From positions 42,109 to 106,108 of IMG/VR virus record IMGVR_UViG_3300027804_000050: a DNA stretch of 64,000 bases, one strand, 5' to 3'. The position numbers and the translations under genes are program-made. This stretch comes from a virus. A model generated the notes under the pieces. The model was not told the origin of the DNA. It saw nothing but the letters and a program-made list of their open reading frames with translations, and did no database searches. Shown here piece after piece: positions 1-64,000 of the stretch (the stretch's first letter is position 1; each line of letters begins with the position of its first letter).

Positions 1-2
1 CT

Positions 3-2321
3 TCGAATGGAACTCTAGAAATCACAAGAAGAGATATAGATGAATTAAGACCTTACGCAACAGGTGGGGATAGAGTTGTAAGAGTTAGACCCGGAAGATA
101 CACTGCTAGAGTCAACGATGTCGGTAATGAACCTCTACAATACTTAGTAAAAATTATAGGTCAAGAATTACAGGATACGGAACTTTATAAGACTTTTACT
201 TTAAATTCAACTAATGATACTTTTAATACTTTAGTTATAAATAGTATTAATAAGTTAAAGCAAACTGTTGCATCCAATGCGCTTCACATGAATGGTTTAG
301 CAGAAAGGGCATTTACTTGGGCAGTTAGAGACATTGATACTCCCAGTGATTATGGTCAACTAGCAACTGATGCTTTAGAATATGCAGGTCTAGGTGGAGT
401 GGGATTGTTAGGACCTTTTGTATATTCACAAGCTCTCCTTTGGTATAAGGATTCAGGTTCAACTGACGGGTTCTATATTCTACCTAATTACCACCCAACA
501 AGCGTTGCCATTGGTTTTGCAAAACTTCCAACATTAGAAAACCATCTAATAAAAAGATGGAGAGGTGTTGCTAGAACAGCTATCGTTGATGTTCCTGAAG
601 AACTCTCCATAGAAATTCCACAATTTAGTCGAGAAGACTTTTTCTATACAGATGAAAATGGAGCTAAACAATATTTAAATGCTACCCATAGAATAGATAT
701 GGTTTTTATCTATTCAAAACCTGTCGATGCATCTGGCGTATCTATACTGCAAAATGGTACGGTGGTTCAAATAACCTCACCTGTTCTTGGAGTTGTCAGA
801 GGTGCAGGAATAGGTATGAATTTTGAGCCAAAGACCTCAACTCAATATCAGCCTCAACCATCTTTAGATGCTCAAGGAAATCCAACAATCCTAGCTAGCG
901 TCGCAGATCAATCAGCAGAAAATATAGGATTCTTACAATCTTCTGGAACTGAGCAAAGCTTTACCGTTAAGGGGTCTTTCCCTGCCCCAGACGATTTGCT
1001 AAATATCGCACCTCTGCTTTCTCAAGATTTAGAAGATAATGCTATAGAATTAATTGGTCAATCAATTCTTCCTGTAGCTTATATTTTCGTTGATGGTGAT
1101 TCCGAAGAAATAGCAGGTACTAGAGTTATTGCCGAGTCCGATGTAATTGACATTAGACCTTTACTAAGAACCACAGAATTAACATACAATGAAAGGGCTG
1201 GACTTGCTGCTGCAATTCCACAAATTTCTTTGGCTAATCCAGTTGTAGGAAAATCTGTTTTAGATAAAGAAATGAAGAGAATGTCTGAATATGTGGCAAA
1301 CAAAATATCCGAAATTCAAACAAATACTCAAACCCAAGATGCTAATAATGGAAAACTTTTAGCCACAGGTTATGTATTTGGTGGATTAAATTATGGAGTA
1401 GAGGGAGCGTTATTCCACTATTACAAGCAAAAATTTGCAAATGATGGAAATGAAACAAATGATTCTGATATTTATATAAGAAATTATATTCAATCTAGAT
1501 ATGGATATGCTAATTTTGACACTGGTGTATTAGATTTCCCTACATATCCTGATTGGGATATTTCTCGTTGGTGTTTAGACGGTAACTTCCAGAATAAAGG
1601 TGTGTTTCCTAATGATAGAATAACCCCTGTTATATCTCACCAGCCTAACCCCGGTTCTATAAACGAGGCAGACCGCTTTGTAAAAGCAGGAAGCTATAGG
1701 GATGCTGTCACCAATGCGGGGCTAACTTTAACTGGTGGAGTTCCCAATAGAGTTAATAATTTTACTAATACAGAAATTTCTCAATCGGGAGGTGGTGATA
1801 ATGAAATGGGTCAACATAAAATAAATTTTATGTATATTTCAAAAAGAATATTGTTTAATCGTCCTTCTTGGATGTTAGATTACCACATAGATGCAGAGTT
1901 AATTAATAGTTTAGGATTAACATACAGAGGCTCAGGATTGAATAATCCAGACGGAGAAGCAGATCAAGCAGCATATACTGGAATTTGGATTGAAAAAGGA
2001 TTTAACGAATTTACTATTTATGTAGGATTCGTGACTATGGATAATTTGCGCGGTAGTGGGGCAACACAAGATTTACTTCCACACAGGAACAGAGATAGCC
2101 AAAGATTTGCATCTTTTATTGTTCCTGTAAGAGATATTTTATACTCTGATGTTAATGCAGATTCTTCATGTGGGGCAGGATTCCTTGGTAATGTTAGGGT
2201 TGGTAAATGCACTTACCCAACAATAAAATGGAAGATGACAGGAGTATCTCAAAATTCTGCTGCATATCATTACGCTAATTTAAACTCTGCTAATCCTTTG
2301 ATTGCTCTCAATGGAGTGTGA
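3..2321 (+). CDS. Large virion structural protein (baseplate/tail region), 5'-truncated
   Basis: The frame of ORF 288..2321 is open back to position 3 (SNGTLEITRRDIDELRPY...). Function inferred only from position upstream of PAAR and head genes. Confidence 0.5.
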   Translation, partial: SNGTLEITRRDIDELRPYATGGDRVVRVRPGRYTARVNDVGNEPLQYLVKIIGQELQDTELYKTFTLNSTNDTFNTLVINSINKLKQTVASNALHMNGLAERAFTWAVRDIDTPSDYGQLATDALEYAGLGGVGLLGPFVYSQALLWYKDSGSTDGFYILPNYHPTSVAIGFAKLPTLENHLIKRWRGVARTAIVDVPEELSIEIPQFSREDFFYTDENGAKQYLNATHRIDMVFIYSKPVDASGVSILQNGTVVQITSPVLGVVRGAGIGMNFEPKTSTQYQPQPSLDAQGNPTILASVADQSAENIGFLQSSGTEQSFTVKGSFPAPDDLLNIAPLLSQDLEDNAIELIGQSILPVAYIFVDGDSEEIAGTRVIAESDVIDIRPLLRTTELTYNERAGLAAAIPQISLANPVVGKSVLDKEMKRMSEYVANKISEIQTNTQTQDANNGKLLATGYVFGGLNYGVEGALFHYYKQKFANDGNETNDSDIYIRNYIQSRYGYANFDTGVLDFPTYPDWDISRWCLDGNFQNKGVFPNDRITPVISHQPNPGSINEADRFVKAGSYRDAVTNAGLTLTGGVPNRVNNFTNTEISQSGGGDNEMGQHKINFMYISKRILFNRPSWMLDYHIDAELINSLGLTYRGSGLNNPDGEADQAAYTGIWIEKGFNEFTIYVGFVTMDNLRGSGATQDLLPHRNRDSQRFASFIVPVRDILYSDVNADSSCGAGFLGNVRVGKCTYPTIKWKMTGVSQNSAAYHYANLNSANPLIALNGV

Positions 2322-2324
2322 TAA

Positions 2325-5300
2325 GTGACTGAAACACCATCTTTTGAGTGTGGTAAATTCTATCCCGGTCAAGGTCCGGGTAACAGGAGAGATTATGAAC
2401 CTCCGGTTACTCCAAAACGACATCCTAGAAGAAGGAGAAGAGATGGCGAACCTTGGGGTCCAAAAGGTCCTATTAGGGATAAACCTCCAACAAGATTAGT
2501 ATTAAGAACCTGCTGGATTTGTAAAGAACGGCCAGCAACAGACCCAGATGGATTTGCTTGCGGTAGAGATGGACTTCCTGCTGCTAATGGTCCATGCAGA
2601 TGCAGATTAAGAACTGATAGATTTTGTGAAAAAAAAGAAACTTGGGTTCCTGATTTGCCCGGAGCAACAAACTGTCCTACTAATCAATTTCAAACAGAAG
2701 CAGCTTGTGCATCAGTTTGTAGAGATGGTGTAGATGTAGTTTGCCCAGAATTTCCTTGTATTTATTATCTGTGCTGCATAAAAGAAGCAAACGAAGAAAG
2801 AGTCCCTTGTCCTGAGTATGGTCCGGGATGTACTTGCCCTAAATTAACTGAAGCAACTTGTGAGATAGATGATGCAGGTACTATTGGATTAAATGAACAG
2901 TGCCCACCTCCTCCAGTTGGGTGTCTCAATGGTGGTATTTTAGTTGCTTGGTCTTTAAATAATACACAAGCATGTAATAGCCCAGAATGTAGAGATAGAC
3001 TAGGACCACCAAGATGTCCAGAACCAGATAGACCTTCTACTGAACCGCAATCCTTTTTCTGCCCACCTAAAACTTGTGTTTATTGTGATATTAGACCTCC
3101 TCAAGGAGATGAGGGATCTTGGAGTCAGTGTGTTCCTCCTAATAATCCTTTATGTAGATGTAGGATAACTCAAGTAAGAGAATGTAAAACGGTTCAACTA
3201 CAAGGAACTAGAAATCCAGTTACGGGAGAATGTGAATATCCTCCAATTACTAATCCTTTTAGTTATGGTTGCGAACCAGAATCTTTAAATGCATGTTTAG
3301 CTGGTTGCAGACCTATTATAGAAGAAGACTGTAACTTCGGAGAGCGTCGAGGACCTTTACCTCCGGGACCCGGGCCATCAACTCCGGGAGGTCCTACTGG
3401 CCCCGGACCATCAACTCCCGGTCCCGGAGAGTCTACGGGAACTTCCCCTATATCTAAAAATTGTAAGTTTTGTATACAAACAATAACAACTGGGTATGAA
3501 CCCTGCGTTGGCCCAAATGGGCAACCAAATTGTAGATGTCAAAAAATTTATAATAGAATTTGTGAAACAAAACAAGTATTTAGAAGACCAAATGGAACAT
3601 TTCCTAACTGCACTACTGTTCAACCAACAGGAACAATAGTTAACTCTCCACCATATTCAAGTTGTGCCCCTATTGACGGGCAACCTTGTACAAATAAGAG
3701 AGGTCCCCCGCAATGTCCTGAGGAACCTAGTAGACTAGGGGAAACAACTGGAACTCCTCTTCCACAATCAGTGACTTGGTATGTTTGTTTAAGAGCTACA
3801 ACAGCTTCTACTGGAGTTGGAGCAGTTTTAGCAGGAGGATGTTTTGCTAGATCATCAGTAAATAGACCCCCTAATGGATATGCAACATTAGTAGAATGTG
3901 AAAATGTATGTTCTAGACCACAAGGTGAACCTACAGGAACAGGGACGGGCGGTGGTCCAGTCCCACTAGTAGAAAGATATTCTTGCAATCAAATAAATGG
4001 AAAGTGTAGAAGAGTTTTTGTTCCACAAAATCAAACAACTGGAACTTATGCTACTTTAGCTGCATGTGAAAGAGAATGTAAACTTAGAGCCGAAGGCTCT
4101 GAAATAGTTAATACTACAAATTTACCTGATCCAATAGGAACTTATTTTAGATGTAATAAAGCTACAGGAAATTGCTCTCCTGTATTTACAACAAAAACAA
4201 CAGCCGATAGGGAAGGTTATTTCTCAGATGTAAATGCCTGTAGATTAAGATGTAGATCAAATACGGCAGAAGCAGATAGATTGTCTAGAACTACTTTAGG
4301 AGGCATTAGCCAAGTTGAAATTGGAGAAGGTAGTAATGGAGGAATTATTTCTGATCCTACTGAATTAAGAACTTATTACAAATGTATCAATGGCACATGT
4401 ATTACAAGCACTGCAACTCCTCAACAAGCAACAAATCCAAACTATCATACTACATTACAAGCATGTTTAAACTATTGTCAAAATAATAAAAATTCAGGGC
4501 CTATTTCTGTAAATAGATTAGGTGAGGGTATTTTAACTGACCCAATTATTTTAGATGATGGTGGGGCAGATGATGGGCCAGTAATAATTGAAAGAACTCC
4601 TCCTTTAGACGACATAGGAGAAACTACTTTGCCTAACGGAGAAAATAATCCGAATAGACCTAAAGTAAATCCTTCTGATGCAAATGTATCTACACGCCCT
4701 TATTATGAATTACCTGAGAATAATGGTGCTGGAACAGTAAATTTAGATCCAGCAGCAGCAGTGTATGTTCCTCCTGTGTTAGATTTTTCTGAAGCAGTTG
4801 TTGTGAACTATAGACAAACCGATTTATTTGCGGAATATATTCATGAAGCAATAAATTATTATTTAGATAAAAACAATACTTCAGAGGATTGGAGATCTTA
4901 TTACTCATCAGATTTAACTATACAAAATATAGAAAGAAGTTTAAAACCCTCTGCAATTAAAATCTTTGAAGCAATCACTGATCAAAAAGGTGATTTAATT
5001 GGAAAAGAATATTTCTTAGAAGTTATTAGAGGAAAATTAATTAATGGAACTATCTCTGATTTTAATCTACCCTACTATAGAAAATTAGCAGAGAAAAGTA
5101 AAAAGAGAGTAGTTAAACCAATTAAGCAACAGGATCAAATTGTTAATACATTGCAAGCATTCGCATATCTTGAAAATAAATTAATTCCTTTGGATCCTGA
5201 CAAAGGCACTGGCAGAACTTCAAAACTCACTCCATTGATAAAAACTTTAGCAACTGATTTGGAAAAATCATTGACGGTAATTGTTAATGATGAGGAAAGA

Positions 5301-6554
5301 AAGTTTTATATCAATGATGATGATATTGTAGTTGGTAGAGCTAATTTAAAAATCTCAGATGGAGATTATATCACGGTTGGAGTTGGAACTGGTCAAAGAA
5401 GAATTTATCTAGACACAGAAAAAGATCATGCATATCTTATTTCAGATTTAGATAAAGAAATAGCTTTAAATTTATTAGGTGGCGATTCTTCAATTAGATT
5501 AACTGCATCAGCAACATTTGCGGTTAATTTGGAATTTAACTATCCATTAACTGGTGCTAGAGAAAATGTTTATTTCTTAAAGTTAAAAACAGAATCTGTA
5601 GTTACAGATAGAGCTACCGAATATATTGATAATACTACAGCAAGATATGATTTATGTTCTATAAATACTCAACAGGATTTAGACGCAATTAATGAATATG
5701 TAAAGTTTAAGGCAAACCATTATCTCTTCCCTGTTCATCCAGATGATGTATTCTTAGATTATGTTGTTTCTTCAGGCCACTTATATTTACAACAACAGGA
5801 TATTAGATTTGATGGGCATGCTAGAAAAACTAATAAAAATATACCGTTATTAGTAAGACAACTTCCTTGGTATATCTTGCTCTTCCCAACAAACAAAGAA
5901 GAAAATAATCCTTTTGATATTCAGTCTGATTTAATAGAATTTGAAAGTGGTGCAAGAACTACAAGAGAATTAATATTTGAAATGAGTATAGACTCTGATG
6001 AGTATGATGCTAATATTACGACAGCTAAGTTTGTTAATATAGGCACTGTTTATCCAGACGAAAATGTTTACGGCGAATATGACTTAGACTCCAGAAAAGT
6101 TATATTCGATCCAAGTAGCACATTCTTCTCGTCTGGATATAAAGAAGAAAAGACTACGCAAAGACCAAGAACGCCGTTAAGAAAGATAAAAGAAATAATT
6201 TCTGAACTAAATAATAATTATGTTCTTGATCGAGGACTAACAACCTTTGATGTTTTCTCTCGTCTTAATTTTACAGACTTTAATAAATTTATATCTAATA
6301 GAACTAATAAAGTTATTTTTGATAAGATAAAAGAGGGCGCGATAGAAAATGTTAAAGTGTATGAAGTTACTAAATACTCTGGGGATGCTTATTTGAATAA
6401 GACTGCGTTACTTAGGAGACGCTCTGCGGCAACAACTGATACTTACCCTCAAATAAGATCATTGAACTCAGGTGAATATATAGAGCCACCCACGCAGACA
6501 GAAGCTCCAAGGATCATAACTTCAACCCCCAAGCAAATAAAGCCATTACAATAA
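2325..6554 (+). CDS. 1409-aa protein with Cys-rich repeat N-half, probable virion protein
   Basis: GTG start; about 61 Cys in the first ~720 aa arranged in two module types; Pro/Gly/Thr linkers; Cys-poor C-half. Confidence 0.6.
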   Translation: MTETPSFECGKFYPGQGPGNRRDYEPPVTPKRHPRRRRRDGEPWGPKGPIRDKPPTRLVLRTCWICKERPATDPDGFACGRDGLPAANGPCRCRLRTDRFCEKKETWVPDLPGATNCPTNQFQTEAACASVCRDGVDVVCPEFPCIYYLCCIKEANEERVPCPEYGPGCTCPKLTEATCEIDDAGTIGLNEQCPPPPVGCLNGGILVAWSLNNTQACNSPECRDRLGPPRCPEPDRPSTEPQSFFCPPKTCVYCDIRPPQGDEGSWSQCVPPNNPLCRCRITQVRECKTVQLQGTRNPVTGECEYPPITNPFSYGCEPESLNACLAGCRPIIEEDCNFGERRGPLPPGPGPSTPGGPTGPGPSTPGPGESTGTSPISKNCKFCIQTITTGYEPCVGPNGQPNCRCQKIYNRICETKQVFRRPNGTFPNCTTVQPTGTIVNSPPYSSCAPIDGQPCTNKRGPPQCPEEPSRLGETTGTPLPQSVTWYVCLRATTASTGVGAVLAGGCFARSSVNRPPNGYATLVECENVCSRPQGEPTGTGTGGGPVPLVERYSCNQINGKCRRVFVPQNQTTGTYATLAACERECKLRAEGSEIVNTTNLPDPIGTYFRCNKATGNCSPVFTTKTTADREGYFSDVNACRLRCRSNTAEADRLSRTTLGGISQVEIGEGSNGGIISDPTELRTYYKCINGTCITSTATPQQATNPNYHTTLQACLNYCQNNKNSGPISVNRLGEGILTDPIILDDGGADDGPVIIERTPPLDDIGETTLPNGENNPNRPKVNPSDANVSTRPYYELPENNGAGTVNLDPAAAVYVPPVLDFSEAVVVNYRQTDLFAEYIHEAINYYLDKNNTSEDWRSYYSSDLTIQNIERSLKPSAIKIFEAITDQKGDLIGKEYFLEVIRGKLINGTISDFNLPYYRKLAEKSKKRVVKPIKQQDQIVNTLQAFAYLENKLIPLDPDKGTGRTSKLTPLIKTLATDLEKSLTVIVNDEERKFYINDDDIVVGRANLKISDGDYITVGVGTGQRRIYLDTEKDHAYLISDLDKEIALNLLGGDSSIRLTASATFAVNLEFNYPLTGARENVYFLKLKTESVVTDRATEYIDNTTARYDLCSINTQQDLDAINEYVKFKANHYLFPVHPDDVFLDYVVSSGHLYLQQQDIRFDGHARKTNKNIPLLVRQLPWYILLFPTNKEENNPFDIQSDLIEFESGARTTRELIFEMSIDSDEYDANITTAKFVNIGTVYPDENVYGEYDLDSRKVIFDPSSTFFSSGYKEEKTTQRPRTPLRKIKEIISELNNNYVLDRGLTTFDVFSRLNFTDFNKFISNRTNKVIFDKIKEGAIENVKVYEVTKYSGDAYLNKTALLRRRSAATTDTYPQIRSLNSGEYIEPPTQTEAPRIITSTPKQIKPLQ

Positions 6555-6555
6555 T

Positions 6556-6855
6556 ATGCCATTTAGTTTAATAGGAAATACAGAAGTTTTAAATTGTGGG
6601 GCTGTTCAAGAGGTTCAATCTCAAGGAACTGTCTTTGTTGCAAATAAGTTAGTTGTGGTTGTAGGAGATTTAACCACCCCACACCCAACAGCTAAATACC
6701 CAGCAGTAATAAAAAACCCAGCAAATACTTCTAAAGTTTTTATTAACAATATACCTATCGTAGTAGAAGAAGATGGTATTCCGGGGCATGGCTCAAGTCC
6801 ACATTCCCCAAGGAATAAATATGTGGATAATGGTCATAATGTAAAAGCATACTAA
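6556..6855 (+). CDS. PAAR-like spike tip protein (T4 gp5.4-like)
   Basis: TVFV.NK.V..VGD..TPH and SKVFINNIPIV...D...GH repeats; 99 aa. Confidence 0.8.
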   Translation: MPFSLIGNTEVLNCGAVQEVQSQGTVFVANKLVVVVGDLTTPHPTAKYPAVIKNPANTSKVFINNIPIVVEEDGIPGHGSSPHSPRNKYVDNGHNVKAY

Positions 6856-6931
6856 AAAAATAAAAAAATATATTATTTGTAATATCTATACTACATAAGT
6901 TAGAGCTTACAATTTTAATTGGAGAAAAGCT

Positions 6932-7477
6932 ATGAAACATGTTAATTTAAATGATGAATTCCGTAACAAGCTCCTTGAGTCAGCCGCTTGGGGTAAGATT
7001 GGCCTAAACATTAACGAAGGCAAGGTTGAAGAGGGCCAAGAAAGCCTTACTGAGGAAACTGACGCTCAAGGTTACGAAATAATTCAAGACCAAGAGGAAG
7101 AGTCTATTGATGAAGGCTCCGCTCATGTTTGCCCACTATGCACCTCGCTATTACCAGAAGCAATAGAAGAGGAAAGAGTTCTAGAGCACTTAGAGATAAT
7201 TGCTAATGTTCTAGATCGCATAACACAGGTAAACGAAAGCGAAGAAGACCTAGAGTCCGTCATAGCTGAATGTGTTCGTGAAGTTCTATTAGAATCGGAT
7301 GACGATATAATAGACGAAGACGAAGACATTTCCGAAGAAGAATATGAGCAAGAAGACTCCGACGACGATGATGTCGTTGAAGAGGAAATGGATAAGGGTT
7401 ATATGTCATCTTCCAAAGCTGGTAAAGGCAAAATGGGCAAGATGATGAAGGGAAAGAAGTCTAAGAAGTCTTGCTGA
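6932..7477 (+). CDS. Acidic hypothetical protein, putative internal head protein
   Basis: GGAG RBS; CPLC motif; acidic tract and basic tail; many L/I-x-E motifs. Confidence 0.55.
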   Translation: MKHVNLNDEFRNKLLESAAWGKIGLNINEGKVEEGQESLTEETDAQGYEIIQDQEEESIDEGSAHVCPLCTSLLPEAIEEERVLEHLEIIANVLDRITQVNESEEDLESVIAECVREVLLESDDDIIDEDEDISEEEYEQEDSDDDDVVEEEMDKGYMSSSKAGKGKMGKMMKGKKSKKSC

Positions 7478-7491
7478 TTTTGATTTGATAA

Positions 7492-7520
7492 AAGCAGTCA
7501 AGTGAAATACCTTGACTGCT
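7492..7520 (+). terminator. Hairpin, possible terminator
   Basis: AGCAGTCAAG...CTTGACTGCT inverted repeat after the stop codon; weak U tract. Confidence 0.5.
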
Positions 7521-7542
7521 ATTCTAACTTTAGGGTCCCGCT

Positions 7543-7977
7543 ATGAAACATTATCATTTAGAAGATATTTATAGAGATTTACTAATAACAAATTCCTATT
7601 GGAAAAAGGCTAATTTAGTTCTTGAATCCGAAGAAATGGAAAAATCAATCCAAGCGGCTGGCGGGGACCCCGAAGCTTACAAAGAAATAAAAGCTAAAAA
7701 ACAAAAAGCCGCTGCAAAACCTAAAGTAAGCCCAAAAGTTATACAAAAAAGATTAGATCAATTATCTACAATGAGAGACGAGGCAGAGGCAGCAGAAGCT
7801 GCTGGAGTTAAAGATCCTTTAGATAGACCTTTAATTAAAAACCCTCATACTAATGCAGATGCTAGAGCAGCATTAGTAGCTCAAGATGAAGCAATGAAAA
7901 AAGCCGCTGCTTCTAGAAGAGCAGGTAATATTAGGAAAGAGATACTAAGCAGAAAAAACCCAAGTAAAAAATCATGA
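7543..7977 (+). CDS. Hypothetical Lys/Ala-rich protein
   Basis: 144-aa ORF coupled to the next gene. Confidence 0.6.
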   Translation: MKHYHLEDIYRDLLITNSYWKKANLVLESEEMEKSIQAAGGDPEAYKEIKAKKQKAAAKPKVSPKVIQKRLDQLSTMRDEAEAAEAAGVKDPLDRPLIKNPHTNADARAALVAQDEAMKKAAASRRAGNIRKEILSRKNPSKKS

Positions 7978-8429
7978 GTACTTTAAAAAATTCTGGGATG
8001 AGCATAGGCTCTTATGCAGAACAGTTGATCATGAATGAAATGACAACTCCTAAGAAGGCTTTGTCATTTGTTAATAAAACTCCTGAAGTTGAAAAACAAT
8101 TAGATATATCTGAAACAGTGGTTCCTGATGAATTCATGAATCAAGTTTTAGGAAAAAAATCAATACCTAAAAAACAGGTTAAGCAAGAGAAAAAAGTTAT
8201 TGTTGAAAATGTTGAACCAAAGCAAACTCTGCTTACAGAAGAAAAGGCTGATGTTCTAATAAATCTTTTAGAGGAAGTTAAAACTCTTCTAGAAATGACT
8301 GGGACTGGATGTTGTGGCTGTAACATGGGAGGATCTATGCAAGTTGCTCCTTCCGGTGGCAAGAAGAAAAAATCTGATACTGTTCTTCTTTTTGCTCAAA
8401 AACTAAAAGGTATAAGGAATAAAAAATGA
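7974..8429 (+). CDS. Hypothetical protein (head cluster)
   Basis: ATGA-coupled 151-aa ORF. Confidence 0.6.
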   Translation: MSTLKNSGMSIGSYAEQLIMNEMTTPKKALSFVNKTPEVEKQLDISETVVPDEFMNQVLGKKSIPKKQVKQEKKVIVENVEPKQTLLTEEKADVLINLLEEVKTLLEMTGTGCCGCNMGGSMQVAPSGGKKKKSDTVLLFAQKLKGIRNKK

Positions 8430-8839
8430 ACTTGGTCGAAATACTAGACTTGTTATTAGAAGCCCGTGGATCTGAATCGGGTCGTTCTTATTATACATCT
8501 AGAGAAGGAACCAAGAAAGAAAAACACTTAGCCACTAAAGCTAAGGTCACAACCTACAACAGTATAAAACAAGCACTAGCCCAAGCTAGGTATGGAGATA
8601 TTTTTAGCACCAAAGCCGCAAATAGGCTCTATGTTGTTTCTAAAGGCAAATGGGGTTCTAAGAGTGGAAGAGGTAAAATAGCTAAAGGTTTTACTCCCGG
8701 AAGTTCAACTCCTAACTCTAGCTTCTCCTCAGTTAAGAAACACGCTGCAAGAACTAAACTGAGATATGGGGATGGTGATAAAAAACTAGCAGCAAAGTAT
8801 GGCAGTAGAAGTTTAAAAAAGAAATTTGGGGTGAAGTAA
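8426..8839 (+). CDS. Basic hypothetical protein, putative internal head protein
   Basis: N-terminal MNLVEILDLLLE leader followed by a Lys/Arg-rich body. Confidence 0.6.
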   Translation: MNLVEILDLLLEARGSESGRSYYTSREGTKKEKHLATKAKVTTYNSIKQALAQARYGDIFSTKAANRLYVVSKGKWGSKSGRGKIAKGFTPGSSTPNSSFSSVKKHAARTKLRYGDGDKKLAAKYGSRSLKKKFGVK

Positions 8840-8840
8840 T

Positions 8841-9932
8841 ATGATTATCACAGATGTGTTTTTAATAGAAAGATTACAAGTTATCAATGAAGGTACAGAA
8901 GGAAAAACCATGAAAGTTCGTGGAGTTTTCCAACGCGCAGAAGAATCTAACAGCAATGGTAGAATCTATCCCCAAAATGTACTGAGCAAGCAATTAGACA
9001 AACTTCAACCATTAATTGAAGGTAGAAGATTGTGTGGCGAGTTGGATCACCCCACTAATGATACCGTAAAGCTATCTAATGCTTCTCACTTGATTACCAA
9101 ACTTGAAATGAAGGGTAATGAAGTTATAGGAGAGGCTGAAATACTTAATACTCCTGCTGGATTAACAGCCCGTGCATTGATAAATGGGGGAGTTAAGATA
9201 GGAATCTCTTCCAGAGGAATGGGAACTTTATCAGAAAGTTCCGATGGAAAAAAGATTGTAAATGAAGATTTTAATCTTATAACATTTGATCTTGTTGCGG
9301 ATCCTTCCACTCGTGGTGCATATCCAGAACTTAGCGAATCAAAAAGATCTAAGTTTATAAATGAATCTAAAACTAAGTTACAAAAAGAATCTAATCTACT
9401 TAAGTTAATAAAAAGAAAACTTGATGAAGCATATAATCAATACAATGATGTAAGAGTTGATGAAAGATTAACTGCCAAGCAAAGTAAGTATTTAGATTAT
9501 GATAAGGATGGATCTCTTGAGTCTTCAGATTTTGCATCTCTTCGTGCTTCAAAAAGATTGAAAAAATTTAGAAAAGGGAAAAACCAATCTAAATTAAAAA
9601 AAAAATTAAAGGAAGCTTACCAAATAGATCCAGAAAGAGTTGATGAGTTAGTCGCGGGACTCGGGCAAACAATAGGTAATATTGCTGGACGAGTTCAAAG
9701 TGCCCCCTCTAGATTTATGAAAAGTTTTAAAAAATCATATAAAGAAGGGTTAAAGGGTAAAAAACTGCCCCCTCCTAAAGTAGACCCCGCTGCTCCAAAA
9801 CCTGAAGGAGGGTTTTTTAAAAGAACATTAGGTGGGTTAATGGGAGGAGCTATGAGAGGTTTTGATAGGAGTTATTCTGGAAAACCAGTATTTGGTACAG
9901 AAGACAAAGAAGAGTCTAAAGAAAAAGTCTAA
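8841..9932 (+). CDS. gp21: Prohead core protease (T4 gp21-like) with C-terminal extension
   Basis: GVFQRAE..N.NGRIYP, GELDHP, SHLI, GISSRGMG and DLVADPS motifs. Confidence 0.93.
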   Translation: MIITDVFLIERLQVINEGTEGKTMKVRGVFQRAEESNSNGRIYPQNVLSKQLDKLQPLIEGRRLCGELDHPTNDTVKLSNASHLITKLEMKGNEVIGEAEILNTPAGLTARALINGGVKIGISSRGMGTLSESSDGKKIVNEDFNLITFDLVADPSTRGAYPELSESKRSKFINESKTKLQKESNLLKLIKRKLDEAYNQYNDVRVDERLTAKQSKYLDYDKDGSLESSDFASLRASKRLKKFRKGKNQSKLKKKLKEAYQIDPERVDELVAGLGQTIGNIAGRVQSAPSRFMKSFKKSYKEGLKGKKLPPPKVDPAAPKPEGGFFKRTLGGLMGGAMRGFDRSYSGKPVFGTEDKEESKEKV

Positions 9933-10025
9933 TTAATATATTAGGTAGGTACTTATACATTTTTTAAAAAAAATTAAAAAATGTATAAATCTATAGTATC
10001 TATTTAAAGCTAGGAGCATTATTCC

Positions 10026-10664
10026 ATGGATAAAAAGTTAACAAACATAGCGCAAGTTCTACCTGAAGGATTAGATGAATCTACGGTAGAAAAAATATTC
10101 ACCTTAGTCGATTCGGTAATAAACGAACAAGTTGAATCAAAAGTTAAGTTATTAGAAGCAAAAGTTAATGCATTCCTAAGAACAAAAATTGATCAACTAA
10201 AAGAGCAAGCACTTGCCGAATTAGTCGAAGAGAATGAAGTTTTCAGAAATGCAAAACTATTTGAATCTGTTAGAACCTTGATGACTCTAGAATTATCACA
10301 AAACGATGAGTCTAGCTTAGTCACAGAAATGAAAGAGCAATCTGATGAATTAGAACAAGAAGTATCGACTCTTAGTGAGCAGATAAACAAACTAATTCTA
10401 GAAAACGAAAAATTGCAAAACACAATCAAGGTTTTATCAAATAAAGTAAACCTTTCCGAGCAAAAGACGAGAAAGCTTGAAAAGGACAGAATGAAATTGG
10501 TCGAAGAAGTAAAGAATCTAGAAGCCTCTGCTGATGAACCTTTTGTATCATCTGAGAAGGCTGTTTTGATTTCTGAATCTGAAAGACCAGTTTCGATTAG
10601 AGAACAGGTCGGTAACCCGTTCTTATCCCCAGAGGCTATGAAATTAATGCCTTTTTCTCGTTGA
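10026..10664 (+). CDS. gp22: Prohead core scaffold protein (gp22-like)
   Basis: Coiled-coil, Glu-rich protein between the protease and major capsid genes. Confidence 0.75.
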   Translation: MDKKLTNIAQVLPEGLDESTVEKIFTLVDSVINEQVESKVKLLEAKVNAFLRTKIDQLKEQALAELVEENEVFRNAKLFESVRTLMTLELSQNDESSLVTEMKEQSDELEQEVSTLSEQINKLILENEKLQNTIKVLSNKVNLSEQKTRKLEKDRMKLVEEVKNLEASADEPFVSSEKAVLISESERPVSIREQVGNPFLSPEAMKLMPFSR

Positions 10665-10680
10665 TTAGGAATTTCTAAAT

Positions 10681-12315
10681 ATGGACTCGATGTATATTCA
10701 CGATGAAAAATTAACGCAGAAGTGGGGGCCTGTACTTGAAGGCATTAACAACGACTACGACCGTAGAGTTACAGCCCAACTTCTAGAGAACCAAGCTAAG
10801 GCAATAGTGGAAGATAAACTCCGCGAAGAGCTTTCAACAGGAGCCACCACAACTGGTCACCTAGGAACTTTCGCCAAGTTTGCTTTCCCACTCGTAAGAA
10901 GAGTATTCCCTGAGCTAATTGCCAAGAACTTCGTTGGTGTTCAACCAATGCAAGCTCCAGTAAGCCAAGTTTTCTACCTCGGTCACAGCCGCAAGTATGG
11001 TACTAATGAAGCTCAAACTGTTTACAGCAAGTACAACCTAACCTACCGTGGTTTGACCTCAAACCCAATAGGTTCTGCTTCTGGAACAGATGCTGGTACA
11101 TTCTACACTGGTTCAACCGCAGGAACAGGAACTGGTCTTGATGGTGATGTTGCCGTAACTGGCTTCGACATCTCCAATGTGTTGCAAACTTTAACGGGTG
11201 GACAAATAACTGGTAATGGTGCTCCATCAGGAACCTTTGGTGGTAAGATAGCTGCATTCCCTAATGCTTCTGCAACTTATGCTTGGATCATGAGTGCTGG
11301 AGAGCGTTTAGAGGGAACAGGTATTCCTGAGCTAACCATGCACATTGAACAAGAAGCCGTCATTGCTCGTACTCGCAAGATGCGTGCATTGTGGACTCTT
11401 GAAGCTTCACAAGATCTCAAGGCTTACCATAACCTCGATCTCGAAAGAGAACTAACCGATCTTCTCTCCAAGGAACTTCAACTTGAAATAGACCGCGAAT
11501 TAATTGAAGATCTTCGTATGATTGCTTATGGATTCAATCGTACTGATACAACTGCTAAACTAGGTGGTGCTTCACTCCAAAATATGGATAAGAGTTACCT
11601 AGATTTTGGAACATTTGATGGTCTTGCTAACAAGAGCACTGCTGCTACCGGAACATTTGTTCCCGGACAGTTCACATATGATTTCACTGGACTAGCAGCT
11701 ACCGCCACAGGCAATGAATTTGGTTCACTACCTTCAAACAGAAATGTTTTCATCGTGGACTTCGGTGCCTTTACAGGAACCTTAAATCCCCGTCACCTTG
11801 GAGAAGTTTATGCTAATCTCTTAGCAGTAATCAACTTTGCTGCTCAAGATATCTACAAGACCACAATGCGTGGTCCCGGTAGCTGGCTACTAACTTCGCC
11901 TGTAGTTGCATCACTTCTAGAGAGTGCTGCCAAGCTAGAAGGTGGTATTGCTAGAGAAGATGGTCCAACTAACATCGCTGCAAACTCAATCCAGTTCAGA
12001 GGTAAGTTCATGGGACGCTACGATCTCTATGTAGACCCAATGTTCCCCGATGATGAAATAATGGTTGGTTATAAGGGTTCAAATGCAATGGATGCTGGTT
12101 ACATCTATGCTCCTTACATCCCACTACAACAGCTACCAACTGTCACAGATCCTGAGAGCTTCCAACCAAGAAAGGGTATCCTAACCCGCTATGGTAAGGT
12201 TGCTATCGAGCCTAATACAAGATTCTACCGTATTATTAGAATCGTAGGCCCCTCACTAAACTTCTTAACTTACCCCTTCGTTGCGGTGACTAAGAAGTTT
12301 GGTAGCTCACTCTGA
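10681..12315 (+). CDS. gp23: Major capsid protein (T4 gp23-like)
   Basis: KWGPVLEG, LLENQ, PLVRRVFP, GVQPM, A.TRK.RA.WTLE..QDLKAYH, EIDRE, YAPYIPL and FQPRKGILTRYG motifs. Confidence 0.97.
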   Translation: MDSMYIHDEKLTQKWGPVLEGINNDYDRRVTAQLLENQAKAIVEDKLREELSTGATTTGHLGTFAKFAFPLVRRVFPELIAKNFVGVQPMQAPVSQVFYLGHSRKYGTNEAQTVYSKYNLTYRGLTSNPIGSASGTDAGTFYTGSTAGTGTGLDGDVAVTGFDISNVLQTLTGGQITGNGAPSGTFGGKIAAFPNASATYAWIMSAGERLEGTGIPELTMHIEQEAVIARTRKMRALWTLEASQDLKAYHNLDLERELTDLLSKELQLEIDRELIEDLRMIAYGFNRTDTTAKLGGASLQNMDKSYLDFGTFDGLANKSTAATGTFVPGQFTYDFTGLAATATGNEFGSLPSNRNVFIVDFGAFTGTLNPRHLGEVYANLLAVINFAAQDIYKTTMRGPGSWLLTSPVVASLLESAAKLEGGIAREDGPTNIAANSIQFRGKFMGRYDLYVDPMFPDDEIMVGYKGSNAMDAGYIYAPYIPLQQLPTVTDPESFQPRKGILTRYGKVAIEPNTRFYRIIRIVGPSLNFLTYPFVAVTKKFGSSL

Positions 12316-12330
12316 TCTGACTGATTAATT

Positions 12331-12368
12331 AAAAGAGGCAAGGAAATAAAATTCCTTGCCTCTTTTTT
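12331..12368 (+). terminator. Rho-independent terminator after the capsid gene
   Basis: AAAAGAGGCAAGGAA/TTCCTTGCCTCTTTT stem followed by a T tract. Confidence 0.9.
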
Positions 12369-12394
12369 GTTACCTATATACATTAGGGAGTTTT

Positions 12395-12619
12395 ATGTTC
12401 AAATATAGATCTAGATGTAAATGGAATCAATTATTAAGTATAAATAATAAAATAATAGAAATAAGACCGGGAGAATTTTTTGAATCCTCCCAAGAACTAG
12501 ACTCCCCTTTCTTAGAGTTAGTAGCAGAAAAGAAGATAATATTTGAACCCAAGAAAAAAAAGGTGATAGAAGATGACATTTCCAGTGATAGCCAAGCCAA
12601 GAATAATGGGGTACGGTGA
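12395..12619 (+). CDS. Small hypothetical protein
   Basis: ATG at 12395 with GGGAG RBS. Confidence 0.55.
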   Translation: MFKYRSRCKWNQLLSINNKIIEIRPGEFFESSQELDSPFLELVAEKKIIFEPKKKKVIEDDISSDSQAKNNGVR

Positions 12620-13448
12620 TACTTTTGGAAGCTATGGTGGTAGACTTCTAACAGACACTAAGACTAATGGCGAAATAAAGACTGAAGAATTAAACACTGG
12701 ATTGTTGGAAGACGGTGTTGAGTTCAACAGATTTGAACTATCTATCCGTGATTATATCTTGGCTAGACTTGGTCATCCTGTTGTGCGAGTTGAACTTAGT
12801 CCTTTTCAATTGAAAAGTTCAATTGAAGAATCAATAAACAAATTTTCTTATCATGCACCTTTTTGGAATCGCCAATTTGCGGTTTTTGAAACATCGGCTG
12901 GAATAAACCAGTACATATTACCACCACATATAGCACATAATCTAACTTATGTTGTTTATAGAAAAACACTACTTACACTACAACAAGCAACACATGATTT
13001 AGAATATGATTTCTTTATTAAGTATTTCCAAGATAATTTCATTTATGGTGATTTTAGACTTGGAGATTTTTATCTTCTCCAAACCCACTTGGAACTTGCT
13101 AGAAAAGTTCTAGGTCAAGAAGGTGCATTTGATCTTTTAAATGGGAACATTTTGCAAGTGTATCCAGCACCAATCATAAATGGGGATGAAGTTATTTTAG
13201 AATTCAGAGCTATTGATACAAACACCATTCACCCTGCGTATAGAAATTGGATACAAAAATATGCTCTTGCGATAGCCAAAGGAATCCTTGGTGAAATAAG
13301 AGGTAAGTATTCAAGTCTACCATCCCCCGGTGGAGGTGCTAATTTAAATGGTGCTGCCCTGACTCAAGCAAGCCAAATGGAAAAAAAAGAGTTAGAAGAA
13401 CAACTTCGAAGTGAATTCGAAGAACCCCCAACATTCACAGTATGGTGA
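12573..13448 (+). CDS. gp13: Neck protein (gp13-like)
   Basis: RLGHPVVRVEL, WIQKYALA..K..LG..RGKY, PGGGANLNG motifs. Confidence 0.88.
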   Translation: MTFPVIAKPRIMGYGDTFGSYGGRLLTDTKTNGEIKTEELNTGLLEDGVEFNRFELSIRDYILARLGHPVVRVELSPFQLKSSIEESINKFSYHAPFWNRQFAVFETSAGINQYILPPHIAHNLTYVVYRKTLLTLQQATHDLEYDFFIKYFQDNFIYGDFRLGDFYLLQTHLELARKVLGQEGAFDLLNGNILQVYPAPIINGDEVILEFRAIDTNTIHPAYRNWIQKYALAIAKGILGEIRGKYSSLPSPGGGANLNGAALTQASQMEKKELEEQLRSEFEEPPTFTVW

Positions 13449-13451
13449 TAT

Positions 13452-13997
13452 ATGCCTTTGAAATCTGGATCAAGTAAAAAAGTAGTTAGTGGTAATATAA
13501 AAGAGTTGATGTCTGCTTATAAGAAAAAAGGTAAGATTGGAACTAGTAAGCCTAAAAATAAAAGAGCAGCACAAAAACAATCAGTTGCGATTGCACTTTC
13601 AAAAGCAAGAGAAGCCATTGAATTAGCTGGAAATCTTTTATTAGAAGAACCTCAGTATAAAAAAGGTATGAAGAGATTAGGTCAAAAAGCAGCAGAGGAA
13701 TTTGCTAAGTCTGAAAAAGCCACAGCACAAGGAGAAGGAAGATATCATGCTCAAAAAGCACTTGGTTTTATTAAGGCTGGAAAACGAGCTAAAGCAGCAC
13801 AAGCAAAAACACAAGCAGGCAGACAAGATTCTTCAACCGAGCACATAGGAACTCAATTAATAGAAAAACTTTGTGCCAAAGGAAAGGCTGCTGCAAAACG
13901 CAAGTTTGATGTTTACCCATCTGCTTATGCCAACATGTATGCTTCCGCTGTTTGTTCTGGTAAAGTTACACCCGGAGGAAAAAAAGATAACAAATGA
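13452..13997 (+). CDS. Basic multi-module phage protein, putative internal protein
   Basis: MPLKSGSSKKVVSGNI...Q..AIALS and KAAAKRKFDVYPSAYAN modules, common in uncultured phages. Confidence 0.6.
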   Translation: MPLKSGSSKKVVSGNIKELMSAYKKKGKIGTSKPKNKRAAQKQSVAIALSKAREAIELAGNLLLEEPQYKKGMKRLGQKAAEEFAKSEKATAQGEGRYHAQKALGFIKAGKRAKAAQAKTQAGRQDSSTEHIGTQLIEKLCAKGKAAAKRKFDVYPSAYANMYASAVCSGKVTPGGKKDNK

Positions 13998-14815
13998 ATC
14001 TTAATGAAGATTTAAGAAAATGGGTTGCTGAAAAATGGGTTGACATTGGAGCACCAAAAAAAGGTGGGGGATTCAAACCATGTGGTAGGCAAAAAGGAGA
14101 AAAGCGTAGAGGCTATCCTAAATGTGTTCCTCTAGCTAAAGCTACTTCAATGTCTCAAAAGCAAAGAAGATCAGCAGTAAAAAGAAAAAGAGCTGCCCCT
14201 AACGATGGGCCAAAACCAGATTTTGTTTCAACAGAAGGGAAAAATGAAATGAACGATTCAATTCAATCTTATTTAAATATTTTTGGAACTTTATTATCAG
14301 AAGTTAGTATAACAGGGGCACAATTTGCTACAGGAATTAGGGGAAATCCTTCAAGAAAAAAACTAGGACAAGAAGAAATTATTGTTAGGGGTGTGACGGG
14401 TAATTCTATATCAGTTTCTCCAAATGACCCTAGATATAAACAATTTCAAACTAGACTAGGGAAAGATAAACCCACAACTCTTTATTCTGGAACTAAAATT
14501 CGTTCAGTTAGCAGTAGAGGAGATAAAGTTTCAGAAGGTAAAAGTCCAGCATGGCAAAGAAGCGAAGGTAAGAATCCAGAGGGGGGATTAAATAAAAAAG
14601 GAATAGCATCATATAGAGCAGCTAACCCCGGTTCAAAACTTTCTATGGCAGTTACAACAAAACCTTCTAAGTTGAAAAAAGGATCTAAGGCTGCAAAGAG
14701 AAGAAGATCTTTTTGTGCCAGAATGAGTGGTATGAAGAAAAGATTAACTTCAGCAAAGACGGCAAAAGACCCAAATAGCAGAATAAATAAATCATTGAGA
14801 AAATGGAACTGCTGA
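13994..14815 (+). CDS. Basic multi-module phage protein (DUF5872/DUF6321-like modules)
   Basis: LRKW..EKWVDI...PCGR...YPKCVP module and AWQR.EGKNP.GGLN..G...RR.SFCARM...LRKWNC module. Confidence 0.65.
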   Translation: MNLNEDLRKWVAEKWVDIGAPKKGGGFKPCGRQKGEKRRGYPKCVPLAKATSMSQKQRRSAVKRKRAAPNDGPKPDFVSTEGKNEMNDSIQSYLNIFGTLLSEVSITGAQFATGIRGNPSRKKLGQEEIIVRGVTGNSISVSPNDPRYKQFQTRLGKDKPTTLYSGTKIRSVSSRGDKVSEGKSPAWQRSEGKNPEGGLNKKGIASYRAANPGSKLSMAVTTKPSKLKKGSKAAKRRRSFCARMSGMKKRLTSAKTAKDPNSRINKSLRKWNC

Positions 14816-14818
14816 TAA

Positions 14819-15391
14819 ATGACAAATAAAAAAGAAAATTTTAAAATAACTACAAAACTCCCAGAACTTCCAGACATAGATTCTGAAGGATCGGAGCTAA
14901 GTTTATTTGACCAAAATAATCCAGATTTGAACTTATTCAACTTAGTAGACGATGAACTGATAAAACTCAGTGGTAGTAAAATGTACTTCTATAAATACAA
15001 TCAATCAGTTGATTTTGATCCTGTTTACATGGAATCAAAAAACAAACCAGTATCTAGAATTCCTATTTTAGTTCATGGTCATTATGAACCAGAAGCTTTG
15101 AGTGAGAACCTAACAAATTTCGGTGTAGAACTATCAAGTGATCAAGTTTTTACTTTTAACAAATCTTATATCGAACGCAAGTTAGGCAGATCAGTTATAC
15201 CCGGAGATATTATTAAACCACTATTTCAAAATCAGAAATATCAAGTCTTTCAGGTAGTAGAAGATTCTTTTGAAGCATACGGAGTTTATCATTTGGTTTG
15301 CAATGCTAAACTTCTTAGAGATGCTGAAGGCACTGTCAATACTCCATTAACAAAAGTGGATGATCCTTTGGGAGGGTATAGCCACGAATGA
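14819..15391 (+). CDS. gp14: Neck/head-closure protein (gp14-like)
   Basis: D.VY.E, L..FG.E...D..F.F and PGDII motifs; synteny. Confidence 0.75.
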   Translation: MTNKKENFKITTKLPELPDIDSEGSELSLFDQNNPDLNLFNLVDDELIKLSGSKMYFYKYNQSVDFDPVYMESKNKPVSRIPILVHGHYEPEALSENLTNFGVELSSDQVFTFNKSYIERKLGRSVIPGDIIKPLFQNQKYQVFQVVEDSFEAYGVYHLVCNAKLLRDAEGTVNTPLTKVDDPLGGYSHE

Positions 15392-16134
15392 ATTCTTCAG
15401 CCATAGAAATAGTTCTTAGAAATCAATCTATACTTGGAGAAACTGAAATAGGAACTTTGAGTAGTAGAAGTGATAGTTATTTAACGAGAGAATCTTATAT
15501 TAGGAATGAAATTCTAAGAATAACAAAAAAAGAATCAATCATCTCTGGTATGTACAAAGAGTTGCTTCGAGCAATGATTGATTTCTTTTCTGACATGGTT
15601 TGTATTGATGATGAGAATAAAGTTATCCAAATTAGATGCATCTATGCCAACCCAGAGAGAGCAATAGCAAAGATAAAACAAGAAAATAATATAATTTTAC
15701 CATTAGTATCAGTATCCCAAGACAAATCAAAAGTTGATTTAGCTAGATCCAGATACAAAACCTTGCTAGTGCATGAAACAAAATACGACCCTGTTAAAAA
15801 TAGAGCTATTAGAATTTTAAGTTTAGCTCCAGTTCCAATAGAAATTACTTATAATGTTAATGTTTGGTGTAAATATAAATCAGATTTGGATCAAATCGTA
15901 GAACAGATAAACTTAAAATTTAATCCAGATGCAGATTTATCAATCCCCGGTCATACATTAATTAAGGCTTATCTAGGGGAGGATACTTCGGCCTCTTCTG
16001 ATTTAGAAGCAACTGATAAGGAAGATAGAGTAATTAAAAGAACTTATTCCGTAAATATATCAACTTACTTAAATAATCCTAAGTTTATTATAACATCCAA
16101 TGGAGCTATAGAAAGACTTAATTTAGAATTTTAA
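15388..16134 (+). CDS. gp15: Tail terminator/sheath stabiliser (gp15-like)
   Basis: LPLVSV, PVPIEITYNVNVW, DQIVEQI...FNP motifs. Confidence 0.8.
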   Translation: MNSSAIEIVLRNQSILGETEIGTLSSRSDSYLTRESYIRNEILRITKKESIISGMYKELLRAMIDFFSDMVCIDDENKVIQIRCIYANPERAIAKIKQENNIILPLVSVSQDKSKVDLARSRYKTLLVHETKYDPVKNRAIRILSLAPVPIEITYNVNVWCKYKSDLDQIVEQINLKFNPDADLSIPGHTLIKAYLGEDTSASSDLEATDKEDRVIKRTYSVNISTYLNNPKFIITSNGAIERLNLEF

Positions 16135-16189
16135 AAAAATATTTCTAAAATAGTTCTGAGTCCTAGTACATAAACATGAGAGGTAATAT

Positions 16190-16366
16190 ATGAAATTAGT
16201 TAAAAACACTAGTCTACAAGCTTTCACAATCTATTTTTCAACAGAGAGTGGATGCGATGAAAGATGGTTGAAGCCCGGAGAAGGTGTAGTTGTCCCTGAC
16301 CATTACATCACAGAACAAGTATTAAACTTAGCCAAAAAAAGAATACTCAAAGTAGTTAACGCCTGA
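16190..16366 (+). CDS. 58-aa protein upstream of the sheath gene (not in ORF track)
   Basis: GAGAGG RBS; MKLVKNTSLQAFTIYF...KRILKVVNA. Confidence 0.7.
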   Translation: MKLVKNTSLQAFTIYFSTESGCDERWLKPGEGVVVPDHYITEQVLNLAKKRILKVVNA

Positions 16367-16378
16367 TAGGAGATAATT

Positions 16379-18508
16379 ATGCCAAACTTTGTTAGCCCCG
16401 GTGTTTATGTTATAGAAAAGGACCTTTCAGAGTACACACCATCTCTGAATAGCTCCGTTGTTGGAATCGTAGGATTTGCATCTAAAGGTCCAACAAACGA
16501 AGCTACATTGATCACAAGCCAAAATCAACTCATTGATACCTTTGGTGCTCCTAGCGAAGATATCTTCGGTCAAGGTCTAGAAGGTGCTTTAGAAGTTCTA
16601 GAGACAACCAATTCAATGTATTTTGTCAGAGCCGCTGCAACCTCAGCAGTCGAAGCTTCTGCCGCAGTTACTTTTGGTGCTTGCCCTGCCATTATAGTAT
16701 CAAGTAATCAATTTGGAGTAACTAGTAATCTTTACCTAGATATTCAAGTAAAGAATAATGCTGGTATAGAACAGTTTGCTTCAGCTAAACAATTTAATAT
16801 ACCATCAGGAACTTTAACTGCTGGAGATCCTGATGTTTGCCAAGCAAGAGCATTAAAGAAAATAATTGGGGGTAGTTTAGACGCTGATGTTGTAGGTGTC
16901 TTTGACAATAATTCTACAACAGGATTAGGAGTTTCTGGAGCATTAGTCGGATCTTTCGCTGGTTCTGGGGCTTCTTTAAGTGTAACTGCTTACTCAAACT
17001 CAACAAGAACTACTGGAGTTGCAGCCCTTTTCCCAGTAAACCATGCTGTAGGAACAACAAACTTCGGAGCTTCAGGCACTGGAGTTTCTTCAATTACTGT
17101 TTTTGGAGCAGCCTTTGATGCTTTAACATCTAGCGGACTAACTTATTTCGTAGAAACTCTTTACCCCGGTGCTGGATACAATGCAGGAACCACCGTTGAT
17201 GGTGATACCAGTGGTAATTCTGTAACTGTCAGAGGTCTTGGTGCAGGTAACTTTGCTATAGATATAAATGAAAATGGTGCTGTAGTTGAAAACTTCAAAG
17301 CCTCACTATTTGCTAGCGGAGCATTCCTTGAAGATGTAATTAATACTGGATCCACGAACACCACTTCAAGATATATTCAAGGAAACTTGTATGCTGAAAA
17401 TGGTGATATAGCTAGTGTAACTCCACTTAACAACTTTGCTAGCCAAGCTAGTGCTTTAGTTGGAGCAACCTTCGATCTTCTCAAGGGAACACAACCAAAC
17501 GCAGTTACTGGTGCTAGTTTAATTCAAGCAAGATTCGTTAAGCCTGTTGAAGGAACATATAATTTTGCTGGTGGAGATAACGGTATACCTTCTGATACTA
17601 ACGGCAAAGCCACAGTATTGATTGGGGATGCAGCATCAGAACCCAAGACTGGTATCTATGCTCTAGATGACGATCTTCTCAATATTAGCATTGCACTAAT
17701 CCCCGGTGTCTATAATCAAAGTGTTCAGAATGCCCTTGTAACATTGGCTGAACAAACTCAGAATTTCATCGCTCTGGTTTCTCCTCCTTACGGAATAGGA
17801 ACAGTTCAGGATGCAATTGACTGGTCAAATGGTAAGTCTAGCAGCACTGCTGGATCGCGCACTGCTGCAATCAATAGCTCGTATGCAGCCATCTACTTCC
17901 CACATGTTAAGGTGTTCAGCACCTTTGATGGTAAGGATCGTTGGTATGATCCAACAATCTTCGCTGCAAGACAGATGGCATTTACCGATAGTGTATCTGA
18001 AACTTGGTTTGCTCCCGCTGGATTCGTTCGTGGTAGATTAACCAAGCCAACCGATGTTGAAGTTAAACTCAACCAAGGTGATAGAGATACTATGTATAGC
18101 GGCGGTAATGTTCTCAACCCAGTTGTTAACTTTGCCCAGCAAGGTATAACAATCTTCGGTCAAAGAACTGCCCAAAGAGATCCTTCTGCACTTGACAGAG
18201 TAAACATCAGAAGAATGATGATCTACATCAGAAAGGTAATCCTAGCTTCAACAAGAAGACTAGTGTTTGAACCTAACGACGAGTTTACTTGGGCAAGAGT
18301 TGAAAGCTTGCTAAACCCATTCTTCGCTGACATTGCTCAGAGAAGAGGTATTACACAATTCAAGGTTGTTTGTGACTCCACTACAAACACTCCAATAAGA
18401 ATTGATAGAAATGAAATGTGGTGCAAGGTTTTAATCAAACCAACTAAGACTGCTGAGATTGTGGTCTTTGAACTTAATTTAACAAGTCAATCTGCACAAA
18501 TAGGTTGA
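16379..18508 (+). CDS. gp18: Contractile tail sheath protein (gp18-like)
   Basis: FVSPGVYVIEKDLS, GFASKGP, WFAPAG..RG, FGQRT, LDRVNIRR, VFEPND motifs. Confidence 0.97.
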   Translation: MPNFVSPGVYVIEKDLSEYTPSLNSSVVGIVGFASKGPTNEATLITSQNQLIDTFGAPSEDIFGQGLEGALEVLETTNSMYFVRAAATSAVEASAAVTFGACPAIIVSSNQFGVTSNLYLDIQVKNNAGIEQFASAKQFNIPSGTLTAGDPDVCQARALKKIIGGSLDADVVGVFDNNSTTGLGVSGALVGSFAGSGASLSVTAYSNSTRTTGVAALFPVNHAVGTTNFGASGTGVSSITVFGAAFDALTSSGLTYFVETLYPGAGYNAGTTVDGDTSGNSVTVRGLGAGNFAIDINENGAVVENFKASLFASGAFLEDVINTGSTNTTSRYIQGNLYAENGDIASVTPLNNFASQASALVGATFDLLKGTQPNAVTGASLIQARFVKPVEGTYNFAGGDNGIPSDTNGKATVLIGDAASEPKTGIYALDDDLLNISIALIPGVYNQSVQNALVTLAEQTQNFIALVSPPYGIGTVQDAIDWSNGKSSSTAGSRTAAINSSYAAIYFPHVKVFSTFDGKDRWYDPTIFAARQMAFTDSVSETWFAPAGFVRGRLTKPTDVEVKLNQGDRDTMYSGGNVLNPVVNFAQQGITIFGQRTAQRDPSALDRVNIRRMMIYIRKVILASTRRLVFEPNDEFTWARVESLLNPFFADIAQRRGITQFKVVCDSTTNTPIRIDRNEMWCKVLIKPTKTAEIVVFELNLTSQSAQIG

Positions 18509-18520
18509 TAAGGAGAAACT

Positions 18521-19111
18521 ATGGCAACATACAGTGAATATCGTGGTTCGATAGCTTCGACAAGCCCAACACCACTTAAAATCTCAACTTCCTTAGATGC
18601 TATAAGAAGCTATCAATTTGAAGTTGATTTCAGAAACATCCCTGCCTTGGGGGATTACAAAGAAGGCGATTTACAAATAGGTGTAAATAAGGTAACTTCC
18701 TTTGGTCCCAAGATTGAACCTATCGAAATTAATAGAGTGAATGATATTGTAAAATATCCCGGTAAGATGAAATTCGAACCAATCACAATAACTTTCGATA
18801 ATCAGTTACTACTCCCACAATATGCTCACCTTTGGGAGTATATCAAGGCTGTATATAATCCTCTAACTGGAACATATCATAATCCAGCCTCAGGAGCTAG
18901 AAACATTGCTACAATCAAAGCTTCTAGAATAATTGTTCGTCAACTAAGCGGACAGAATACCCCAATATCGGAAACAACTTTCTGGGGCGTATTCCCTATG
19001 GAATATGCAATATCAGAAATGAAGTATTCTGAATCGACTAGTGTTAACACCATTGATGTTAAGTTCTCCTTCGACACAATGGATATTAGAACTGTTGGAA
19101 AGGCTCCCTGA
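18521..19111 (+). CDS. gp19: Tail tube protein (gp19-like)
   Basis: Follows the sheath gene; KYPGKMKFEPITITFD and FWGVFP motifs. Confidence 0.85.
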   Translation: MATYSEYRGSIASTSPTPLKISTSLDAIRSYQFEVDFRNIPALGDYKEGDLQIGVNKVTSFGPKIEPIEINRVNDIVKYPGKMKFEPITITFDNQLLLPQYAHLWEYIKAVYNPLTGTYHNPASGARNIATIKASRIIVRQLSGQNTPISETTFWGVFPMEYAISEMKYSESTSVNTIDVKFSFDTMDIRTVGKAP

Positions 19112-19133
19112 TTTAAGTTTAGATTAATAATAG

Positions 19134-19167
19134 ATACCCAATCTAAGAATCTTAGATTGGGTATTTT
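19134..19167 (+). terminator. Terminator after the tube gene
   Basis: ATACCCAATCTAAG/CTTAGATTGGGTAT stem followed by TTT. Confidence 0.85.
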
Positions 19168-19187
19168 CCTTAGAGCTATAATAGTAT

Positions 19188-21680
19188 ATGGATTACTTAA
19201 GCCAATTATTAGAAAGCTACGATAAGCTCAAGAAAAGAAAATTTAAATTAGTTTACATTGAAGAAGCGGCTGTTCAATTAGATCCTGAAGCTCAAAAAAA
19301 AGTAGACACTTATATTGCAACTGCACAATCAAAAGCTGAAGTACCTTCTCCTGATAATAAAACTCCAGTAGTAGAAGTTCCAGAAAGTAATGTTTGGGTA
19401 GCTAAAGAAGGTAAGACTGCGGGACAAGTTGTGTTTGATGGATTCCCCGGTCCAAGAAAAGGAAAAGCTTTTGCTTTGTCAGGGTCATCTAATGCAAAAC
19501 AAAATTATAATGATTTTGTTAAATTATTATCAGGCCAACAATCCGATTCGCAACAACAAGCTAGTGCAGAGGATCAAACTGTAGCAACTCCTATTGTTCC
19601 TGAAGTTCCACAAATAGACGATATTTCTGCCGATACTCTTCAAAATTCTTTTAATGCTTTAAAAAATTATTGTAGAGATAATAATTATAATTCTCCAATA
19701 TGTAAAGAAAAAGGTTTTGGAAAAACAAGCACATCTACAGGAAATATTTTTACAGGTAAAGATTCGACAAGTGTATACGGAAGATTAGCTTTAGGAGCGC
19801 GAATAGTGTATGATCCTGTTCAACAGGGTTTAGTACAACAAAAATTAGATGATGCTAATATAGATATTGCAACTGAAGCATATAGAAAATTAGTGGATGC
19901 TGCAATAAAAAAAGAAAATAGTTGTGAAGATTTTACAAAATCAATTGGATTAATTTATGGCAAGGATGGAGAAACTTTATCAAAAATTCTACTAAAAACA
20001 AATTCAGGAGATGATGCTGAAGGAGTTTTGGTTAAAGCAGGCGCATATGAAACGGCTTTGCTTTCAATGGCTCATAAAAATTGTACCTCTGCTAAAAGAA
20101 AACAAAGAACAACTTTATCAATTGTGCAAGATGGATCTAAGAGCCAAATAAAAGGATCTTTATCTGAAGCAACTGTAGATTTTCATTATCTAATGTTACG
20201 ATATAAATCAAATATTTCATTAAAAGAAAAAGAAGACATTAGAAAATTCATGGCTCAATATCTACAAGATAAAATTTTTACCATACAAAAATTAGCTCAA
20301 GATTTAAGTAATATAGAAGAAACTGCTACTGATGTTGAAACTACTTTTATGAATGAAGTATTACAAGAAGAAGCTTTAAAATCTTCTAATACATTAGAAC
20401 TACAGAAATTTTTAGCAAGAGAATTATTTTACCAAAGAAAAATAATAAATGATTTTTTCCCTAACGCAGTTTGTGCTTTCAATTCTGCTGAAGCTGGTCC
20501 ACCAAAAACAGGAGAAAGACCTGATAGACAATTTATCTACACCTCAAAACAGTTAGCCATACAAGATTTCTTACAAAGAAATCCTAATTCTGTAGCAGAG
20601 GAAGTTGAACTAGAAGAAGTTACTTTGCGACAATTGAGACAAGTAATAAAAGCTAGATGTGGTGGAGATCCTAATTGTAAATCTCAAAAAGATTTTGATG
20701 CAATGCTTAGGTCTGGTGGTCTTTATGAAGCTGGTGATTCAACCAAAGTTTTTTTTATCTCTGCTGGATTAAAGAGATATTCGCAATTAGATCACATTAC
20801 ATTAGGCACAGTAGCAAGTACAAATAGAATGGATGATTTATTTACTCCAAATTATACTGGAGATTCTCAACTTTCTGAAGGATTTTTAGATTTAGTAGAT
20901 CGAAGATTAGAATTAGATTCAACTTCTTATGAAAGTATGATGGCTTTCCATGAAGATTCAAAAAAAGAAAGAAAAACTATTGAATCAACTATAACATCAA
21001 ATTACACTGTAGATACAGGAAAAAAACCTGATTTAGCAGATCCTATTCAAGTAATAAAAAGAGTATCAAGTATCATAGGAGAAAAAACTTTAAAAACAAA
21101 TGAGTATGCTTCAGAAATTTTAAAGCTAACGGAAAAGGCTACAAAACTAAAAAAAGATTCAGAGGGTAATATCATTGATAAAACTTCTGTTATACCTAGA
21201 TTAAGCCATAAACTAGTAAAATTTAAATTAATTAATAAACTTCAGAACTCTTTGAGTTCAATGAATTTAAAAGAGAAAAAAGCTTGTGAAGACTATTTAT
21301 TGAGACAATTATTAATTACTGGATCTACAAAAGATTCGAATATGTATCAAACAATTATACCAGATAATGGGAAAAGTTCAGTCATAAGACATAACGAAAT
21401 TTTTGATACCATTTTAACATCTAGAAAAAAAGGTAAATTAAAAATAGAAGTAACTGGATCGGGAGCTAGATTTATTGATGCAGAGTCCAATCTATTTATA
21501 GACTTGAATATGAGCACTTCTGGAAAAGATGGAATTAGTTTTAAAGCTAAACTAAATAAAAATACAATAGAAAAATTAAATAAAATTCAACCAACACAAG
21601 TTAGTGAACAAGAACAATTAGAATTATTCAAAGAATTTTTTAAGATACAAGAAAAGATATTAAAATCAATTAATCAATAA
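19188..21680 (+). CDS. 830-aa hypothetical protein
   Basis: Long ORF; N-terminal MDYLSQLLE leader. Confidence 0.6.
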   Translation: MDYLSQLLESYDKLKKRKFKLVYIEEAAVQLDPEAQKKVDTYIATAQSKAEVPSPDNKTPVVEVPESNVWVAKEGKTAGQVVFDGFPGPRKGKAFALSGSSNAKQNYNDFVKLLSGQQSDSQQQASAEDQTVATPIVPEVPQIDDISADTLQNSFNALKNYCRDNNYNSPICKEKGFGKTSTSTGNIFTGKDSTSVYGRLALGARIVYDPVQQGLVQQKLDDANIDIATEAYRKLVDAAIKKENSCEDFTKSIGLIYGKDGETLSKILLKTNSGDDAEGVLVKAGAYETALLSMAHKNCTSAKRKQRTTLSIVQDGSKSQIKGSLSEATVDFHYLMLRYKSNISLKEKEDIRKFMAQYLQDKIFTIQKLAQDLSNIEETATDVETTFMNEVLQEEALKSSNTLELQKFLARELFYQRKIINDFFPNAVCAFNSAEAGPPKTGERPDRQFIYTSKQLAIQDFLQRNPNSVAEEVELEEVTLRQLRQVIKARCGGDPNCKSQKDFDAMLRSGGLYEAGDSTKVFFISAGLKRYSQLDHITLGTVASTNRMDDLFTPNYTGDSQLSEGFLDLVDRRLELDSTSYESMMAFHEDSKKERKTIESTITSNYTVDTGKKPDLADPIQVIKRVSSIIGEKTLKTNEYASEILKLTEKATKLKKDSEGNIIDKTSVIPRLSHKLVKFKLINKLQNSLSSMNLKEKKACEDYLLRQLLITGSTKDSNMYQTIIPDNGKSSVIRHNEIFDTILTSRKKGKLKIEVTGSGARFIDAESNLFIDLNMSTSGKDGISFKAKLNKNTIEKLNKIQPTQVSEQEQLELFKEFFKIQEKILKSINQ

Positions 21681-22185
21681 ATATATTATCTGGATATTTT
21701 AATATTTCATCTAGTAAATTTATCTCATACTGCTCAAACCCTATGGTATTATAGAGTCTGGGCAGTATGTTTTTTTTCGAGATTGTTACTGTAGGTTGTC
21801 TATCTTGTTGAAAAATAATTATAAAATCTTTTTTAGCATTTACAGAATCTCTTTCAGCTTTTATTATAAAATCCCATAATTCTGAACTCTTATTAAATAG
21901 ACTACTAATACTTACTTTGTTATATCCTTTTTTACACTCAATGATATATTTAAATTTTAAAGGAGTAATCAAATCGCCATAAACTTTCAGATGATCTGGA
22001 AGACTGTGTGTGGTGGCGAAGGCTCCCGAACCCGGAGTTCTGGCAAACTCTATTGTATTGAATCTATCATTAAGTAGGGAACATATTTTTCTTTCAAATG
22101 TGTTTCCCTTGGAGCGGCTGTTAATCTTTTTCTTTTTGGAAAGTTTTTCTTTAATCAAATTTAAATCATAGGAATCTTGTAACAT
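21670..22185 (-). CDS. Holliday junction resolvase-like PD-(D/E)xK nuclease
   Basis: SRSKGNTFER, RTPGSGA, GDLI and IECKK motifs. Confidence 0.8.
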   Translation of the reverse strand: MLQDSYDLNLIKEKLSKKKKINSRSKGNTFERKICSLLNDRFNTIEFARTPGSGAFATTHSLPDHLKVYGDLITPLKFKYIIECKKGYNKVSISSLFNKSSELWDFIIKAERDSVNAKKDFIIIFQQDRQPTVTISKKNILPRLYNTIGFEQYEINLLDEILKYPDNIFID

Positions 22186-22584
22186 ATGGAACCTCAGAAC
22201 TATTATAGTACAACTGCTCCTGAAGAAAAGGTCTTCAAGGCAGAAGTTAAACCAAATGAAACCGTAAGCTTTGATTTTTCAAAGTGGAAGATACGAAACC
22301 AAACTCGTAGAAATGGATTGAATATGAGACTGATTATTAATCTAGATAAAGATCAATCATTGGCTTTCAAGAACTTCACAAAGATTGTGAAGCCTCAGGA
22401 GGTATCTGATGATGATTTCATAAAGACTATTTTCCTAACTGGAGTTGAGACTATGAACGATAAGCTCACTCAACTGATAAAGCAATATGCAAAGGAAAAT
22501 AAAGCTGATCTAGAATCCTCGGGAATCTCTGTCATCGAAGGAGATGATGGTGATGTTACGCTCGCAGAAACCCCAAACCAATGA
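22186..22584 (+). CDS. Hypothetical protein (start uncertain, possibly 22323)
   Basis: ORF track; phage-like codon usage. Confidence 0.55.
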   Translation: MEPQNYYSTTAPEEKVFKAEVKPNETVSFDFSKWKIRNQTRRNGLNMRLIINLDKDQSLAFKNFTKIVKPQEVSDDDFIKTIFLTGVETMNDKLTQLIKQYAKENKADLESSGISVIEGDDGDVTLAETPNQ

Positions 22585-22591
22585 TTTGAAT

Positions 22592-22909
22592 ATGTTTAAA
22601 CTCACTTTTCTGAGTAAGGAAAACGACCTTAACAAAGTACTCAGAAATCAAAAGAGAGACAGGAATACAATCAATTTATTGTTTGTATCCTTGTGGGACG
22701 AGCATTGCAACATTCTCCTTGATAAGTTGAAGGAGAAGTACAAGGATGATTTTGGAGAGGAAATTTTTGTCGTAGATAGCTTTCACATGCCTCATAGTTT
22801 TGTAATTTATGAAGTTGTGAAGGTTCCTCAACTAGTGGTTGTAGGCAAGGTGCATACTCAGATCGAAGAGTACTTACCTAAGATTTATGATTACTTCCGT
22901 CTGGAGTGA
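22592..22909 (+). CDS. Thioredoxin-fold protein lacking full CxxC
   Basis: LLFVSLWDEHC...VVD...Y.V.KVPQLVV pattern. Confidence 0.6.
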   Translation: MFKLTFLSKENDLNKVLRNQKRDRNTINLLFVSLWDEHCNILLDKLKEKYKDDFGEEIFVVDSFHMPHSFVIYEVVKVPQLVVVGKVHTQIEEYLPKIYDYFRLE

Positions 22910-23246
22910 TATCCTCTGTCTTAGAATCAATGTAATTCTTAATCTTTGTTTCATATCGTTTGTTTTTTGTATAAAGTAACTTCAAATTATGAATAATAAT
23001 TGTAGTGAAATAATTAAAAGCTGTACCTTTACTGTGGTTAAAGTTTGGTAGAGTTTTTAATATCAACAAAAAACAATCTTGCTTGGCATCATCCTTGTCA
23101 AGTTTAAACTTAAAGGATTCTATAATGTTCTCCACGAGTATGTCGAACATCTTAATAAGTTCGGCTTCGTGAGCTTTAGGGTCCTTTTTGTATTTTTTAA
23201 TTAACTTTTCGAAATCCTTGTTATTTATATAATTTTTCTGACTCAT
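22878..23246 (-). CDS. gp55: Late-transcription sigma factor (T4 gp55-like)
   Basis: NYINNKDF, D..QD, NFN.SKGTAFNYFTTII motifs. Confidence 0.8.
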   Translation of the reverse strand: MSQKNYINNKDFEKLIKKYKKDPKAHEAELIKMFDILVENIIESFKFKLDKDDAKQDCFLLILKTLPNFNHSKGTAFNYFTTIIIHNLKLLYTKNKRYETKIKNYIDSKTEDITPDGSNHKS

Positions 23247-23262
23247 AGCCTATCATACCTAT

Positions 23263-24285
23263 ATGGATCTAGAAAGACTGTATAAGGGTCTGGTTATTGC
23301 TCCAGATAACCCTCTTTGCTCAGGCTGTGTCATTTTGACTAAGACAAAGCCTTGCTATGCTGTTTTAGATTATGAACAGCAGGATCAATCCGATGTCCTA
23401 TTCCTATCTGATTCATTAAAGTCCAGATTTGGAAAGACTTATGCATTTACTGATGCAGAAGAAGAGATAATCAAACAAATTTTTAATAAACCGTTCGCCA
23501 CGGCTGCTTCTGTTAAGTGCCCTTCTGTTAAAGAAGGCGATATGAATCCAGCCAGCATGAATGCTTGTCGCAATCATCTTAACGCCACTATAGATAAAAT
23601 TAAACCAAAGTTGGTTTATGCTTGTGGCAACCTTGCCATGAAGATGTTAATTAAGAAAAGTGGCATAACAGATAAGAGGGGTAATTCCTACGACTTCGAA
23701 ACTCCTAATGGGCATAAGTGTGTGGTAGTTCCTATCCTACATCCTTATGCCATTATTCAAGAACCTAGGCACAAGCCAGTTTTTGAAACTGATATAGCTA
23801 ATGGATATAACAAACATATCTTGGGGAATGTTAAGCAAACTAAGATGGATTATACTTTGGTTGAATCCATAGCATCCCTGACAGATTTTTGTTATTGGCT
23901 AAAGAAATACGAAAAACCTATTGCTGTAGATATCGAAACCACTGGGCTAGACTTTCTGAAGGATAGCATTATGACAATTGCTATTGCTACAGATGAGCGT
24001 TCTGCCGTAATCCCTATTCATCATAAGGAACACGATTGGTCCAAAGTATCTGATTATGTTGATCATGCTGAAATCTATGATCTAATCAGGTACGGTTTGA
24101 ATAGCAAAGCAATTAAAGTTTTACACAATGCAAAGTTCGATCTCAAGTTCATGAAGAAGTGTGGTATTAATTTTGGTCCTATTGCGGATACTAAAATGAT
24201 GGCTCACATGGTAAATGAAGAGGGTAAGAATTCCTTGAAGGATCTTGTCAAGCAATATTTCCCTGAGTACTTGGAGAAACTCTAA
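23263..24285 (+). CDS. DNA polymerase A part 1: UDG family 4-like domain plus 3'-5' exonuclease ExoI/II
   Basis: CxxC, VKCP, AC and HP motifs of the Fe-S UDG fold; VDIETTGL (ExoI); HNAKFD (ExoII). Confidence 0.85.
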   Translation: MDLERLYKGLVIAPDNPLCSGCVILTKTKPCYAVLDYEQQDQSDVLFLSDSLKSRFGKTYAFTDAEEEIIKQIFNKPFATAASVKCPSVKEGDMNPASMNACRNHLNATIDKIKPKLVYACGNLAMKMLIKKSGITDKRGNSYDFETPNGHKCVVVPILHPYAIIQEPRHKPVFETDIANGYNKHILGNVKQTKMDYTLVESIASLTDFCYWLKKYEKPIAVDIETTGLDFLKDSIMTIAIATDERSAVIPIHHKEHDWSKVSDYVDHAEIYDLIRYGLNSKAIKVLHNAKFDLKFMKKCGINFGPIADTKMMAHMVNEEGKNSLKDLVKQYFPEYLEKL

Positions 24286-24779
24286 TGCTTGGTATTGAAA
24301 ACCCTAATAAGTTTGATTGGGCCAACATATCTTTGTCTGCTTGTGCTAATGGAAATTATGCAGACGCACACTACACTTTGCAAATTTATCATATCTTGTA
24401 TGAAAGAATGCAGGAACTGGGGATGACTAAATTATATGATAATGTAATCTCCCCTGCGATCAATGAGTTTGCAGATATAGAATATCATGGCATCAATGTA
24501 TCCACTAATAAATTAAATGAGGTTGGTAAAGTTCTTCGTGATGCTAACATTGAAGCAGAGGATTTCTTGTACACTTGTAAAGGTGTGCAAAAAACAGACA
24601 ACCTATCCTCTAATAATGATCTAATCGAAGTTATGTATACACGAGAAGGCGGGTTGGAGTTGTATCCACCTGATAAGACTGCAAAAGGATCCCCTTCTGT
24701 CTCTGCCCCAACATTAACAATCCTACTAGACTTTATTAATCAGGAGCTAGAATCCCGTGGCAAAGTGGAAAAATCGTGA
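24285..24779 (+). CDS. DNA polymerase A part 2: ExoIII and thumb N-part
   Basis: GNYADAHYT (ExoIII-like), IEYHGINV, NLSS..DL and KTAKGSPSV motifs. Confidence 0.8.
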   Translation: MLGIENPNKFDWANISLSACANGNYADAHYTLQIYHILYERMQELGMTKLYDNVISPAINEFADIEYHGINVSTNKLNEVGKVLRDANIEAEDFLYTCKGVQKTDNLSSNNDLIEVMYTREGGLELYPPDKTAKGSPSVSAPTLTILLDFINQELESRGKVEKS

Positions 24780-25869
24780 AGAAAATAAGGATATCGCCAA
24801 GTCGGTTGTCTCCCACAAGACAATTGAACAATTGCGTGAATCCAAAAAGTTTATTGAAGGATTGCTTGAACTACGCAAGTCTGAAAAGTTGGAAAAGACT
24901 TACATTCAAGGAACTAAATCTGCCATTGAATACAATGGTAACAATAAAGTTTATGTAGACTTCCGTTTTGATGGGACCGCCACAGGGCGGTTATCTTGTG
25001 CTGCGTATTCTGCAAAGGAAGATATGGGGGTATCTTTCCATACTTTGCCTAGAGATACTAAGCATAATATTAGATCCATATTTGTAGCTCCTAAAGGTCA
25101 TGCTTTTATCACCGTGGACTATGCAGCCATGGAACTTAGAGTTCTAGCTCATATTGCCAAGGAAAAGATTATGCAAAAAGCATTCATTGATGGGGCTGAC
25201 CTGCATACTTACACAGCCGAGCTACTCTTTAATAAAAAGACCATCAGCAAGGAAGAGCGTCAGATTGCAAAGACTGTATCCTTCTTGATTGTATATGGTG
25301 GAGGTGCCTTTAATCTTTCAGAAACAATGGGTATCCCCATGAAGAGGGCAGAAAAGATTATCGAAAACTACAGGAAAGTGTACCCCGGTATTTTCTCTTA
25401 CATGGAGCATGTAAACAGATTCATTAGAGAAAATCATTATGCTTATACCATCTTCGGTCGCCGTAGAAATCTTCCTGATGTAACTTCAGAAGACCAGACC
25501 GTAGTCAATAGAGCACTTCGTCAAGGACTAAATTTTACAATTCAAAGCACAGCATCAGATATACTTCTATGTGGATTGCTAGGCTGCTGCAAGGAGTTTA
25601 GCAAAAAAGGATTCCTAGCTCGTCCAGTAGCTACGGTGCATGACAGCTTGGAGGTAATTTGTCCTTTTAATGAAGTAGAACAAGTTTTGGAAATTATCCA
25701 TGAACAACTTGTGAATGTGCCTATAATAAAGCAAGTGTTCAATCTTGAGTTTTCTGTGCCTCTTAAGATTGATGCTGAGGTAGGTCATTCGTTCGGGGAT
25801 GGCAAAGAAGTTCACTATCTTAATGGCAAGGTACAGAACATAACTGAAATCCTAGACTATATAAAATGA
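24757..25869 (+). CDS. polA: DNA polymerase A part 3: palm and fingers
   Basis: GTATGRLS, motif A DYAAMELRVLAH, motif B RQIAKTVSFLIVYG, motif C VHDS; GGAG RBS before the GTG start. Confidence 0.93.
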   Translation: MAKWKNREENKDIAKSVVSHKTIEQLRESKKFIEGLLELRKSEKLEKTYIQGTKSAIEYNGNNKVYVDFRFDGTATGRLSCAAYSAKEDMGVSFHTLPRDTKHNIRSIFVAPKGHAFITVDYAAMELRVLAHIAKEKIMQKAFIDGADLHTYTAELLFNKKTISKEERQIAKTVSFLIVYGGGAFNLSETMGIPMKRAEKIIENYRKVYPGIFSYMEHVNRFIRENHYAYTIFGRRRNLPDVTSEDQTVVNRALRQGLNFTIQSTASDILLCGLLGCCKEFSKKGFLARPVATVHDSLEVICPFNEVEQVLEIIHEQLVNVPIIKQVFNLEFSVPLKIDAEVGHSFGDGKEVHYLNGKVQNITEILDYIK

Positions 25870-26546
25870 GAGTTGATTGTTTAGATAAAGGATATGTTGA
25901 GTTAATTACTCATACAGAAAAGGGGGATTTACTTGTCGTTAACGCTGCTAGATGTTCCTTTGATAAAGAACATAAAGAATTTGATAATGAAAGAGATATT
26001 AAACTTATCTCTTATCTTGCACGGCATGGGCATCTTTTACCCTTCAGACATCCCCACGCAACTTTCCGTATCCACTGCCCTATTTTTGTCCTTCGCCAGT
26101 TAGGCAAGCATCAAGTAGGTTTTAGTTGGTCAGAAGTTTCCAGAAGGTATATAACTACGGAGCCAGAGTTTCATGTACCAGAGAACTGGAGATCTAAGGC
26201 TCCCAATGTAAAGCAGGGAAGTTCTGAAGAAATATCTTATTGGAGCAAAAACTGCAAGGATGATGCTAACTTTTTAATTAAAGATGCACTATTCTATTAC
26301 AATATGATGCTCAAAAATGGGGTTTGTCCTGAGCAAGCTAGAATGATTCTACCACAATCAATGTACACTACCACAGTCGTTACAGGTAGTCTTTTGGGGT
26401 GGCATCATTTATTTGATCAGAGGACAGATGCACACGCTCAAAAAGAAACCCAAGACTACGCCAAAGCTATTGGATTTATAATGAACAACATATATCCTAT
26501 TAGCTGGAAAGCCCTATGTGATGAAAAAAACGCAGATAATCGGTGA
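25866..26546 (+). CDS. thyX: Flavin-dependent thymidylate synthase
   Basis: VNAARCSF, H..PF.H, RQL.KH...SWSEVSRRY, PEQARMILP, HAQKE motifs. Confidence 0.95.
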   Translation: MRVDCLDKGYVELITHTEKGDLLVVNAARCSFDKEHKEFDNERDIKLISYLARHGHLLPFRHPHATFRIHCPIFVLRQLGKHQVGFSWSEVSRRYITTEPEFHVPENWRSKAPNVKQGSSEEISYWSKNCKDDANFLIKDALFYYNMMLKNGVCPEQARMILPQSMYTTTVVTGSLLGWHHLFDQRTDAHAQKETQDYAKAIGFIMNNIYPISWKALCDEKNADNR

Positions 26547-27510
26547 TGTTCATCTTGATGATCGATACATAGGATATTTAGATTTTCAAGTACAAACAAT
26601 AAAAAAGATAATCGACTCAGAAAATTGCCAAGATATTATTTTTCTAGGAGATTTATTTGAAAAAAGATCTCCTAGTCCAAAAGTTTTACTAGCACTTCAA
26701 ACTATTTTAGATTATATACCCAGAGATAAAAAAGTATATCTTCTAAGAGGTAACCATTGTTCGCAAACCAAAGCGGACGATGGTCTTACAGCATTATCTT
26801 TGTTTGAATATAAAAGAAATGTTACTGTAATAAAACACACGAGATCTGTAAATGGCTATACTTTTATTCCTCATTACGAAAACGAAAGAACTATTATCGA
26901 AGACCTTTCTAGGGTTCCTGATGCTGATATCGTTTTGGGGCATTTTGGCTTTAATGGTTGCCTTAATCCTATGGGGGACCCTGATTTTAATATTTCAGTG
27001 GATATGTTTACCAATAGAACTTTTTTGGGGCACATTCATCACTATAAAGAAACAAAAGAAATCACAATAGTTGGAACGCCATACAGCACCTCATTCCAAG
27101 AAGCAAACAAAGATAGTTACTATGCTGTAGTTGACACTAAGGGTAACTATAAGATGAAGCCTATAAATTTCGGTATTCGTCATTTGGTAATGGATTTGAG
27201 CGAAGTTGTACAGAACAAGGAATTTATCGAAAATGATAATTACTATACTATTTTGAGAGTAATGGTTAACACTTTGGATAAGGATCAAGATAATTTACGA
27301 GAGATTCTAGACCAAGTAAGACCTATGCATATTGATATTAAATATAAGCCAATTGTGGACGAAAAGAAACCACAAAGCACTTATGATCCAGAACAAATTA
27401 TAACCAGAGTGGATGAAAATTTAATCCTAGACTACATAAACAATACCAATACAACTTTAAGCAAGCAGGAACTAATGGATGGTTTGAAGGTTATAAATGA
27501 AAATCAATAG
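26518..27510 (+). CDS. gp47: Recombination nuclease (gp47/SbcD/Mre11-like)
   Basis: GDVH, LGDLF, GNH, GHF and GHIH metallophosphoesterase motifs. Confidence 0.9.
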   Translation: MMKKTQIIGDVHLDDRYIGYLDFQVQTIKKIIDSENCQDIIFLGDLFEKRSPSPKVLLALQTILDYIPRDKKVYLLRGNHCSQTKADDGLTALSLFEYKRNVTVIKHTRSVNGYTFIPHYENERTIIEDLSRVPDADIVLGHFGFNGCLNPMGDPDFNISVDMFTNRTFLGHIHHYKETKEITIVGTPYSTSFQEANKDSYYAVVDTKGNYKMKPINFGIRHLVMDLSEVVQNKEFIENDNYYTILRVMVNTLDKDQDNLREILDQVRPMHIDIKYKPIVDEKKPQSTYDPEQIITRVDENLILDYINNTNTTLSKQELMDGLKVINENQ

Positions 27511-29116
27511 AATAGAAATAAAGAATTTCTATTCCATTCGTGACATCAAAATTAATTTTGATAATCACAGTGGGATAGTTTTAATTGAAGGTAAGAACAA
27601 GGACATTGGTGGGTCCAACGGATCTGGCAAGAGTTCCATAATCGAGGCTGTTGTATGGGGGATCTTTGGTAGAACGATTCGTAAATCTACCGAGGAAGCC
27701 CTGATCAATGTATACGATACTAAAAATTGCTCTGTTCAGATTACATTAAATAACAATATAACTATCCACCGGAGCAAGAAACCCACATTTCTTAAGTTTT
27801 TTGTGGGAGAAGAGGACAAGACTCAGGATAGCAGTTTAAAAACTCAAGAGCTTATAGAGAGTATTTTAAATAGTAACTATAAGACTTTCTTAGCATCAAC
27901 TATTTTTGGACAACATAATAATGTTGATTTCATTGATGCTTCCCCAGAGGACAAGAGATTAATAATTAAGAATTTCTTAAATCTAGATGAGATATTTAAT
28001 AAAAGAGATTCTGTAAAAGATTTAAAATCTAATTATAATAATGAACTAAAGACTTTAGAAGCTTTAGCCTCTGACACTACCTCAAGTTTAAATAAACTTT
28101 CTTCTAAGTTAAATGATATAGATGAAGGAGAAAGAAAATTTTTACAAGATAATGATTTAGAGGAAGATGATTTGCTGAAATATGATATTGATAAAATTTT
28201 ACGGTTAGAATCTGAAAGGGATGATTTGAATCGTAAAATCAAAGAAGAGGAAAAACTTATTTCACAAACTTTAAAGTCTATTGATATTTGTGAAAAAGAA
28301 ATATCATCTTTAGAAAATAAAAAGATTTCTAAATGCCCAACCTGTGGTAATGAATCTAAGATAAATGTAAAAGAAAAAATAAAAAAATTACAAGGGGATC
28401 TTTATATTTACAAGAATGTTCACCATTTAGAACAAACAAAGTATCTTGCAGAATACAAAACTTCTTTATCTAAGATACACATACCCCTACCATCATCTAA
28501 ATATAAAATAATTAATGAGTGGAAGGATCTTAAATCTAAAAAAGATTATTTATTAGAATCTAAAAAGGAATTGGAGACTAAATTAGATGACTTGGCAAAA
28601 GATAAATCTAAACTTCTTCGTAGTTTAGAAGTGATGAAGTTTTGGGAAAAAGCATTTTCTGAAACAGGTTTAATTAAATACATTATAAGAAACATCTTAA
28701 ACTTCTTCAATGGAAAAGTAAATTATTACTTATCTTATCTTTCCAATGGTAAATTTATCATCAAATTTGACGAAGAATTAAATGAGAAAATCTATACAAA
28801 TGGAAAACAATTGTCTTTTATATCCCTATCGGGTGGAGAAAAGCGCAAGATTAGCCTAGCTGTGATGCTGGGTCTTCAAAGCTTACTCACTAATACAAAA
28901 CGAGATAGCACTAACTTGATGTTTTTGGATGAAGTAGGTGAGAATTTAGATCAAGATGGTCTGGATGGACTCTACATACTTCTATCCGAATTGAAGAAAG
29001 ATAAGACTTTATTCATAATAACACACAACAACTATCTTAAATCTTTAATTGATGGTTGCAAGGTGCTAACCGTAACAAAACAACATGGCGTGTCGTATCT
29101 TTCAAGGAGATCATAA
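27497..29116 (+). CDS. gp46: Recombination ATPase (gp46/SbcC/Rad50-like)
   Basis: GSNGSGKS Walker A, CPTC hook, LSGGE signature, LDE and ITH motifs. Confidence 0.93.
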   Translation: MKINRIEIKNFYSIRDIKINFDNHSGIVLIEGKNKDIGGSNGSGKSSIIEAVVWGIFGRTIRKSTEEALINVYDTKNCSVQITLNNNITIHRSKKPTFLKFFVGEEDKTQDSSLKTQELIESILNSNYKTFLASTIFGQHNNVDFIDASPEDKRLIIKNFLNLDEIFNKRDSVKDLKSNYNNELKTLEALASDTTSSLNKLSSKLNDIDEGERKFLQDNDLEEDDLLKYDIDKILRLESERDDLNRKIKEEEKLISQTLKSIDICEKEISSLENKKISKCPTCGNESKINVKEKIKKLQGDLYIYKNVHHLEQTKYLAEYKTSLSKIHIPLPSSKYKIINEWKDLKSKKDYLLESKKELETKLDDLAKDKSKLLRSLEVMKFWEKAFSETGLIKYIIRNILNFFNGKVNYYLSYLSNGKFIIKFDEELNEKIYTNGKQLSFISLSGGEKRKISLAVMLGLQSLLTNTKRDSTNLMFLDEVGENLDQDGLDGLYILLSELKKDKTLFIITHNNYLKSLIDGCKVLTVTKQHGVSYLSRRS

Positions 29117-31017
29117 TGATTACACAACTCAATAAACTAGGACAAGAAATTTTTGAATCGCGTTATGCTTACCCCGGCGAAACTAAGTGGGCAGATCGGG
29201 CTAAGTCTATTTCTAAGGTTATAGCCTCCGCTGAAAAGGATGAAGACAAAGAACGGGTAGAGCGTTCTTTCTATGAGTCTATCGGATCTGGGGATTTTAT
29301 TCCCGGGGGTAGAATTATTTATGGATCTGGTAGAGGAAGAAAGCAAAATCTACTGAATTGCTTTGTTATCATCCCAGAAGATAATGTAGATTCCATCGGC
29401 AAAACCGTTATGGATATGTATAAGATTTCTTGTGCCGGGGGTGGTGTAGGCTTTAATGTCAGCAAGATCCGTCCAAGAGGGGATGATATTGGCAATGTAG
29501 CTAATTCTGCTCCCGGAGCGGTTTCCGTGTTGCAAATGATCAATGAGGTTGGTAACCATGTTCGTGCTGGTAAGAATCGCAGAACAGCACTAATGGGAAT
29601 TCTAAATGTAACCCACCCAGACATACTAGAATTCCTCCATGTCAAGTTAGACCAAAAGCAACTAACCAATTTTAATATTTCTGTTGCGATAACGAATCGT
29701 TTCCTAGAAGCTATTGAATTTAATGAACCTTGGTATTTTACATTTAATAACAAGGTCTATGAATGCTATGATGTTCGTAGATACAATACAGAACAAAATA
29801 GAGACGAAAAGATAACGGTTGTTGCGTTAAATGAGCAGGATGCCATTGCTCGTGCAAATAATTTCCATAAGCAACATTGGTTGGATCAATTCCAAATTAT
29901 TGGAAAGCAAGATTTTAGAGCTAGAGATTTGTGGAATAAGATTTGGACTAATGCTGTTGAAAGCGGGGATCCCGGTATTTACAATATTGATCTAGCTAAC
30001 AACTATACCAATGTATCTTATTTTGAAAAACTAGACTCTACCAATCCTTGCGGTGAAATTAGTCTACCTAGTTATGGTAATTGCTGTCTAGGTAACATTA
30101 ACCTAAGCAACATGGTTAATGAAGATGGTACAGATGTAGACTGGAAGCGGTTAGCCAAGACCATCAGAACAGGTGTTCGATTCTTAGACAATGTTTTAAC
30201 GGTAAACTCTTTCCCTACTGAAGAGTGCAAGTTGGTTGGCGAGCGTTCTAGAAGAATTGGATTAGGTGTCACAGGCTTGCACTATATGCTAATCAAGCTT
30301 GGGATTAAGTATGGATCAGAAAAGTGTTTAGAATTCCTTGAACGGTTGTTCTCCACTATCCGAGACGAAGCTTATATGCAATCCGTATATCTAGCTAGAG
30401 ATAAGTCCCCATTCCCTGCCTTCGATCCTAAGATGTATTTGAAGGAGGAGTTTGCCAAGACACTACCAGCTAGAATTCGTATGCTTATTAAGAGATATGG
30501 CATCAGAAACGCAGTTATGTTGACAATACCACCCTGCGGAACTATTTCCATGCTGCACGGTGTTTCTAGTGGCATTGAACCCATCTTTGCGGCTATGTAT
30601 CATCGTCGGTGGAGACACGCGAATGTTTGGAAAGAGGAAGTTGTTGTTGATCCTTTGTTCCAAGAATACTACAACAATGGCAAGAAGTTAGATGTTTTCG
30701 TAGGAGCTTATGATGTGACTCCAGAAGAACATATTAAGGTTCAAGCTACTATTCAAAAGTATATTGATTCTTGTATTAGCAAGACAATCAACCTACCTTC
30801 CACGGCCAAGCCTGAAGATTTCAATCAGTCTTCATTGGAGTATGCCCAATATCTAAAGGGTTTAACGGTTTATCGTGCTGGGTCCAAGGGACAGGAACCT
30901 TTGGCGGCAATCCTTTTAACAAAGGAAAATATTGAAAAGTACATGGGTAAGCCCGTAGAGGTTGGAGTTGCTGACGGACAAGCGTGTTCAATGACTGGAG
31001 GAGGTTGTGGTAGCTGA
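29116..31017 (+). CDS. nrdJ: Class II (adenosylcobalamin) ribonucleotide reductase
   Basis: PGGRI, NCFV, RRTALM, FNISV, GDPG, TNPCGEI, RRIGLG and C-terminal C..GGC motifs; no beta subunit adjacent; AGGAGA RBS before ATG 29116. Confidence 0.9.
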   Translation: MITQLNKLGQEIFESRYAYPGETKWADRAKSISKVIASAEKDEDKERVERSFYESIGSGDFIPGGRIIYGSGRGRKQNLLNCFVIIPEDNVDSIGKTVMDMYKISCAGGGVGFNVSKIRPRGDDIGNVANSAPGAVSVLQMINEVGNHVRAGKNRRTALMGILNVTHPDILEFLHVKLDQKQLTNFNISVAITNRFLEAIEFNEPWYFTFNNKVYECYDVRRYNTEQNRDEKITVVALNEQDAIARANNFHKQHWLDQFQIIGKQDFRARDLWNKIWTNAVESGDPGIYNIDLANNYTNVSYFEKLDSTNPCGEISLPSYGNCCLGNINLSNMVNEDGTDVDWKRLAKTIRTGVRFLDNVLTVNSFPTEECKLVGERSRRIGLGVTGLHYMLIKLGIKYGSEKCLEFLERLFSTIRDEAYMQSVYLARDKSPFPAFDPKMYLKEEFAKTLPARIRMLIKRYGIRNAVMLTIPPCGTISMLHGVSSGIEPIFAAMYHRRWRHANVWKEEVVVDPLFQEYYNNGKKLDVFVGAYDVTPEEHIKVQATIQKYIDSCISKTINLPSTAKPEDFNQSSLEYAQYLKGLTVYRAGSKGQEPLAAILLTKENIEKYMGKPVEVGVADGQACSMTGGGCGS

Positions 31018-31487
31018 TGCCCACCTATCAATATCTTTGTGAGGACTGCATCATCGTATGGGAGAAGGAAGCTTCCATAGGTAAGGCACCCAAGAAAATA
31101 AAGTGTTTGGAATGTGATTCCCGCTGCGAAAGATTTTACGATGAAATTAACTTTTCATTTGCAGATGATGGTTGTGGCGGGGTACAAAACAAAGGTGCTA
31201 TGGACTTCCATAGCGTGAAGCAAAGATATCGTAAATTTGCTGTAAATGGCTTTGATAAAGATTCTGCAAATAGATTCTTAAAAAGATCCATTGCTGAGTC
31301 TGGAGACAGATTAGCAGAAAAAGAAGGTCGATATAAAAAAGTAGATTTTAACTGGGAAAAAATGGCAAAAGACGGTATAGTTAAACGCCTATCTGATAAA
31401 GAAACTAGCGACAAAATCGACAGATCAAAAAAAATCACTGAAGACATCTCTAATAGACACAGGGCTGTAACTAAGAAGAAAAAATAA
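31017..31487 (+). CDS. FmdB-like zinc-ribbon protein
   Basis: MPTYQYLCEDC...CLEC. Confidence 0.75.
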   Translation: MPTYQYLCEDCIIVWEKEASIGKAPKKIKCLECDSRCERFYDEINFSFADDGCGGVQNKGAMDFHSVKQRYRKFAVNGFDKDSANRFLKRSIAESGDRLAEKEGRYKKVDFNWEKMAKDGIVKRLSDKETSDKIDRSKKITEDISNRHRAVTKKKK

Positions 31488-31489
31488 CA

Positions 31490-32803
31490 ATGGCATATCA
31501 ATTTAACGAGAATATTCAAAGAGCTATCCTTTACTTTTTGAAGGCAGATAATGATTTCTACCTACAAATTGTAAATCTGGTTAAGCCAGAGTACTTTGAG
31601 TTTCCGTCCCACTCTAAGATCTTTAGTACTGTAGTGGCTTACTATGACAAGTATCATAGTTTGCCTTCGGATCTTTTTATCATCGAGGATGTAAAAAAGA
31701 ATCTTGGAGCTAGGGAAAATATTTCGGATTATGAAGACGAACTGAATTACATCAATTCGTTGGATACCTCTACTATCACCAACCCAGATTATGTTGTTGA
31801 TCTAATTGAATCCTTCGCAAAGAAGGAGGCCATGAAAGCAGCAATCGCAGAAAGCATTACCTTGATTAAAGAAAACAAGGTAGAGCAAGTGGAGGAGATC
31901 GTCAGGAAGGCTTTGCTGGTGGGTAAAGCCGTTGATATAGGCCAAGATTACTTTACAGATTTTTCTGACCGTTGGAATAGGACTTTTAGCACCGATAAAA
32001 CGGCTATAAAGTTTAGGACTGTATTTTCCTCCATCAACAAATCGTTGGAGGGCGGGTTGGGATCCAAGGAGCTTGCTATGGTAGTGGCTCCTCCGGGTGT
32101 AGGTAAGTCCTTGTACTTAGTAAATCAAGGAGTCCAAAGTCTCATTGATGGCAATAATGTTCTTTACATTTCTTTGGAGATGAGCGAAGACAAGATTGCT
32201 CAAAGATTCGATTCGATCATGACATTGGTTCCACAAGCCAAGCTTAAGGATCCTAAGCACCAACTTACCGTTAAGGAACGCCTTAACCTTTTCCAAAATG
32301 AGTTTAAAGGTAGGTTGATGATTAAGGAGTACCCTACTCTAATGGCATCTGTTAATACAGTCAGAAGTCTTTTAGTCCAACTTAAGAATCATAACGATTT
32401 CGTTCCGCAAGTCCTGATCGTAGATTATCTAGAACTGATGCGTTCCACAAGGGATATTCAACATGAATATCAGGCTCAACAAAGAATCGCAGAAGAGCTT
32501 CGTGGCCTAGCCATGGAACAAAACATCCTTGTTTGGACTGCGACACAGACTAATCGTCAAGGTAGGATGAAAAGTATTATCACGGATGTTGAGCTAGGAG
32601 ATTCTTATGGTAAGATTCGTCCCTGCGATTTTTCTATGTCTCTAAATCAAACCGAAGAAGAGTTTGACAATGGCTTCATGCGAGTATATATTATGAAGTC
32701 TAGAAATGGTGTTCCCCGTATTACGATTCCAGCTAAGGTAGATTATAATCTACTTAAGATGTCCGAATCTGAGGAACCTCTAAGGAGTTTGGAACATGAG
32801 TGA
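31490..32803 (+). CDS. gp41: Replicative DnaB-type helicase (gp41-like)
   Basis: APPGVGKS, ISLEMSE, IKEYPT, VDYL and WTATQTNR motifs. Confidence 0.93.
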   Translation: MAYQFNENIQRAILYFLKADNDFYLQIVNLVKPEYFEFPSHSKIFSTVVAYYDKYHSLPSDLFIIEDVKKNLGARENISDYEDELNYINSLDTSTITNPDYVVDLIESFAKKEAMKAAIAESITLIKENKVEQVEEIVRKALLVGKAVDIGQDYFTDFSDRWNRTFSTDKTAIKFRTVFSSINKSLEGGLGSKELAMVVAPPGVGKSLYLVNQGVQSLIDGNNVLYISLEMSEDKIAQRFDSIMTLVPQAKLKDPKHQLTVKERLNLFQNEFKGRLMIKEYPTLMASVNTVRSLLVQLKNHNDFVPQVLIVDYLELMRSTRDIQHEYQAQQRIAEELRGLAMEQNILVWTATQTNRQGRMKSIITDVELGDSYGKIRPCDFSMSLNQTEEEFDNGFMRVYIMKSRNGVPRITIPAKVDYNLLKMSESEEPLRSLEHE

Positions 32804-33107
32804 TATTACATCAAGAGAAGTTTTTATACGAGTAAAAAATTATCCAAGTCGTTTAAGCGTTCAACGCTCTGGGATTTGGGGATTTGAAAATTATGCAAAC
32901 TATGTTATAACCCATGTTATTGAAGGTGTGTCTTATTATAAGATGCCTTTTAATTTTGGAGTTTGTTTGTCTAATCAGTTTAATCCTGCCATTTTGGCTA
33001 TCATAGGTAATGCTGGAGATTATCTGGTTGTAGAACAATCTGGGGTTTTGTCAATTTTAACTGAAGAAAAGTTTTTACAGCAAAATCCTAACTTAGTAGG
33101 TAGATGA
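32796..33107 (+). CDS. Hypothetical protein
   Basis: Coupled ORF; GNAGDYLV motif. Confidence 0.55.
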   Translation: MSDITSREVFIRVKNYPSRLSVQRSGIWGFENYANYVITHVIEGVSYYKMPFNFGVCLSNQFNPAILAIIGNAGDYLVVEQSGVLSILTEEKFLQQNPNLVGR

Positions 33108-33108
33108 T

Positions 33109-33540
33109 ATGAAGAGTTTGAAGGATTTTCTACAAGAATTTAACTGGGAAGGCTATCATATTCTTAGCGAAGAATTGTTGAAGTTTGATGATCATTCTGT
33201 CGATGCAGAATTGTCTCACCAAGCTTCTACTTACTCATTCTTCCATGCTGTAATGTGTTTAGCCAAAAAGGAACTTTCCGATGCTGAGGCTGAACATATG
33301 CAGTTCATGTCTAGACTTCGTAGGGACATAAAGAATGATAGCTCATCCAAGCAGACCGCCAAGGATTTGGATGATGCTGTTCTGTCCGACGATAAAAACA
33401 GAGAACACCAGAACCGAGTCAACGAACTGTCGTTTAGATACGAACTGTTGAAGGGACTGGTTAGGGCACTTGAGCAGAAGAAGGATATGCTGCAACAGGT
33501 GTCCGCTAACAAGCGTGAAGAAACTAAACTTTACAAGTAA
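33109..33540 (+). CDS. uvsY: Recombination mediator UvsY-like
   Basis: Helical 143-aa protein ending ALEQKKDMLQQ; lies next to the SSB gene. Confidence 0.7.
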   Translation: MKSLKDFLQEFNWEGYHILSEELLKFDDHSVDAELSHQASTYSFFHAVMCLAKKELSDAEAEHMQFMSRLRRDIKNDSSSKQTAKDLDDAVLSDDKNREHQNRVNELSFRYELLKGLVRALEQKKDMLQQVSANKREETKLYK

Positions 33541-33554
33541 CAGGAGAACTAACT

Positions 33555-34307
33555 ATGGGTATTGACCTTAATGCACTGCGTAAGAAGCACGAAGAATTGA
33601 TGGGTAAGAACAAGGGTGGATCTAGCTCTGATGATTTCATCAAGAAGTTCTACCAAGTTAAGGATGGATCTAATACGATTAGAATCCTTCCTTCTAAGAT
33701 TGAAGATAAGGAGTTCTACGCTGAGACTAAGATCCATCGCATTCCAATGGAAAATGGTCAAGTGAAGAATGTGCATTGCCGTAAGATTCATAATGAATCT
33801 TGCCCATTGTGCGACCTTTATTACAGTCTTTGGAAGACTGGAAAGAAGGAAGATGAGGCCCTTGCTCGCCTGATCAAGCCTCGTTCTCGTTATTATATGA
33901 ACATTCTGGATAGGGAAACTAATGAGGTTAAAATTCTCTCCATTGGCATGATCCTATTCCAGAAGATTGTTGGTGCTATGATTGATTCTGATTTCGGTGA
34001 CATCACGGACCTTGAAAAGGGTCACGATTTCAAGATCGTCAAGCACATGGAAGGTCAATGGCCTCGCTATGACCAATCTCAACCTCGCCCGAAGTCTTCT
34101 CCATTGGGGACTAAGGCTGAAATTGCCAAGATCATGGATACCCTCCACGATATCCATGGACTTGTCAAGCTAGAGGAATATGAAGAAGTTAAGCGTATCT
34201 CCGAAGCTCTTGCTATTGGGGGTAAGCTAACTCCTTCGGATAAGGACTCCGCTAGCGGCGAAGGTGATGAAGATGGTGGAGATTATATTTCTAAACTAAG
34301 GAGCTGA
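33555..34307 (+). CDS. gp32: Single-stranded DNA-binding protein (gp32-like)
   Basis: IRILP, H...C...CPLC zinc site, D.E.GHDFKI, acidic C-terminal tail. Confidence 0.85.
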   Translation: MGIDLNALRKKHEELMGKNKGGSSSDDFIKKFYQVKDGSNTIRILPSKIEDKEFYAETKIHRIPMENGQVKNVHCRKIHNESCPLCDLYYSLWKTGKKEDEALARLIKPRSRYYMNILDRETNEVKILSIGMILFQKIVGAMIDSDFGDITDLEKGHDFKIVKHMEGQWPRYDQSQPRPKSSPLGTKAEIAKIMDTLHDIHGLVKLEEYEEVKRISEALAIGGKLTPSDKDSASGEGDEDGGDYISKLRS

Positions 34308-34308
34308 T

Positions 34309-34935
34309 ATGATAAAAAACTTTGTTATTGCTTGTGCCTTAACCATAGGCATGATATCTTGTAAGGGTGCTGGATTTAGTTTTGGTGGCGATACCACCGA
34401 TCCAGTAGCACCTCTCGTAATAACTGAAAATACTAATGTTACACCTGAATCCATCCAAACTAAGCAATCAGTACCCATTCCGATTGAAACTTTAGGTGGT
34501 GATGTAGGTGATGCACTTAAACGAGAGTTTGCAAACAGAGGAACTTCACCTGTTATTACGACTAAAGACCATGTAATCAACACTCCGGGGGCCATGATGG
34601 TGACTCTGGATGCCAATGCTACACAAGAGGTACTATCCCCGAGTGTCGTAAGCATGATTGCAGGAGTATTTGGGGGGCTACTACCGGGGTCCGCACCATG
34701 GATGGAGTTGTTGATAGTAATCCTACCGTTCCTATCGAGTCGATTCCGCAAGCACACTGTTACAGCAGTTCGGCGTATCGTGCCCGGTGTTCAAGGACCT
34801 AATAACGATGGTAAAGTGCCAGACTTTGATGACATTCGAGAGGCTGTCTTGGATATAACTAAGGCAGTAACTCTAGCACCAAAGGAAGCACCCGATGTGA
34901 TAACTCCTCAAAAAAGTGAACAAATTAACGGTTGA
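34309..34935 (+). CDS. Putative lipoprotein with an internal hydrophobic segment
   Basis: MIKNFVIACALTIGMIS-C lipobox-like signal; hydrophobic stretch VVSMIAG...LLIVILPFL. Confidence 0.6.
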   Translation: MIKNFVIACALTIGMISCKGAGFSFGGDTTDPVAPLVITENTNVTPESIQTKQSVPIPIETLGGDVGDALKREFANRGTSPVITTKDHVINTPGAMMVTLDANATQEVLSPSVVSMIAGVFGGLLPGSAPWMELLIVILPFLSSRFRKHTVTAVRRIVPGVQGPNNDGKVPDFDDIREAVLDITKAVTLAPKEAPDVITPQKSEQING

Positions 34936-34954
34936 ATTAAATAAATAAGACTAT

Positions 34955-34990
34955 AATAAAAGCAGGGTATTCCCCTGCTTTTATTTTTTT
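34955..34990 (+). terminator. Terminator
   Basis: AATAAAAGCAGGG/CCCTGCTTTTATT stem followed by a T run. Confidence 0.8.
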
Positions 34991-36157
34991 ATGAGTGATA
35001 AATTAAAAATACTTGTATGTCCTGCCAATGAAGGTGGTTGTGCTTATTATAGAGCTATAGTTCCGTATAAAAAACTAGCTGAACTTTACCCTGATAAGGT
35101 TGAAGTTAGGATGAATTTCAATCCTCTTGGCATGGATCCAAGTAGTGGTCGCTGGATTCCTGACTGGGATTTTGCCGATATGAAGTGGGCAGATATAGTT
35201 ATGGTTAGTAACCTCAGTAATTATGGAGGTAACTATACAGCCAGAATAGTGGGCAAAGCAAAAGAGTTTGGCAAGTTTGTTCATTATGATACTGATGATT
35301 TATTGACAGACTTGTATAAAGGACATAGACTTTATAGTGTATACCAAGAAAAGGGTCTTAGCGAGATAACCAAGTTTATCTATCATCATTCTGATTTGGT
35401 TTCTGTGACTCAAAGAAAATTTGCAGATAGAATAAGACCTTTCTGCACGAAGTATTTGGCTATCATCAAAAATTCAATTGACTATAATCTTCCTTGCTGG
35501 AATATGCAAAGAGTCTTGTTAAAGAAGAACATTTGCAGATTTGGTTGGGCTGGAGGAATCCACCACGAACAGGATCTACATGTATTTGCAGGAGTCCCTG
35601 CAATGGTAAACCAAAGAGTAGGTCCACAGAATTGTAGATGGGATTTCTATGGGCATCCTCCACCAGACACCAAAAAGGATGATTGGCAAGTTAGTGTTTG
35701 GCAAAATTATAAAGCTAAATTCCTTGCTAACATGAAACGCGATACTAATTTTGGAATTCATTATGCTCTTCCAACAGATAGATACGGATCTTTCTTCACT
35801 AATATGGATGTTGCTTTAGCTCCTTTGGAGATGAATGATTTTAATGATTCCAAATCAGAAATTAAGGTAGCAGAGTGTGGAAGATATCAAATCCCTTTAG
35901 TGGCATCTAATGTAGGTTGCTATGATGAATGGATAGTGAATGGGGAGACGGGATACCTGATTGATCATGATGCACCTAAAACTGAGTGGGTGCGTGTCCT
36001 CACTAAGATAGCTAAGGAAAGAGATCAGCGTGAAGCTATGGGAAGAGCTTTACACAAACTTACAGAAGAAAATTTTGATCTAAACAAAGTTGTTGTAAAG
36101 AGATTAGAAATTTATGAACAACTTTTAAGAAAACCTATTGAGGTTCAGGTAGTATGA
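34991..36157 (+). CDS. GT-B glycosyltransferase (GT4-like)
   Basis: GCAYYR, YDTDD, GWAGG..H..DL, APL..N.FN.SKSEIK..E and NGETGYL motifs. Confidence 0.88.
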   Translation: MSDKLKILVCPANEGGCAYYRAIVPYKKLAELYPDKVEVRMNFNPLGMDPSSGRWIPDWDFADMKWADIVMVSNLSNYGGNYTARIVGKAKEFGKFVHYDTDDLLTDLYKGHRLYSVYQEKGLSEITKFIYHHSDLVSVTQRKFADRIRPFCTKYLAIIKNSIDYNLPCWNMQRVLLKKNICRFGWAGGIHHEQDLHVFAGVPAMVNQRVGPQNCRWDFYGHPPPDTKKDDWQVSVWQNYKAKFLANMKRDTNFGIHYALPTDRYGSFFTNMDVALAPLEMNDFNDSKSEIKVAECGRYQIPLVASNVGCYDEWIVNGETGYLIDHDAPKTEWVRVLTKIAKERDQREAMGRALHKLTEENFDLNKVVVKRLEIYEQLLRKPIEVQVV

Positions 36158-36792
36158 AATATAAATTTTCAATTATAGTTCCTCATTACGATGGAGTAAT
36201 TTCAGATGAATTGTTTTTAAGAGGAGTCAATTCTTTGAAGTCTCAAACCTTTAAAGACTTTGAAGTACTGATCTATCATGATGGACCAACTTCTAGGCCG
36301 ATTCCTGAAATTGATTTACCAAATTCTAAAATAATTGTTACTAAAAAAAGATATAATGATTGGGGGCATTCCCTCAGGCATATGGGAATTATGGAATGTG
36401 AAGGTGAGTATGTAATTCATTTTAACCCAGACAATATTCTTTATGATAATGCATTAGAAGAATTATATAAATTAAGCGAACAAGAACTTGATAAATTTTC
36501 CCCAAATAATGAAATATTAATATTCCCAATATTAATGATTGGAATGAGATATAATGGATTTAGTCTCATAAGGGAAAAACATAAAGCGGATAAACAATGG
36601 TTAATTTTAACTGGATTTCCTACAATAAAGCATAATATTGACTGTATGCAATTAGTAATGAGAACTCGTACTTGGAGAGGTTTTGGAGGGTGGAAAGATA
36701 AAACAGAAGACTCAGATGGTATAATGTATCAAAAATTTGTGCAAGTTTATGGTGCTAGATACTGTAATAAAATATTAGGGGAACATTGGTAA
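36154..36792 (+). CDS. GT-A glycosyltransferase (GT2-like)
   Basis: FSIIVPHY, Q.FKDFEVLIYHDG, WGH..R..G and NPDN motifs. Confidence 0.85.
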   Translation: MKYKFSIIVPHYDGVISDELFLRGVNSLKSQTFKDFEVLIYHDGPTSRPIPEIDLPNSKIIVTKKRYNDWGHSLRHMGIMECEGEYVIHFNPDNILYDNALEELYKLSEQELDKFSPNNEILIFPILMIGMRYNGFSLIREKHKADKQWLILTGFPTIKHNIDCMQLVMRTRTWRGFGGWKDKTEDSDGIMYQKFVQVYGARYCNKILGEHW

Positions 36793-36835
36793 TAAATGGT
36801 GCCAGATACTGTAATTTTATTCTAGGGGAGCACAG

Positions 36836-37525
36836 ATGAATAAGATAGCTATTGTAACTTCTGTTGTTGGCGTTTCTGGTTTTGATATGTATACCCCGAA
36901 ACACGCTAATGCAGACTATTTTTTATTTACAGAACAGGATTGTTCTTTTCCCGGATGGACCGTTAGAAAATTATATCCTTTTTCACTTGATAAAAAATAT
37001 GAAAACAGGAGAACAGCTAAAATACCAAAAATACTAACTCATCAATTATTACCAACATATAATTATTATATTTGGCATGATTATACAAATTATGTTTCTT
37101 TAGATCCAGAAAAAATAATTAGTGATTATCTTAAAGATTCTGATTTTGCATTTTTCAATCACCCACACAGAAACTGCTTGTATGATGAAGCTATCGAAGT
37201 TCTTAGAAGCAGGTTAGATCATAATGAAAAAATAAATATGCAAATAAAATATTACACAGAGATGAAAGTAAAAGAAAAAAACAATTTTTTTGAGGCAACT
37301 ACATTTGTCAGAAGAAATAACGATGTTTGTAACAAAGTATGTACCTTTTGGTATGAACATATGGATAAATTTTCATCTAGAGATCAGATAAGTCTTCCAG
37401 CCGCATTACAAGAGTACTCTCCAAAAATTTCAATATTACCCGGAAATACTAGCATTTATTTTGGTAATAACAATATAATCCCTGCATTCAGGGATACTTT
37501 AAGAATGCAAGGGAAAGTTAGATAA
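36836..37525 (+). CDS. DUF616/TOD1-MUCI70-like glycosyltransferase
   Basis: K.PKIL.H, IWHD, HP.RNCLY.EA and SRDQISLP motifs. Confidence 0.8.
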   Translation: MNKIAIVTSVVGVSGFDMYTPKHANADYFLFTEQDCSFPGWTVRKLYPFSLDKKYENRRTAKIPKILTHQLLPTYNYYIWHDYTNYVSLDPEKIISDYLKDSDFAFFNHPHRNCLYDEAIEVLRSRLDHNEKINMQIKYYTEMKVKEKNNFFEATTFVRRNNDVCNKVCTFWYEHMDKFSSRDQISLPAALQEYSPKISILPGNTSIYFGNNNIIPAFRDTLRMQGKVR

Positions 37526-38865
37526 TGTGTAGTATATTGATAACTAATAAAAAAATTGAAGATCTTGATTCAGTAAATAAATATTTAAAATTACGAGGTC
37601 CAGATTATACCAATCAACTTAGTTTAAACGGAATTAATTTTATTCATAATTTGCTTCACATGACAGGTGACTTCAAAACTCAACCGTTCATTGATGGGGA
37701 TACTGTTTGTTTGTTTAATGGAGAAATATACAATTACAAATCTTTCGGTGATTTTTCAACTGATGGAGAATGTCTAATTCCATTATACAAGCAGTTTGGA
37801 ACAAATTTTATTAAACAATTAGATGGAGAATTTTGTTTAGTTTTAATTGATTTTAACAAAGATATTCTTTTATTTTCAACAGATGTTTTTTCTACTAAGC
37901 CGTTGTGGTATTCTATTGATAATGATGATTTCGGAATAGCTTCTTATGAATCCGCACTACAAAAACTAAATTTTAAAAACATAAAAAAATTAAAAGCAAA
38001 TACTACTCAAATTAGAAAATTATCTGAATTAAATTTCTCGGTATGGTATCAGTCCGTATATGAGTTTTTTTTATCTCAGTACAAGAATACTTACGATGAT
38101 TGGACATCTGCTTTTAAAAAATCAATTAAAAAAAGATATGTTACTAGCAATCAAAAAGTTTTTATAGGACTTAGTAGTGGATATGACTCTGGTGCCATTT
38201 GCTGTGAATTATTAGAGCAAAAAGTTGATTTTCACGCATATAGTGTATTAGGAAGAGAGAATCCTAATATATTACGACAACGACATGACTTAATAAAATC
38301 TCCCGCTCAAGGGTTTATTTTCCGAGCATCTCAGGCAGACTATGCGAAAGCACAACTTCACCTGAGTGAAAATGTAGAAGAATTCAACTATAAAATATAC
38401 TCCCAAAGTAGTGAATATAACGAATTTGGTTTAAGTGTAAAAAGAGATGGGGGATCTAATGGTTTGTCTTTTGTGTGTCAAAAAGCAAAAGAAAACGATA
38501 GAAAAATTTATTTGTCCGGTCAAGGAGCAGATGAGATTTGTTCTGATTATGGATTTAATGGGGTAAAAAAATACCCACATTCAAACTTTGGGGGATTGTT
38601 TCCTGAAAACCTATCTTCTATATTTCCTTGGGCCAGTTTCTATGAAAGTTCTCAGTTATCGTATCTGATGAAGGAAGAATACATATCTGGCTCATTTGGT
38701 TTAGAAGGTAGATATCCATTCTTGGATAAAGATCTTGTTCAAGAATTTTTGTGGTTGTCTGCGAATCTAAAAAACAAAAACTATAAGGCTCCGATTTATA
38801 ATTACTTGACAGAACATAACTTTCCTTTTTCGAAGGAAGAAAAAATAGGATTTAGTTTATATTGA
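37525..38865 (+). CDS. Asparagine synthetase-like (AsnB/Ntn) amidotransferase
   Basis: N-terminal MCSI, RGPD, QP, FNGEIYN, LSSGYDS, SGQGADE and RYPFLD motifs. Confidence 0.9.
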   Translation: MCSILITNKKIEDLDSVNKYLKLRGPDYTNQLSLNGINFIHNLLHMTGDFKTQPFIDGDTVCLFNGEIYNYKSFGDFSTDGECLIPLYKQFGTNFIKQLDGEFCLVLIDFNKDILLFSTDVFSTKPLWYSIDNDDFGIASYESALQKLNFKNIKKLKANTTQIRKLSELNFSVWYQSVYEFFLSQYKNTYDDWTSAFKKSIKKRYVTSNQKVFIGLSSGYDSGAICCELLEQKVDFHAYSVLGRENPNILRQRHDLIKSPAQGFIFRASQADYAKAQLHLSENVEEFNYKIYSQSSEYNEFGLSVKRDGGSNGLSFVCQKAKENDRKIYLSGQGADEICSDYGFNGVKKYPHSNFGGLFPENLSSIFPWASFYESSQLSYLMKEEYISGSFGLEGRYPFLDKDLVQEFLWLSANLKNKNYKAPIYNYLTEHNFPFSKEEKIGFSLY

Positions 38866-38885
38866 ATTTACGGAGTGGCATTGAT

Positions 38886-39725
38886 ATGAATAAATTATAT
38901 ATTCAGTGTGATGGTGGTTTTGGTAATAGATTCAATGTTCTATGTTTTGGTCTTTACTTGTCAAAAATTTTGAATTATTCTCCTGTGGTCGTCTGGCCCC
39001 TCAACAATTGGTGTGGAGCCTCTTTTTTTGATTTATTTGAAAAAGGGTCTTTACAATTTTGTGAAAGATCAAGTATTAATCTTGACAATACAATCAACAT
39101 AGTACATGAGAATCAATTTGAATTAAAAACATTCATTAACATAAATTCAATTATTAATATACAACAAATTCAAAACCTATGCCAAGGAAAAGATATTTTT
39201 TACTTTAATAACTTAATTCCTTGGAGATTAGTTTCTGAATTTGATTCTTTTAAAAATACTATACTGGACATAAAGTTTAAAAAAGAAATAGTTGATGCAG
39301 CAAAAAGAATTATTTTAGAAAATTGTCAAACACAACCTTTTTTTGGCATACACATAAGAAAAACTGATTTTGGTGGTAGAAGTGATTCTGTAGAACCTCA
39401 ATTGATGAGCATAGTTCAACAAAACTGTGAGCATAAATTTTTTATATGTTCAGACGACGAAATTACAGAAAACAAATTTTTACAAAATAAAAATGTTTTT
39501 AGATATGAAAAACAGGACTATGTAAAAAAATTACTGGATGGTAGCTGGAATTCCACCATTGTGGATTCAAATAAAAACTCATTTGCTTTTAATGTGGATA
39601 GATCAAAACAAAGTGTAGTAGATGCAGTAGTTGATCTATTGATATTATCTAAATCAACTATAATATCTCCAGATGTCGGAAGTACTTTCATGCATACCGC
39701 TAGATTATTAGGAAAGTGTTATTAA
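38886..39725 (+). CDS. Fucosyltransferase-superfamily glycosyltransferase (GT11/23/O-FucT-like)
   Basis: GGFGNR, GIHIRKTD, FICSDD, AVVDLLILSKS and STF motifs. Confidence 0.82.
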   Translation: MNKLYIQCDGGFGNRFNVLCFGLYLSKILNYSPVVVWPLNNWCGASFFDLFEKGSLQFCERSSINLDNTINIVHENQFELKTFININSIINIQQIQNLCQGKDIFYFNNLIPWRLVSEFDSFKNTILDIKFKKEIVDAAKRIILENCQTQPFFGIHIRKTDFGGRSDSVEPQLMSIVQQNCEHKFFICSDDEITENKFLQNKNVFRYEKQDYVKKLLDGSWNSTIVDSNKNSFAFNVDRSKQSVVDAVVDLLILSKSTIISPDVGSTFMHTARLLGKCY

Positions 39726-39729
39726 TTTT

Positions 39730-40539
39730 ATGAGCTTAGATCTACTAAAAAATTCAGAAGTTTTTACTCAAATTAATTTTGATTATCCGTTTGGAAAAAA
39801 GCATAATTCAATCAATTACAATTTGTCTAATTACTTTCATAAAGTTTATTCACAACATGGGGAAGATGGATTATTAAATTATTTATTTTCTATTATTACT
39901 CCTAGAAAAAAATATTATGTAGATTTTGGTGCTGCTGATGGACATTTTTTAGCGAATACTAAATTTTTAAGAGAACATCTTGGCTGGACAGGATTGTTGA
40001 TGGAAGGAGATCCTAATTTAGTAAACAGGTCTAATGGTTTGGTAAAACAAGAATTAGTGACCCCAGATAATATCATGAACTTATTTGAAAAACATAATGT
40101 TCCTGAGGATTTTGATTTTTTGTCTATTGACATAGATGGTGATGACATTTATGTTTTTGATTCTATAGACACACAAAAATACAAACCGTCTGTAATCATT
40201 GCAGAATATAATCCGGGATTACCCAATCATTTACCTCTTGCAATAGAAAAAGGAAAATCGGATTATTTTATAAATCCACACTTACCAAAAAATAAATATT
40301 TTCCCTGTTATCATGGGTGTAATATTAATGCTTGGTATACAATGTCTAAAAGAAAAGGATATACGATTATTACTACCTGTGGAGTTAATGTGGTCATGGT
40401 TAGAGATGACCATGTAAATAAATTTAATGTTCCATCATTAGAAGATTTAGTTTACCCACCATATTTTGTTAAGGAACAAGATAGATTTAACTTATTTTTA
40501 GAGTTAAATGATAATTACAGATGGAAAATAATATCGTAG
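39730..40539 (+). CDS. FkbM-like SAM methyltransferase
   Basis: SQHGEDG, VDFGAADG, WTGLLMEG, LSIDIDG.D and AEYN motifs. Confidence 0.85.
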   Translation: MSLDLLKNSEVFTQINFDYPFGKKHNSINYNLSNYFHKVYSQHGEDGLLNYLFSIITPRKKYYVDFGAADGHFLANTKFLREHLGWTGLLMEGDPNLVNRSNGLVKQELVTPDNIMNLFEKHNVPEDFDFLSIDIDGDDIYVFDSIDTQKYKPSVIIAEYNPGLPNHLPLAIEKGKSDYFINPHLPKNKYFPCYHGCNINAWYTMSKRKGYTIITTCGVNVVMVRDDHVNKFNVPSLEDLVYPPYFVKEQDRFNLFLELNDNYRWKIIS

Positions 40540-40555
40540 TTTTAAAGGAGTAACA

Positions 40556-41104
40556 ATGTATAATATTTATGGATCAACATTACCAATAGAAACACTAAGT
40601 AAGTATATGTCTAGGGTATTCATAGAAACGGGTACGAATAATGCTCAAGGCGTTCGCACTGCGCTTCATTGTAATTTTGAAAAAATAATTTCAATAGAGA
40701 TTGATTCTCAAAAACAGAAAAATAATGCGGAATCACTTAAAAAGGAAATAGTATCTGGAAAAGTTGATTTAATATCTGGGGATGTAATAGATTATTTTCC
40801 AAAAGTTTTAGAGTCTTTAAATGATACGGCAACATTTTTCTTTGATGCTCATTGGGATTTTGGAGTTAAAGGTAAAACTGTATGCAGTCTAAATTTTGAA
40901 CTAGATGAATTAAAAAAACATCATATAAAAAATCACATAATTTTAATAGACGATAGAAGATGTTTTGGACCTAATCACCATTGGGGTTCAGATATAAATG
41001 AATCTGTTATAATAAAAAAAATACTAGAAATAAATCCTAACTATACTGTAGTCTACGAAGACAACACTGTAGCCAAAAATGATCTAATTGTAGCATTTAT
41101 ATGA
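40556..41104 (+). CDS. Class I SAM methyltransferase-like protein
   Basis: FIETGT, SIEID, GD, FFFDAH and ILIDD.R motifs. Confidence 0.75.
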   Translation: MYNIYGSTLPIETLSKYMSRVFIETGTNNAQGVRTALHCNFEKIISIEIDSQKQKNNAESLKKEIVSGKVDLISGDVIDYFPKVLESLNDTATFFFDAHWDFGVKGKTVCSLNFELDELKKHHIKNHIILIDDRRCFGPNHHWGSDINESVIIKKILEINPNYTVVYEDNTVAKNDLIVAFI

Positions 41105-42072
41105 AAAAGAAAATACTAGTTTGTGGTGGTGGTGGATTCATAGGACATCATCTTGCTCGTAGACTTCACAACCAAGGACATACAGTCGTTGTTGCTGATA
41201 TCAAAGATAAGAATGAATATATAGGAGCCGTCAGATTTTGCAAAAATTATGTATCAGTAGATCTTACAAAAGAATTAGCTTGGAAAGAATTGGATACTTT
41301 GTACAGGGGCTTCGATGAAGTATATCAATTAGCTGCTGATATGGGTGGAGCAGGCTACATCTTTACAGGCGAAAATGATTTTAATGTAATGACTAATTCT
41401 GCCCAAATAAACTTAAACGCTGTTATATGGGCAGTGAAATGGAAAGCAAAAATTTTCTATTCATCTTCAGCTTGTATGTATCCTGCATATAATCAAGAAG
41501 ATCCAAACAATCCAAACTGCAAAGAAGATTCAGCGTACCCAGCAGCACCAGATTCAGAATACGGCTGGGAAAAGCTGTTCTCGGAACGCCTGTATTTAAC
41601 AGCCAACAGAAACATGGGATTGGATGTTCGTATCGCCAGATTCCATAATATTTTTGGTCCAGAAGGAACTTGGAAGGGTGGCAAGGAAAAAGCCCCTGCT
41701 GCCATATGCAGAAAAGTTGCAGAAGCACAAAATGGCACTTCCATTGAAATTTGGGGGGACGGTTTACAAACTAGATCGTTCCTTTATATAGATGAATGTG
41801 TGGATGGCGTCTTAAGATTGATGGAGTCAGATTTTATGGGGCCTGTCAATATAGGATCTGATGAAATGATAAGTATTAATGATTTAGCTAAAATGACTAT
41901 AAGCATATCAGGAAAAGACTTATCAATTAAAAATATACCCGGACCAGAAGGAGTTAGAGGAAGAAACAGTGATAACACCTTAATAAACTCCAAATTAAAT
42001 TGGAAACCTTCTCAACCTTTAAAGGTTGGTATGCTAAAAACATATGATTGGATAAAAAATCAAATCTCTTAA
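41101..42072 (+). CDS. GDP-mannose 3,5-epimerase-like NAD-dependent epimerase
   Basis: GGGGFIG, QLAADMGGAGYI, YSSSACMYP, YGWEK, RFHNIFGP, EKAPAA.CRK and GVRGRNSDN motifs. Confidence 0.92.
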   Translation: MKKKILVCGGGGFIGHHLARRLHNQGHTVVVADIKDKNEYIGAVRFCKNYVSVDLTKELAWKELDTLYRGFDEVYQLAADMGGAGYIFTGENDFNVMTNSAQINLNAVIWAVKWKAKIFYSSSACMYPAYNQEDPNNPNCKEDSAYPAAPDSEYGWEKLFSERLYLTANRNMGLDVRIARFHNIFGPEGTWKGGKEKAPAAICRKVAEAQNGTSIEIWGDGLQTRSFLYIDECVDGVLRLMESDFMGPVNIGSDEMISINDLAKMTISISGKDLSIKNIPGPEGVRGRNSDNTLINSKLNWKPSQPLKVGMLKTYDWIKNQIS

Positions 42073-42084
42073 CTATCATAAAAC

Positions 42085-42417
42085 ATGGACTTTAACGAAT
42101 ATCAACAAAAAGCAAAACAATTCGCTATTTATAAAGATAAGATAGTATACCCCACATTAGGGCTGGCTTCCGAGGCTGGTGAGGTGTGTGGTAAAATTAA
42201 AAAGATTATGCGAGATACAGACGGTATTCATAATCTGAAATATAAATATGATAGAGTGTTAGAGATAAAATCTGAGCTAGGGGATGTCCTCTGGTATATC
42301 GCTAACATCGCAGAAGATTTGGATATTCCCCTGCAAGACATTGCAGAAGAGAATATAGGAAAGCTACAGGACCGAAAGGATCGAGACAAGATCCAAGGAT
42401 CTGGAGATAATAGGTGA
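42085..42417 (+). CDS. mazG: MazG-like nucleotide pyrophosphohydrolase
   Basis: LGLASEAGEV..KIKK, ELGDVLWY and GSGDNR motifs. Confidence 0.9.
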   Translation: MDFNEYQQKAKQFAIYKDKIVYPTLGLASEAGEVCGKIKKIMRDTDGIHNLKYKYDRVLEIKSELGDVLWYIANIAEDLDIPLQDIAEENIGKLQDRKDRDKIQGSGDNR

Positions 42418-42420
42418 CTT

Positions 42421-43194
42421 ATGAAAAAATACTTACTCGCAGCACTTGCACTTTTACTAGTCGCAGTGCCTATCATTTACTCCCAAGCTAGAAGAAACCG
42501 TGTTGTAACCATTACACCACAGTCACACCCAGCTACTCCTGAGAATGGGTACGACTACGATTTCGACGATCTAACTGGTAGTCGAAACTGTTGGTTCTAC
42601 TACGGTCAGGATGAGGAATGCGAAACCAAGTTTATTCGCTTCCCTGCTTATACAGGCACAGCCCCTCTTAAGGAAGTCAGGCTACACCTACGCTGGCACT
42701 TAAGCTATTCAGGTAAGTTTGAAAATATTTCTCCAACTCATACTTGGGGAGGCACTAATGCGTCCAATGATGGCATCAACCCCCTCAACGGATTGCCTTG
42801 GGGGTTTAACTGGTATACTTGGAGTTGGAGCAATTTTGAAAGCGGAGCTATGGCTCCTCTAATTGCTCTGCCAAGTGTCACGATTGATGACTGCTATTAT
42901 GGCGAAATCGCACCTTTCGATGGGACTTTAGATTATCAAGGCCCCAGTGGAAAGACTGCAATCGTGGAATGGGATCAATGTTTACAACCTAACTATTGGA
43001 CAGAAGGCATCAACATTATCCAACATCCTTTCTATCTACAACACTTCACTGATTCTGATGGTGTAGTTGGACTTACCTTTAAGTCAGGTGCATTTGCACA
43101 GATAGAACATCCTTTGGGTGATGCTGGTATGCCATACGAGTACTTTACATATTGGGATATTCGTTTGGACAGAATCGAATACATAACATATTGA
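42421..43194 (+). CDS. Secreted beta-rich protein (choice-of-anchor E-like)
   Basis: Signal peptide; FP.Y.G..PL.EV.L, FEN and FDG.LDY.G.SG.T patterns. Confidence 0.5.
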   Translation: MKKYLLAALALLLVAVPIIYSQARRNRVVTITPQSHPATPENGYDYDFDDLTGSRNCWFYYGQDEECETKFIRFPAYTGTAPLKEVRLHLRWHLSYSGKFENISPTHTWGGTNASNDGINPLNGLPWGFNWYTWSWSNFESGAMAPLIALPSVTIDDCYYGEIAPFDGTLDYQGPSGKTAIVEWDQCLQPNYWTEGINIIQHPFYLQHFTDSDGVVGLTFKSGAFAQIEHPLGDAGMPYEYFTYWDIRLDRIEYITY

Positions 43195-43211
43195 TATAAT
43201 TGCAAAAAATT

Positions 43212-43249
43212 ACTCCTACCAACTTTAATAGGTTGGTAGGAGTTTTTTT
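43212..43249 (+). terminator. Terminator
   Basis: ACTCCTACCAAC/GTTGGTAGGAGT stem followed by a T run. Confidence 0.85.
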
Positions 43250-43636
43250 ATGGATGATGTACCGCCGCCGATGCGTGTGGCAAAAAAGCAAGCGCATAAG
43301 TCTAGGTCTAGGTTTAAAATAGGTGCTGTGATTGCCAAAGGAAACAGGATCCTTGTAGCGGCACATAACATTATGAAAACTCACCCTGAGTTTGGTTCAG
43401 GGAAATTCATGAACCTTCATGCGGAGGGTAATGCTATTTACAAGGCTGTAAGACAGGGGTTAGATCTAAGTGGTTCTACGATCTATATTTATAGGAAAAA
43501 TAACAATTTAGCTAAACCCTGCAAGTTTTGCCAAGCTTTAATTAAGAAATACGGAATCACAAATGTGGTTTACAGTGGAGATTTACATGGATCAATCAGT
43601 AATAAAGAAACTAAAGACTGCCGGATTGCTGTCTGA
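43250..43636 (+). CDS. Zinc-dependent cytidine/dCMP deaminase-fold protein
   Basis: IGAVI, HAE and PCKFC motifs. Confidence 0.85.
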   Translation: MDDVPPPMRVAKKQAHKSRSRFKIGAVIAKGNRILVAAHNIMKTHPEFGSGKFMNLHAEGNAIYKAVRQGLDLSGSTIYIYRKNNNLAKPCKFCQALIKKYGITNVVYSGDLHGSISNKETKDCRIAV

Positions 43637-44576
43637 AACAACCACCGACTTAGGGTTTATTCCTACAGGTAGTTATGCGTTGAACAAAATCATCTCTGGT
43701 GATTATTCTAAAGGCATACCTATTGGAATGATAACTCAAATTCATGGTGAGGCTTCTACAGCAAAAACTGTTTTTGCTACTCATATTTTAAGGGAAGCTC
43801 AAGCACTTAATCACTACACCATGCTCGTGGATAGTGAGAATGCATATAATCCAACTTTTGCTGAGAAGCTAGGCTTGGATCCCAAGAAGTTGATTTACGC
43901 TGCTCCAGAAACCTTGGAGGAGTGCTTCAATGTTATAGAGGATACCATCAAGTCCATTAGGGAATCCGACAAGGATACTCCTATTGTGGTTGTATATGAT
44001 AGTATTGCAGTATCCCCATCTAAAGCTGAGTATGAGGCAGAAGGCTACGAGGCAAATAATATGCAAGGGGCTGTAAGGGCCAAAGCCACAGGTTCTTGCT
44101 TAAGAAAGATAAATCCTTTGATGCGTAAGTACAAAGTAGCCTTGGTAATCATTAACCAAATTAGGAACAAGGTTGGTGTAATGTATGGTAGTCCAGACAC
44201 GATGGCAGCAGGGGGCAAGTCCTTGGAGTACTACCTAGGTGTCAATCTTAAAACAGTATCTAATAAAACCTCCGATCTACTAAAAGATGAGGCTGGCAAA
44301 GTTGTAGGTATTAAAGGATCCATTAGGAACACTAAAAATAAAGTTAGTGTACCATTTAAGGAATGTGAATTTGAACTTATTTACAATGATGGGATAAATC
44401 CTTTTACAGGACTTTTACCTTTGCTTGAACAGGATAACTTAGTTCAAAGGGCTGGAGCATGGTATACTGTGGCTGGAACGGATAAAAAGTTCCAATCCAA
44501 GGATTTTATCGATATGCTTAGAAATCCTAAGGAACAAGCTTTCCAACAAATACGAGATTTAGTTAAAATTAACTAA
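43587..44576 (+). CDS. recA: RecA/UvsX recombinase
   Basis: IPTGS.AL, GEASTAKT, DSE.A, YDSIA, INQIR.KVGVMYGSP and KNKV motifs. Confidence 0.93.
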   Translation: MDQSVIKKLKTAGLLSETTTDLGFIPTGSYALNKIISGDYSKGIPIGMITQIHGEASTAKTVFATHILREAQALNHYTMLVDSENAYNPTFAEKLGLDPKKLIYAAPETLEECFNVIEDTIKSIRESDKDTPIVVVYDSIAVSPSKAEYEAEGYEANNMQGAVRAKATGSCLRKINPLMRKYKVALVIINQIRNKVGVMYGSPDTMAAGGKSLEYYLGVNLKTVSNKTSDLLKDEAGKVVGIKGSIRNTKNKVSVPFKECEFELIYNDGINPFTGLLPLLEQDNLVQRAGAWYTVAGTDKKFQSKDFIDMLRNPKEQAFQQIRDLVKIN

Positions 44577-44615
44577 ACTTATTAAAATGATGAACTATTA
44601 TATTTATAAGGGACC

Positions 44616-44882
44616 ATGAAAGAACAAGATCTATACAATCAATTGGAAACCCTAATCGATTCTGCATTTAAGAACCTATATAAGGAGAAGACTAATATGC
44701 AACCATCTCAGAAGACTCAAGTTAATGTTAACAGCAATACCGAAGCCACCAAGGCTAAGTACTCCAACATTCAGGAGTACACTCAAGCTACGGGCAAGCG
44801 TTTCCGTATGACCAAAGAGCAAACTCAGCGTGGCATTTCCCGTGAAGAAGCTTTTAGAGAATTTATGCAGCTATCTGACTGA
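44616..44882 (+). CDS. Hypothetical protein
   Basis: ORF with RBS. Confidence 0.6.
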   Translation: MKEQDLYNQLETLIDSAFKNLYKEKTNMQPSQKTQVNVNSNTEATKAKYSNIQEYTQATGKRFRMTKEQTQRGISREEAFREFMQLSD

Positions 44883-44883
44883 A

Positions 44884-45078
44884 ATGGGGAAGACTTTCCG
44901 TAGAAACTCAGAGGACAGTTACAAATATGGTGGGAATAAAAGACCCAAACCAAAACCTAAGCGTCATCCACCTAAACATCAGTCTTCAGACTCAGGTGAA
45001 AAGGAATGGCGAAAAACCTTTGGGGAAATAAATGGAATACTGGAAGATGATAATGGAAAACACCCAGACAAGTCCTGA
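44884..45078 (+). CDS. Small basic hypothetical protein
   Basis: MGKTFRR... start directly after the previous stop. Confidence 0.5.
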   Translation: MGKTFRRNSEDSYKYGGNKRPKPKPKRHPPKHQSSDSGEKEWRKTFGEINGILEDDNGKHPDKS

Positions 45079-45322
45079 ACCTCTAAACACTCAATTAATT
45101 TTTGAGTGGGAGCCAATAGATTTCAAAGTCCACGCCGATGATTTTACATTGCCCATGCCAATGTGGCAGTTCAATGATCTAGTAACATATTATGTTCAAA
45201 AATCAATGGCTAAAGACCTAGATAATATAGAATGGAGTGCTAGTTATGGCTACGACATACATACCCAAGACCCCACACTTCGCACAGACGAAGATTCAGA
45301 AGATAGCCAAGAAGCTGATTGA
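45053..45322 (+). CDS. Hypothetical protein
   Basis: ORF track. Confidence 0.4.
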   Translation: MENTQTSPEPLNTQLIFEWEPIDFKVHADDFTLPMPMWQFNDLVTYYVQKSMAKDLDNIEWSASYGYDIHTQDPTLRTDEDSEDSQEAD

Positions 45323-45581
45323 AGAATCCGAAGAGGATCGTCAGTTAGCTTTAGATGCTCATCGTTATTTCAAAGAGCGAGTAGAAGAAAATCCAGCAGA
45401 CAATGTGTCAAAATCATTGATGGTGGACTGTCTTAAAGTAGCTCAAACATCGAAGCAGTACACCGTAAGGGTAATTACTTTGATGACAAAGATGAACGAA
45501 GAGAATATGCCAGAAAGAACCAAGGCTAGTGGAAATACAACCTCTGTATTTTCAGAACTGGATAATATGGTAGATGAGTGA
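45246..45581 (+). CDS. Hypothetical helical protein
   Basis: GGAG RBS before ATG 45246; overlaps the ATPase start. Confidence 0.6.
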   Translation: MATTYIPKTPHFAQTKIQKIAKKLIEESEEDRQLALDAHRYFKERVEENPADNVSKSLMVDCLKVAQTSKQYTVRVITLMTKMNEENMPERTKASGNTTSVFSELDNMVDE

Positions 45582-47082
45582 TAATAACACATATAAGTTG
45601 GTTTGTGAAGGTATTGATCTAGTTATCCCAGTAAAAGTTTTATCCTTGAAAGAGGAGCAAGAACTTTATGCTCAGATACGAGAGAAAATATCTAAAACAG
45701 AAACAGCTTTTGTATTTCACGAGTATAAGGAATACTTAGCCAAGAAGCTAATCATTGGATATGAAAATCTCTTGGCTGAGTATTCCGATGGCGAAGAATC
45801 GGATACATATCAATTGTTGATAGCCAATATGTACATGGCTATCACAGTTGCATATCCTCCTTTGTCATTGGACTTCGTATGCACTGATTTAAATACTGAA
45901 AAGTTCATGCAAGCCACAGACTTGATGGAACCTTCTCAGTTTCTAAAGAACTTGGCAGCTAACCTCAAGACTAAGTTAGCCAAGGAAACAAAAAAGAAAA
46001 TCGTTAAGCATAAGATAGTTGGCCCACAGGTTTTGAAGACCAAGGACAACTTTAGTAAGCTTGAATCTCAAATAAAAAATAACATCATCGGCCAAGATCA
46101 CGCTGTTGATGTAGTAGTTAAGCATTTGAAACTAATGTCAACTGGCTTGACTCAGTTTTCTACATTGTTCTTTGTAGGCCCAACAGGTGTAGGCAAGACA
46201 GAACTATCCAAGATCATTGGAGAAAGATACAGTGGAAACTTTTTCAAAATTAACTGTGCGGAGTATGCAGGAGCACATGAATATGCCAAGTTGATAGGAT
46301 CTCCACCGGGCTATGTTGGTCATACTGACAGGAGTCTCCTCAAGGAGAAGGCTGAGATATCTAACAAGTGGGTATTCTTGTTTGATGAAATAGAGAAAGC
46401 TGATGGCAAATTCCAAGACTTCTTACTATCTTTGTTGGATGATGGAACTTGCACCGATAACATGGGCAATGTATTGGATTTCAGCAAATCTTTGTTTATC
46501 TTTACATCTAATCAAGGGGTATCTGAAATTAAGTATGCTTCGATAGGATTTGGAAAGAGCGAACCCAGCAAGAAAGCCATACAAAGCACTATCCTAGAAT
46601 CTGTAAAGAAAAAGTTTAGCCCTGAATTCATGAACCGAATTGATGATGTAGTTTTCTTCAATTCGTTAAGCAGGGACGATGTTAGAAGCATTGTTAAATT
46701 AAAACTAAAATCCTACCCTGTTGAAATAACTGAGCAGTTGGTAGATTATGTGATTGATAATTCCTATTCATATGAATATGGAGCTAGGAATGTAGCTAGG
46801 TACATTAAAAATAATCTAGCTACACTTGTAGCAGATAGTATTCTTGAGGATAGCACCAAGAAAAAGAAGCAGTACAAGTTAGTATTCCCAAGTGGTAGAC
46901 CTGAAGTTTTAAAATCACATGAAGAAAAAAAATCAACGCAAGAGAGTAACACGGGCGAGATACTGGAAGTTCATGTCGGGGGAGAGATTAAAACTTCACC
47001 CAGACATGAAACTGGAGGAGAAGCAACTGGTTCTACAGTGCGCCTTAAAGACGCTGAAAGGCCAATATCCATCAATAAATAG
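45574..47082 (+). CDS. Clp-family AAA+ ATPase (single ClpA/B D2-type module)
   Basis: IIGQDHAV, GPTGVGKT, KLIGSPPGYVG, FDEIEKA, FTSN, PEFMNRID and YGARN motifs. Confidence 0.9.
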   Translation: MSDNNTYKLVCEGIDLVIPVKVLSLKEEQELYAQIREKISKTETAFVFHEYKEYLAKKLIIGYENLLAEYSDGEESDTYQLLIANMYMAITVAYPPLSLDFVCTDLNTEKFMQATDLMEPSQFLKNLAANLKTKLAKETKKKIVKHKIVGPQVLKTKDNFSKLESQIKNNIIGQDHAVDVVVKHLKLMSTGLTQFSTLFFVGPTGVGKTELSKIIGERYSGNFFKINCAEYAGAHEYAKLIGSPPGYVGHTDRSLLKEKAEISNKWVFLFDEIEKADGKFQDFLLSLLDDGTCTDNMGNVLDFSKSLFIFTSNQGVSEIKYASIGFGKSEPSKKAIQSTILESVKKKFSPEFMNRIDDVVFFNSLSRDDVRSIVKLKLKSYPVEITEQLVDYVIDNSYSYEYGARNVARYIKNNLATLVADSILEDSTKKKKQYKLVFPSGRPEVLKSHEEKKSTQESNTGEILEVHVGGEIKTSPRHETGGEATGSTVRLKDAERPISINK

Positions 47083-47131
47083 ATTAAGTTTAATTGACTG
47101 GATATTGGATAATATTTAATTTTTTAAATAA

Positions 47132-47158
47132 AAAGCTCACAAAACAAGTGGGCTTTTT
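47132..47158 (+). terminator. Terminator
   Basis: AAAGCTCAC/GTGGGCTTT stem followed by T's. Confidence 0.7.
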
Positions 47159-47184
47159 ATCTATATAAAAGAGAGGTGTATTCT

Positions 47185-47334
47185 ATGGGATTAATTAAGA
47201 AGTATAGAGATGAGGCTAAAAAGGTAGAGACTGTCGTTGAGCCTGTTAAGCCTGTGGTTGAAGTTAAGATAGAGACTGAAACTAAGGAAGACAAGCCTAA
47301 AACTCTTACGAAGAAAACTAAAAAGGAAGAATGA
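47185..47334 (+). CDS. 49-aa Lys/Glu-rich protein (not in ORF track)
   Basis: GAGAGGTG RBS; MGLIKKYRDEAKK...KKEE; ATGA-coupled to the next gene. Confidence 0.6.
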   Translation: MGLIKKYRDEAKKVETVVEPVKPVVEVKIETETKEDKPKTLTKKTKKEE

Positions 47335-48341
47335 ATATGAATAATAATTACAGCTTAACAAACGAGTATTCTGAAAGATATGAAAAACTCATGGCTTCTT
47401 TATCAGAAGCCAAGGCTGATGCTGGGTTATCTCCAGAAGAAAAAGCAAAGAAAAGAGATGAAAGAAAGTTTGGAAAATCTTGGGAAGCAGAGGGCGGAAA
47501 ACCCAGTTCTACAGAGATGAGAAGAGCTACCCATGCTTCTAAGCGTAGAGAGGCAACAGGTAAAGAAACTCCTGAAGACCAAGCAAAGCGTGCAAAGGCA
47601 GTTGCAGAAAGACAAGCTGCTGGACAAAGCAAATCAGGAACTCAAGTTCAAAAGTTAACGGGACATCAAAGAGGTGGTAAAAAGAGATCTATAAAAGCTA
47701 AACTAGCTAAAGGTCCTTCTAAGCCACTCCCAATTCCTGACCATCATCAAAATTACTTTGATCTTTTAAATTCTTTGTTAGAGGGCAAAGCAGAAAGGAT
47801 GATACGAAGCGGTAACCCTGATAAAAGAATGAAAGGCTTAGTAAAATCGGGCAAAGAAATGACAAAAAGAGCTTTAAGAGGTGGAATGAATCCCGAAATA
47901 GCACGGACATCGTACTCAAGTAAGGTTTCACCTGAAGAGAGAGTAGAAGCCAGTCGTGAAATAGGAAGAGCCTCCGCTGAAAAAATGTTTAGTGGGAGGC
48001 TGGCCGCAGCCGGGATAAAGCCACCTGCCAAGAAAAGAGAAGATAGTTCAAACAGAACTTATAATGATCTTTTAAGTTCTTTGTTAGGTGAGGCTGGTAA
48101 GGCAGGTGCTCACTGGCAGGCTGGTGATACACCTGATAAGGATACTATAATTGTTAAAAAGATAGGGGACAGAGGTCCGGGCGATATAAAAAAGACAATT
48201 CCTATTCCAGCATCAAATAAGAAAAAGTTTGAAGCAGCCAAAAAAGCCTTCCCAACATTGTCTAGAGGTAGCTCTTCATCTACCGAAGCAGGAGGTGCAT
48301 TTGCTGGTTCAGCGCGAAGACCTAGACCAACTAGTTCCTAA
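47331..48341 (+). CDS. Basic multi-module protein, putative internal head polyprotein
   Basis: Three Y-x-x-L-(L/M)-x-S-L-x-(x)-E motifs separating basic segments. Confidence 0.6.
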   Translation: MNMNNNYSLTNEYSERYEKLMASLSEAKADAGLSPEEKAKKRDERKFGKSWEAEGGKPSSTEMRRATHASKRREATGKETPEDQAKRAKAVAERQAAGQSKSGTQVQKLTGHQRGGKKRSIKAKLAKGPSKPLPIPDHHQNYFDLLNSLLEGKAERMIRSGNPDKRMKGLVKSGKEMTKRALRGGMNPEIARTSYSSKVSPEERVEASREIGRASAEKMFSGRLAAAGIKPPAKKREDSSNRTYNDLLSSLLGEAGKAGAHWQAGDTPDKDTIIVKKIGDRGPGDIKKTIPIPASNKKKFEAAKKAFPTLSRGSSSSTEAGGAFAGSARRPRPTSS

Positions 48342-48391
48342 GACTGGTAAGAAAAAGTAATAGCTAATCTGCTAAGTGTAGAAACAGTAAC

Positions 48392-48421
48392 GAGGCCACC
48401 TTTTAGGTGGCCTCAGCTTTT
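48392..48421 (+). terminator. Terminator
   Basis: GAGGCCACCT/AGGTGGCCTC stem followed by T's. Confidence 0.75.
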
Positions 48422-48478
48422 AAAATGATTAAATTGTTTAAAAAGACCAAGAGTGTTCTATTATAGTCTGTAGAACAC

Positions 48479-48554
48479 GCGACTGTAGCTCAGGGGTTAG
48501 AGCAGAGTTCTTATAAAGCTAAGGTCGGTGGTTCAATTCCACCCAGTCGCACCA
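48479..48554 (+). tRNA. tRNA-Ile(UAU)
   Basis: GCGACTG/CAGTCGC acceptor stem, anticodon loop CTTATAA, GTTCAA T-loop, encoded CCA. Confidence 0.88.
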
Positions 48555-48558
48555 ATCA

Positions 48559-48610
48559 CAGCAGGAGTAGCCAACTCGTAAGACTGGCTGACAGAACTCA
48601 ACTCCTGCTG
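48559..48610 (+). ncRNA. Small structured element within the tRNA cluster
   Basis: 10-bp stem CAGCAGGAGT/ACTCCTGCTG enclosing an AGCCA/TGGCT stem with a GTAA tetraloop. Confidence 0.4.
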
Positions 48611-48624
48611 CTCTTTTAAAACAT

Positions 48625-48701
48625 GGCCTAGTAGTCCAATCGGCAGAGACAACAGACTTAAAATCTGTCAAGTGTGAGTTCGACCCTCACCTAGGCTACC
48701 A
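48625..48701 (+). tRNA. tRNA-Leu(UAA), short variable region
   Basis: ACAGA-CTTAAAA-TCTGT anticodon arm; encoded CCA. Confidence 0.9.
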
Positions 48702-48706
48702 TACAC

Positions 48707-48783
48707 GACCCCATAGCTTAATTGGAGAAAGCAATTGCCTTCTAAGCAATAGACTCCCTGTTCAAGTCAGGGTGGGGTTACCA
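48707..48783 (+). tRNA. tRNA-Arg(UCU)
   Basis: ATTGC-CTTCTAA-GCAAT anticodon arm; encoded CCA. Confidence 0.92.
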
Positions 48784-48788
48784 TACAT

Positions 48789-48864
48789 TCCCAGATAGCT
48801 CAATCGGTAGAGCATCTGACTGTTAATCAGAGGGTTGCAGGATCGTACCCTGCTCTGGGAGCCA
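48789..48864 (+). tRNA. tRNA-Asn(GUU)
   Basis: TCTGA-CTGTTAA-TCAGA anticodon arm; atypical T-loop; encoded CCA. Confidence 0.9.
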
Positions 48865-48865
48865 T

Positions 48866-48940
48866 GCGAGTATCGTATAAAGGCTATTACCTCAGCCTTC
48901 CAAGCTGAAGATAAGGGTTCGATTCCCTTTACTCGCTCCA
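48866..48940 (+). tRNA. tRNA-Gly(UCC)
   Basis: TCAGC-CTTCCAA-GCTGA anticodon arm; encoded CCA. Confidence 0.93.
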
Positions 48941-48945
48941 TACAC

Positions 48946-49021
48946 GAGTTCGTAGCTCAGTCGGCAGAGCAACTGGCTTTTAACCAGTAGGTCGAGGGTT
49001 CGACCCCCTCCGAACTCACCA
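48946..49021 (+). tRNA. tRNA-Lys(UUU)
   Basis: ACTGG-CTTTTAA-CCAGT anticodon arm; encoded CCA. Confidence 0.93.
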
Positions 49022-49054
49022 CTCAAATCCTAATCACCAAAAAGTCAAAGTCTT

Positions 49055-49399
49055 ATGCAAAAAGTAGAAATAGTAGATAACATGACGATGTTAAACATCG
49101 AGGAACTAGATTTTAAGATAAACCATTACCGTAACTTCGATAAAAAGAAGATAATCAAGAATGGCGGTTATACGGTCATATCTTTTGTACGAAATGGGTT
49201 GCCATTTTCGATCACCGCAAGATGTTCTGCGAGTGATACTTATGACAAAAGAAAGGGATTGTTCCAATGTTTTTCCAAGTATTGTGATAAATTCCTTGGC
49301 CGTGCAGTCTTTAATGTTTCTAGAGACTTTAGTGGAACCTATGTTGTGTATGTAGGTTCACCGAAGACATCCGAAACCGTAAGCAGAGGAGAGTTTTGA
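49055..49399 (+). CDS. Hypothetical protein
   Basis: GGYT...ARCS..D.Y.K.KG motif typical of small phage proteins. Confidence 0.6.
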   Translation: MQKVEIVDNMTMLNIEELDFKINHYRNFDKKKIIKNGGYTVISFVRNGLPFSITARCSASDTYDKRKGLFQCFSKYCDKFLGRAVFNVSRDFSGTYVVYVGSPKTSETVSRGEF

Positions 49400-49401
49400 A
49401 C

Positions 49402-49557
49402 ATGACTTGGTACGAGGTCACTATGGTAACTTCTGGTTGGGCCAAAAGGGTTGAGCTTATTAAAGCACCGACTCAATCGGAAGCAATTGAAATTGCCAAA
49501 AAAAGATGGCCTGACTGTGGTTGTAGCGGATGTAGAGTTATTGACATGAAATACTGA
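49402..49557 (+). CDS. 51-aa protein (not in ORF track)
   Basis: GGAG RBS; MTWYEV...IKAPTQSEAIEIAKKRWP. Confidence 0.6.
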   Translation: MTWYEVTMVTSGWAKRVELIKAPTQSEAIEIAKKRWPDCGCSGCRVIDMKY

Positions 49558-49565
49558 TAAAAAAG

Positions 49566-49593
49566 TTGACACGGCAGGATACTAAGGTATAAT
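49566..49593 (+). promoter_or_regulatory. Sigma70-type promoter
   Basis: TTGACA-16-TATAAT. Confidence 0.8.
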
Positions 49594-49605
49594 CATAGCA
49601 CGACC

Positions 49606-50007
49606 ATGCAAACCTTCCTACCCTACAGCGACTTCGAGGATTCCGCACGCTGCCTAGACTATCGTCGTCTAGGTAAACAACGAGTGGAAGCCATGCAGCT
49701 TCACAACATCCTTACCAATCGTACAACCACCAAGGGTTGGAGAAGTCATCCTGCACTTAAGATGTGGGAAGGCTATGCTCCAGCCCTTGCACATTATATG
49801 AATGTGTGTATTGACGAGTGGGTTCGTAGAGGCTACAATAACACTATGGAAAAGCGTGATGACCGTAACCTTGTGCTACCACCTTGGTTAGATGATACTC
49901 GCATCCATATCTCTCACCGTTCCAACTTGTTGCGTAAGGACGAGAAGTTCTATTCGCAGTATAATTGGAATCTCCCGTCCACCATGGAATACTACTGGCC
50001 TATCTGA
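49606..50007 (+). CDS. Pyrimidine-dimer DNA glycosylase (DenV/MSMEG_6728-like)
   Basis: MQTFLP, LD.RRLGKQRVE, HPA..MW.G, PPWL and SHRSNLLRKD motifs. Confidence 0.88.
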   Translation: MQTFLPYSDFEDSARCLDYRRLGKQRVEAMQLHNILTNRTTTKGWRSHPALKMWEGYAPALAHYMNVCIDEWVRRGYNNTMEKRDDRNLVLPPWLDDTRIHISHRSNLLRKDEKFYSQYNWNLPSTMEYYWPI

Positions 50008-50008
50008 A

Positions 50009-51022
50009 ATGCAAAACCACAAACTATCCGTATCTTACGACGATGTATTAATTGTTCCCAAGTACTCTAAGATTGGGAGCAGGGCTGAATGTGATCTTAC
50101 TCCTGAAATCAGGGTTGGGGATCATGTTGTAGTCAAACCCAAACTTGGCATCCCGATCATGTCTGCCAACATGGATACCATTACTGGTCTTGAAATGGCT
50201 AGAGCTATGGATCAGGTTTTGGGTTTAGGAATCCTGCATAGGAATATTTTTATTCCTGATGTAATCAAATTGAAAGAAGAACTTGGGTATGTGGTTGCCG
50301 CTGTAGGCTCGATCCATACTGATAAGAAGCGTATCGATACATATTTGGATCATAGCATCCCTATGTGCGTTGATATTGCTCATGGTCATTCCGAAAACAT
50401 GAGGAAGACTTTAGATTATATTTGTGAAAGGAACAATCAACTTTTGATTGCTGGAAATGTTTGTACTCCCAAGGGAGTTGAAGATCTATTCAACTGGGGA
50501 GCAGATATCGTCAAAGTTGGAGTTGGTGGAGGGTCTGCCTGCACTACTAGAATTAAGACTGGTTGTGGGTATCCTCAATTTGCAGCTTTGGAGAGCATTT
50601 GGGATGAATTCCAAGGAGAGATTCCCATTATTGCAGATGGGGGGATTAAAACCGCAGGAGATGCGGCGAAAGCTATTGCAATCGGAGCGGATTTCGTTAT
50701 GATTGGCGGTATGCTCGCAGGAACTGACAAGACCCCTTTCTGGAATCCTAATACCAGTTTCACGACCTTCCGTGGAATGGCCTCCATGTCCGCTAAGGCA
50801 GATACTGGATTGCCTCTCGTACATGAGGAGGGTATTTCTACTCAAGTTAAAACCAAGCCTGAGGGTAGCACCCTGTCCGTTGTCCGTGGCCTTTGCGATG
50901 GAATTAGATCTGCAATGAGTTATTGTGGATCTAAGAACATGAAGAGTTTCCGTGGAGAACAGAACTTTGTCTACATCAGCCAAGCAACTCAAAAAGAAAA
51001 CCATGCCCACATCCAACTATGA
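50009..51022 (+). CDS. IMP dehydrogenase/GMP reductase family, no CBS domains
   Basis: YDDVLIVP, SANMDT, DIAHGHS, AGNV, GGGSACTTR, IIADGG and FRGMAS motifs. Confidence 0.92.
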   Translation: MQNHKLSVSYDDVLIVPKYSKIGSRAECDLTPEIRVGDHVVVKPKLGIPIMSANMDTITGLEMARAMDQVLGLGILHRNIFIPDVIKLKEELGYVVAAVGSIHTDKKRIDTYLDHSIPMCVDIAHGHSENMRKTLDYICERNNQLLIAGNVCTPKGVEDLFNWGADIVKVGVGGGSACTTRIKTGCGYPQFAALESIWDEFQGEIPIIADGGIKTAGDAAKAIAIGADFVMIGGMLAGTDKTPFWNPNTSFTTFRGMASMSAKADTGLPLVHEEGISTQVKTKPEGSTLSVVRGLCDGIRSAMSYCGSKNMKSFRGEQNFVYISQATQKENHAHIQL

Positions 51023-51257
51023 AAGGATGATTGAAAATATGAAACAAGATATGGTCAATCACCCTCAACACTATACCCAAGGTAAGTTTGAGGTTATCGA
51101 TATCATTGAAGATCAAAAACTTTGCTATCATCTCGGCAATGTTGTTAAGTATGTGTTGCGAGCGCAGCATAAAGGAAAGCAACTGGAAGATTTGTCCAAA
51201 GCCAAGTGGTATCTGGAACGCAAAATTCAACTCCTCCAAAAGGAACAAGCTAAGTGA
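51003..51257 (+). CDS. DUF3310 protein
   Basis: DMVNHP.HY, GNVVKYV.RA..K and EDL.KA.WYL motifs. Confidence 0.88.
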   Translation: MPTSNYERMIENMKQDMVNHPQHYTQGKFEVIDIIEDQKLCYHLGNVVKYVLRAQHKGKQLEDLSKAKWYLERKIQLLQKEQAK

Positions 51258-51850
51258 AGACTACCCTAACTTCTGAACAATGGGATGCCATCGAACAAAA
51301 GTATGGCAACCTGATGTACACGATCTGCAAGCACATTTCTGGGGATCACACCTTGTGTTCCGTTGAAGATTTGCGCTCTGATCTAAACATCATTGCAATC
51401 GAAGCTGTGGAGACTTTCCGCAAGAAGAATACACAAAGCAGCTTTGAGGAATTTTTCAATAGCAAGGGCTTTGATCGATACATCAAATCCTGCCTTTGGA
51501 ATTACAAGGCTAATCGAGGTTCTAAGATCACCAAGAAGAAAGTCTTGTATTCCAACTTGAGCATTGAATCCAACTTTGATGATTCGGAGTCGTTTGCAGA
51601 TCTAGATCTGAACTTCCGAGACAAGAGTTCTGCCAGTTACATTGAAATGAATGTTGACCTTGAGGAGTTCATGTGCAATATGTCGGATTACCAGAAACAT
51701 TTGGTGTCCGTGATTGTTGAAAACCCTGACCTAATTAAGCCTAACGGAAAGATTAATCGGTTGGAATTGTCGGGAATCGAAAACAAGCATTGGACGGTTA
51801 TTGACAAGGAGATCGGTGATCTTTCCAAGCGGATTGGAGTACCTCTATGA
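51254..51850 (+). CDS. Second phage sigma-70-like factor (putative middle sigma)
   Basis: KY..LM..I, EDL..D....IEAVE.F and F..YIK..LWN region-2 pattern; helical C-terminus. Confidence 0.6.
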   Translation: MKTTLTSEQWDAIEQKYGNLMYTICKHISGDHTLCSVEDLRSDLNIIAIEAVETFRKKNTQSSFEEFFNSKGFDRYIKSCLWNYKANRGSKITKKKVLYSNLSIESNFDDSESFADLDLNFRDKSSASYIEMNVDLEEFMCNMSDYQKHLVSVIVENPDLIKPNGKINRLELSGIENKHWTVIDKEIGDLSKRIGVPL

Positions 51851-52194
51851 ATATTTACATCTCTGGCCCGATTACTAATTACAAGAATGCAGATACTAAC
51901 TTCAAGGAAGCTGAAGCCTTGATGAGGAAAATGTATCCTAATGCCAAGATCTACAATCCCATCAACATCCCCACCCCAAAATACACTCAAGATGATTGGG
52001 GAACAGAAGGGGTTTGGTCGTATTATATGCATGAAAGCATCAAGTTGATGATGGAATGTGACACGATCTATCTTTTAAATGGATGGAGTTCTAGTAAAGG
52101 GGCTACCATTGAATTTAATCTAGCTTGGGCACTAGATATGACAATCTTGTACGAAACTGACATTAAAAAGATGAGGAATGATGAACCCCAATAA
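51847..52194 (+). CDS. DUF4406 (nucleoside deoxyribosyltransferase-like)
   Basis: IYISGPIT, NP, W..YM and CD.IYLL.GW..SKGA.IE motifs. Confidence 0.88.
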   Translation: MNIYISGPITNYKNADTNFKEAEALMRKMYPNAKIYNPINIPTPKYTQDDWGTEGVWSYYMHESIKLMMECDTIYLLNGWSSSKGATIEFNLAWALDMTILYETDIKKMRNDEPQ

Positions 52195-52381
52195 CCAAAA
52201 AGTCAAAGTTTCAATGACCTTTGAATGGGAGTTCGACCATAAACAATGGTGTGAACTAAAGTCTTGGTCTGAGACTCGGGAAGAGATTGTGAATAGGATG
52301 CGTTTTGATGGTATAGACGCATTCTATCATCTAAACCAAATGTGCCGACCAAAATGGAATTTAGAAACAAAACAGGAATGA
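52178..52381 (+). CDS. Hypothetical protein
   Basis: Coupled ORF. Confidence 0.5.
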   Translation: MMNPNNQKVKVSMTFEWEFDHKQWCELKSWSETREEIVNRMRFDGIDAFYHLNQMCRPKWNLETKQE

Positions 52382-52587
52382 TTCCTGTTTTCAATCTTCC
52401 GAGTCAGATAACTATGATTTGGCAAGATGATAGCTGGAATTACTTTTGGTTGTATGATATCAAAGATAACTGGGTTATTGTATCACCCAGAAAAGATCCA
52501 GATGGAAATGAACCTAAGACTTACGAACCAATGTTAATCCCCATGAGTAACATTGTATCTATAATTTTCACGGAGAAACTAGGATGA
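52378..52587 (+). CDS. Hypothetical protein
   Basis: ATGA-coupled ORF. Confidence 0.5.
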   Translation: MIPVFNLPSQITMIWQDDSWNYFWLYDIKDNWVIVSPRKDPDGNEPKTYEPMLIPMSNIVSIIFTEKLG

Positions 52588-52856
52588 ATTCAGAATTTAG
52601 TTGGTGGATTGCAATCGCATTGTTTTTCACCTATGTTGTAATTGATTACTTGTATGCCCTGTACTATCTTCTTGTTGCAAAGAGAGATGCATTCAGGGCT
52701 GGCCTTGTTGCAGCAGGTATGTATGTACTATTAACATATGGAGTGCTTGCATACACTAAGAATCCTTGGTATATTGTAAGTATTGCGTTAGGTTCTTTTG
52801 TAGGAACCTATGTGGCAGTTAAATATTTTCCCGAAAAATTGAGTGACAAGGGTTAA
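52584..52856 (+). CDS. Three-TM membrane protein
   Basis: Three hydrophobic helices; G.FVGTY motif. Confidence 0.7.
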   Translation: MNSEFSWWIAIALFFTYVVIDYLYALYYLLVAKRDAFRAGLVAAGMYVLLTYGVLAYTKNPWYIVSIALGSFVGTYVAVKYFPEKLSDKG

Positions 52857-53142
52857 GACCTTGTCTATAATAGATGGCATGAACGCACAATCTAATTTTA
52901 AGAAGATCTGGCAAGTGGAGATTACCTTCAATGACACGAAGCCTCCCCACTTGTATCTAATGACTAACTTTACCAATAACATTGATGCTGCGGTTGACCA
53001 ACTCAAGCGTCAAGTTAAGTGGTTCAAGCCTGAAACCATCAAGTCGGCCAAGGCAGTCCAGTATGTTCTGGAAGCTGTTGACGAGGTTGACTATACTGAT
53101 TCCCTGCACACCCTGACCGTTACACCTATCGAAGGAGAATGA
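52843..53142 (+). CDS. Hypothetical protein
   Basis: ORF track. Confidence 0.55.
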   Translation: MTRVKTLSIIDGMNAQSNFKKIWQVEITFNDTKPPHLYLMTNFTNNIDAAVDQLKRQVKWFKPETIKSAKAVQYVLEAVDEVDYTDSLHTLTVTPIEGE

Positions 53143-53567
53143 ATATGTTTAAGACCATGATCGCTACTGTTGCCCTCGCCTCTATCGCCCAAACGCAAGT
53201 TGGGAATATCTTCTGCACCTCGTATCCCAATAACACGGGACAAGTTGCACATATGAGCTTCTGCGATGTACAACTGACTTGCATGAATCTCACCAATGCT
53301 ACGCCTAACGGCTATGCACAACTTATCTACGGAAGCACGGCTTTTAACAGCCCCTTCGGTAATGGTCACTTGTGTGTGAATCCTTTGGGAGGTTTCTATC
53401 GTGTTGGTAGTCCTGTGCCTGTTAGTGCATTGGGAACTGCTTCGGTTAGCCTGCCACAAGAGATTTTTGCAACTGGGGCTGTGACCCACTTCCAATGGAT
53501 GTATAGGGATATTCAAAGCACGGGATACACATTCAATACTAGCAACGCCCTGCGTTGGCCTCTGTGA
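53139..53567 (+). CDS. Secreted stand-alone planctomycete-type C-terminal domain protein
   Basis: Signal peptide, then FC.S.PN.TG..A, PFGNG.LC, G.F.R, G...HFQW.YRD and FNTSNAL. Confidence 0.65.
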   Translation: MNMFKTMIATVALASIAQTQVGNIFCTSYPNNTGQVAHMSFCDVQLTCMNLTNATPNGYAQLIYGSTAFNSPFGNGHLCVNPLGGFYRVGSPVPVSALGTASVSLPQEIFATGAVTHFQWMYRDIQSTGYTFNTSNALRWPL

Positions 53568-53583
53568 AAATCAAGGAGAGCAA

Positions 53584-53811
53584 ATGGCTAATCAAGACCC
53601 CCCGTTTGATAAGGTAGCGTATCACGCGAGTGCCTTGCACGCCACTTGCAAGTACATTATTGAGAATACGAAAGTTAAGCCTAACTATGAAGCCACCGTC
53701 AACCATTATCACGCTCTGACCTTGGCGACTTTGGAGATGCTGGAGCGTATGCAAGCCTCCATCGACGAGTACAATAACTGGAATATCTACGGTGAGAACT
53801 GGGAAGATTGA
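53584..53811 (+). CDS. Hypothetical protein
   Basis: AGGAG RBS. Confidence 0.6.
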   Translation: MANQDPPFDKVAYHASALHATCKYIIENTKVKPNYEATVNHYHALTLATLEMLERMQASIDEYNNWNIYGENWED

Positions 53812-53812
53812 T

Positions 53813-54028
53813 ATGACACTTAACTACGAGCGTTATAATTCTGTTAAATCTACTCGTAAGTTCTTGTTAGCACTTATGAGTCCATCCGAAACACCTAGAG
53901 TTCCTCGTGCTATTCGAACAGAGGCTAGGCGATTGCTAAAACACTACCCAGAAGAATATCATATGGATACGGTAGCAAAGGAATGTCCTACTATTTTTGG
54001 TAAAGACTGGAGAGATGATTACAAATGA
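53813..54028 (+). CDS. BPSL0761-like protein
   Basis: ER...V..TR.FL..L...TPRVP..IR.EARRLLKHYP. Confidence 0.75.
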   Translation: MTLNYERYNSVKSTRKFLLALMSPSETPRVPRAIRTEARRLLKHYPEEYHMDTVAKECPTIFGKDWRDDYK

Positions 54029-55041
54029 CACAAATTAAAGTTACCGCAACAGGCTACTCCGTAAACGATGGAGTAGAAGTCAAGATACAAGTCCCCCTCG
54101 CTGCTGCTATTCGCAAGGCAGGGGAGTTTACAGATCAAACTGTAATTACGATTCATGGACAGCTTTTAACTGGCTTGGATATTGGTGGCCCCGCAGGTTA
54201 TCAAAATAAAAGTCAATGCGCGTTCTGGAATCGTCCGATTGATAATCTAATTATCCAAGGAGCAGATGCCAATGCAGCAATTGGTAACTTGCGTTTTTGG
54301 GATACTTTGAATGGGGTTAACTCTATTACCATTCAGAACTTAACGATTATCAATGATACAAATGAATTCTCGCCCCTCCGCACGGGAATGAATGAAGTGC
54401 ATGGATATATCAAGATTATCAATTGCAAGTTTAAGGGTACAGGAAATAACTGGCTTGGCCGTGGAATGAAATGGGGAATCCGTGGACATGGCCCTGCTCG
54501 TTGGTTTATACAAAACTGTGACTTTGAACCTTGCCAAGAGCATAGCATTTATATTGATAATCCTCAGGGCGATACAGTAATTAATAATTGCAAAGGTATT
54601 GGCAATGGTCGTACTTTCATGCAAATTACAAATCGTCCTACATCTGGGCCTTCTCAATTCGGGAATATCATAGTCTCGAATTGCGTATGTAATGATATCA
54701 ACCAAGAAGGTGGTGGAGGTTCTGATTACACATTTGTGGGCTGTACGGGTAAGCTAGAAGTGAAAGATTGTAGTTCCTTTAATACTACAAATGGAGCTAT
54801 GGTTCTTTGGACTGATACCACAAATGGAACTTATGTTACAGGTCGTAACTTTAGTTTTAATGAAGTATTAATTGAGAGATTCCATGCAGAATCCAACAGA
54901 GCTACTCGTCCGATGGTGGCTATCTCTGGTGTGAGAAGTGGAGTTCTCAAACAAATAAATACTTATGGTGGCCCAATTAAGTATCGTCTAGGTGGAGATT
55001 ATGGTGGCCCTCGTCCTAATGGAAGCATTGAAATACTATGA
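54025..55041 (+). CDS. Right-handed beta-helix (pectin lyase-fold) protein
   Basis: Repeating I.I.NC.F rungs; EHSIYIDN and GRTFMQ motifs. Confidence 0.75.
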   Translation: MTQIKVTATGYSVNDGVEVKIQVPLAAAIRKAGEFTDQTVITIHGQLLTGLDIGGPAGYQNKSQCAFWNRPIDNLIIQGADANAAIGNLRFWDTLNGVNSITIQNLTIINDTNEFSPLRTGMNEVHGYIKIINCKFKGTGNNWLGRGMKWGIRGHGPARWFIQNCDFEPCQEHSIYIDNPQGDTVINNCKGIGNGRTFMQITNRPTSGPSQFGNIIVSNCVCNDINQEGGGGSDYTFVGCTGKLEVKDCSSFNTTNGAMVLWTDTTNGTYVTGRNFSFNEVLIERFHAESNRATRPMVAISGVRSGVLKQINTYGGPIKYRLGGDYGGPRPNGSIEIL

Positions 55042-55285
55042 AAGCTGTTGGAAAATTTATGAATAAAAAGAAACTAAGAAAAAAATGGATTGATTTCATG
55101 ACCTTGGCTGTGGGAGCGGTCTTGTTGATGACCTTGTTGCTTTTAAATGGGTTTTTGTTCGCAACTCTGATGCAAACTTTATGATTGAAATAATTTGTTG
55201 GATCACATATGGCATCTTAATGTTGTGGTTTTTGTATGTGGGAGTTAAGATGTATGATAAAAAAGATAAAAATCCCGAATGATGC

Positions 55286-55314
55286 GTGACACAAGCCGTT
55301 TGATCGGTTATAAT
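55286..55314 (+). promoter_or_regulatory. GTGAC-type promoter
   Basis: GTGACA-17-TATAAT with TCGGT before the -10; ATG 7 nt downstream. Confidence 0.75.
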
Positions 55315-55321
55315 AGGCATC

Positions 55322-55510
55322 ATGGAAATCAGCAAACTGATCAGGGAGCTTGAGCGCATCCGCATCAAGCAGGGCGACGAGTTCAAGGTCAAGCTGCGTA
55401 TCGATGACGATATGCAGTTTGGGGAAGAGCTTGGAGACTTCGATGTGGAAGTCCGCAATGATGGTGTTATTCTTGTGGCTGAAATCACGGGCAAGATCTG
55501 GGAGGACTGA
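55322..55510 (+). CDS. Hypothetical early protein, leaderless
   Basis: Starts 7 nt after the -10 box; GC-richer codons. Confidence 0.65.
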   Translation: MEISKLIRELERIRIKQGDEFKVKLRIDDDMQFGEELGDFDVEVRNDGVILVAEITGKIWED

Positions 55511-55513
55511 CCA

Positions 55514-55801
55514 ATGAAAACGATCAAAAACATTATTAATTACTGGTGGAACGCGGCTGGGTGTGTCGTTTTGTTTGAAACTTTTCTTGGCTTAAGTTTT
55601 TTTGTACTAATTCCCTGTATGATGTATCCCCAGAAAGTACATTGTATGATTTCTCACGATGAAAGTAGGAAATTCGAGGTTGAAAATCATGTAGAAGGCA
55701 GCGAGTTGCGTTACATTACAGTAGAATGTGAAATTTGTAATTTTGAAAAACAATCCGGCCAATTTTGCGATAAAGTTAAGTTCATCGGGGACGAACAATG
55801 A
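55514..55801 (+). CDS. Membrane-anchored hypothetical protein
   Basis: N-terminal TM segment; CxxC. Confidence 0.5.
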   Translation: MKTIKNIINYWWNAAGCVVLFETFLGLSFFVLIPCMMYPQKVHCMISHDESRKFEVENHVEGSELRYITVECEICNFEKQSGQFCDKVKFIGDEQ

Positions 55802-55977
55802 AAACTTATCGTGTCCCCATCACTTGGAAAATGTGTTCTGACTACTACATTAAAGCTGACTCGGAAGCAGAAGCAATTAAGATTGCTAACCGTCTTCCGT
55901 TGCCTGAACACGGTGAGTACCTGACCGATAGCTTTGAGATTGATAAGGATGATATCTCAGAAGAGGAAGACCAATAA
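55798..55977 (+). CDS. 59-aa DpnD/PcfM-like small protein (not in ORF track)
   Basis: MKTYRVPITW...IKADSEAEAIKIA. Confidence 0.6.
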   Translation: MKTYRVPITWKMCSDYYIKADSEAEAIKIANRLPLPEHGEYLTDSFEIDKDDISEEEDQ

Positions 55978-56092
55978 AACTACGAGATAAAATCTTGTGG
56001 GTAATCAGGGGTGGACTAGTTATCTTTTTGATACTAGTCCTGCCCTTGATTGTAATTAAAATGTTAATCACACACCTATGGATCACATCACT

Positions 56093-56320
56093 ATGAATTA
56101 TCAATGGAAAAAGCTAGACGACCAATACCTTGAAGGCGAAGTTATCAAGAATAATAACTTGGTAGCAGAGGTAGTTGCATTTAAAGAATACGGGCAGACA
56201 TATGTAGTTTATATGTATAAAGATAGTAAGTATCTTGGATCTAGAGGTTATCATGGAGAGAAGTTAGCCAAGGAGATGGCTATTGAGTATTTGGAAGGTA
56301 AAGACCTTCTGAACGACTAA
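56093..56320 (+). CDS. Hypothetical protein
   Basis: ORF track. Confidence 0.55.
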   Translation: MNYQWKKLDDQYLEGEVIKNNNLVAEVVAFKEYGQTYVVYMYKDSKYLGSRGYHGEKLAKEMAIEYLEGKDLLND

Positions 56321-56339
56321 CTTATTTTTGAGAAAAAGC

Positions 56340-56368
56340 GTGACTGAGGCTGTGTCGTCGGTTATAAT
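56340..56368 (+). promoter_or_regulatory. GTGAC-type promoter
   Basis: GTGACT-17-TATAAT, then ACCTACC-ATG. Confidence 0.75.
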
Positions 56369-56375
56369 ACCTACC

Positions 56376-56786
56376 ATGAGCAACAAAGGATACGAAATTA
56401 AGCCCAAGGCTGACCTTCAGGGTGCTAACCTTCGGTATGCTGACCTTCGGCGTGCTGACCTTCGGCATTCTGACCTTCGGCATTCTGACCTTCAGGGTAT
56501 TAACCTTCGGTATGCTGACCTTCGAGGTGCTGACCTTCAGGGTGCTAAACTTCGGTATGCTGACCTTCGGTATGCTGACCTTCGAGGTGCTGACCTTGAG
56601 GGTGCTTACCTTCAGGGTGCTGACCTTCAGGGTGCTAAACTTCAGGGTGCTAAACTTCAGGGTGCTGACCTTCAAGGTGCTAACCTTCTAGGTGCTGACC
56701 TTGGGGATACTAACCTTGAGGATGCTAACCTTGAGGGTGCTAAGATCTACGGCTATACCCTTACAAAAAACCAAGAAAACGAGTGA
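56376..56786 (+). CDS. Pentapeptide repeat protein
   Basis: About 22 A(D/N)Lxx repeats encoded by 15-bp tandem repeats. Confidence 0.92.
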   Translation: MSNKGYEIKPKADLQGANLRYADLRRADLRHSDLRHSDLQGINLRYADLRGADLQGAKLRYADLRYADLRGADLEGAYLQGADLQGAKLQGAKLQGADLQGANLLGADLGDTNLEDANLEGAKIYGYTLTKNQENE

Positions 56787-56811
56787 CCCAAGACCTCTGA
56801 TCGGTTATAAT
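56783..56811 (+). promoter_or_regulatory. GTGAC-type promoter
   Basis: GTGACC-17-TATAAT, then ACCTACC-ATG. Confidence 0.75.
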
Positions 56812-56818
56812 ACCTACC

Positions 56819-57085
56819 ATGAGCAACAACAACTACGAAAACACCTACGATATCGAGTTCTGTGTCTCTACTCCAGCCTTTTTTCGTGTTCAAGCACACA
56901 CCATGGAAGAGGCTATGAAGATTGCGCACGAACGCTTCCTGCATTCGGGGTTGGTTCTTTTCACGCCAGCCAATGCGAACACAGATACCGTTATGATCCG
57001 CAAGAGAGAAGATATCTGTGATCTTGGTGCCTCCAACGAAGACATGATCAGAGAGTACAATTACATCAAAACAAAGGCTAAGTGA
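56819..57085 (+). CDS. Small protein, paralog 1
   Basis: TYDIEF.V...RVQA.T.EEA..IA..RF...A.N.DM..EY.Y. Confidence 0.7.
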   Translation: MSNNNYENTYDIEFCVSTPAFFRVQAHTMEEAMKIAHERFLHSGLVLFTPANANTDTVMIRKREDICDLGASNEDMIREYNYIKTKAK

Positions 57086-57087
57086 CC

Positions 57088-57342
57088 ATGAGCAAGTACA
57101 CCTACGACATCGAGTTCGCAGTCCAGTCTGAGATTTATATGCGCGTCCAAGCAGATAGCGCAGAAGAAGCTAAGAGGATTGCAAAAGACCGTTTCAAAAA
57201 GACGGACGAGTTTACCATTAAATCCAGTAACATGGATAGGGAAATTATTGGTGTTCGTTTGAAAGAAGAACCCTGTAATCCCGAAGCTACCAATCAAGAT
57301 ATGGTACACGAGTATAAGTACGATATGGGGAAGGATAAGTGA
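57088..57342 (+). CDS. Small protein, paralog 2
   Basis: Same motif as 56819..57085. Confidence 0.7.
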   Translation: MSKYTYDIEFAVQSEIYMRVQADSAEEAKRIAKDRFKKTDEFTIKSSNMDREIIGVRLKEEPCNPEATNQDMVHEYKYDMGKDK

Positions 57343-57344
57343 CC

Positions 57345-57530
57345 ATGGAATACTGCGACAACTGTACAGATAAGCATAAAACCAAGAACATGGTTCCCAT
57401 CCCTGAACTTAAATTTAATGTAGCAAGTGCAAACAAGGGAGAATCTGCAATCTTATGTAAGCGGTGCTATGATGAATACAAGCGCGATCCTTCGTGGATC
57501 GAACCGTACCCTTATCAACAAGAAGGATGA
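57345..57530 (+). CDS. Small zinc-finger protein
   Basis: CDNC...CKRC. Confidence 0.6.
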   Translation: MEYCDNCTDKHKTKNMVPIPELKFNVASANKGESAILCKRCYDEYKRDPSWIEPYPYQQEG

Positions 57531-57685
57531 AGAACAATGAAGGTTAGAATTAAAAAGCAACGAGATCTCTATCAACCGGAATATGCAGTAGAAGTTTTAT
57601 ATAAATACAGCACATGGACAGTCGTAGCTACAACCTATAATCTAAAACTAGCCAATAAGATTAAAAAGCTAATTGAGGTGGAACA

Positions 57686-57859
57686 ATGACAAAGGTTTAT
57701 GTTTTAATGAATTGGCAAAGGGGAGTATGGGTATCTATTCAAGCCATTGTAGGAGTTTTCGCTACAATGGAAGCAGCAGAGAAACAAATGCAAGAATATA
57801 AAGAAGATGGTTTAGATGTTGCAGGAATGCACATCGAAGAATACGAGGTGAACCAATGA
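57686..57859 (+). CDS. 57-aa protein (not in ORF track)
   Basis: GAGGTG RBS; MTKVYVL...IVGVFAT.EAAE. Confidence 0.55.
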   Translation: MTKVYVLMNWQRGVWVSIQAIVGVFATMEAAEKQMQEYKEDGLDVAGMHIEEYEVNQ

Positions 57860-58419
57860 AACAAAATAACTGCCAAGGCTGTGGATGTATCAATGAGGAT
57901 CAATGTATCTGTATGAAAGAAGAATATACTATGCATCATCCAGCAGGTGTAGACATTACATTTAATAGCTGGGATGAATATACTACCTATCATCCAGCAG
58001 GTGTAAACATTACATTCAATAGCTGGGATGAATATAATAAGTACATGGTATATGAGAATAAAGTAAGAAAAGAATGCTGTGACCAAGCCTATGAGAACGG
58101 CTTCTTCGATGGCTACAACAAGGCCAAAGGCGTTGAAACCGATCAGGATAACTCGGTTATGTACAGCGATCCATACAACGATGGATACGACGAGGGCTAT
58201 AAGAATGCCAAGAGTGATATTAATCATGAACTGGGGGAGCTTAAAATTAAGTTAGCTGATGCCCTCCAAGCTCAAGCATTCTGGCGTGATAAATCTAATA
58301 AGGATAAAATTCAAAGTAAGTTGGAACTACCTAATCCCATTGAAGTAAAAGTTAAAGTGAATAATGTGGACGAATTCATTAAGATTTGGGATGTGTTGTA
58401 CCCTAAGGAGGAGCAATGA
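57856..58419 (+). CDS. Hypothetical protein with an 18-aa tandem duplication
   Basis: Two copies of YT..HPAGV.ITFNSWDE; GY..GY repeats. Confidence 0.6.
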   Translation: MKQNNCQGCGCINEDQCICMKEEYTMHHPAGVDITFNSWDEYTTYHPAGVNITFNSWDEYNKYMVYENKVRKECCDQAYENGFFDGYNKAKGVETDQDNSVMYSDPYNDGYDEGYKNAKSDINHELGELKIKLADALQAQAFWRDKSNKDKIQSKLELPNPIEVKVKVNNVDEFIKIWDVLYPKEEQ

Positions 58420-58697
58420 AGTACAGAATCACGCACCCCGACGAATTTAATTGGTGTATCGAAGAATGGCAAGAAGGCGGCAAGGAAATCGAGAAAGGTA
58501 AGTTCCAAGGGGAATTTACCAAAGCCAAATGGAAGCCATCCAACGCTTTCTATCCAACTTTAAAAGACGCTTTAACGGCTTTGATCAACAAAGCAGCAGG
58601 CGACGCTTTAATCACCAAAGAAGCAAATAACATCTTGGAAGCAATTAAGATCGCAGAATCTAAGGTATTAAATACAATGCTTCCAGACAATAAGTAA
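58416..58697 (+). CDS. Hypothetical protein
   Basis: AGGAGG RBS. Confidence 0.6.
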   Translation: MKYRITHPDEFNWCIEEWQEGGKEIEKGKFQGEFTKAKWKPSNAFYPTLKDALTALINKAAGDALITKEANNILEAIKIAESKVLNTMLPDNK

Positions 58698-58727
58698 CAT
58701 AGGCTAGATAGAGAGGAGGAAAGAACA

Positions 58728-59150
58728 ATGATAGAAGATAATCATATATTTAACCTGCTCTCTAAGAATAATATACAAGAAGTAGATCTAGGATACGCCA
58801 AATACAAGTTAATTATAACCGATAATATAGGAGATAACTTAACTTGGGGATATACTAATACGGGTACACATACAATCTATTTGCATTCATCAATGCATAA
58901 TCAACAAGCAAGAGAAGTCCTTCTGCACGAGATTACGCATTGCATATTAGAAGTAATCGGATACACTTCTAATGATGACGAGAAATCATTCAAAGACAAT
59001 AATGAAGATATGACTACCAAGATGTCTAGAGGATTCCTACTAGTCTTAAATCTTAATCCTCTACTTATGTCCCTGTTGATATCTTCTAATCAACAAGCAA
59101 TACCAACTTCTGTGTTCTTGTTTGAAGGTAAAAACATATTGAAATCATAA
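58728..59150 (+). CDS. HExxH metallopeptidase-fold protein
   Basis: G.T...THTIYL...EVLLHEITHCI...E. Confidence 0.75.
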   Translation: MIEDNHIFNLLSKNNIQEVDLGYAKYKLIITDNIGDNLTWGYTNTGTHTIYLHSSMHNQQAREVLLHEITHCILEVIGYTSNDDEKSFKDNNEDMTTKMSRGFLLVLNLNPLLMSLLISSNQQAIPTSVFLFEGKNILKS

Positions 59151-59490
59151 TTAAATGCCAAAAAGTCAAAGTTTATGTATTGTATAAAAGTACCCCCCGT
59201 CATCAAAAAAAATGAATAAAATCCAAGTATCATTTAAGATACGGGGGTGGGGAGGGGTACTAAAAAGTCAAAGTTTATTGTTTTTATTGGATTTTTGCTA
59301 AAAAGTCAAAGTTTGCTTTACCCATAAAAAACCTAACACACACAAAAATCTCTGAATTATTTCTAAGTTTTACAATCTAATGTGAACTTTGGCAAGTCTC
59401 ACATACAACATATAGTGGTATGTTTTGATTTGATTTGCCAAAATCCCATATAAATACAACCCCCCACCACTATATGTTGTGTTCGGGGGA

Positions 59491-59543
59491 TAAAATAGCT
59501 TAGATCTTGTTTGAAACTAGCTCAAACAAGATCTAAGCTATTT
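59491..59543. repeat. Perfect 23-bp inverted repeat (bidirectional terminator or cruciform)
   Basis: AAAATAGCTTAGATCTTGTTTGA-7 nt-TCAAACAAGATCTAAGCTATTTT. Confidence 0.85.
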
Positions 59544-59720
59544 TTATTTGAACTACCGAGTAAAACAAGATAGTTCCATTTAGAACTTGTAAGATCTACT
59601 TACAAGTTGTTTAGATATAGATCGGAAGTTACAGAGTTGCAACTAGGTTTAGAGTTTCCCCATCCAACACTAACAACTCTTGTTTCATCTGTAACTCTGT
59701 AACTTCCTTTCCATGCCCCT

Positions 59721-59748
59721 ATCTTACCACAATTCCCCCCATTGTCAA
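59721..59748 (-). promoter_or_regulatory. Sigma70-type promoter firing into the non-coding region
   Basis: TTGACA-16-TAAGAT with extended TG. Confidence 0.7.
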
Positions 59749-59783
59749 TAGCTCCTAAACTTATTTTCAAAGATTTTCTGAGC

Positions 59784-59867
59784 TTTTCGTAAGTGCTTGT
59801 AGAATAAGAGGTTACATCAAGAGGGGGGGCCCCATAAACCTAAAGTGTTAGTTTGCAATGGGTTACG
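59784..59867 (+). repeat. Cassette element copy 1
   Basis: TTTTCGTAAGTGCTTGTAGAATAAGAGGTTACATCAA...GGGCCC plus a second TAA-N4-TT..AA-N4-TTA box. Confidence 0.9.
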
Positions 59868-59906
59868 CTCATTTCAAATAATGTGGGGAAACTGTGATTC
59901 GGGGGC

Positions 59907-59934
59907 TTGACAAGGGGTCGAAGTGTGGTACAAT
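59907..59934 (+). promoter_or_regulatory. Sigma70-type early promoter
   Basis: TTGACA-16-TACAAT; ATG 6 nt downstream. Confidence 0.85.
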
Positions 59935-59940
59935 ATGGGC

Positions 59941-60741
59941 ATGAATAACGCCTTCCTTACCCGCGACGATATCGTCGCCCGTGTCCCTTCCGCGCTGGCC
60001 TCTACCCATGACGGTCGCCGCTCCGATCTCTACACCTTCGTTCCTACCTTGGACATCATCAATTCGATGGAATCCAACGGCTGGGGCGTGGTGGCTGCTA
60101 AGGTTCCCAAGGCTCGCAAGTCGGCTTCCCGCGATTTCGGAATCCACCAATTGGAATTCCAAGAGCGCGGCGCGGTCGCTCTTGTAGACCCTAGGGTGCC
60201 CGATTCCAAGGCTATCTTTCCCCGAATCCACATTCTCAACTCGCACAATGGAACTTCCCGTTTCCAAGTGTTGGCTGGCCTCTATACGCTAATTTGCTCC
60301 AACGGTTTGATCGTTAGCACGGCGAGTGTGGGCGAGTTTAGCACGCGCCACACGGGGAGCTTTAATGCGGAAGACGCTTTCCGCACGGTCGAACAGTTCC
60401 GCGCTGCTATGTCCGGCATTGGCGACACGATGCAACTTTGGAGCGGCTTGCAATTGTCGCCTACGGAAGCGGACGAATTCGCCCTCGCCGCTGCTCGCAT
60501 TCGCTGGAACGATCCCGCCGATGCGATCCCCTCTCCCGCCTATATCCTCGCCCCGCACCGCGAGGCCGATGTCGGGCGCGACCTGTGGCGCGTGTTCAAT
60601 GTGGCGCAAGAAAATTTGATCGGCGGCGGGTTCAAGCGTGCGACCCGTGAGGCTCGCAAGGTTACCAATCTGCGCGAATCCATCCGCATCAATTCGGAAC
60701 TCTGGAACCTTGCGGAAACTACCGCGATGCGTTTCGGCTGA
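59941..60741 (+). CDS. DUF932/DUF945 family protein, leaderless, GC-rich
   Basis: PS..A......S..Y.FVPT, NSHNGTS.FQ..AG...ICSNGL and DLW.VFNV.QENL motifs. Confidence 0.88.
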   Translation: MNNAFLTRDDIVARVPSALASTHDGRRSDLYTFVPTLDIINSMESNGWGVVAAKVPKARKSASRDFGIHQLEFQERGAVALVDPRVPDSKAIFPRIHILNSHNGTSRFQVLAGLYTLICSNGLIVSTASVGEFSTRHTGSFNAEDAFRTVEQFRAAMSGIGDTMQLWSGLQLSPTEADEFALAAARIRWNDPADAIPSPAYILAPHREADVGRDLWRVFNVAQENLIGGGFKRATREARKVTNLRESIRINSELWNLAETTAMRFG

Positions 60742-60765
60742 CCTTCCAACAATTGCAACCTCTTG

Positions 60766-60798
60766 AAGGGAGCGGGGCAACCCGCTCCCTTTCCTTTT
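60766..60798 (+). terminator. Terminator
   Basis: AAGGGAGCGGG-GCAA-CCCGCTCCCTT followed by T's. Confidence 0.9.
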
Positions 60799-60852
60799 CT
60801 AGGGGAGGGAGTTTACTGGTAGCTGTCAAGAAAAAAACCAAAAATTTTTAAT

Positions 60853-60902
60853 GGGGCCCCGTGCGTTGATATAACTTCTTATTCTACAACTACTTACGAA
60901 AA
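60853..60902 (-). repeat. Cassette element copy 2 (inverted)
   Basis: Reverse complement reads TTTTCGTAAGTAGTTGTAGAATAAGAAGTTATATCAA...GGGGCCCC. Confidence 0.9.
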
Positions 60903-60917
60903 TTTGAATTTTGGGGG

Positions 60918-60945
60918 TTGACTATGGGCTGAAATGTAGTACAAT
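60918..60945 (+). promoter_or_regulatory. Sigma70-type early promoter
   Basis: TTGACT-16-TACAAT; ATG 6 nt downstream. Confidence 0.8.
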
Positions 60946-60951
60946 ATGCAC

Positions 60952-61167
60952 ATGAAGAACGAGATCGACCCCTTCGATGACCTGCAATGCGAAGAGCTTG
61001 TCCCCGAGCACTGGGAGGGGAGCCCTGAGCCGGAACCCCTGACCGACGCTGATTTGGAGCAGCAATGGCAGGGATGGAAGAAGGATCACCCCGAGCAGGC
61101 CCAGATCCTCGAAGAGATCGAAGCGTTCTTTCAAACTTATCCTTTCCGCTTGGATAAGTTTAAATAA
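60952..61167 (+). CDS. Small acidic early protein, leaderless
   Basis: MKNEIDPFDDL...; strongly Asp/Glu-rich. Confidence 0.7.
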   Translation: MKNEIDPFDDLQCEELVPEHWEGSPEPEPLTDADLEQQWQGWKKDHPEQAQILEEIEAFFQTYPFRLDKFK

Positions 61168-61213
61168 AGATGAAACCATCCGAAATATGTGCTAGCTAGG
61201 ATGGTGGAATTGG

Positions 61214-61250
61214 GCCACCCTTCCGAATAAGATCGGAGGGGTGGTCTTTT
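61214..61250 (+). terminator. Terminator
   Basis: GCCACCCTTCCGA/TCGGAGGGGTGGT stem followed by CTTTT. Confidence 0.8.
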
Positions 61251-61330
61251 CGTAAGTGGTTGTAGAATAAGAGGTTATATCAACCGTGGGGGCCCCAACA
61301 ACCTAAATCGTTGTTGGCAAACAATTTAGG
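61247..61330 (+). repeat. Cassette element copy 3
   Basis: TTTTCGTAAGTGGTTGTAGAATAAGAGGTTATATCAA...GGGCCCC-AACAACCTAA box. Confidence 0.9.
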
Positions 61331-61341
61331 ACGATAACTTT

Positions 61342-62052
61342 TCAGACTTTCTTCTTGCCTTTCGAGTGATCGTAGAAACGAATACCCTTGAGCACATTGT
61401 GATTCCAGCACAGGCCACAATCCCCGCAGGAAGCCGCTTTTCCGGTCTGCTCAGGACACGAAACATAGCCAGTTTCCTCAGGAGCGTCAACCGCACAAGT
61501 ATATTCCCCAACACGAGCTAGGCTAGAATTGGTGTTATTGCTAAACCGCACAAGCCAACGCCCACCATGCGAGGTATTGTATTCCGTGATAGCCTGCCCG
61601 ATAGGACTACCTACCTTGTGCGCAGTATAGCCCCAGATGAAAAGATTCTGAAACTTGTGCTGCAACTTGCGCCAGAATACCACATATTCCAGAGAGAAGA
61701 AATCCCCTAGCACATGGAGACGGACGGCGACCTTGCTATAGGTGCTGCACGCTTCGGAAACTTCCTTTTCAATCCTACGCATAAGCTCGGAAGGATCCAT
61801 CGCCATTCTATGAGCGAATGGCATATTGTCCCCGTAGCACTTAGTCCACATGGCACAATCGGAAGGACAGGTAGCACGCTCTTCTAGGGTAACGGTGAAG
61901 ATCGTAGCACCCTTCCATGCACCCTTGAGAATGCGCTTCCCTAGCTTGCCGTTGCTCGAAAGCTTGAGAACCGAACTAGTATAGTCTGCACCCTTGCGGG
62001 ACTTCGTGTAGACGGTGCGGGCTTCGGTGTGGGCTTGTGCTAGCTTGCTCAT
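61342..62052 (-). CDS. Gene product 88 (GP88)-like Cys-motif protein
   Basis: TCP..C....CY, RLHVLGDF, WGYT and CP......C..C.LC motifs. Confidence 0.75.
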   Translation of the reverse strand: MSKLAQAHTEARTVYTKSRKGADYTSSVLKLSSNGKLGKRILKGAWKGATIFTVTLEERATCPSDCAMWTKCYGDNMPFAHRMAMDPSELMRRIEKEVSEACSTYSKVAVRLHVLGDFFSLEYVVFWRKLQHKFQNLFIWGYTAHKVGSPIGQAITEYNTSHGGRWLVRFSNNTNSSLARVGEYTCAVDAPEETGYVSCPEQTGKAASCGDCGLCWNHNVLKGIRFYDHSKGKKKV

Positions 62053-62058
62053 GGTGGA

Positions 62059-62086
62059 ATTATACCTTAACTCGCCCCCTTGTCAA
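62059..62086 (-). promoter_or_regulatory. Sigma70-type early promoter
   Basis: TTGACA-16-TATAAT-TCCACC-ATG. Confidence 0.85.
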
Positions 62087-62101
62087 GAGGCTAAATACAA
62101 C

Positions 62102-62148
62102 TTTTCGTAAGTGGTTGGGATTAAAGAGGTTACATCAACGGGGCCCCC
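62102..62148 (+). repeat. Cassette element copy 4
   Basis: TTTTCGTAAGTGGTTGGGATTAAAGAGGTTACATCAACGGGCCCC. Confidence 0.9.
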
Positions 62149-62182
62149 CGCCTGTTACGCTTTCGTAACATTTGGGGTTTGA

Positions 62183-62413
62183 TCAGTTCAGGTTTTCAAA
62201 ATATCTTGGATTTTCCTTGACGATGGCCTTTAGAGCAGGTAGCAAGTTTTGGTTGATACCATCCACGGCACACAGCACGCCCGTGGAAAAAGCCTTTTTT
62301 TCATTTTCGGTTAGGTTGTGATCCCCCTTCACGATTCCAAGTGTGGCTACGCACATAGCCTCACAAAACTCGGTGCAAGCCTTTTCGATTTCTTGTTCCT
62401 TGGAGCTTTTCAT
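62183..62413 (-). CDS. Hypothetical early protein, leaderless
   Basis: ATG 6 nt after TACAAT. Confidence 0.7.
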   Translation of the reverse strand: MKSSKEQEIEKACTEFCEAMCVATLGIVKGDHNLTENEKKAFSTGVLCAVDGINQNLLPALKAIVKENPRYFENLN

Positions 62414-62419
62414 GGTCAA

Positions 62420-62448
62420 ATTGTACATTAGGAATCACAGTTTGTCAA
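62420..62448 (-). promoter_or_regulatory. Sigma70-type early promoter
   Basis: TTGACA-17-TACAAT. Confidence 0.85.
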
Positions 62449-62463
62449 TACCCCAAAACCACA

Positions 62464-62548
62464 TTTTCGTAAGTGGTTGTAGAATAAGAGGTTACATCAA
62501 CGGGCGGGGCCCCAACAACCTAAGTCGTTGGAGTTTCAGGAGTTAGGT
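62464..62548 (+). repeat. Cassette element copy 5
   Basis: TTTTCGTAAGTGGTTGTAGAATAAGAGGTTACATCAA...GGGCCCC-AACAACCTAA box. Confidence 0.9.
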
Positions 62549-62737
62549 AACCCTGAAAATAACTCTAGCTTCCGGGAATTGTTCCTTGACGCGCTCCGCA
62601 TAGTCCGTTACTGCATCACGGCACAAGTAGGAGAAGCAATCCACCTTCCTATCGTACTGGTCGAACCGTTCGATATAAAAGATGGTGCGGGTGCCTTGCT
62701 TGTAGGGCTGCTGCTCTTCGGTGATTTGAAACTTCAT
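62543..62737 (-). CDS. Hypothetical early protein
   Basis: ATGA-coupled to the upstream gene; GAGG RBS. Confidence 0.65.
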   Translation of the reverse strand: MKFQITEEQQPYKQGTRTIFYIERFDQYDRKVDCFSYLCRDAVTDYAERVKEQFPEARVIFRVT

Positions 62738-62937
62738 TGGACTTCCTCGACCTTGTACGGGGAGACTTGGTAGGTGCGATTCCCTAGTGTAACCGTGCCA
62801 CCGAAGATTGGGAAGAAGGGTTCGTACTTTTCCGCAATCTTGCATTGCTTCTTGATCTGCGGGATGTCCTTTCGCATCTGCTCTTCGGTGACATTCGGAG
62901 TGTGCCAGATCACATGATATTCGGTGCGGGTCTTCAT
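62734..62937 (-). CDS. Hypothetical early protein, leaderless
   Basis: Preceded by TTGCCA-17-TAGGAT-7-ATG. Confidence 0.65.
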   Translation of the reverse strand: MKTRTEYHVIWHTPNVTEEQMRKDIPQIKKQCKIAEKYEPFFPIFGGTVTLGNRTYQVSPYKVEEVQ

Positions 62938-62950
62938 GGTGTACATCCTA

Positions 62951-63214
62951 TCAGCGAGTTGCGAACTTGGCAACAATAAACTCGGTTCCTTCCCAAGCCT
63001 CGGGCATGGTCTTCACGAGACGGCTGATGCCACGCTTTGCTGCTTCCTTGCTGGAGAAGTAGATGCTTTCCTCGGCACCCGAAACCCAGTCCTGCTGGCA
63101 CCTAACATCCCGCCAGAAGTAGTCCCACGCTTCCTTGCCCTGCGCGACTTCAATCGAGCGCACGATGTCGCCAAGCTGGTAAGCGTCGTTTTCCATTTCG
63201 TACTTGTTCTTCAT
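62951..63214 (-). CDS. Hypothetical early protein, leaderless
   Basis: Preceded by TTGACA-17-TATAAT-7-ATG (promoter at 63222..63250). Confidence 0.7.
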   Translation of the reverse strand: MKNKYEMENDAYQLGDIVRSIEVAQGKEAWDYFWRDVRCQQDWVSGAEESIYFSSKEAAKRGISRLVKTMPEAWEGTEFIVAKFATR

Positions 63215-63270
63215 GGTTCCTATTATATCGGAAATTAGGGGGCCTGTCAATAGGGGAAACTGGATTTTCT

Positions 63271-63310
63271 TAAACCATTGTAGAATAAGAGGTTACATCA
63301 ATGGGGCCCC
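63271..63310 (+). repeat. Cassette element copy 6 (left end diverged)
   Basis: TAAACCATTGTAGAATAAGAGGTTACATCAATGGGGCCCC. Confidence 0.85.
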
Positions 63311-63369
63311 TCGCGGGTTACGATTTCGTAACACTAGGTTACGATTGGGGATTATCGTAACCCCGAAGG

Positions 63370-63786
63370 TTACATTTTGGCTTTTACCTTTTCCCAATAC
63401 TTTACGGTTGCGGTCTTCTTATGTCCCTTAGGCCCACCGTTATGGATACGAGCTAAAGTTTCCCAATCCCCTGCCTCAAAAGCCTTAGGGCAATAACGCT
63501 TCCAATATGCAATCATAACCTTTTCGGAATAGGCTTTATCGGTAAGGCATTGTTCCCAAGTACCGGCTAGGCGAGAATCAGTCCAATAGGCTTTTTGAAT
63601 CTGATAAGGGCCAAAAGATTGCCCGTTGTCACCTTTAGCTCCGATCCCGTTATCCTTCATCCCGCCAGTTTCAACTTGGCGAATAGCCTTTAGGAATTGA
63701 TCCAAACCTTTTGGATCGGCTTTAACGATAGGGGAGCAAGCCACCATAACAAGAAGAACAATAGCGTATCGCAAGATTTTTTGCAT
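63370..63786 (-). CDS. Secreted lysozyme-fold enzyme (i-type lysozyme/destabilase-like)
   Basis: Signal peptide; AI.QVETGG, GPYQI..AYW.D, ARIHNGGP.G and T..YW.KV motifs. Confidence 0.82.
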   Translation of the reverse strand: MQKILRYAIVLLVMVACSPIVKADPKGLDQFLKAIRQVETGGMKDNGIGAKGDNGQSFGPYQIQKAYWTDSRLAGTWEQCLTDKAYSEKVMIAYWKRYCPKAFEAGDWETLARIHNGGPKGHKKTATVKYWEKVKAKM

Positions 63787-63787
63787 T

Positions 63788-63982
63788 TCAGTAGTCCTCG
63801 CGGCTGCGCTTGACCTTGGGCTTGGAATCGGAAAGGACTTGGATATCCATTAGTGCAGACTCGTAACCCGCATCAAAGCACCTGCACTCACAAGTTTTTT
63901 GCTTTTGTAGGTTTTTTTCCTTGATAGTGGTCCAAATAGCTACCCCAAGTGCGAACACAACGCACAAGGTGCTCGTGGTCAT
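63788..63982 (-). CDS. Small membrane-anchored protein
   Basis: N-terminal TM segment; stop codon adjacent to the lysozyme start. Confidence 0.55.
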   Translation of the reverse strand: MTTSTLCVVFALGVAIWTTIKEKNLQKQKTCECRCFDAGYESALMDIQVLSDSKPKVKRSREDY

Positions 63983-64000
63983 GATGAATCGCTCATTTCC

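Follow-up and report, generated by a model that had tools for sequence, protein, structure and literature searches.

A stand-alone phage copy of the C-terminal domain of planctomycete secreted proteins: a candidate competitor in the envelope of the infected host

The stretch of DNA considered here (the window, 64,000 nucleotides) forms the final 64 kb of an IMG/VR record of 106,108 bp (IMGVR_UViG_3300027804_000050), estimated to be 95% complete. The record corresponds to a T4-like phage, with 30-34% identity between its capsid protein and cyanophage gp23. Within the window, a small gene on the forward strand encodes a signal peptide followed by a single domain, as the initial annotation had described. 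The features relevant to this gene are collected in Table 1.

Table 1. Features of the window related to the domain gene and to the assignment of its host
Feature	Coordinates	Strand	Details
Domain-protein ORF	53139..53567	+	142 aa; probably 140 aa from ATG 53145
Shine-Dalgarno-like AAGGAG	53132..53137	+	Read from the sequence; 7 nt upstream of ATG 53145
Predicted Sec signal peptide	53139..53192	+	Residues 1-18, cleavage after ASIA; inspection and homolog alignment, pLDDT ~54 for residues 1-20
Beta-sandwich domain	53205..53564	+	Residues 23-142; same family as the C-terminal tails of secreted proteins in planctomycetes
Sigma-70-like promoter match	52843..52871	+	GTGACA-N17-TATAAT, 11/12; consensus match only
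Putative five-gene unit	52879..55041	+	52879-53142, domain gene, 53584-53811, 53792-54028, beta-helix gene 54025-55041
Terminator-like hairpin	55106..55121	+	After the beta-helix gene; consensus match only
tRNA-Lys(UUU)	48946..49021	+	53-nt core only in Planctomycetota genomes; independent host-lineage link

The second ATG of the ORF, at 53145, is probably the true start of the gene, because the AAGGAG element lies 7 nt from it and 1 nt from the ATG at 53139, and because a 98% identical homolog (P0002) was called from the matching Met. The homologs of the protein (98%, 87% and 59% identical) are 139-140 aa long. By inspection, the N-terminus (MNMFKTMIATVALASIA followed by QTQ) presents a basic n-region, a hydrophobic h-region and a c-region with a small residue at position -1, and in the alignment the cleavage sites of the homologs are of the classical AxA type (AFA before G, AYA before Q and AFA before S). 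Judged in this way, the protein is a predicted substrate of the Sec pathway. Since no lipobox precedes the invariant C26, it is not a lipoprotein. The ORF, the N-terminus, the cleavage sites of the homologs and the structure model thus agree with the earlier claim that a signal peptide is joined directly to a domain of ~120 aa.

The sequence motif originally quoted for this domain is genuine and conserved. Across 28 homologs, C26, G76, C79, Q119 and R123 are invariant, and N31, G34, P72, G74, D124, F132 and N133 are conserved in at least 90%; the motifs of the domain are PNxTG, PFGNGxLC, FQxxYRD and FNTS. The two invariant cysteines fit an extracytoplasmic location of the domain. Two of the conserved segments, PNSTG and FNTS, are also N-x-S/T sequons, to which the phage copy adds NLT and NAT. 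No family in Pfam, NCBIfam or PHROG matches the phage protein, even at E<=10, and tblastn with it finds no match among 50,697 phage records. HMMER, on the other hand, retrieves 260 relatives at E<=1e-3 among 1.84 billion representatives, with a best value of 8.8e-46, so that the motif stands far above chance; the family profile (alignment A2) matches the phage gene at 1.6e-50.

From the perspective of structure, the AlphaFold model (pLDDT 87.3, pTM 0.79) presents residues 23-140 as an all-beta fold of ~11 strands and residues 1-20 as unstructured. Foldseek searches of the PDB and BFVD with the domain model return no match at E<1e-3, and the best hit of a wide VIA search (Z 8.0) is to generic Ig/FnIII sandwiches, at background level. 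As modelled, the fold is therefore a generic Ig/FnIII-type sandwich without an informative structural neighbour. Ig-like domains are common on the structural proteins of tailed phages, and a fold of this type (best Z ~8) would also suit a virion decoration or adhesion protein, carried on the capsid or the tail. Such a function is highly improbable here: the conserved cleavable signal peptide directs the protein out of the cytoplasm, where virions are assembled, the gene lies far from the structural module, amid small non-structural genes, and neither PHROG nor BFVD offers a structural-protein match.

A homology search, suggested initially as a check, shows that the carriers of the domain are Planctomycetota and that it occupies the C-terminus of their proteins. 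Long cellular proteins match the phage domain at 1e-13 to 1e-4. Among the 260 HMMER relatives, domain boundaries could be delimited in 149, and in all 149 the domain ends within 0-3 residues of the C-terminus; the phage protein itself stops 1-2 residues past the last column conserved in the family. According to their architecture, these 149 relatives can be divided into those with a long N-terminal part (94), those with a short one (17) and those in which the domain stands alone (38). A crude rule detects signal-like N-termini in about two thirds of the full-length precursors. Pfam assigns FG-GAP, Kelch and other propellers, laminin-G, DUF642 and beta-helix domains to the N-terminal parts. In the ESM Atlas, a structure search recovers this tail (TM 0.75-0.83) from FG-GAP proteins, esterases, an extracellular nuclease and peptidases of the M10 and thermolysin types, and the nearest Atlas clusters of the domain are all from Planctomycetota. 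The cargo thus includes hydrolases, adhesin-like propellers and lectin-like modules. The tail of the cellular carriers has no name in NCBIfam. The likeness to a domain ending many secreted proteins of Planctomycetota, which had been put forward initially, is thus real, as HMMER, the Atlas and the genome scans described below agree. The description of the phage domain as devoid of cargo requires a nuance: the phage copy does stand alone, without a cargo module, but this minority architecture is shared by the 38 stand-alone representatives of the family and is not a phage invention.

The family is confined almost entirely to one group of bacteria, in which it is greatly expanded. When 185,579 species genomes are scanned for FQ[FCY]WYRD[PI], 567 stretches are confirmed, and the best 80 of these 567 belong almost exclusively to metagenome-assembled genomes (MAGs) of Planctomycetota from the sea, lakes and the Black Sea. 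Five genomes contain from 82 to more than 150 scored copies each, with up to 251 candidates. Across the phylum, 8 of 121 evenly sampled Planctomycetota species carry the domain at E<=1e-8, and four of them show the expansion. Within the class of one of the domain-rich genomes (G001) the distribution is bimodal, with strong matches in 29 of 61 genomes (70-353 candidates each) and none in the other 32. A domain-rich genome of this uncultured planctomycete lineage thus encodes some 70-350 secreted proteins that end in the domain. The RpoB of G001 is 57-62% identical alike to that of Planctomycetia, Brocadiia and Phycisphaerae, and among the matches listed it reaches 77-80% identity only with MAGs; these listed matches include no record of Saltatorellus or OM190, the groups that the initial annotation had named. 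Given the equal distance to three classes, the RpoB sequences fit a separate deep branch of planctomycetes. One further genome (G005, JBLIMI01, loci L014/L080) is a MAG of 3.7 Mb with 92 scored domain copies that is labelled Candidatus Paceibacteria; this label looks like a case of mis-binning or mis-classification.

What characterises sorting tags, such as the C-terminal domains (CTDs) of the type IX secretion system (T9SS), LPXTG and PEP-CTERM, is that they occur strictly at the C-terminus of a large and diverse set of secreted proteins. From its position, copy number and cargo, and by analogy with these systems, we infer that the domain serves the host as a common C-terminal module for sorting or surface anchoring. 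Its nearest counterpart is the T9SS CTD of Bacteroidota (TIGR04183 / Por_Secre_tail). Both are C-terminal beta-sandwiches of restricted lineage distribution, found on dozens to hundreds of Sec-exported hydrolases and adhesins; the T9SS CTD comprises ~100 residues, while the planctomycete tail extends to ~120 aa and contains a pair of invariant cysteines. Membership of the type IX system was considered and rejected. The T9SS CTD profiles (TIGR04183 / PF18962) do not match the phage domain even at E<=10, TIGR04183 is found in none of five domain-rich genomes (a search run without a positive control), and SprA (TIGR04189) is absent from all 61 genomes of the planctomycete class, whereas it is detected in 3/3 Bacteroidota controls with 2000-2800 bits. 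The planctomycete tail domain, in turn, was not found in these three control genomes. The T9SS-like trait that is present, a beta-sandwich ending a large and varied secretome, is thus a resemblance in possible working.

A second type of C-terminal signal is short and tripartite. These signals (LPXTG/sortase, PEP-CTERM/exosortase, GlyGly-CTERM and MYXO-CTERM) consist of 25-35 residues with a motif, a transmembrane helix and a basic tail (PMC1569441, PMC3237569, PMC11980579). Like the tail domain, these short signals are strictly C-terminal, serve many secreted proteins in a many-to-one manner and follow lineage-restricted, bimodal phyletic patterns. Unlike them, the tail domain is folded, is 120 residues long and ends in a beta-strand (...VTFxP; ...RWPL in the phage). 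The C-terminus of the A2 alignment shows neither a hydrophobic helix nor a cluster of Arg or Lys, and a short tripartite signal of the PEP-CTERM type was rejected because the tail lacks the succession of motif, helix and basic cluster.

On the phage side, a profile search of the genome finds one copy of the domain. Two viral contigs (L082/L083) are syntenic with the phage over ~16 kb, with neighbour genes 50-85% identical, and carry a domain homolog in the same slot with 59% identity. The comparison of the two domain genes gives a dN of 0.36 and a dS of ~2.1, near saturation, and hence a dN/dS of ~0.2, which indicates purifying selection, and the dN of the domain gene is the highest among the neighbours tested. 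All family-invariant residues are retained in the phage copies. One protein variant occurs on 80 contigs, the longest of 104,543 bp. In a quick maximum-likelihood tree the phage protein forms a clade (SH-aLRT 97) with P0003-P0007. These proteins, like those of the sister group (P0038, P0049 and P0085; support 87), stand alone, and neither group includes a cargo-bearing form. Members of the phage clade lie on contigs of 57-160 kb and have diverged to 40-59% identity; for P0005-P0007 and for the three sister sequences, viral or cellular origin is deduced from contig sizes. As the sequences stand, the phage copy belongs to a stand-alone clade of old divergence.

The same tree bears on a further explanation, according to which the gene is a captured host gene (a moron) that retains the role of the cellular stand-alone forms, for instance as a glycan-binding or structural envelope protein, and has no specific effect on sorting. 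The combination of a signal peptide and the domain is common in the family (38/149), the sister group is stand-alone as well, and the conserved polar residues N31, R88, Q119, R123, D124 and N133 could form a ligand site. Since cellular stand-alone forms exist, some of which may be viral or fragments, the domain may normally also serve some function when free of cargo. A passive capture is nevertheless judged unlikely. No cellular ortholog of the phage clade is found in the 61 genomes of the class, where the closest sequences share 33-42% identity with the phage protein and form the ends of ORFs of 458-1308 aa, and the divergence of the clade on phage-sized contigs, together with its fixed syntenic slot, argues for a phage-specific, selected role. 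The free domain also occurs in an unrelated phage contig of 67% GC (L084, IMGVR_UViG_3300013120_000169), which has a portal gene at 17-1033 and a stand-alone domain at 7893-8372. This copy is identical to P0008, seen on a 126-kb contig, and occupies a separate branch of the tree; the contig is probably from a GC-matched phage of the same host group. The presence of the domain in an unrelated phage and on a separate branch makes the use of the free tail domain by phages look recurrent.

The restriction of the family to one lineage supports the planctomycete host that had been proposed initially, and a second, independent line of evidence comes from a tRNA. Linkage through a tRNA had been named earlier as one way of checking the host, and the match surfaced during a search for spacer-like matches. 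The phage tRNA-Lys is 91-92% identical to the tRNA-Lys of several domain-rich genomes. Positions 6-58 are the same except for two bases, and elsewhere the two differ by compensatory replacements of GC by AT in the acceptor and T stems. The 53-nt core, with N at the two differing positions, is found in 20 of the 185,579 species genomes, all of them Planctomycetota MAGs, from lakes, rivers, soil and sludge, with Lake Mendota and Danish sludge among the sources. The five of these genomes that were tested for the domain are all domain-rich, with 102-243 candidates.

The two N positions were chosen with the match in view, and BLAST controls at E<=1e-15 were run for that reason. At this threshold a tRNA-Lys match is found in 26 of the 61 genomes of the class, in 7 of 121 Planctomycetota sampled across the phylum (three of them domain-poor, at 85-86%), in 6 of 201 Bacteroidota (84-85% identity), and in none of 151 Verrucomicrobiota or 301 Pseudomonadota. 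The 84-86% tier, which Bacteroidota and domain-poor Planctomycetota also reach, is therefore not diagnostic and was rejected as host evidence. By contrast, the 88-92% tier comprises 11 genomes, all domain-rich (Fisher p=8e-5, with both traits following phylogeny), and none of the Verrucomicrobiota, Pseudomonadota or Bacteroidota sampled; the host inference uses this tier and the exact-core scan only. For comparison, the best match in the phage database is 84% identical and the tRNA-Lys of E. coli 82%. A comparison of window positions 44001-64000 with 101 genomes of the order of the lineage returned no CRISPR-spacer-like match, the only matches being to tRNAs.

Not all the evidence points in the same direction. 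The phage has 37% GC, against 55-75% in the domain-bearing genomes, an unusually wide gap that speaks against a planctomycete host, and its capsid protein is closest to that of cyanophages. The match to the tRNA is inexact, at 67 of 76 bases, and the lower identity tier extends to some Bacteroidota. These observations would be accounted for if the phage now infected a low-GC bacterium of another phylum and had obtained both the domain gene and the tRNA by earlier horizontal transfer. This scenario is improbable for several reasons. A secreted domain restricted to one lineage would have no obvious use elsewhere, yet purifying selection maintains it in at least two phage species; among the 185,579 species, the tRNA core is confined to Planctomycetota; and the compensatory changes in the stems are those expected from a long stay in an AT-rich phage. 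The difference in GC also has a precedent in the marine cyanomyoviruses, AT-rich T4-like phages with tRNAs for A/U-ending codons that infect GC-rich hosts. The six tRNAs of the phage (48479-49021: Ile-TAT, Leu-TAA, Arg-TCT, Asn-GTT, Gly-TCC and Lys-TTT) all decode A/U-ending codons. A GC-rich host would use such codons rarely, and an AT-rich phage infecting it is expected to carry tRNAs of this kind. From these comparisons of sequences, the phage most probably infects a member of the domain-rich planctomycete lineage. The domain and the tRNA are both shared-gene evidence, however, and could reflect past rather than present hosts. Two other possible signs of foreign or host origin were discarded: the GC3 of the domain gene (0.49) lies at only z=+1.2 genome-wide, within a block that is GC3-rich throughout, and the most GC-rich gene of the phage, at 59923-60741, matches assorted proteobacterial MAGs at 31-33%.

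The domain gene is located among small non-structural genes, and the order and content of the five-gene unit in Table 1 are conserved in the syntenic contigs. The sigma-70-like site upstream may drive the run of genes that includes the domain gene, although the promoter- and terminator-like consensus matches of the region do not exceed in total those of shuffled sequence. This setting recalls the classic exclusion factors of phages, which are small exported proteins encoded in non-structural regions (T4 Imm and Sp, T5 Llp). The phage could accordingly use the host tag as a means of delivering a protein to the surface for superinfection exclusion or receptor masking, in which case the host pathway would be exploited and not jammed. 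The small exported product, the position of its gene among small genes in a GC3-rich non-structural block, a dN above that of the neighbours tested, as expected of a gene for surface interactions, and stand-alone copies in two unrelated phages are all in keeping with such a role. It is rather unlikely all the same. Together with Cor, these exclusion proteins resemble the domain protein in being small, signal-peptide-bearing, non-structural phage proteins of the infected-cell envelope, but there is no homology to them (no PHROG match), nor any receptor to point to. Furthermore, conservation falls on the family-invariant residues and not on a new binding surface, which exclusion leaves unexplained. 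The domain protein copies a host domain family, and this implies that it mimics an element used by the host for sorting or anchoring and is not a dedicated receptor binder.

The reading preferred here, to which a probability of about 45% is assigned, is that the phage protein competes for, or occupies, the partner of the host tail domain and thereby alters the surface of the infected cell, a function suggested by the sequences and by analogy with known sorting systems. A single partner would recognise the tail domain of the host proteins; this could be a machinery for export or attachment, or a ligand in the cell envelope. The phage protein would pass through Sec into the envelope of the infected planctomycete and engage this partner while delivering no cargo. 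With the partner occupied or contested, display or secretion by the infected cell would change; as an example, surface proteins that serve as phage receptors or traps might be removed or masked. The expansion of the domain in the lineage, its strict C-terminal position, the conserved slot in the phages, purifying selection and the host link through the tRNA all favour competition. A more far-reaching version, regarded as doubtful, is that the lineage possesses an undescribed C-terminal beta-sandwich sorting or attachment pathway, a functional analogue of T9SS with 70-350 substrates per genome, which at least two unrelated phages jam or hijack with minimal substrates devoid of cargo. In that case the phage protein would be the earliest example of a virus mimicking a bacterial sorting tag, and this phage would be among the first linked to the lineage.

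A cargo-less sorting or anchoring tag encoded by a phage would represent a new viral route to reshaping the host surface. A search of the literature found no description of the domain, of a comparable planctomycete sorting system or of a comparable planctomycete phage, and no phage with a free sorting domain, whether a T9SS CTD devoid of cargo or another. C-terminal sorting domains and small exported phage proteins are already known; the family, its scale in the lineage and its adoption by phages are new. The results also provide a lineage-level host assignment for a group of ~106-kb T4-like phages that is widespread in metagenomes, as judged from the variant on 80 contigs. The uncurated domain family tags secreted proteins in about half of the genomes of one planctomycete class, and its bimodal presence and absence lends itself to phylogenetic profiling for the partner machinery. 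Once purified, the mature protein of 124 residues (residues 19-142) would be a ready-made probe for the host partner.

Regarding the neighbouring genes, the initial annotation had grouped the domain gene with those at 42421, 54025 and 63370 in a surface-manipulation set. This grouping holds in part: the products of 42421 and 63370 have export-type N-termini, while that of 54025 does not carry a signal peptide, and none of the three shows a planctomycete link. The beta-helix protein encoded at 54025 is tied to the domain gene only by the possible shared transcription unit, and it was rejected as a planctomycete link since its nearest Atlas clusters come from mixed phyla. The gene at 42421-43194 (+) encodes a protein of 257 aa whose signal peptide is clear (MKKYLLAALALLLVAVPIIYSQA) and which no Pfam family matches. 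Its only four relatives, with 58-97% identity, lie on short metagenome contigs, and it was likewise discarded as a link, given its phage relatives and the lack of matches in five candidate host genomes. The gene at 63370-63786 (-) encodes a destabilase or i-type lysozyme (PF05497, 1.4e-10), for which the Pfam scan gives no planctomycete link; its N-terminus (MQKILRYAIVLLVMVAC) resembles a signal peptide or a lipobox, and the product may be an exported or lipid-anchored endolysin.

Additional features of the region concern its expression and composition. A second GTGACA-N17-TATAAT site (11/12) is present at 55286-55314, and this site and the one upstream of the five-gene unit each end 7-8 nt before an ATG (55322 and 52879, respectively), a spacing that hints at leaderless or very short-leader transcripts. 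The block of small genes at ~51000-64000, which continues into positions 1-2300 of the genome and thus wraps the ends of the record, has a GC3 of 0.45-0.69 against a genome mean of 0.335, and may be an early region with more host-like codons. The highest GC3 of the genome (0.69) is that of the gene at 59923-60741 (+), which encodes a DUF932 protein whose relatives, at 31-33% identity, lie in mobile regions of proteobacterial MAGs. Finally, the same block includes a gene for a pentapeptide-repeat protein at 56328-56786 (+) (PF00805, 1.6e-59), whose product may be an inhibitor of the DNA-mimic type.
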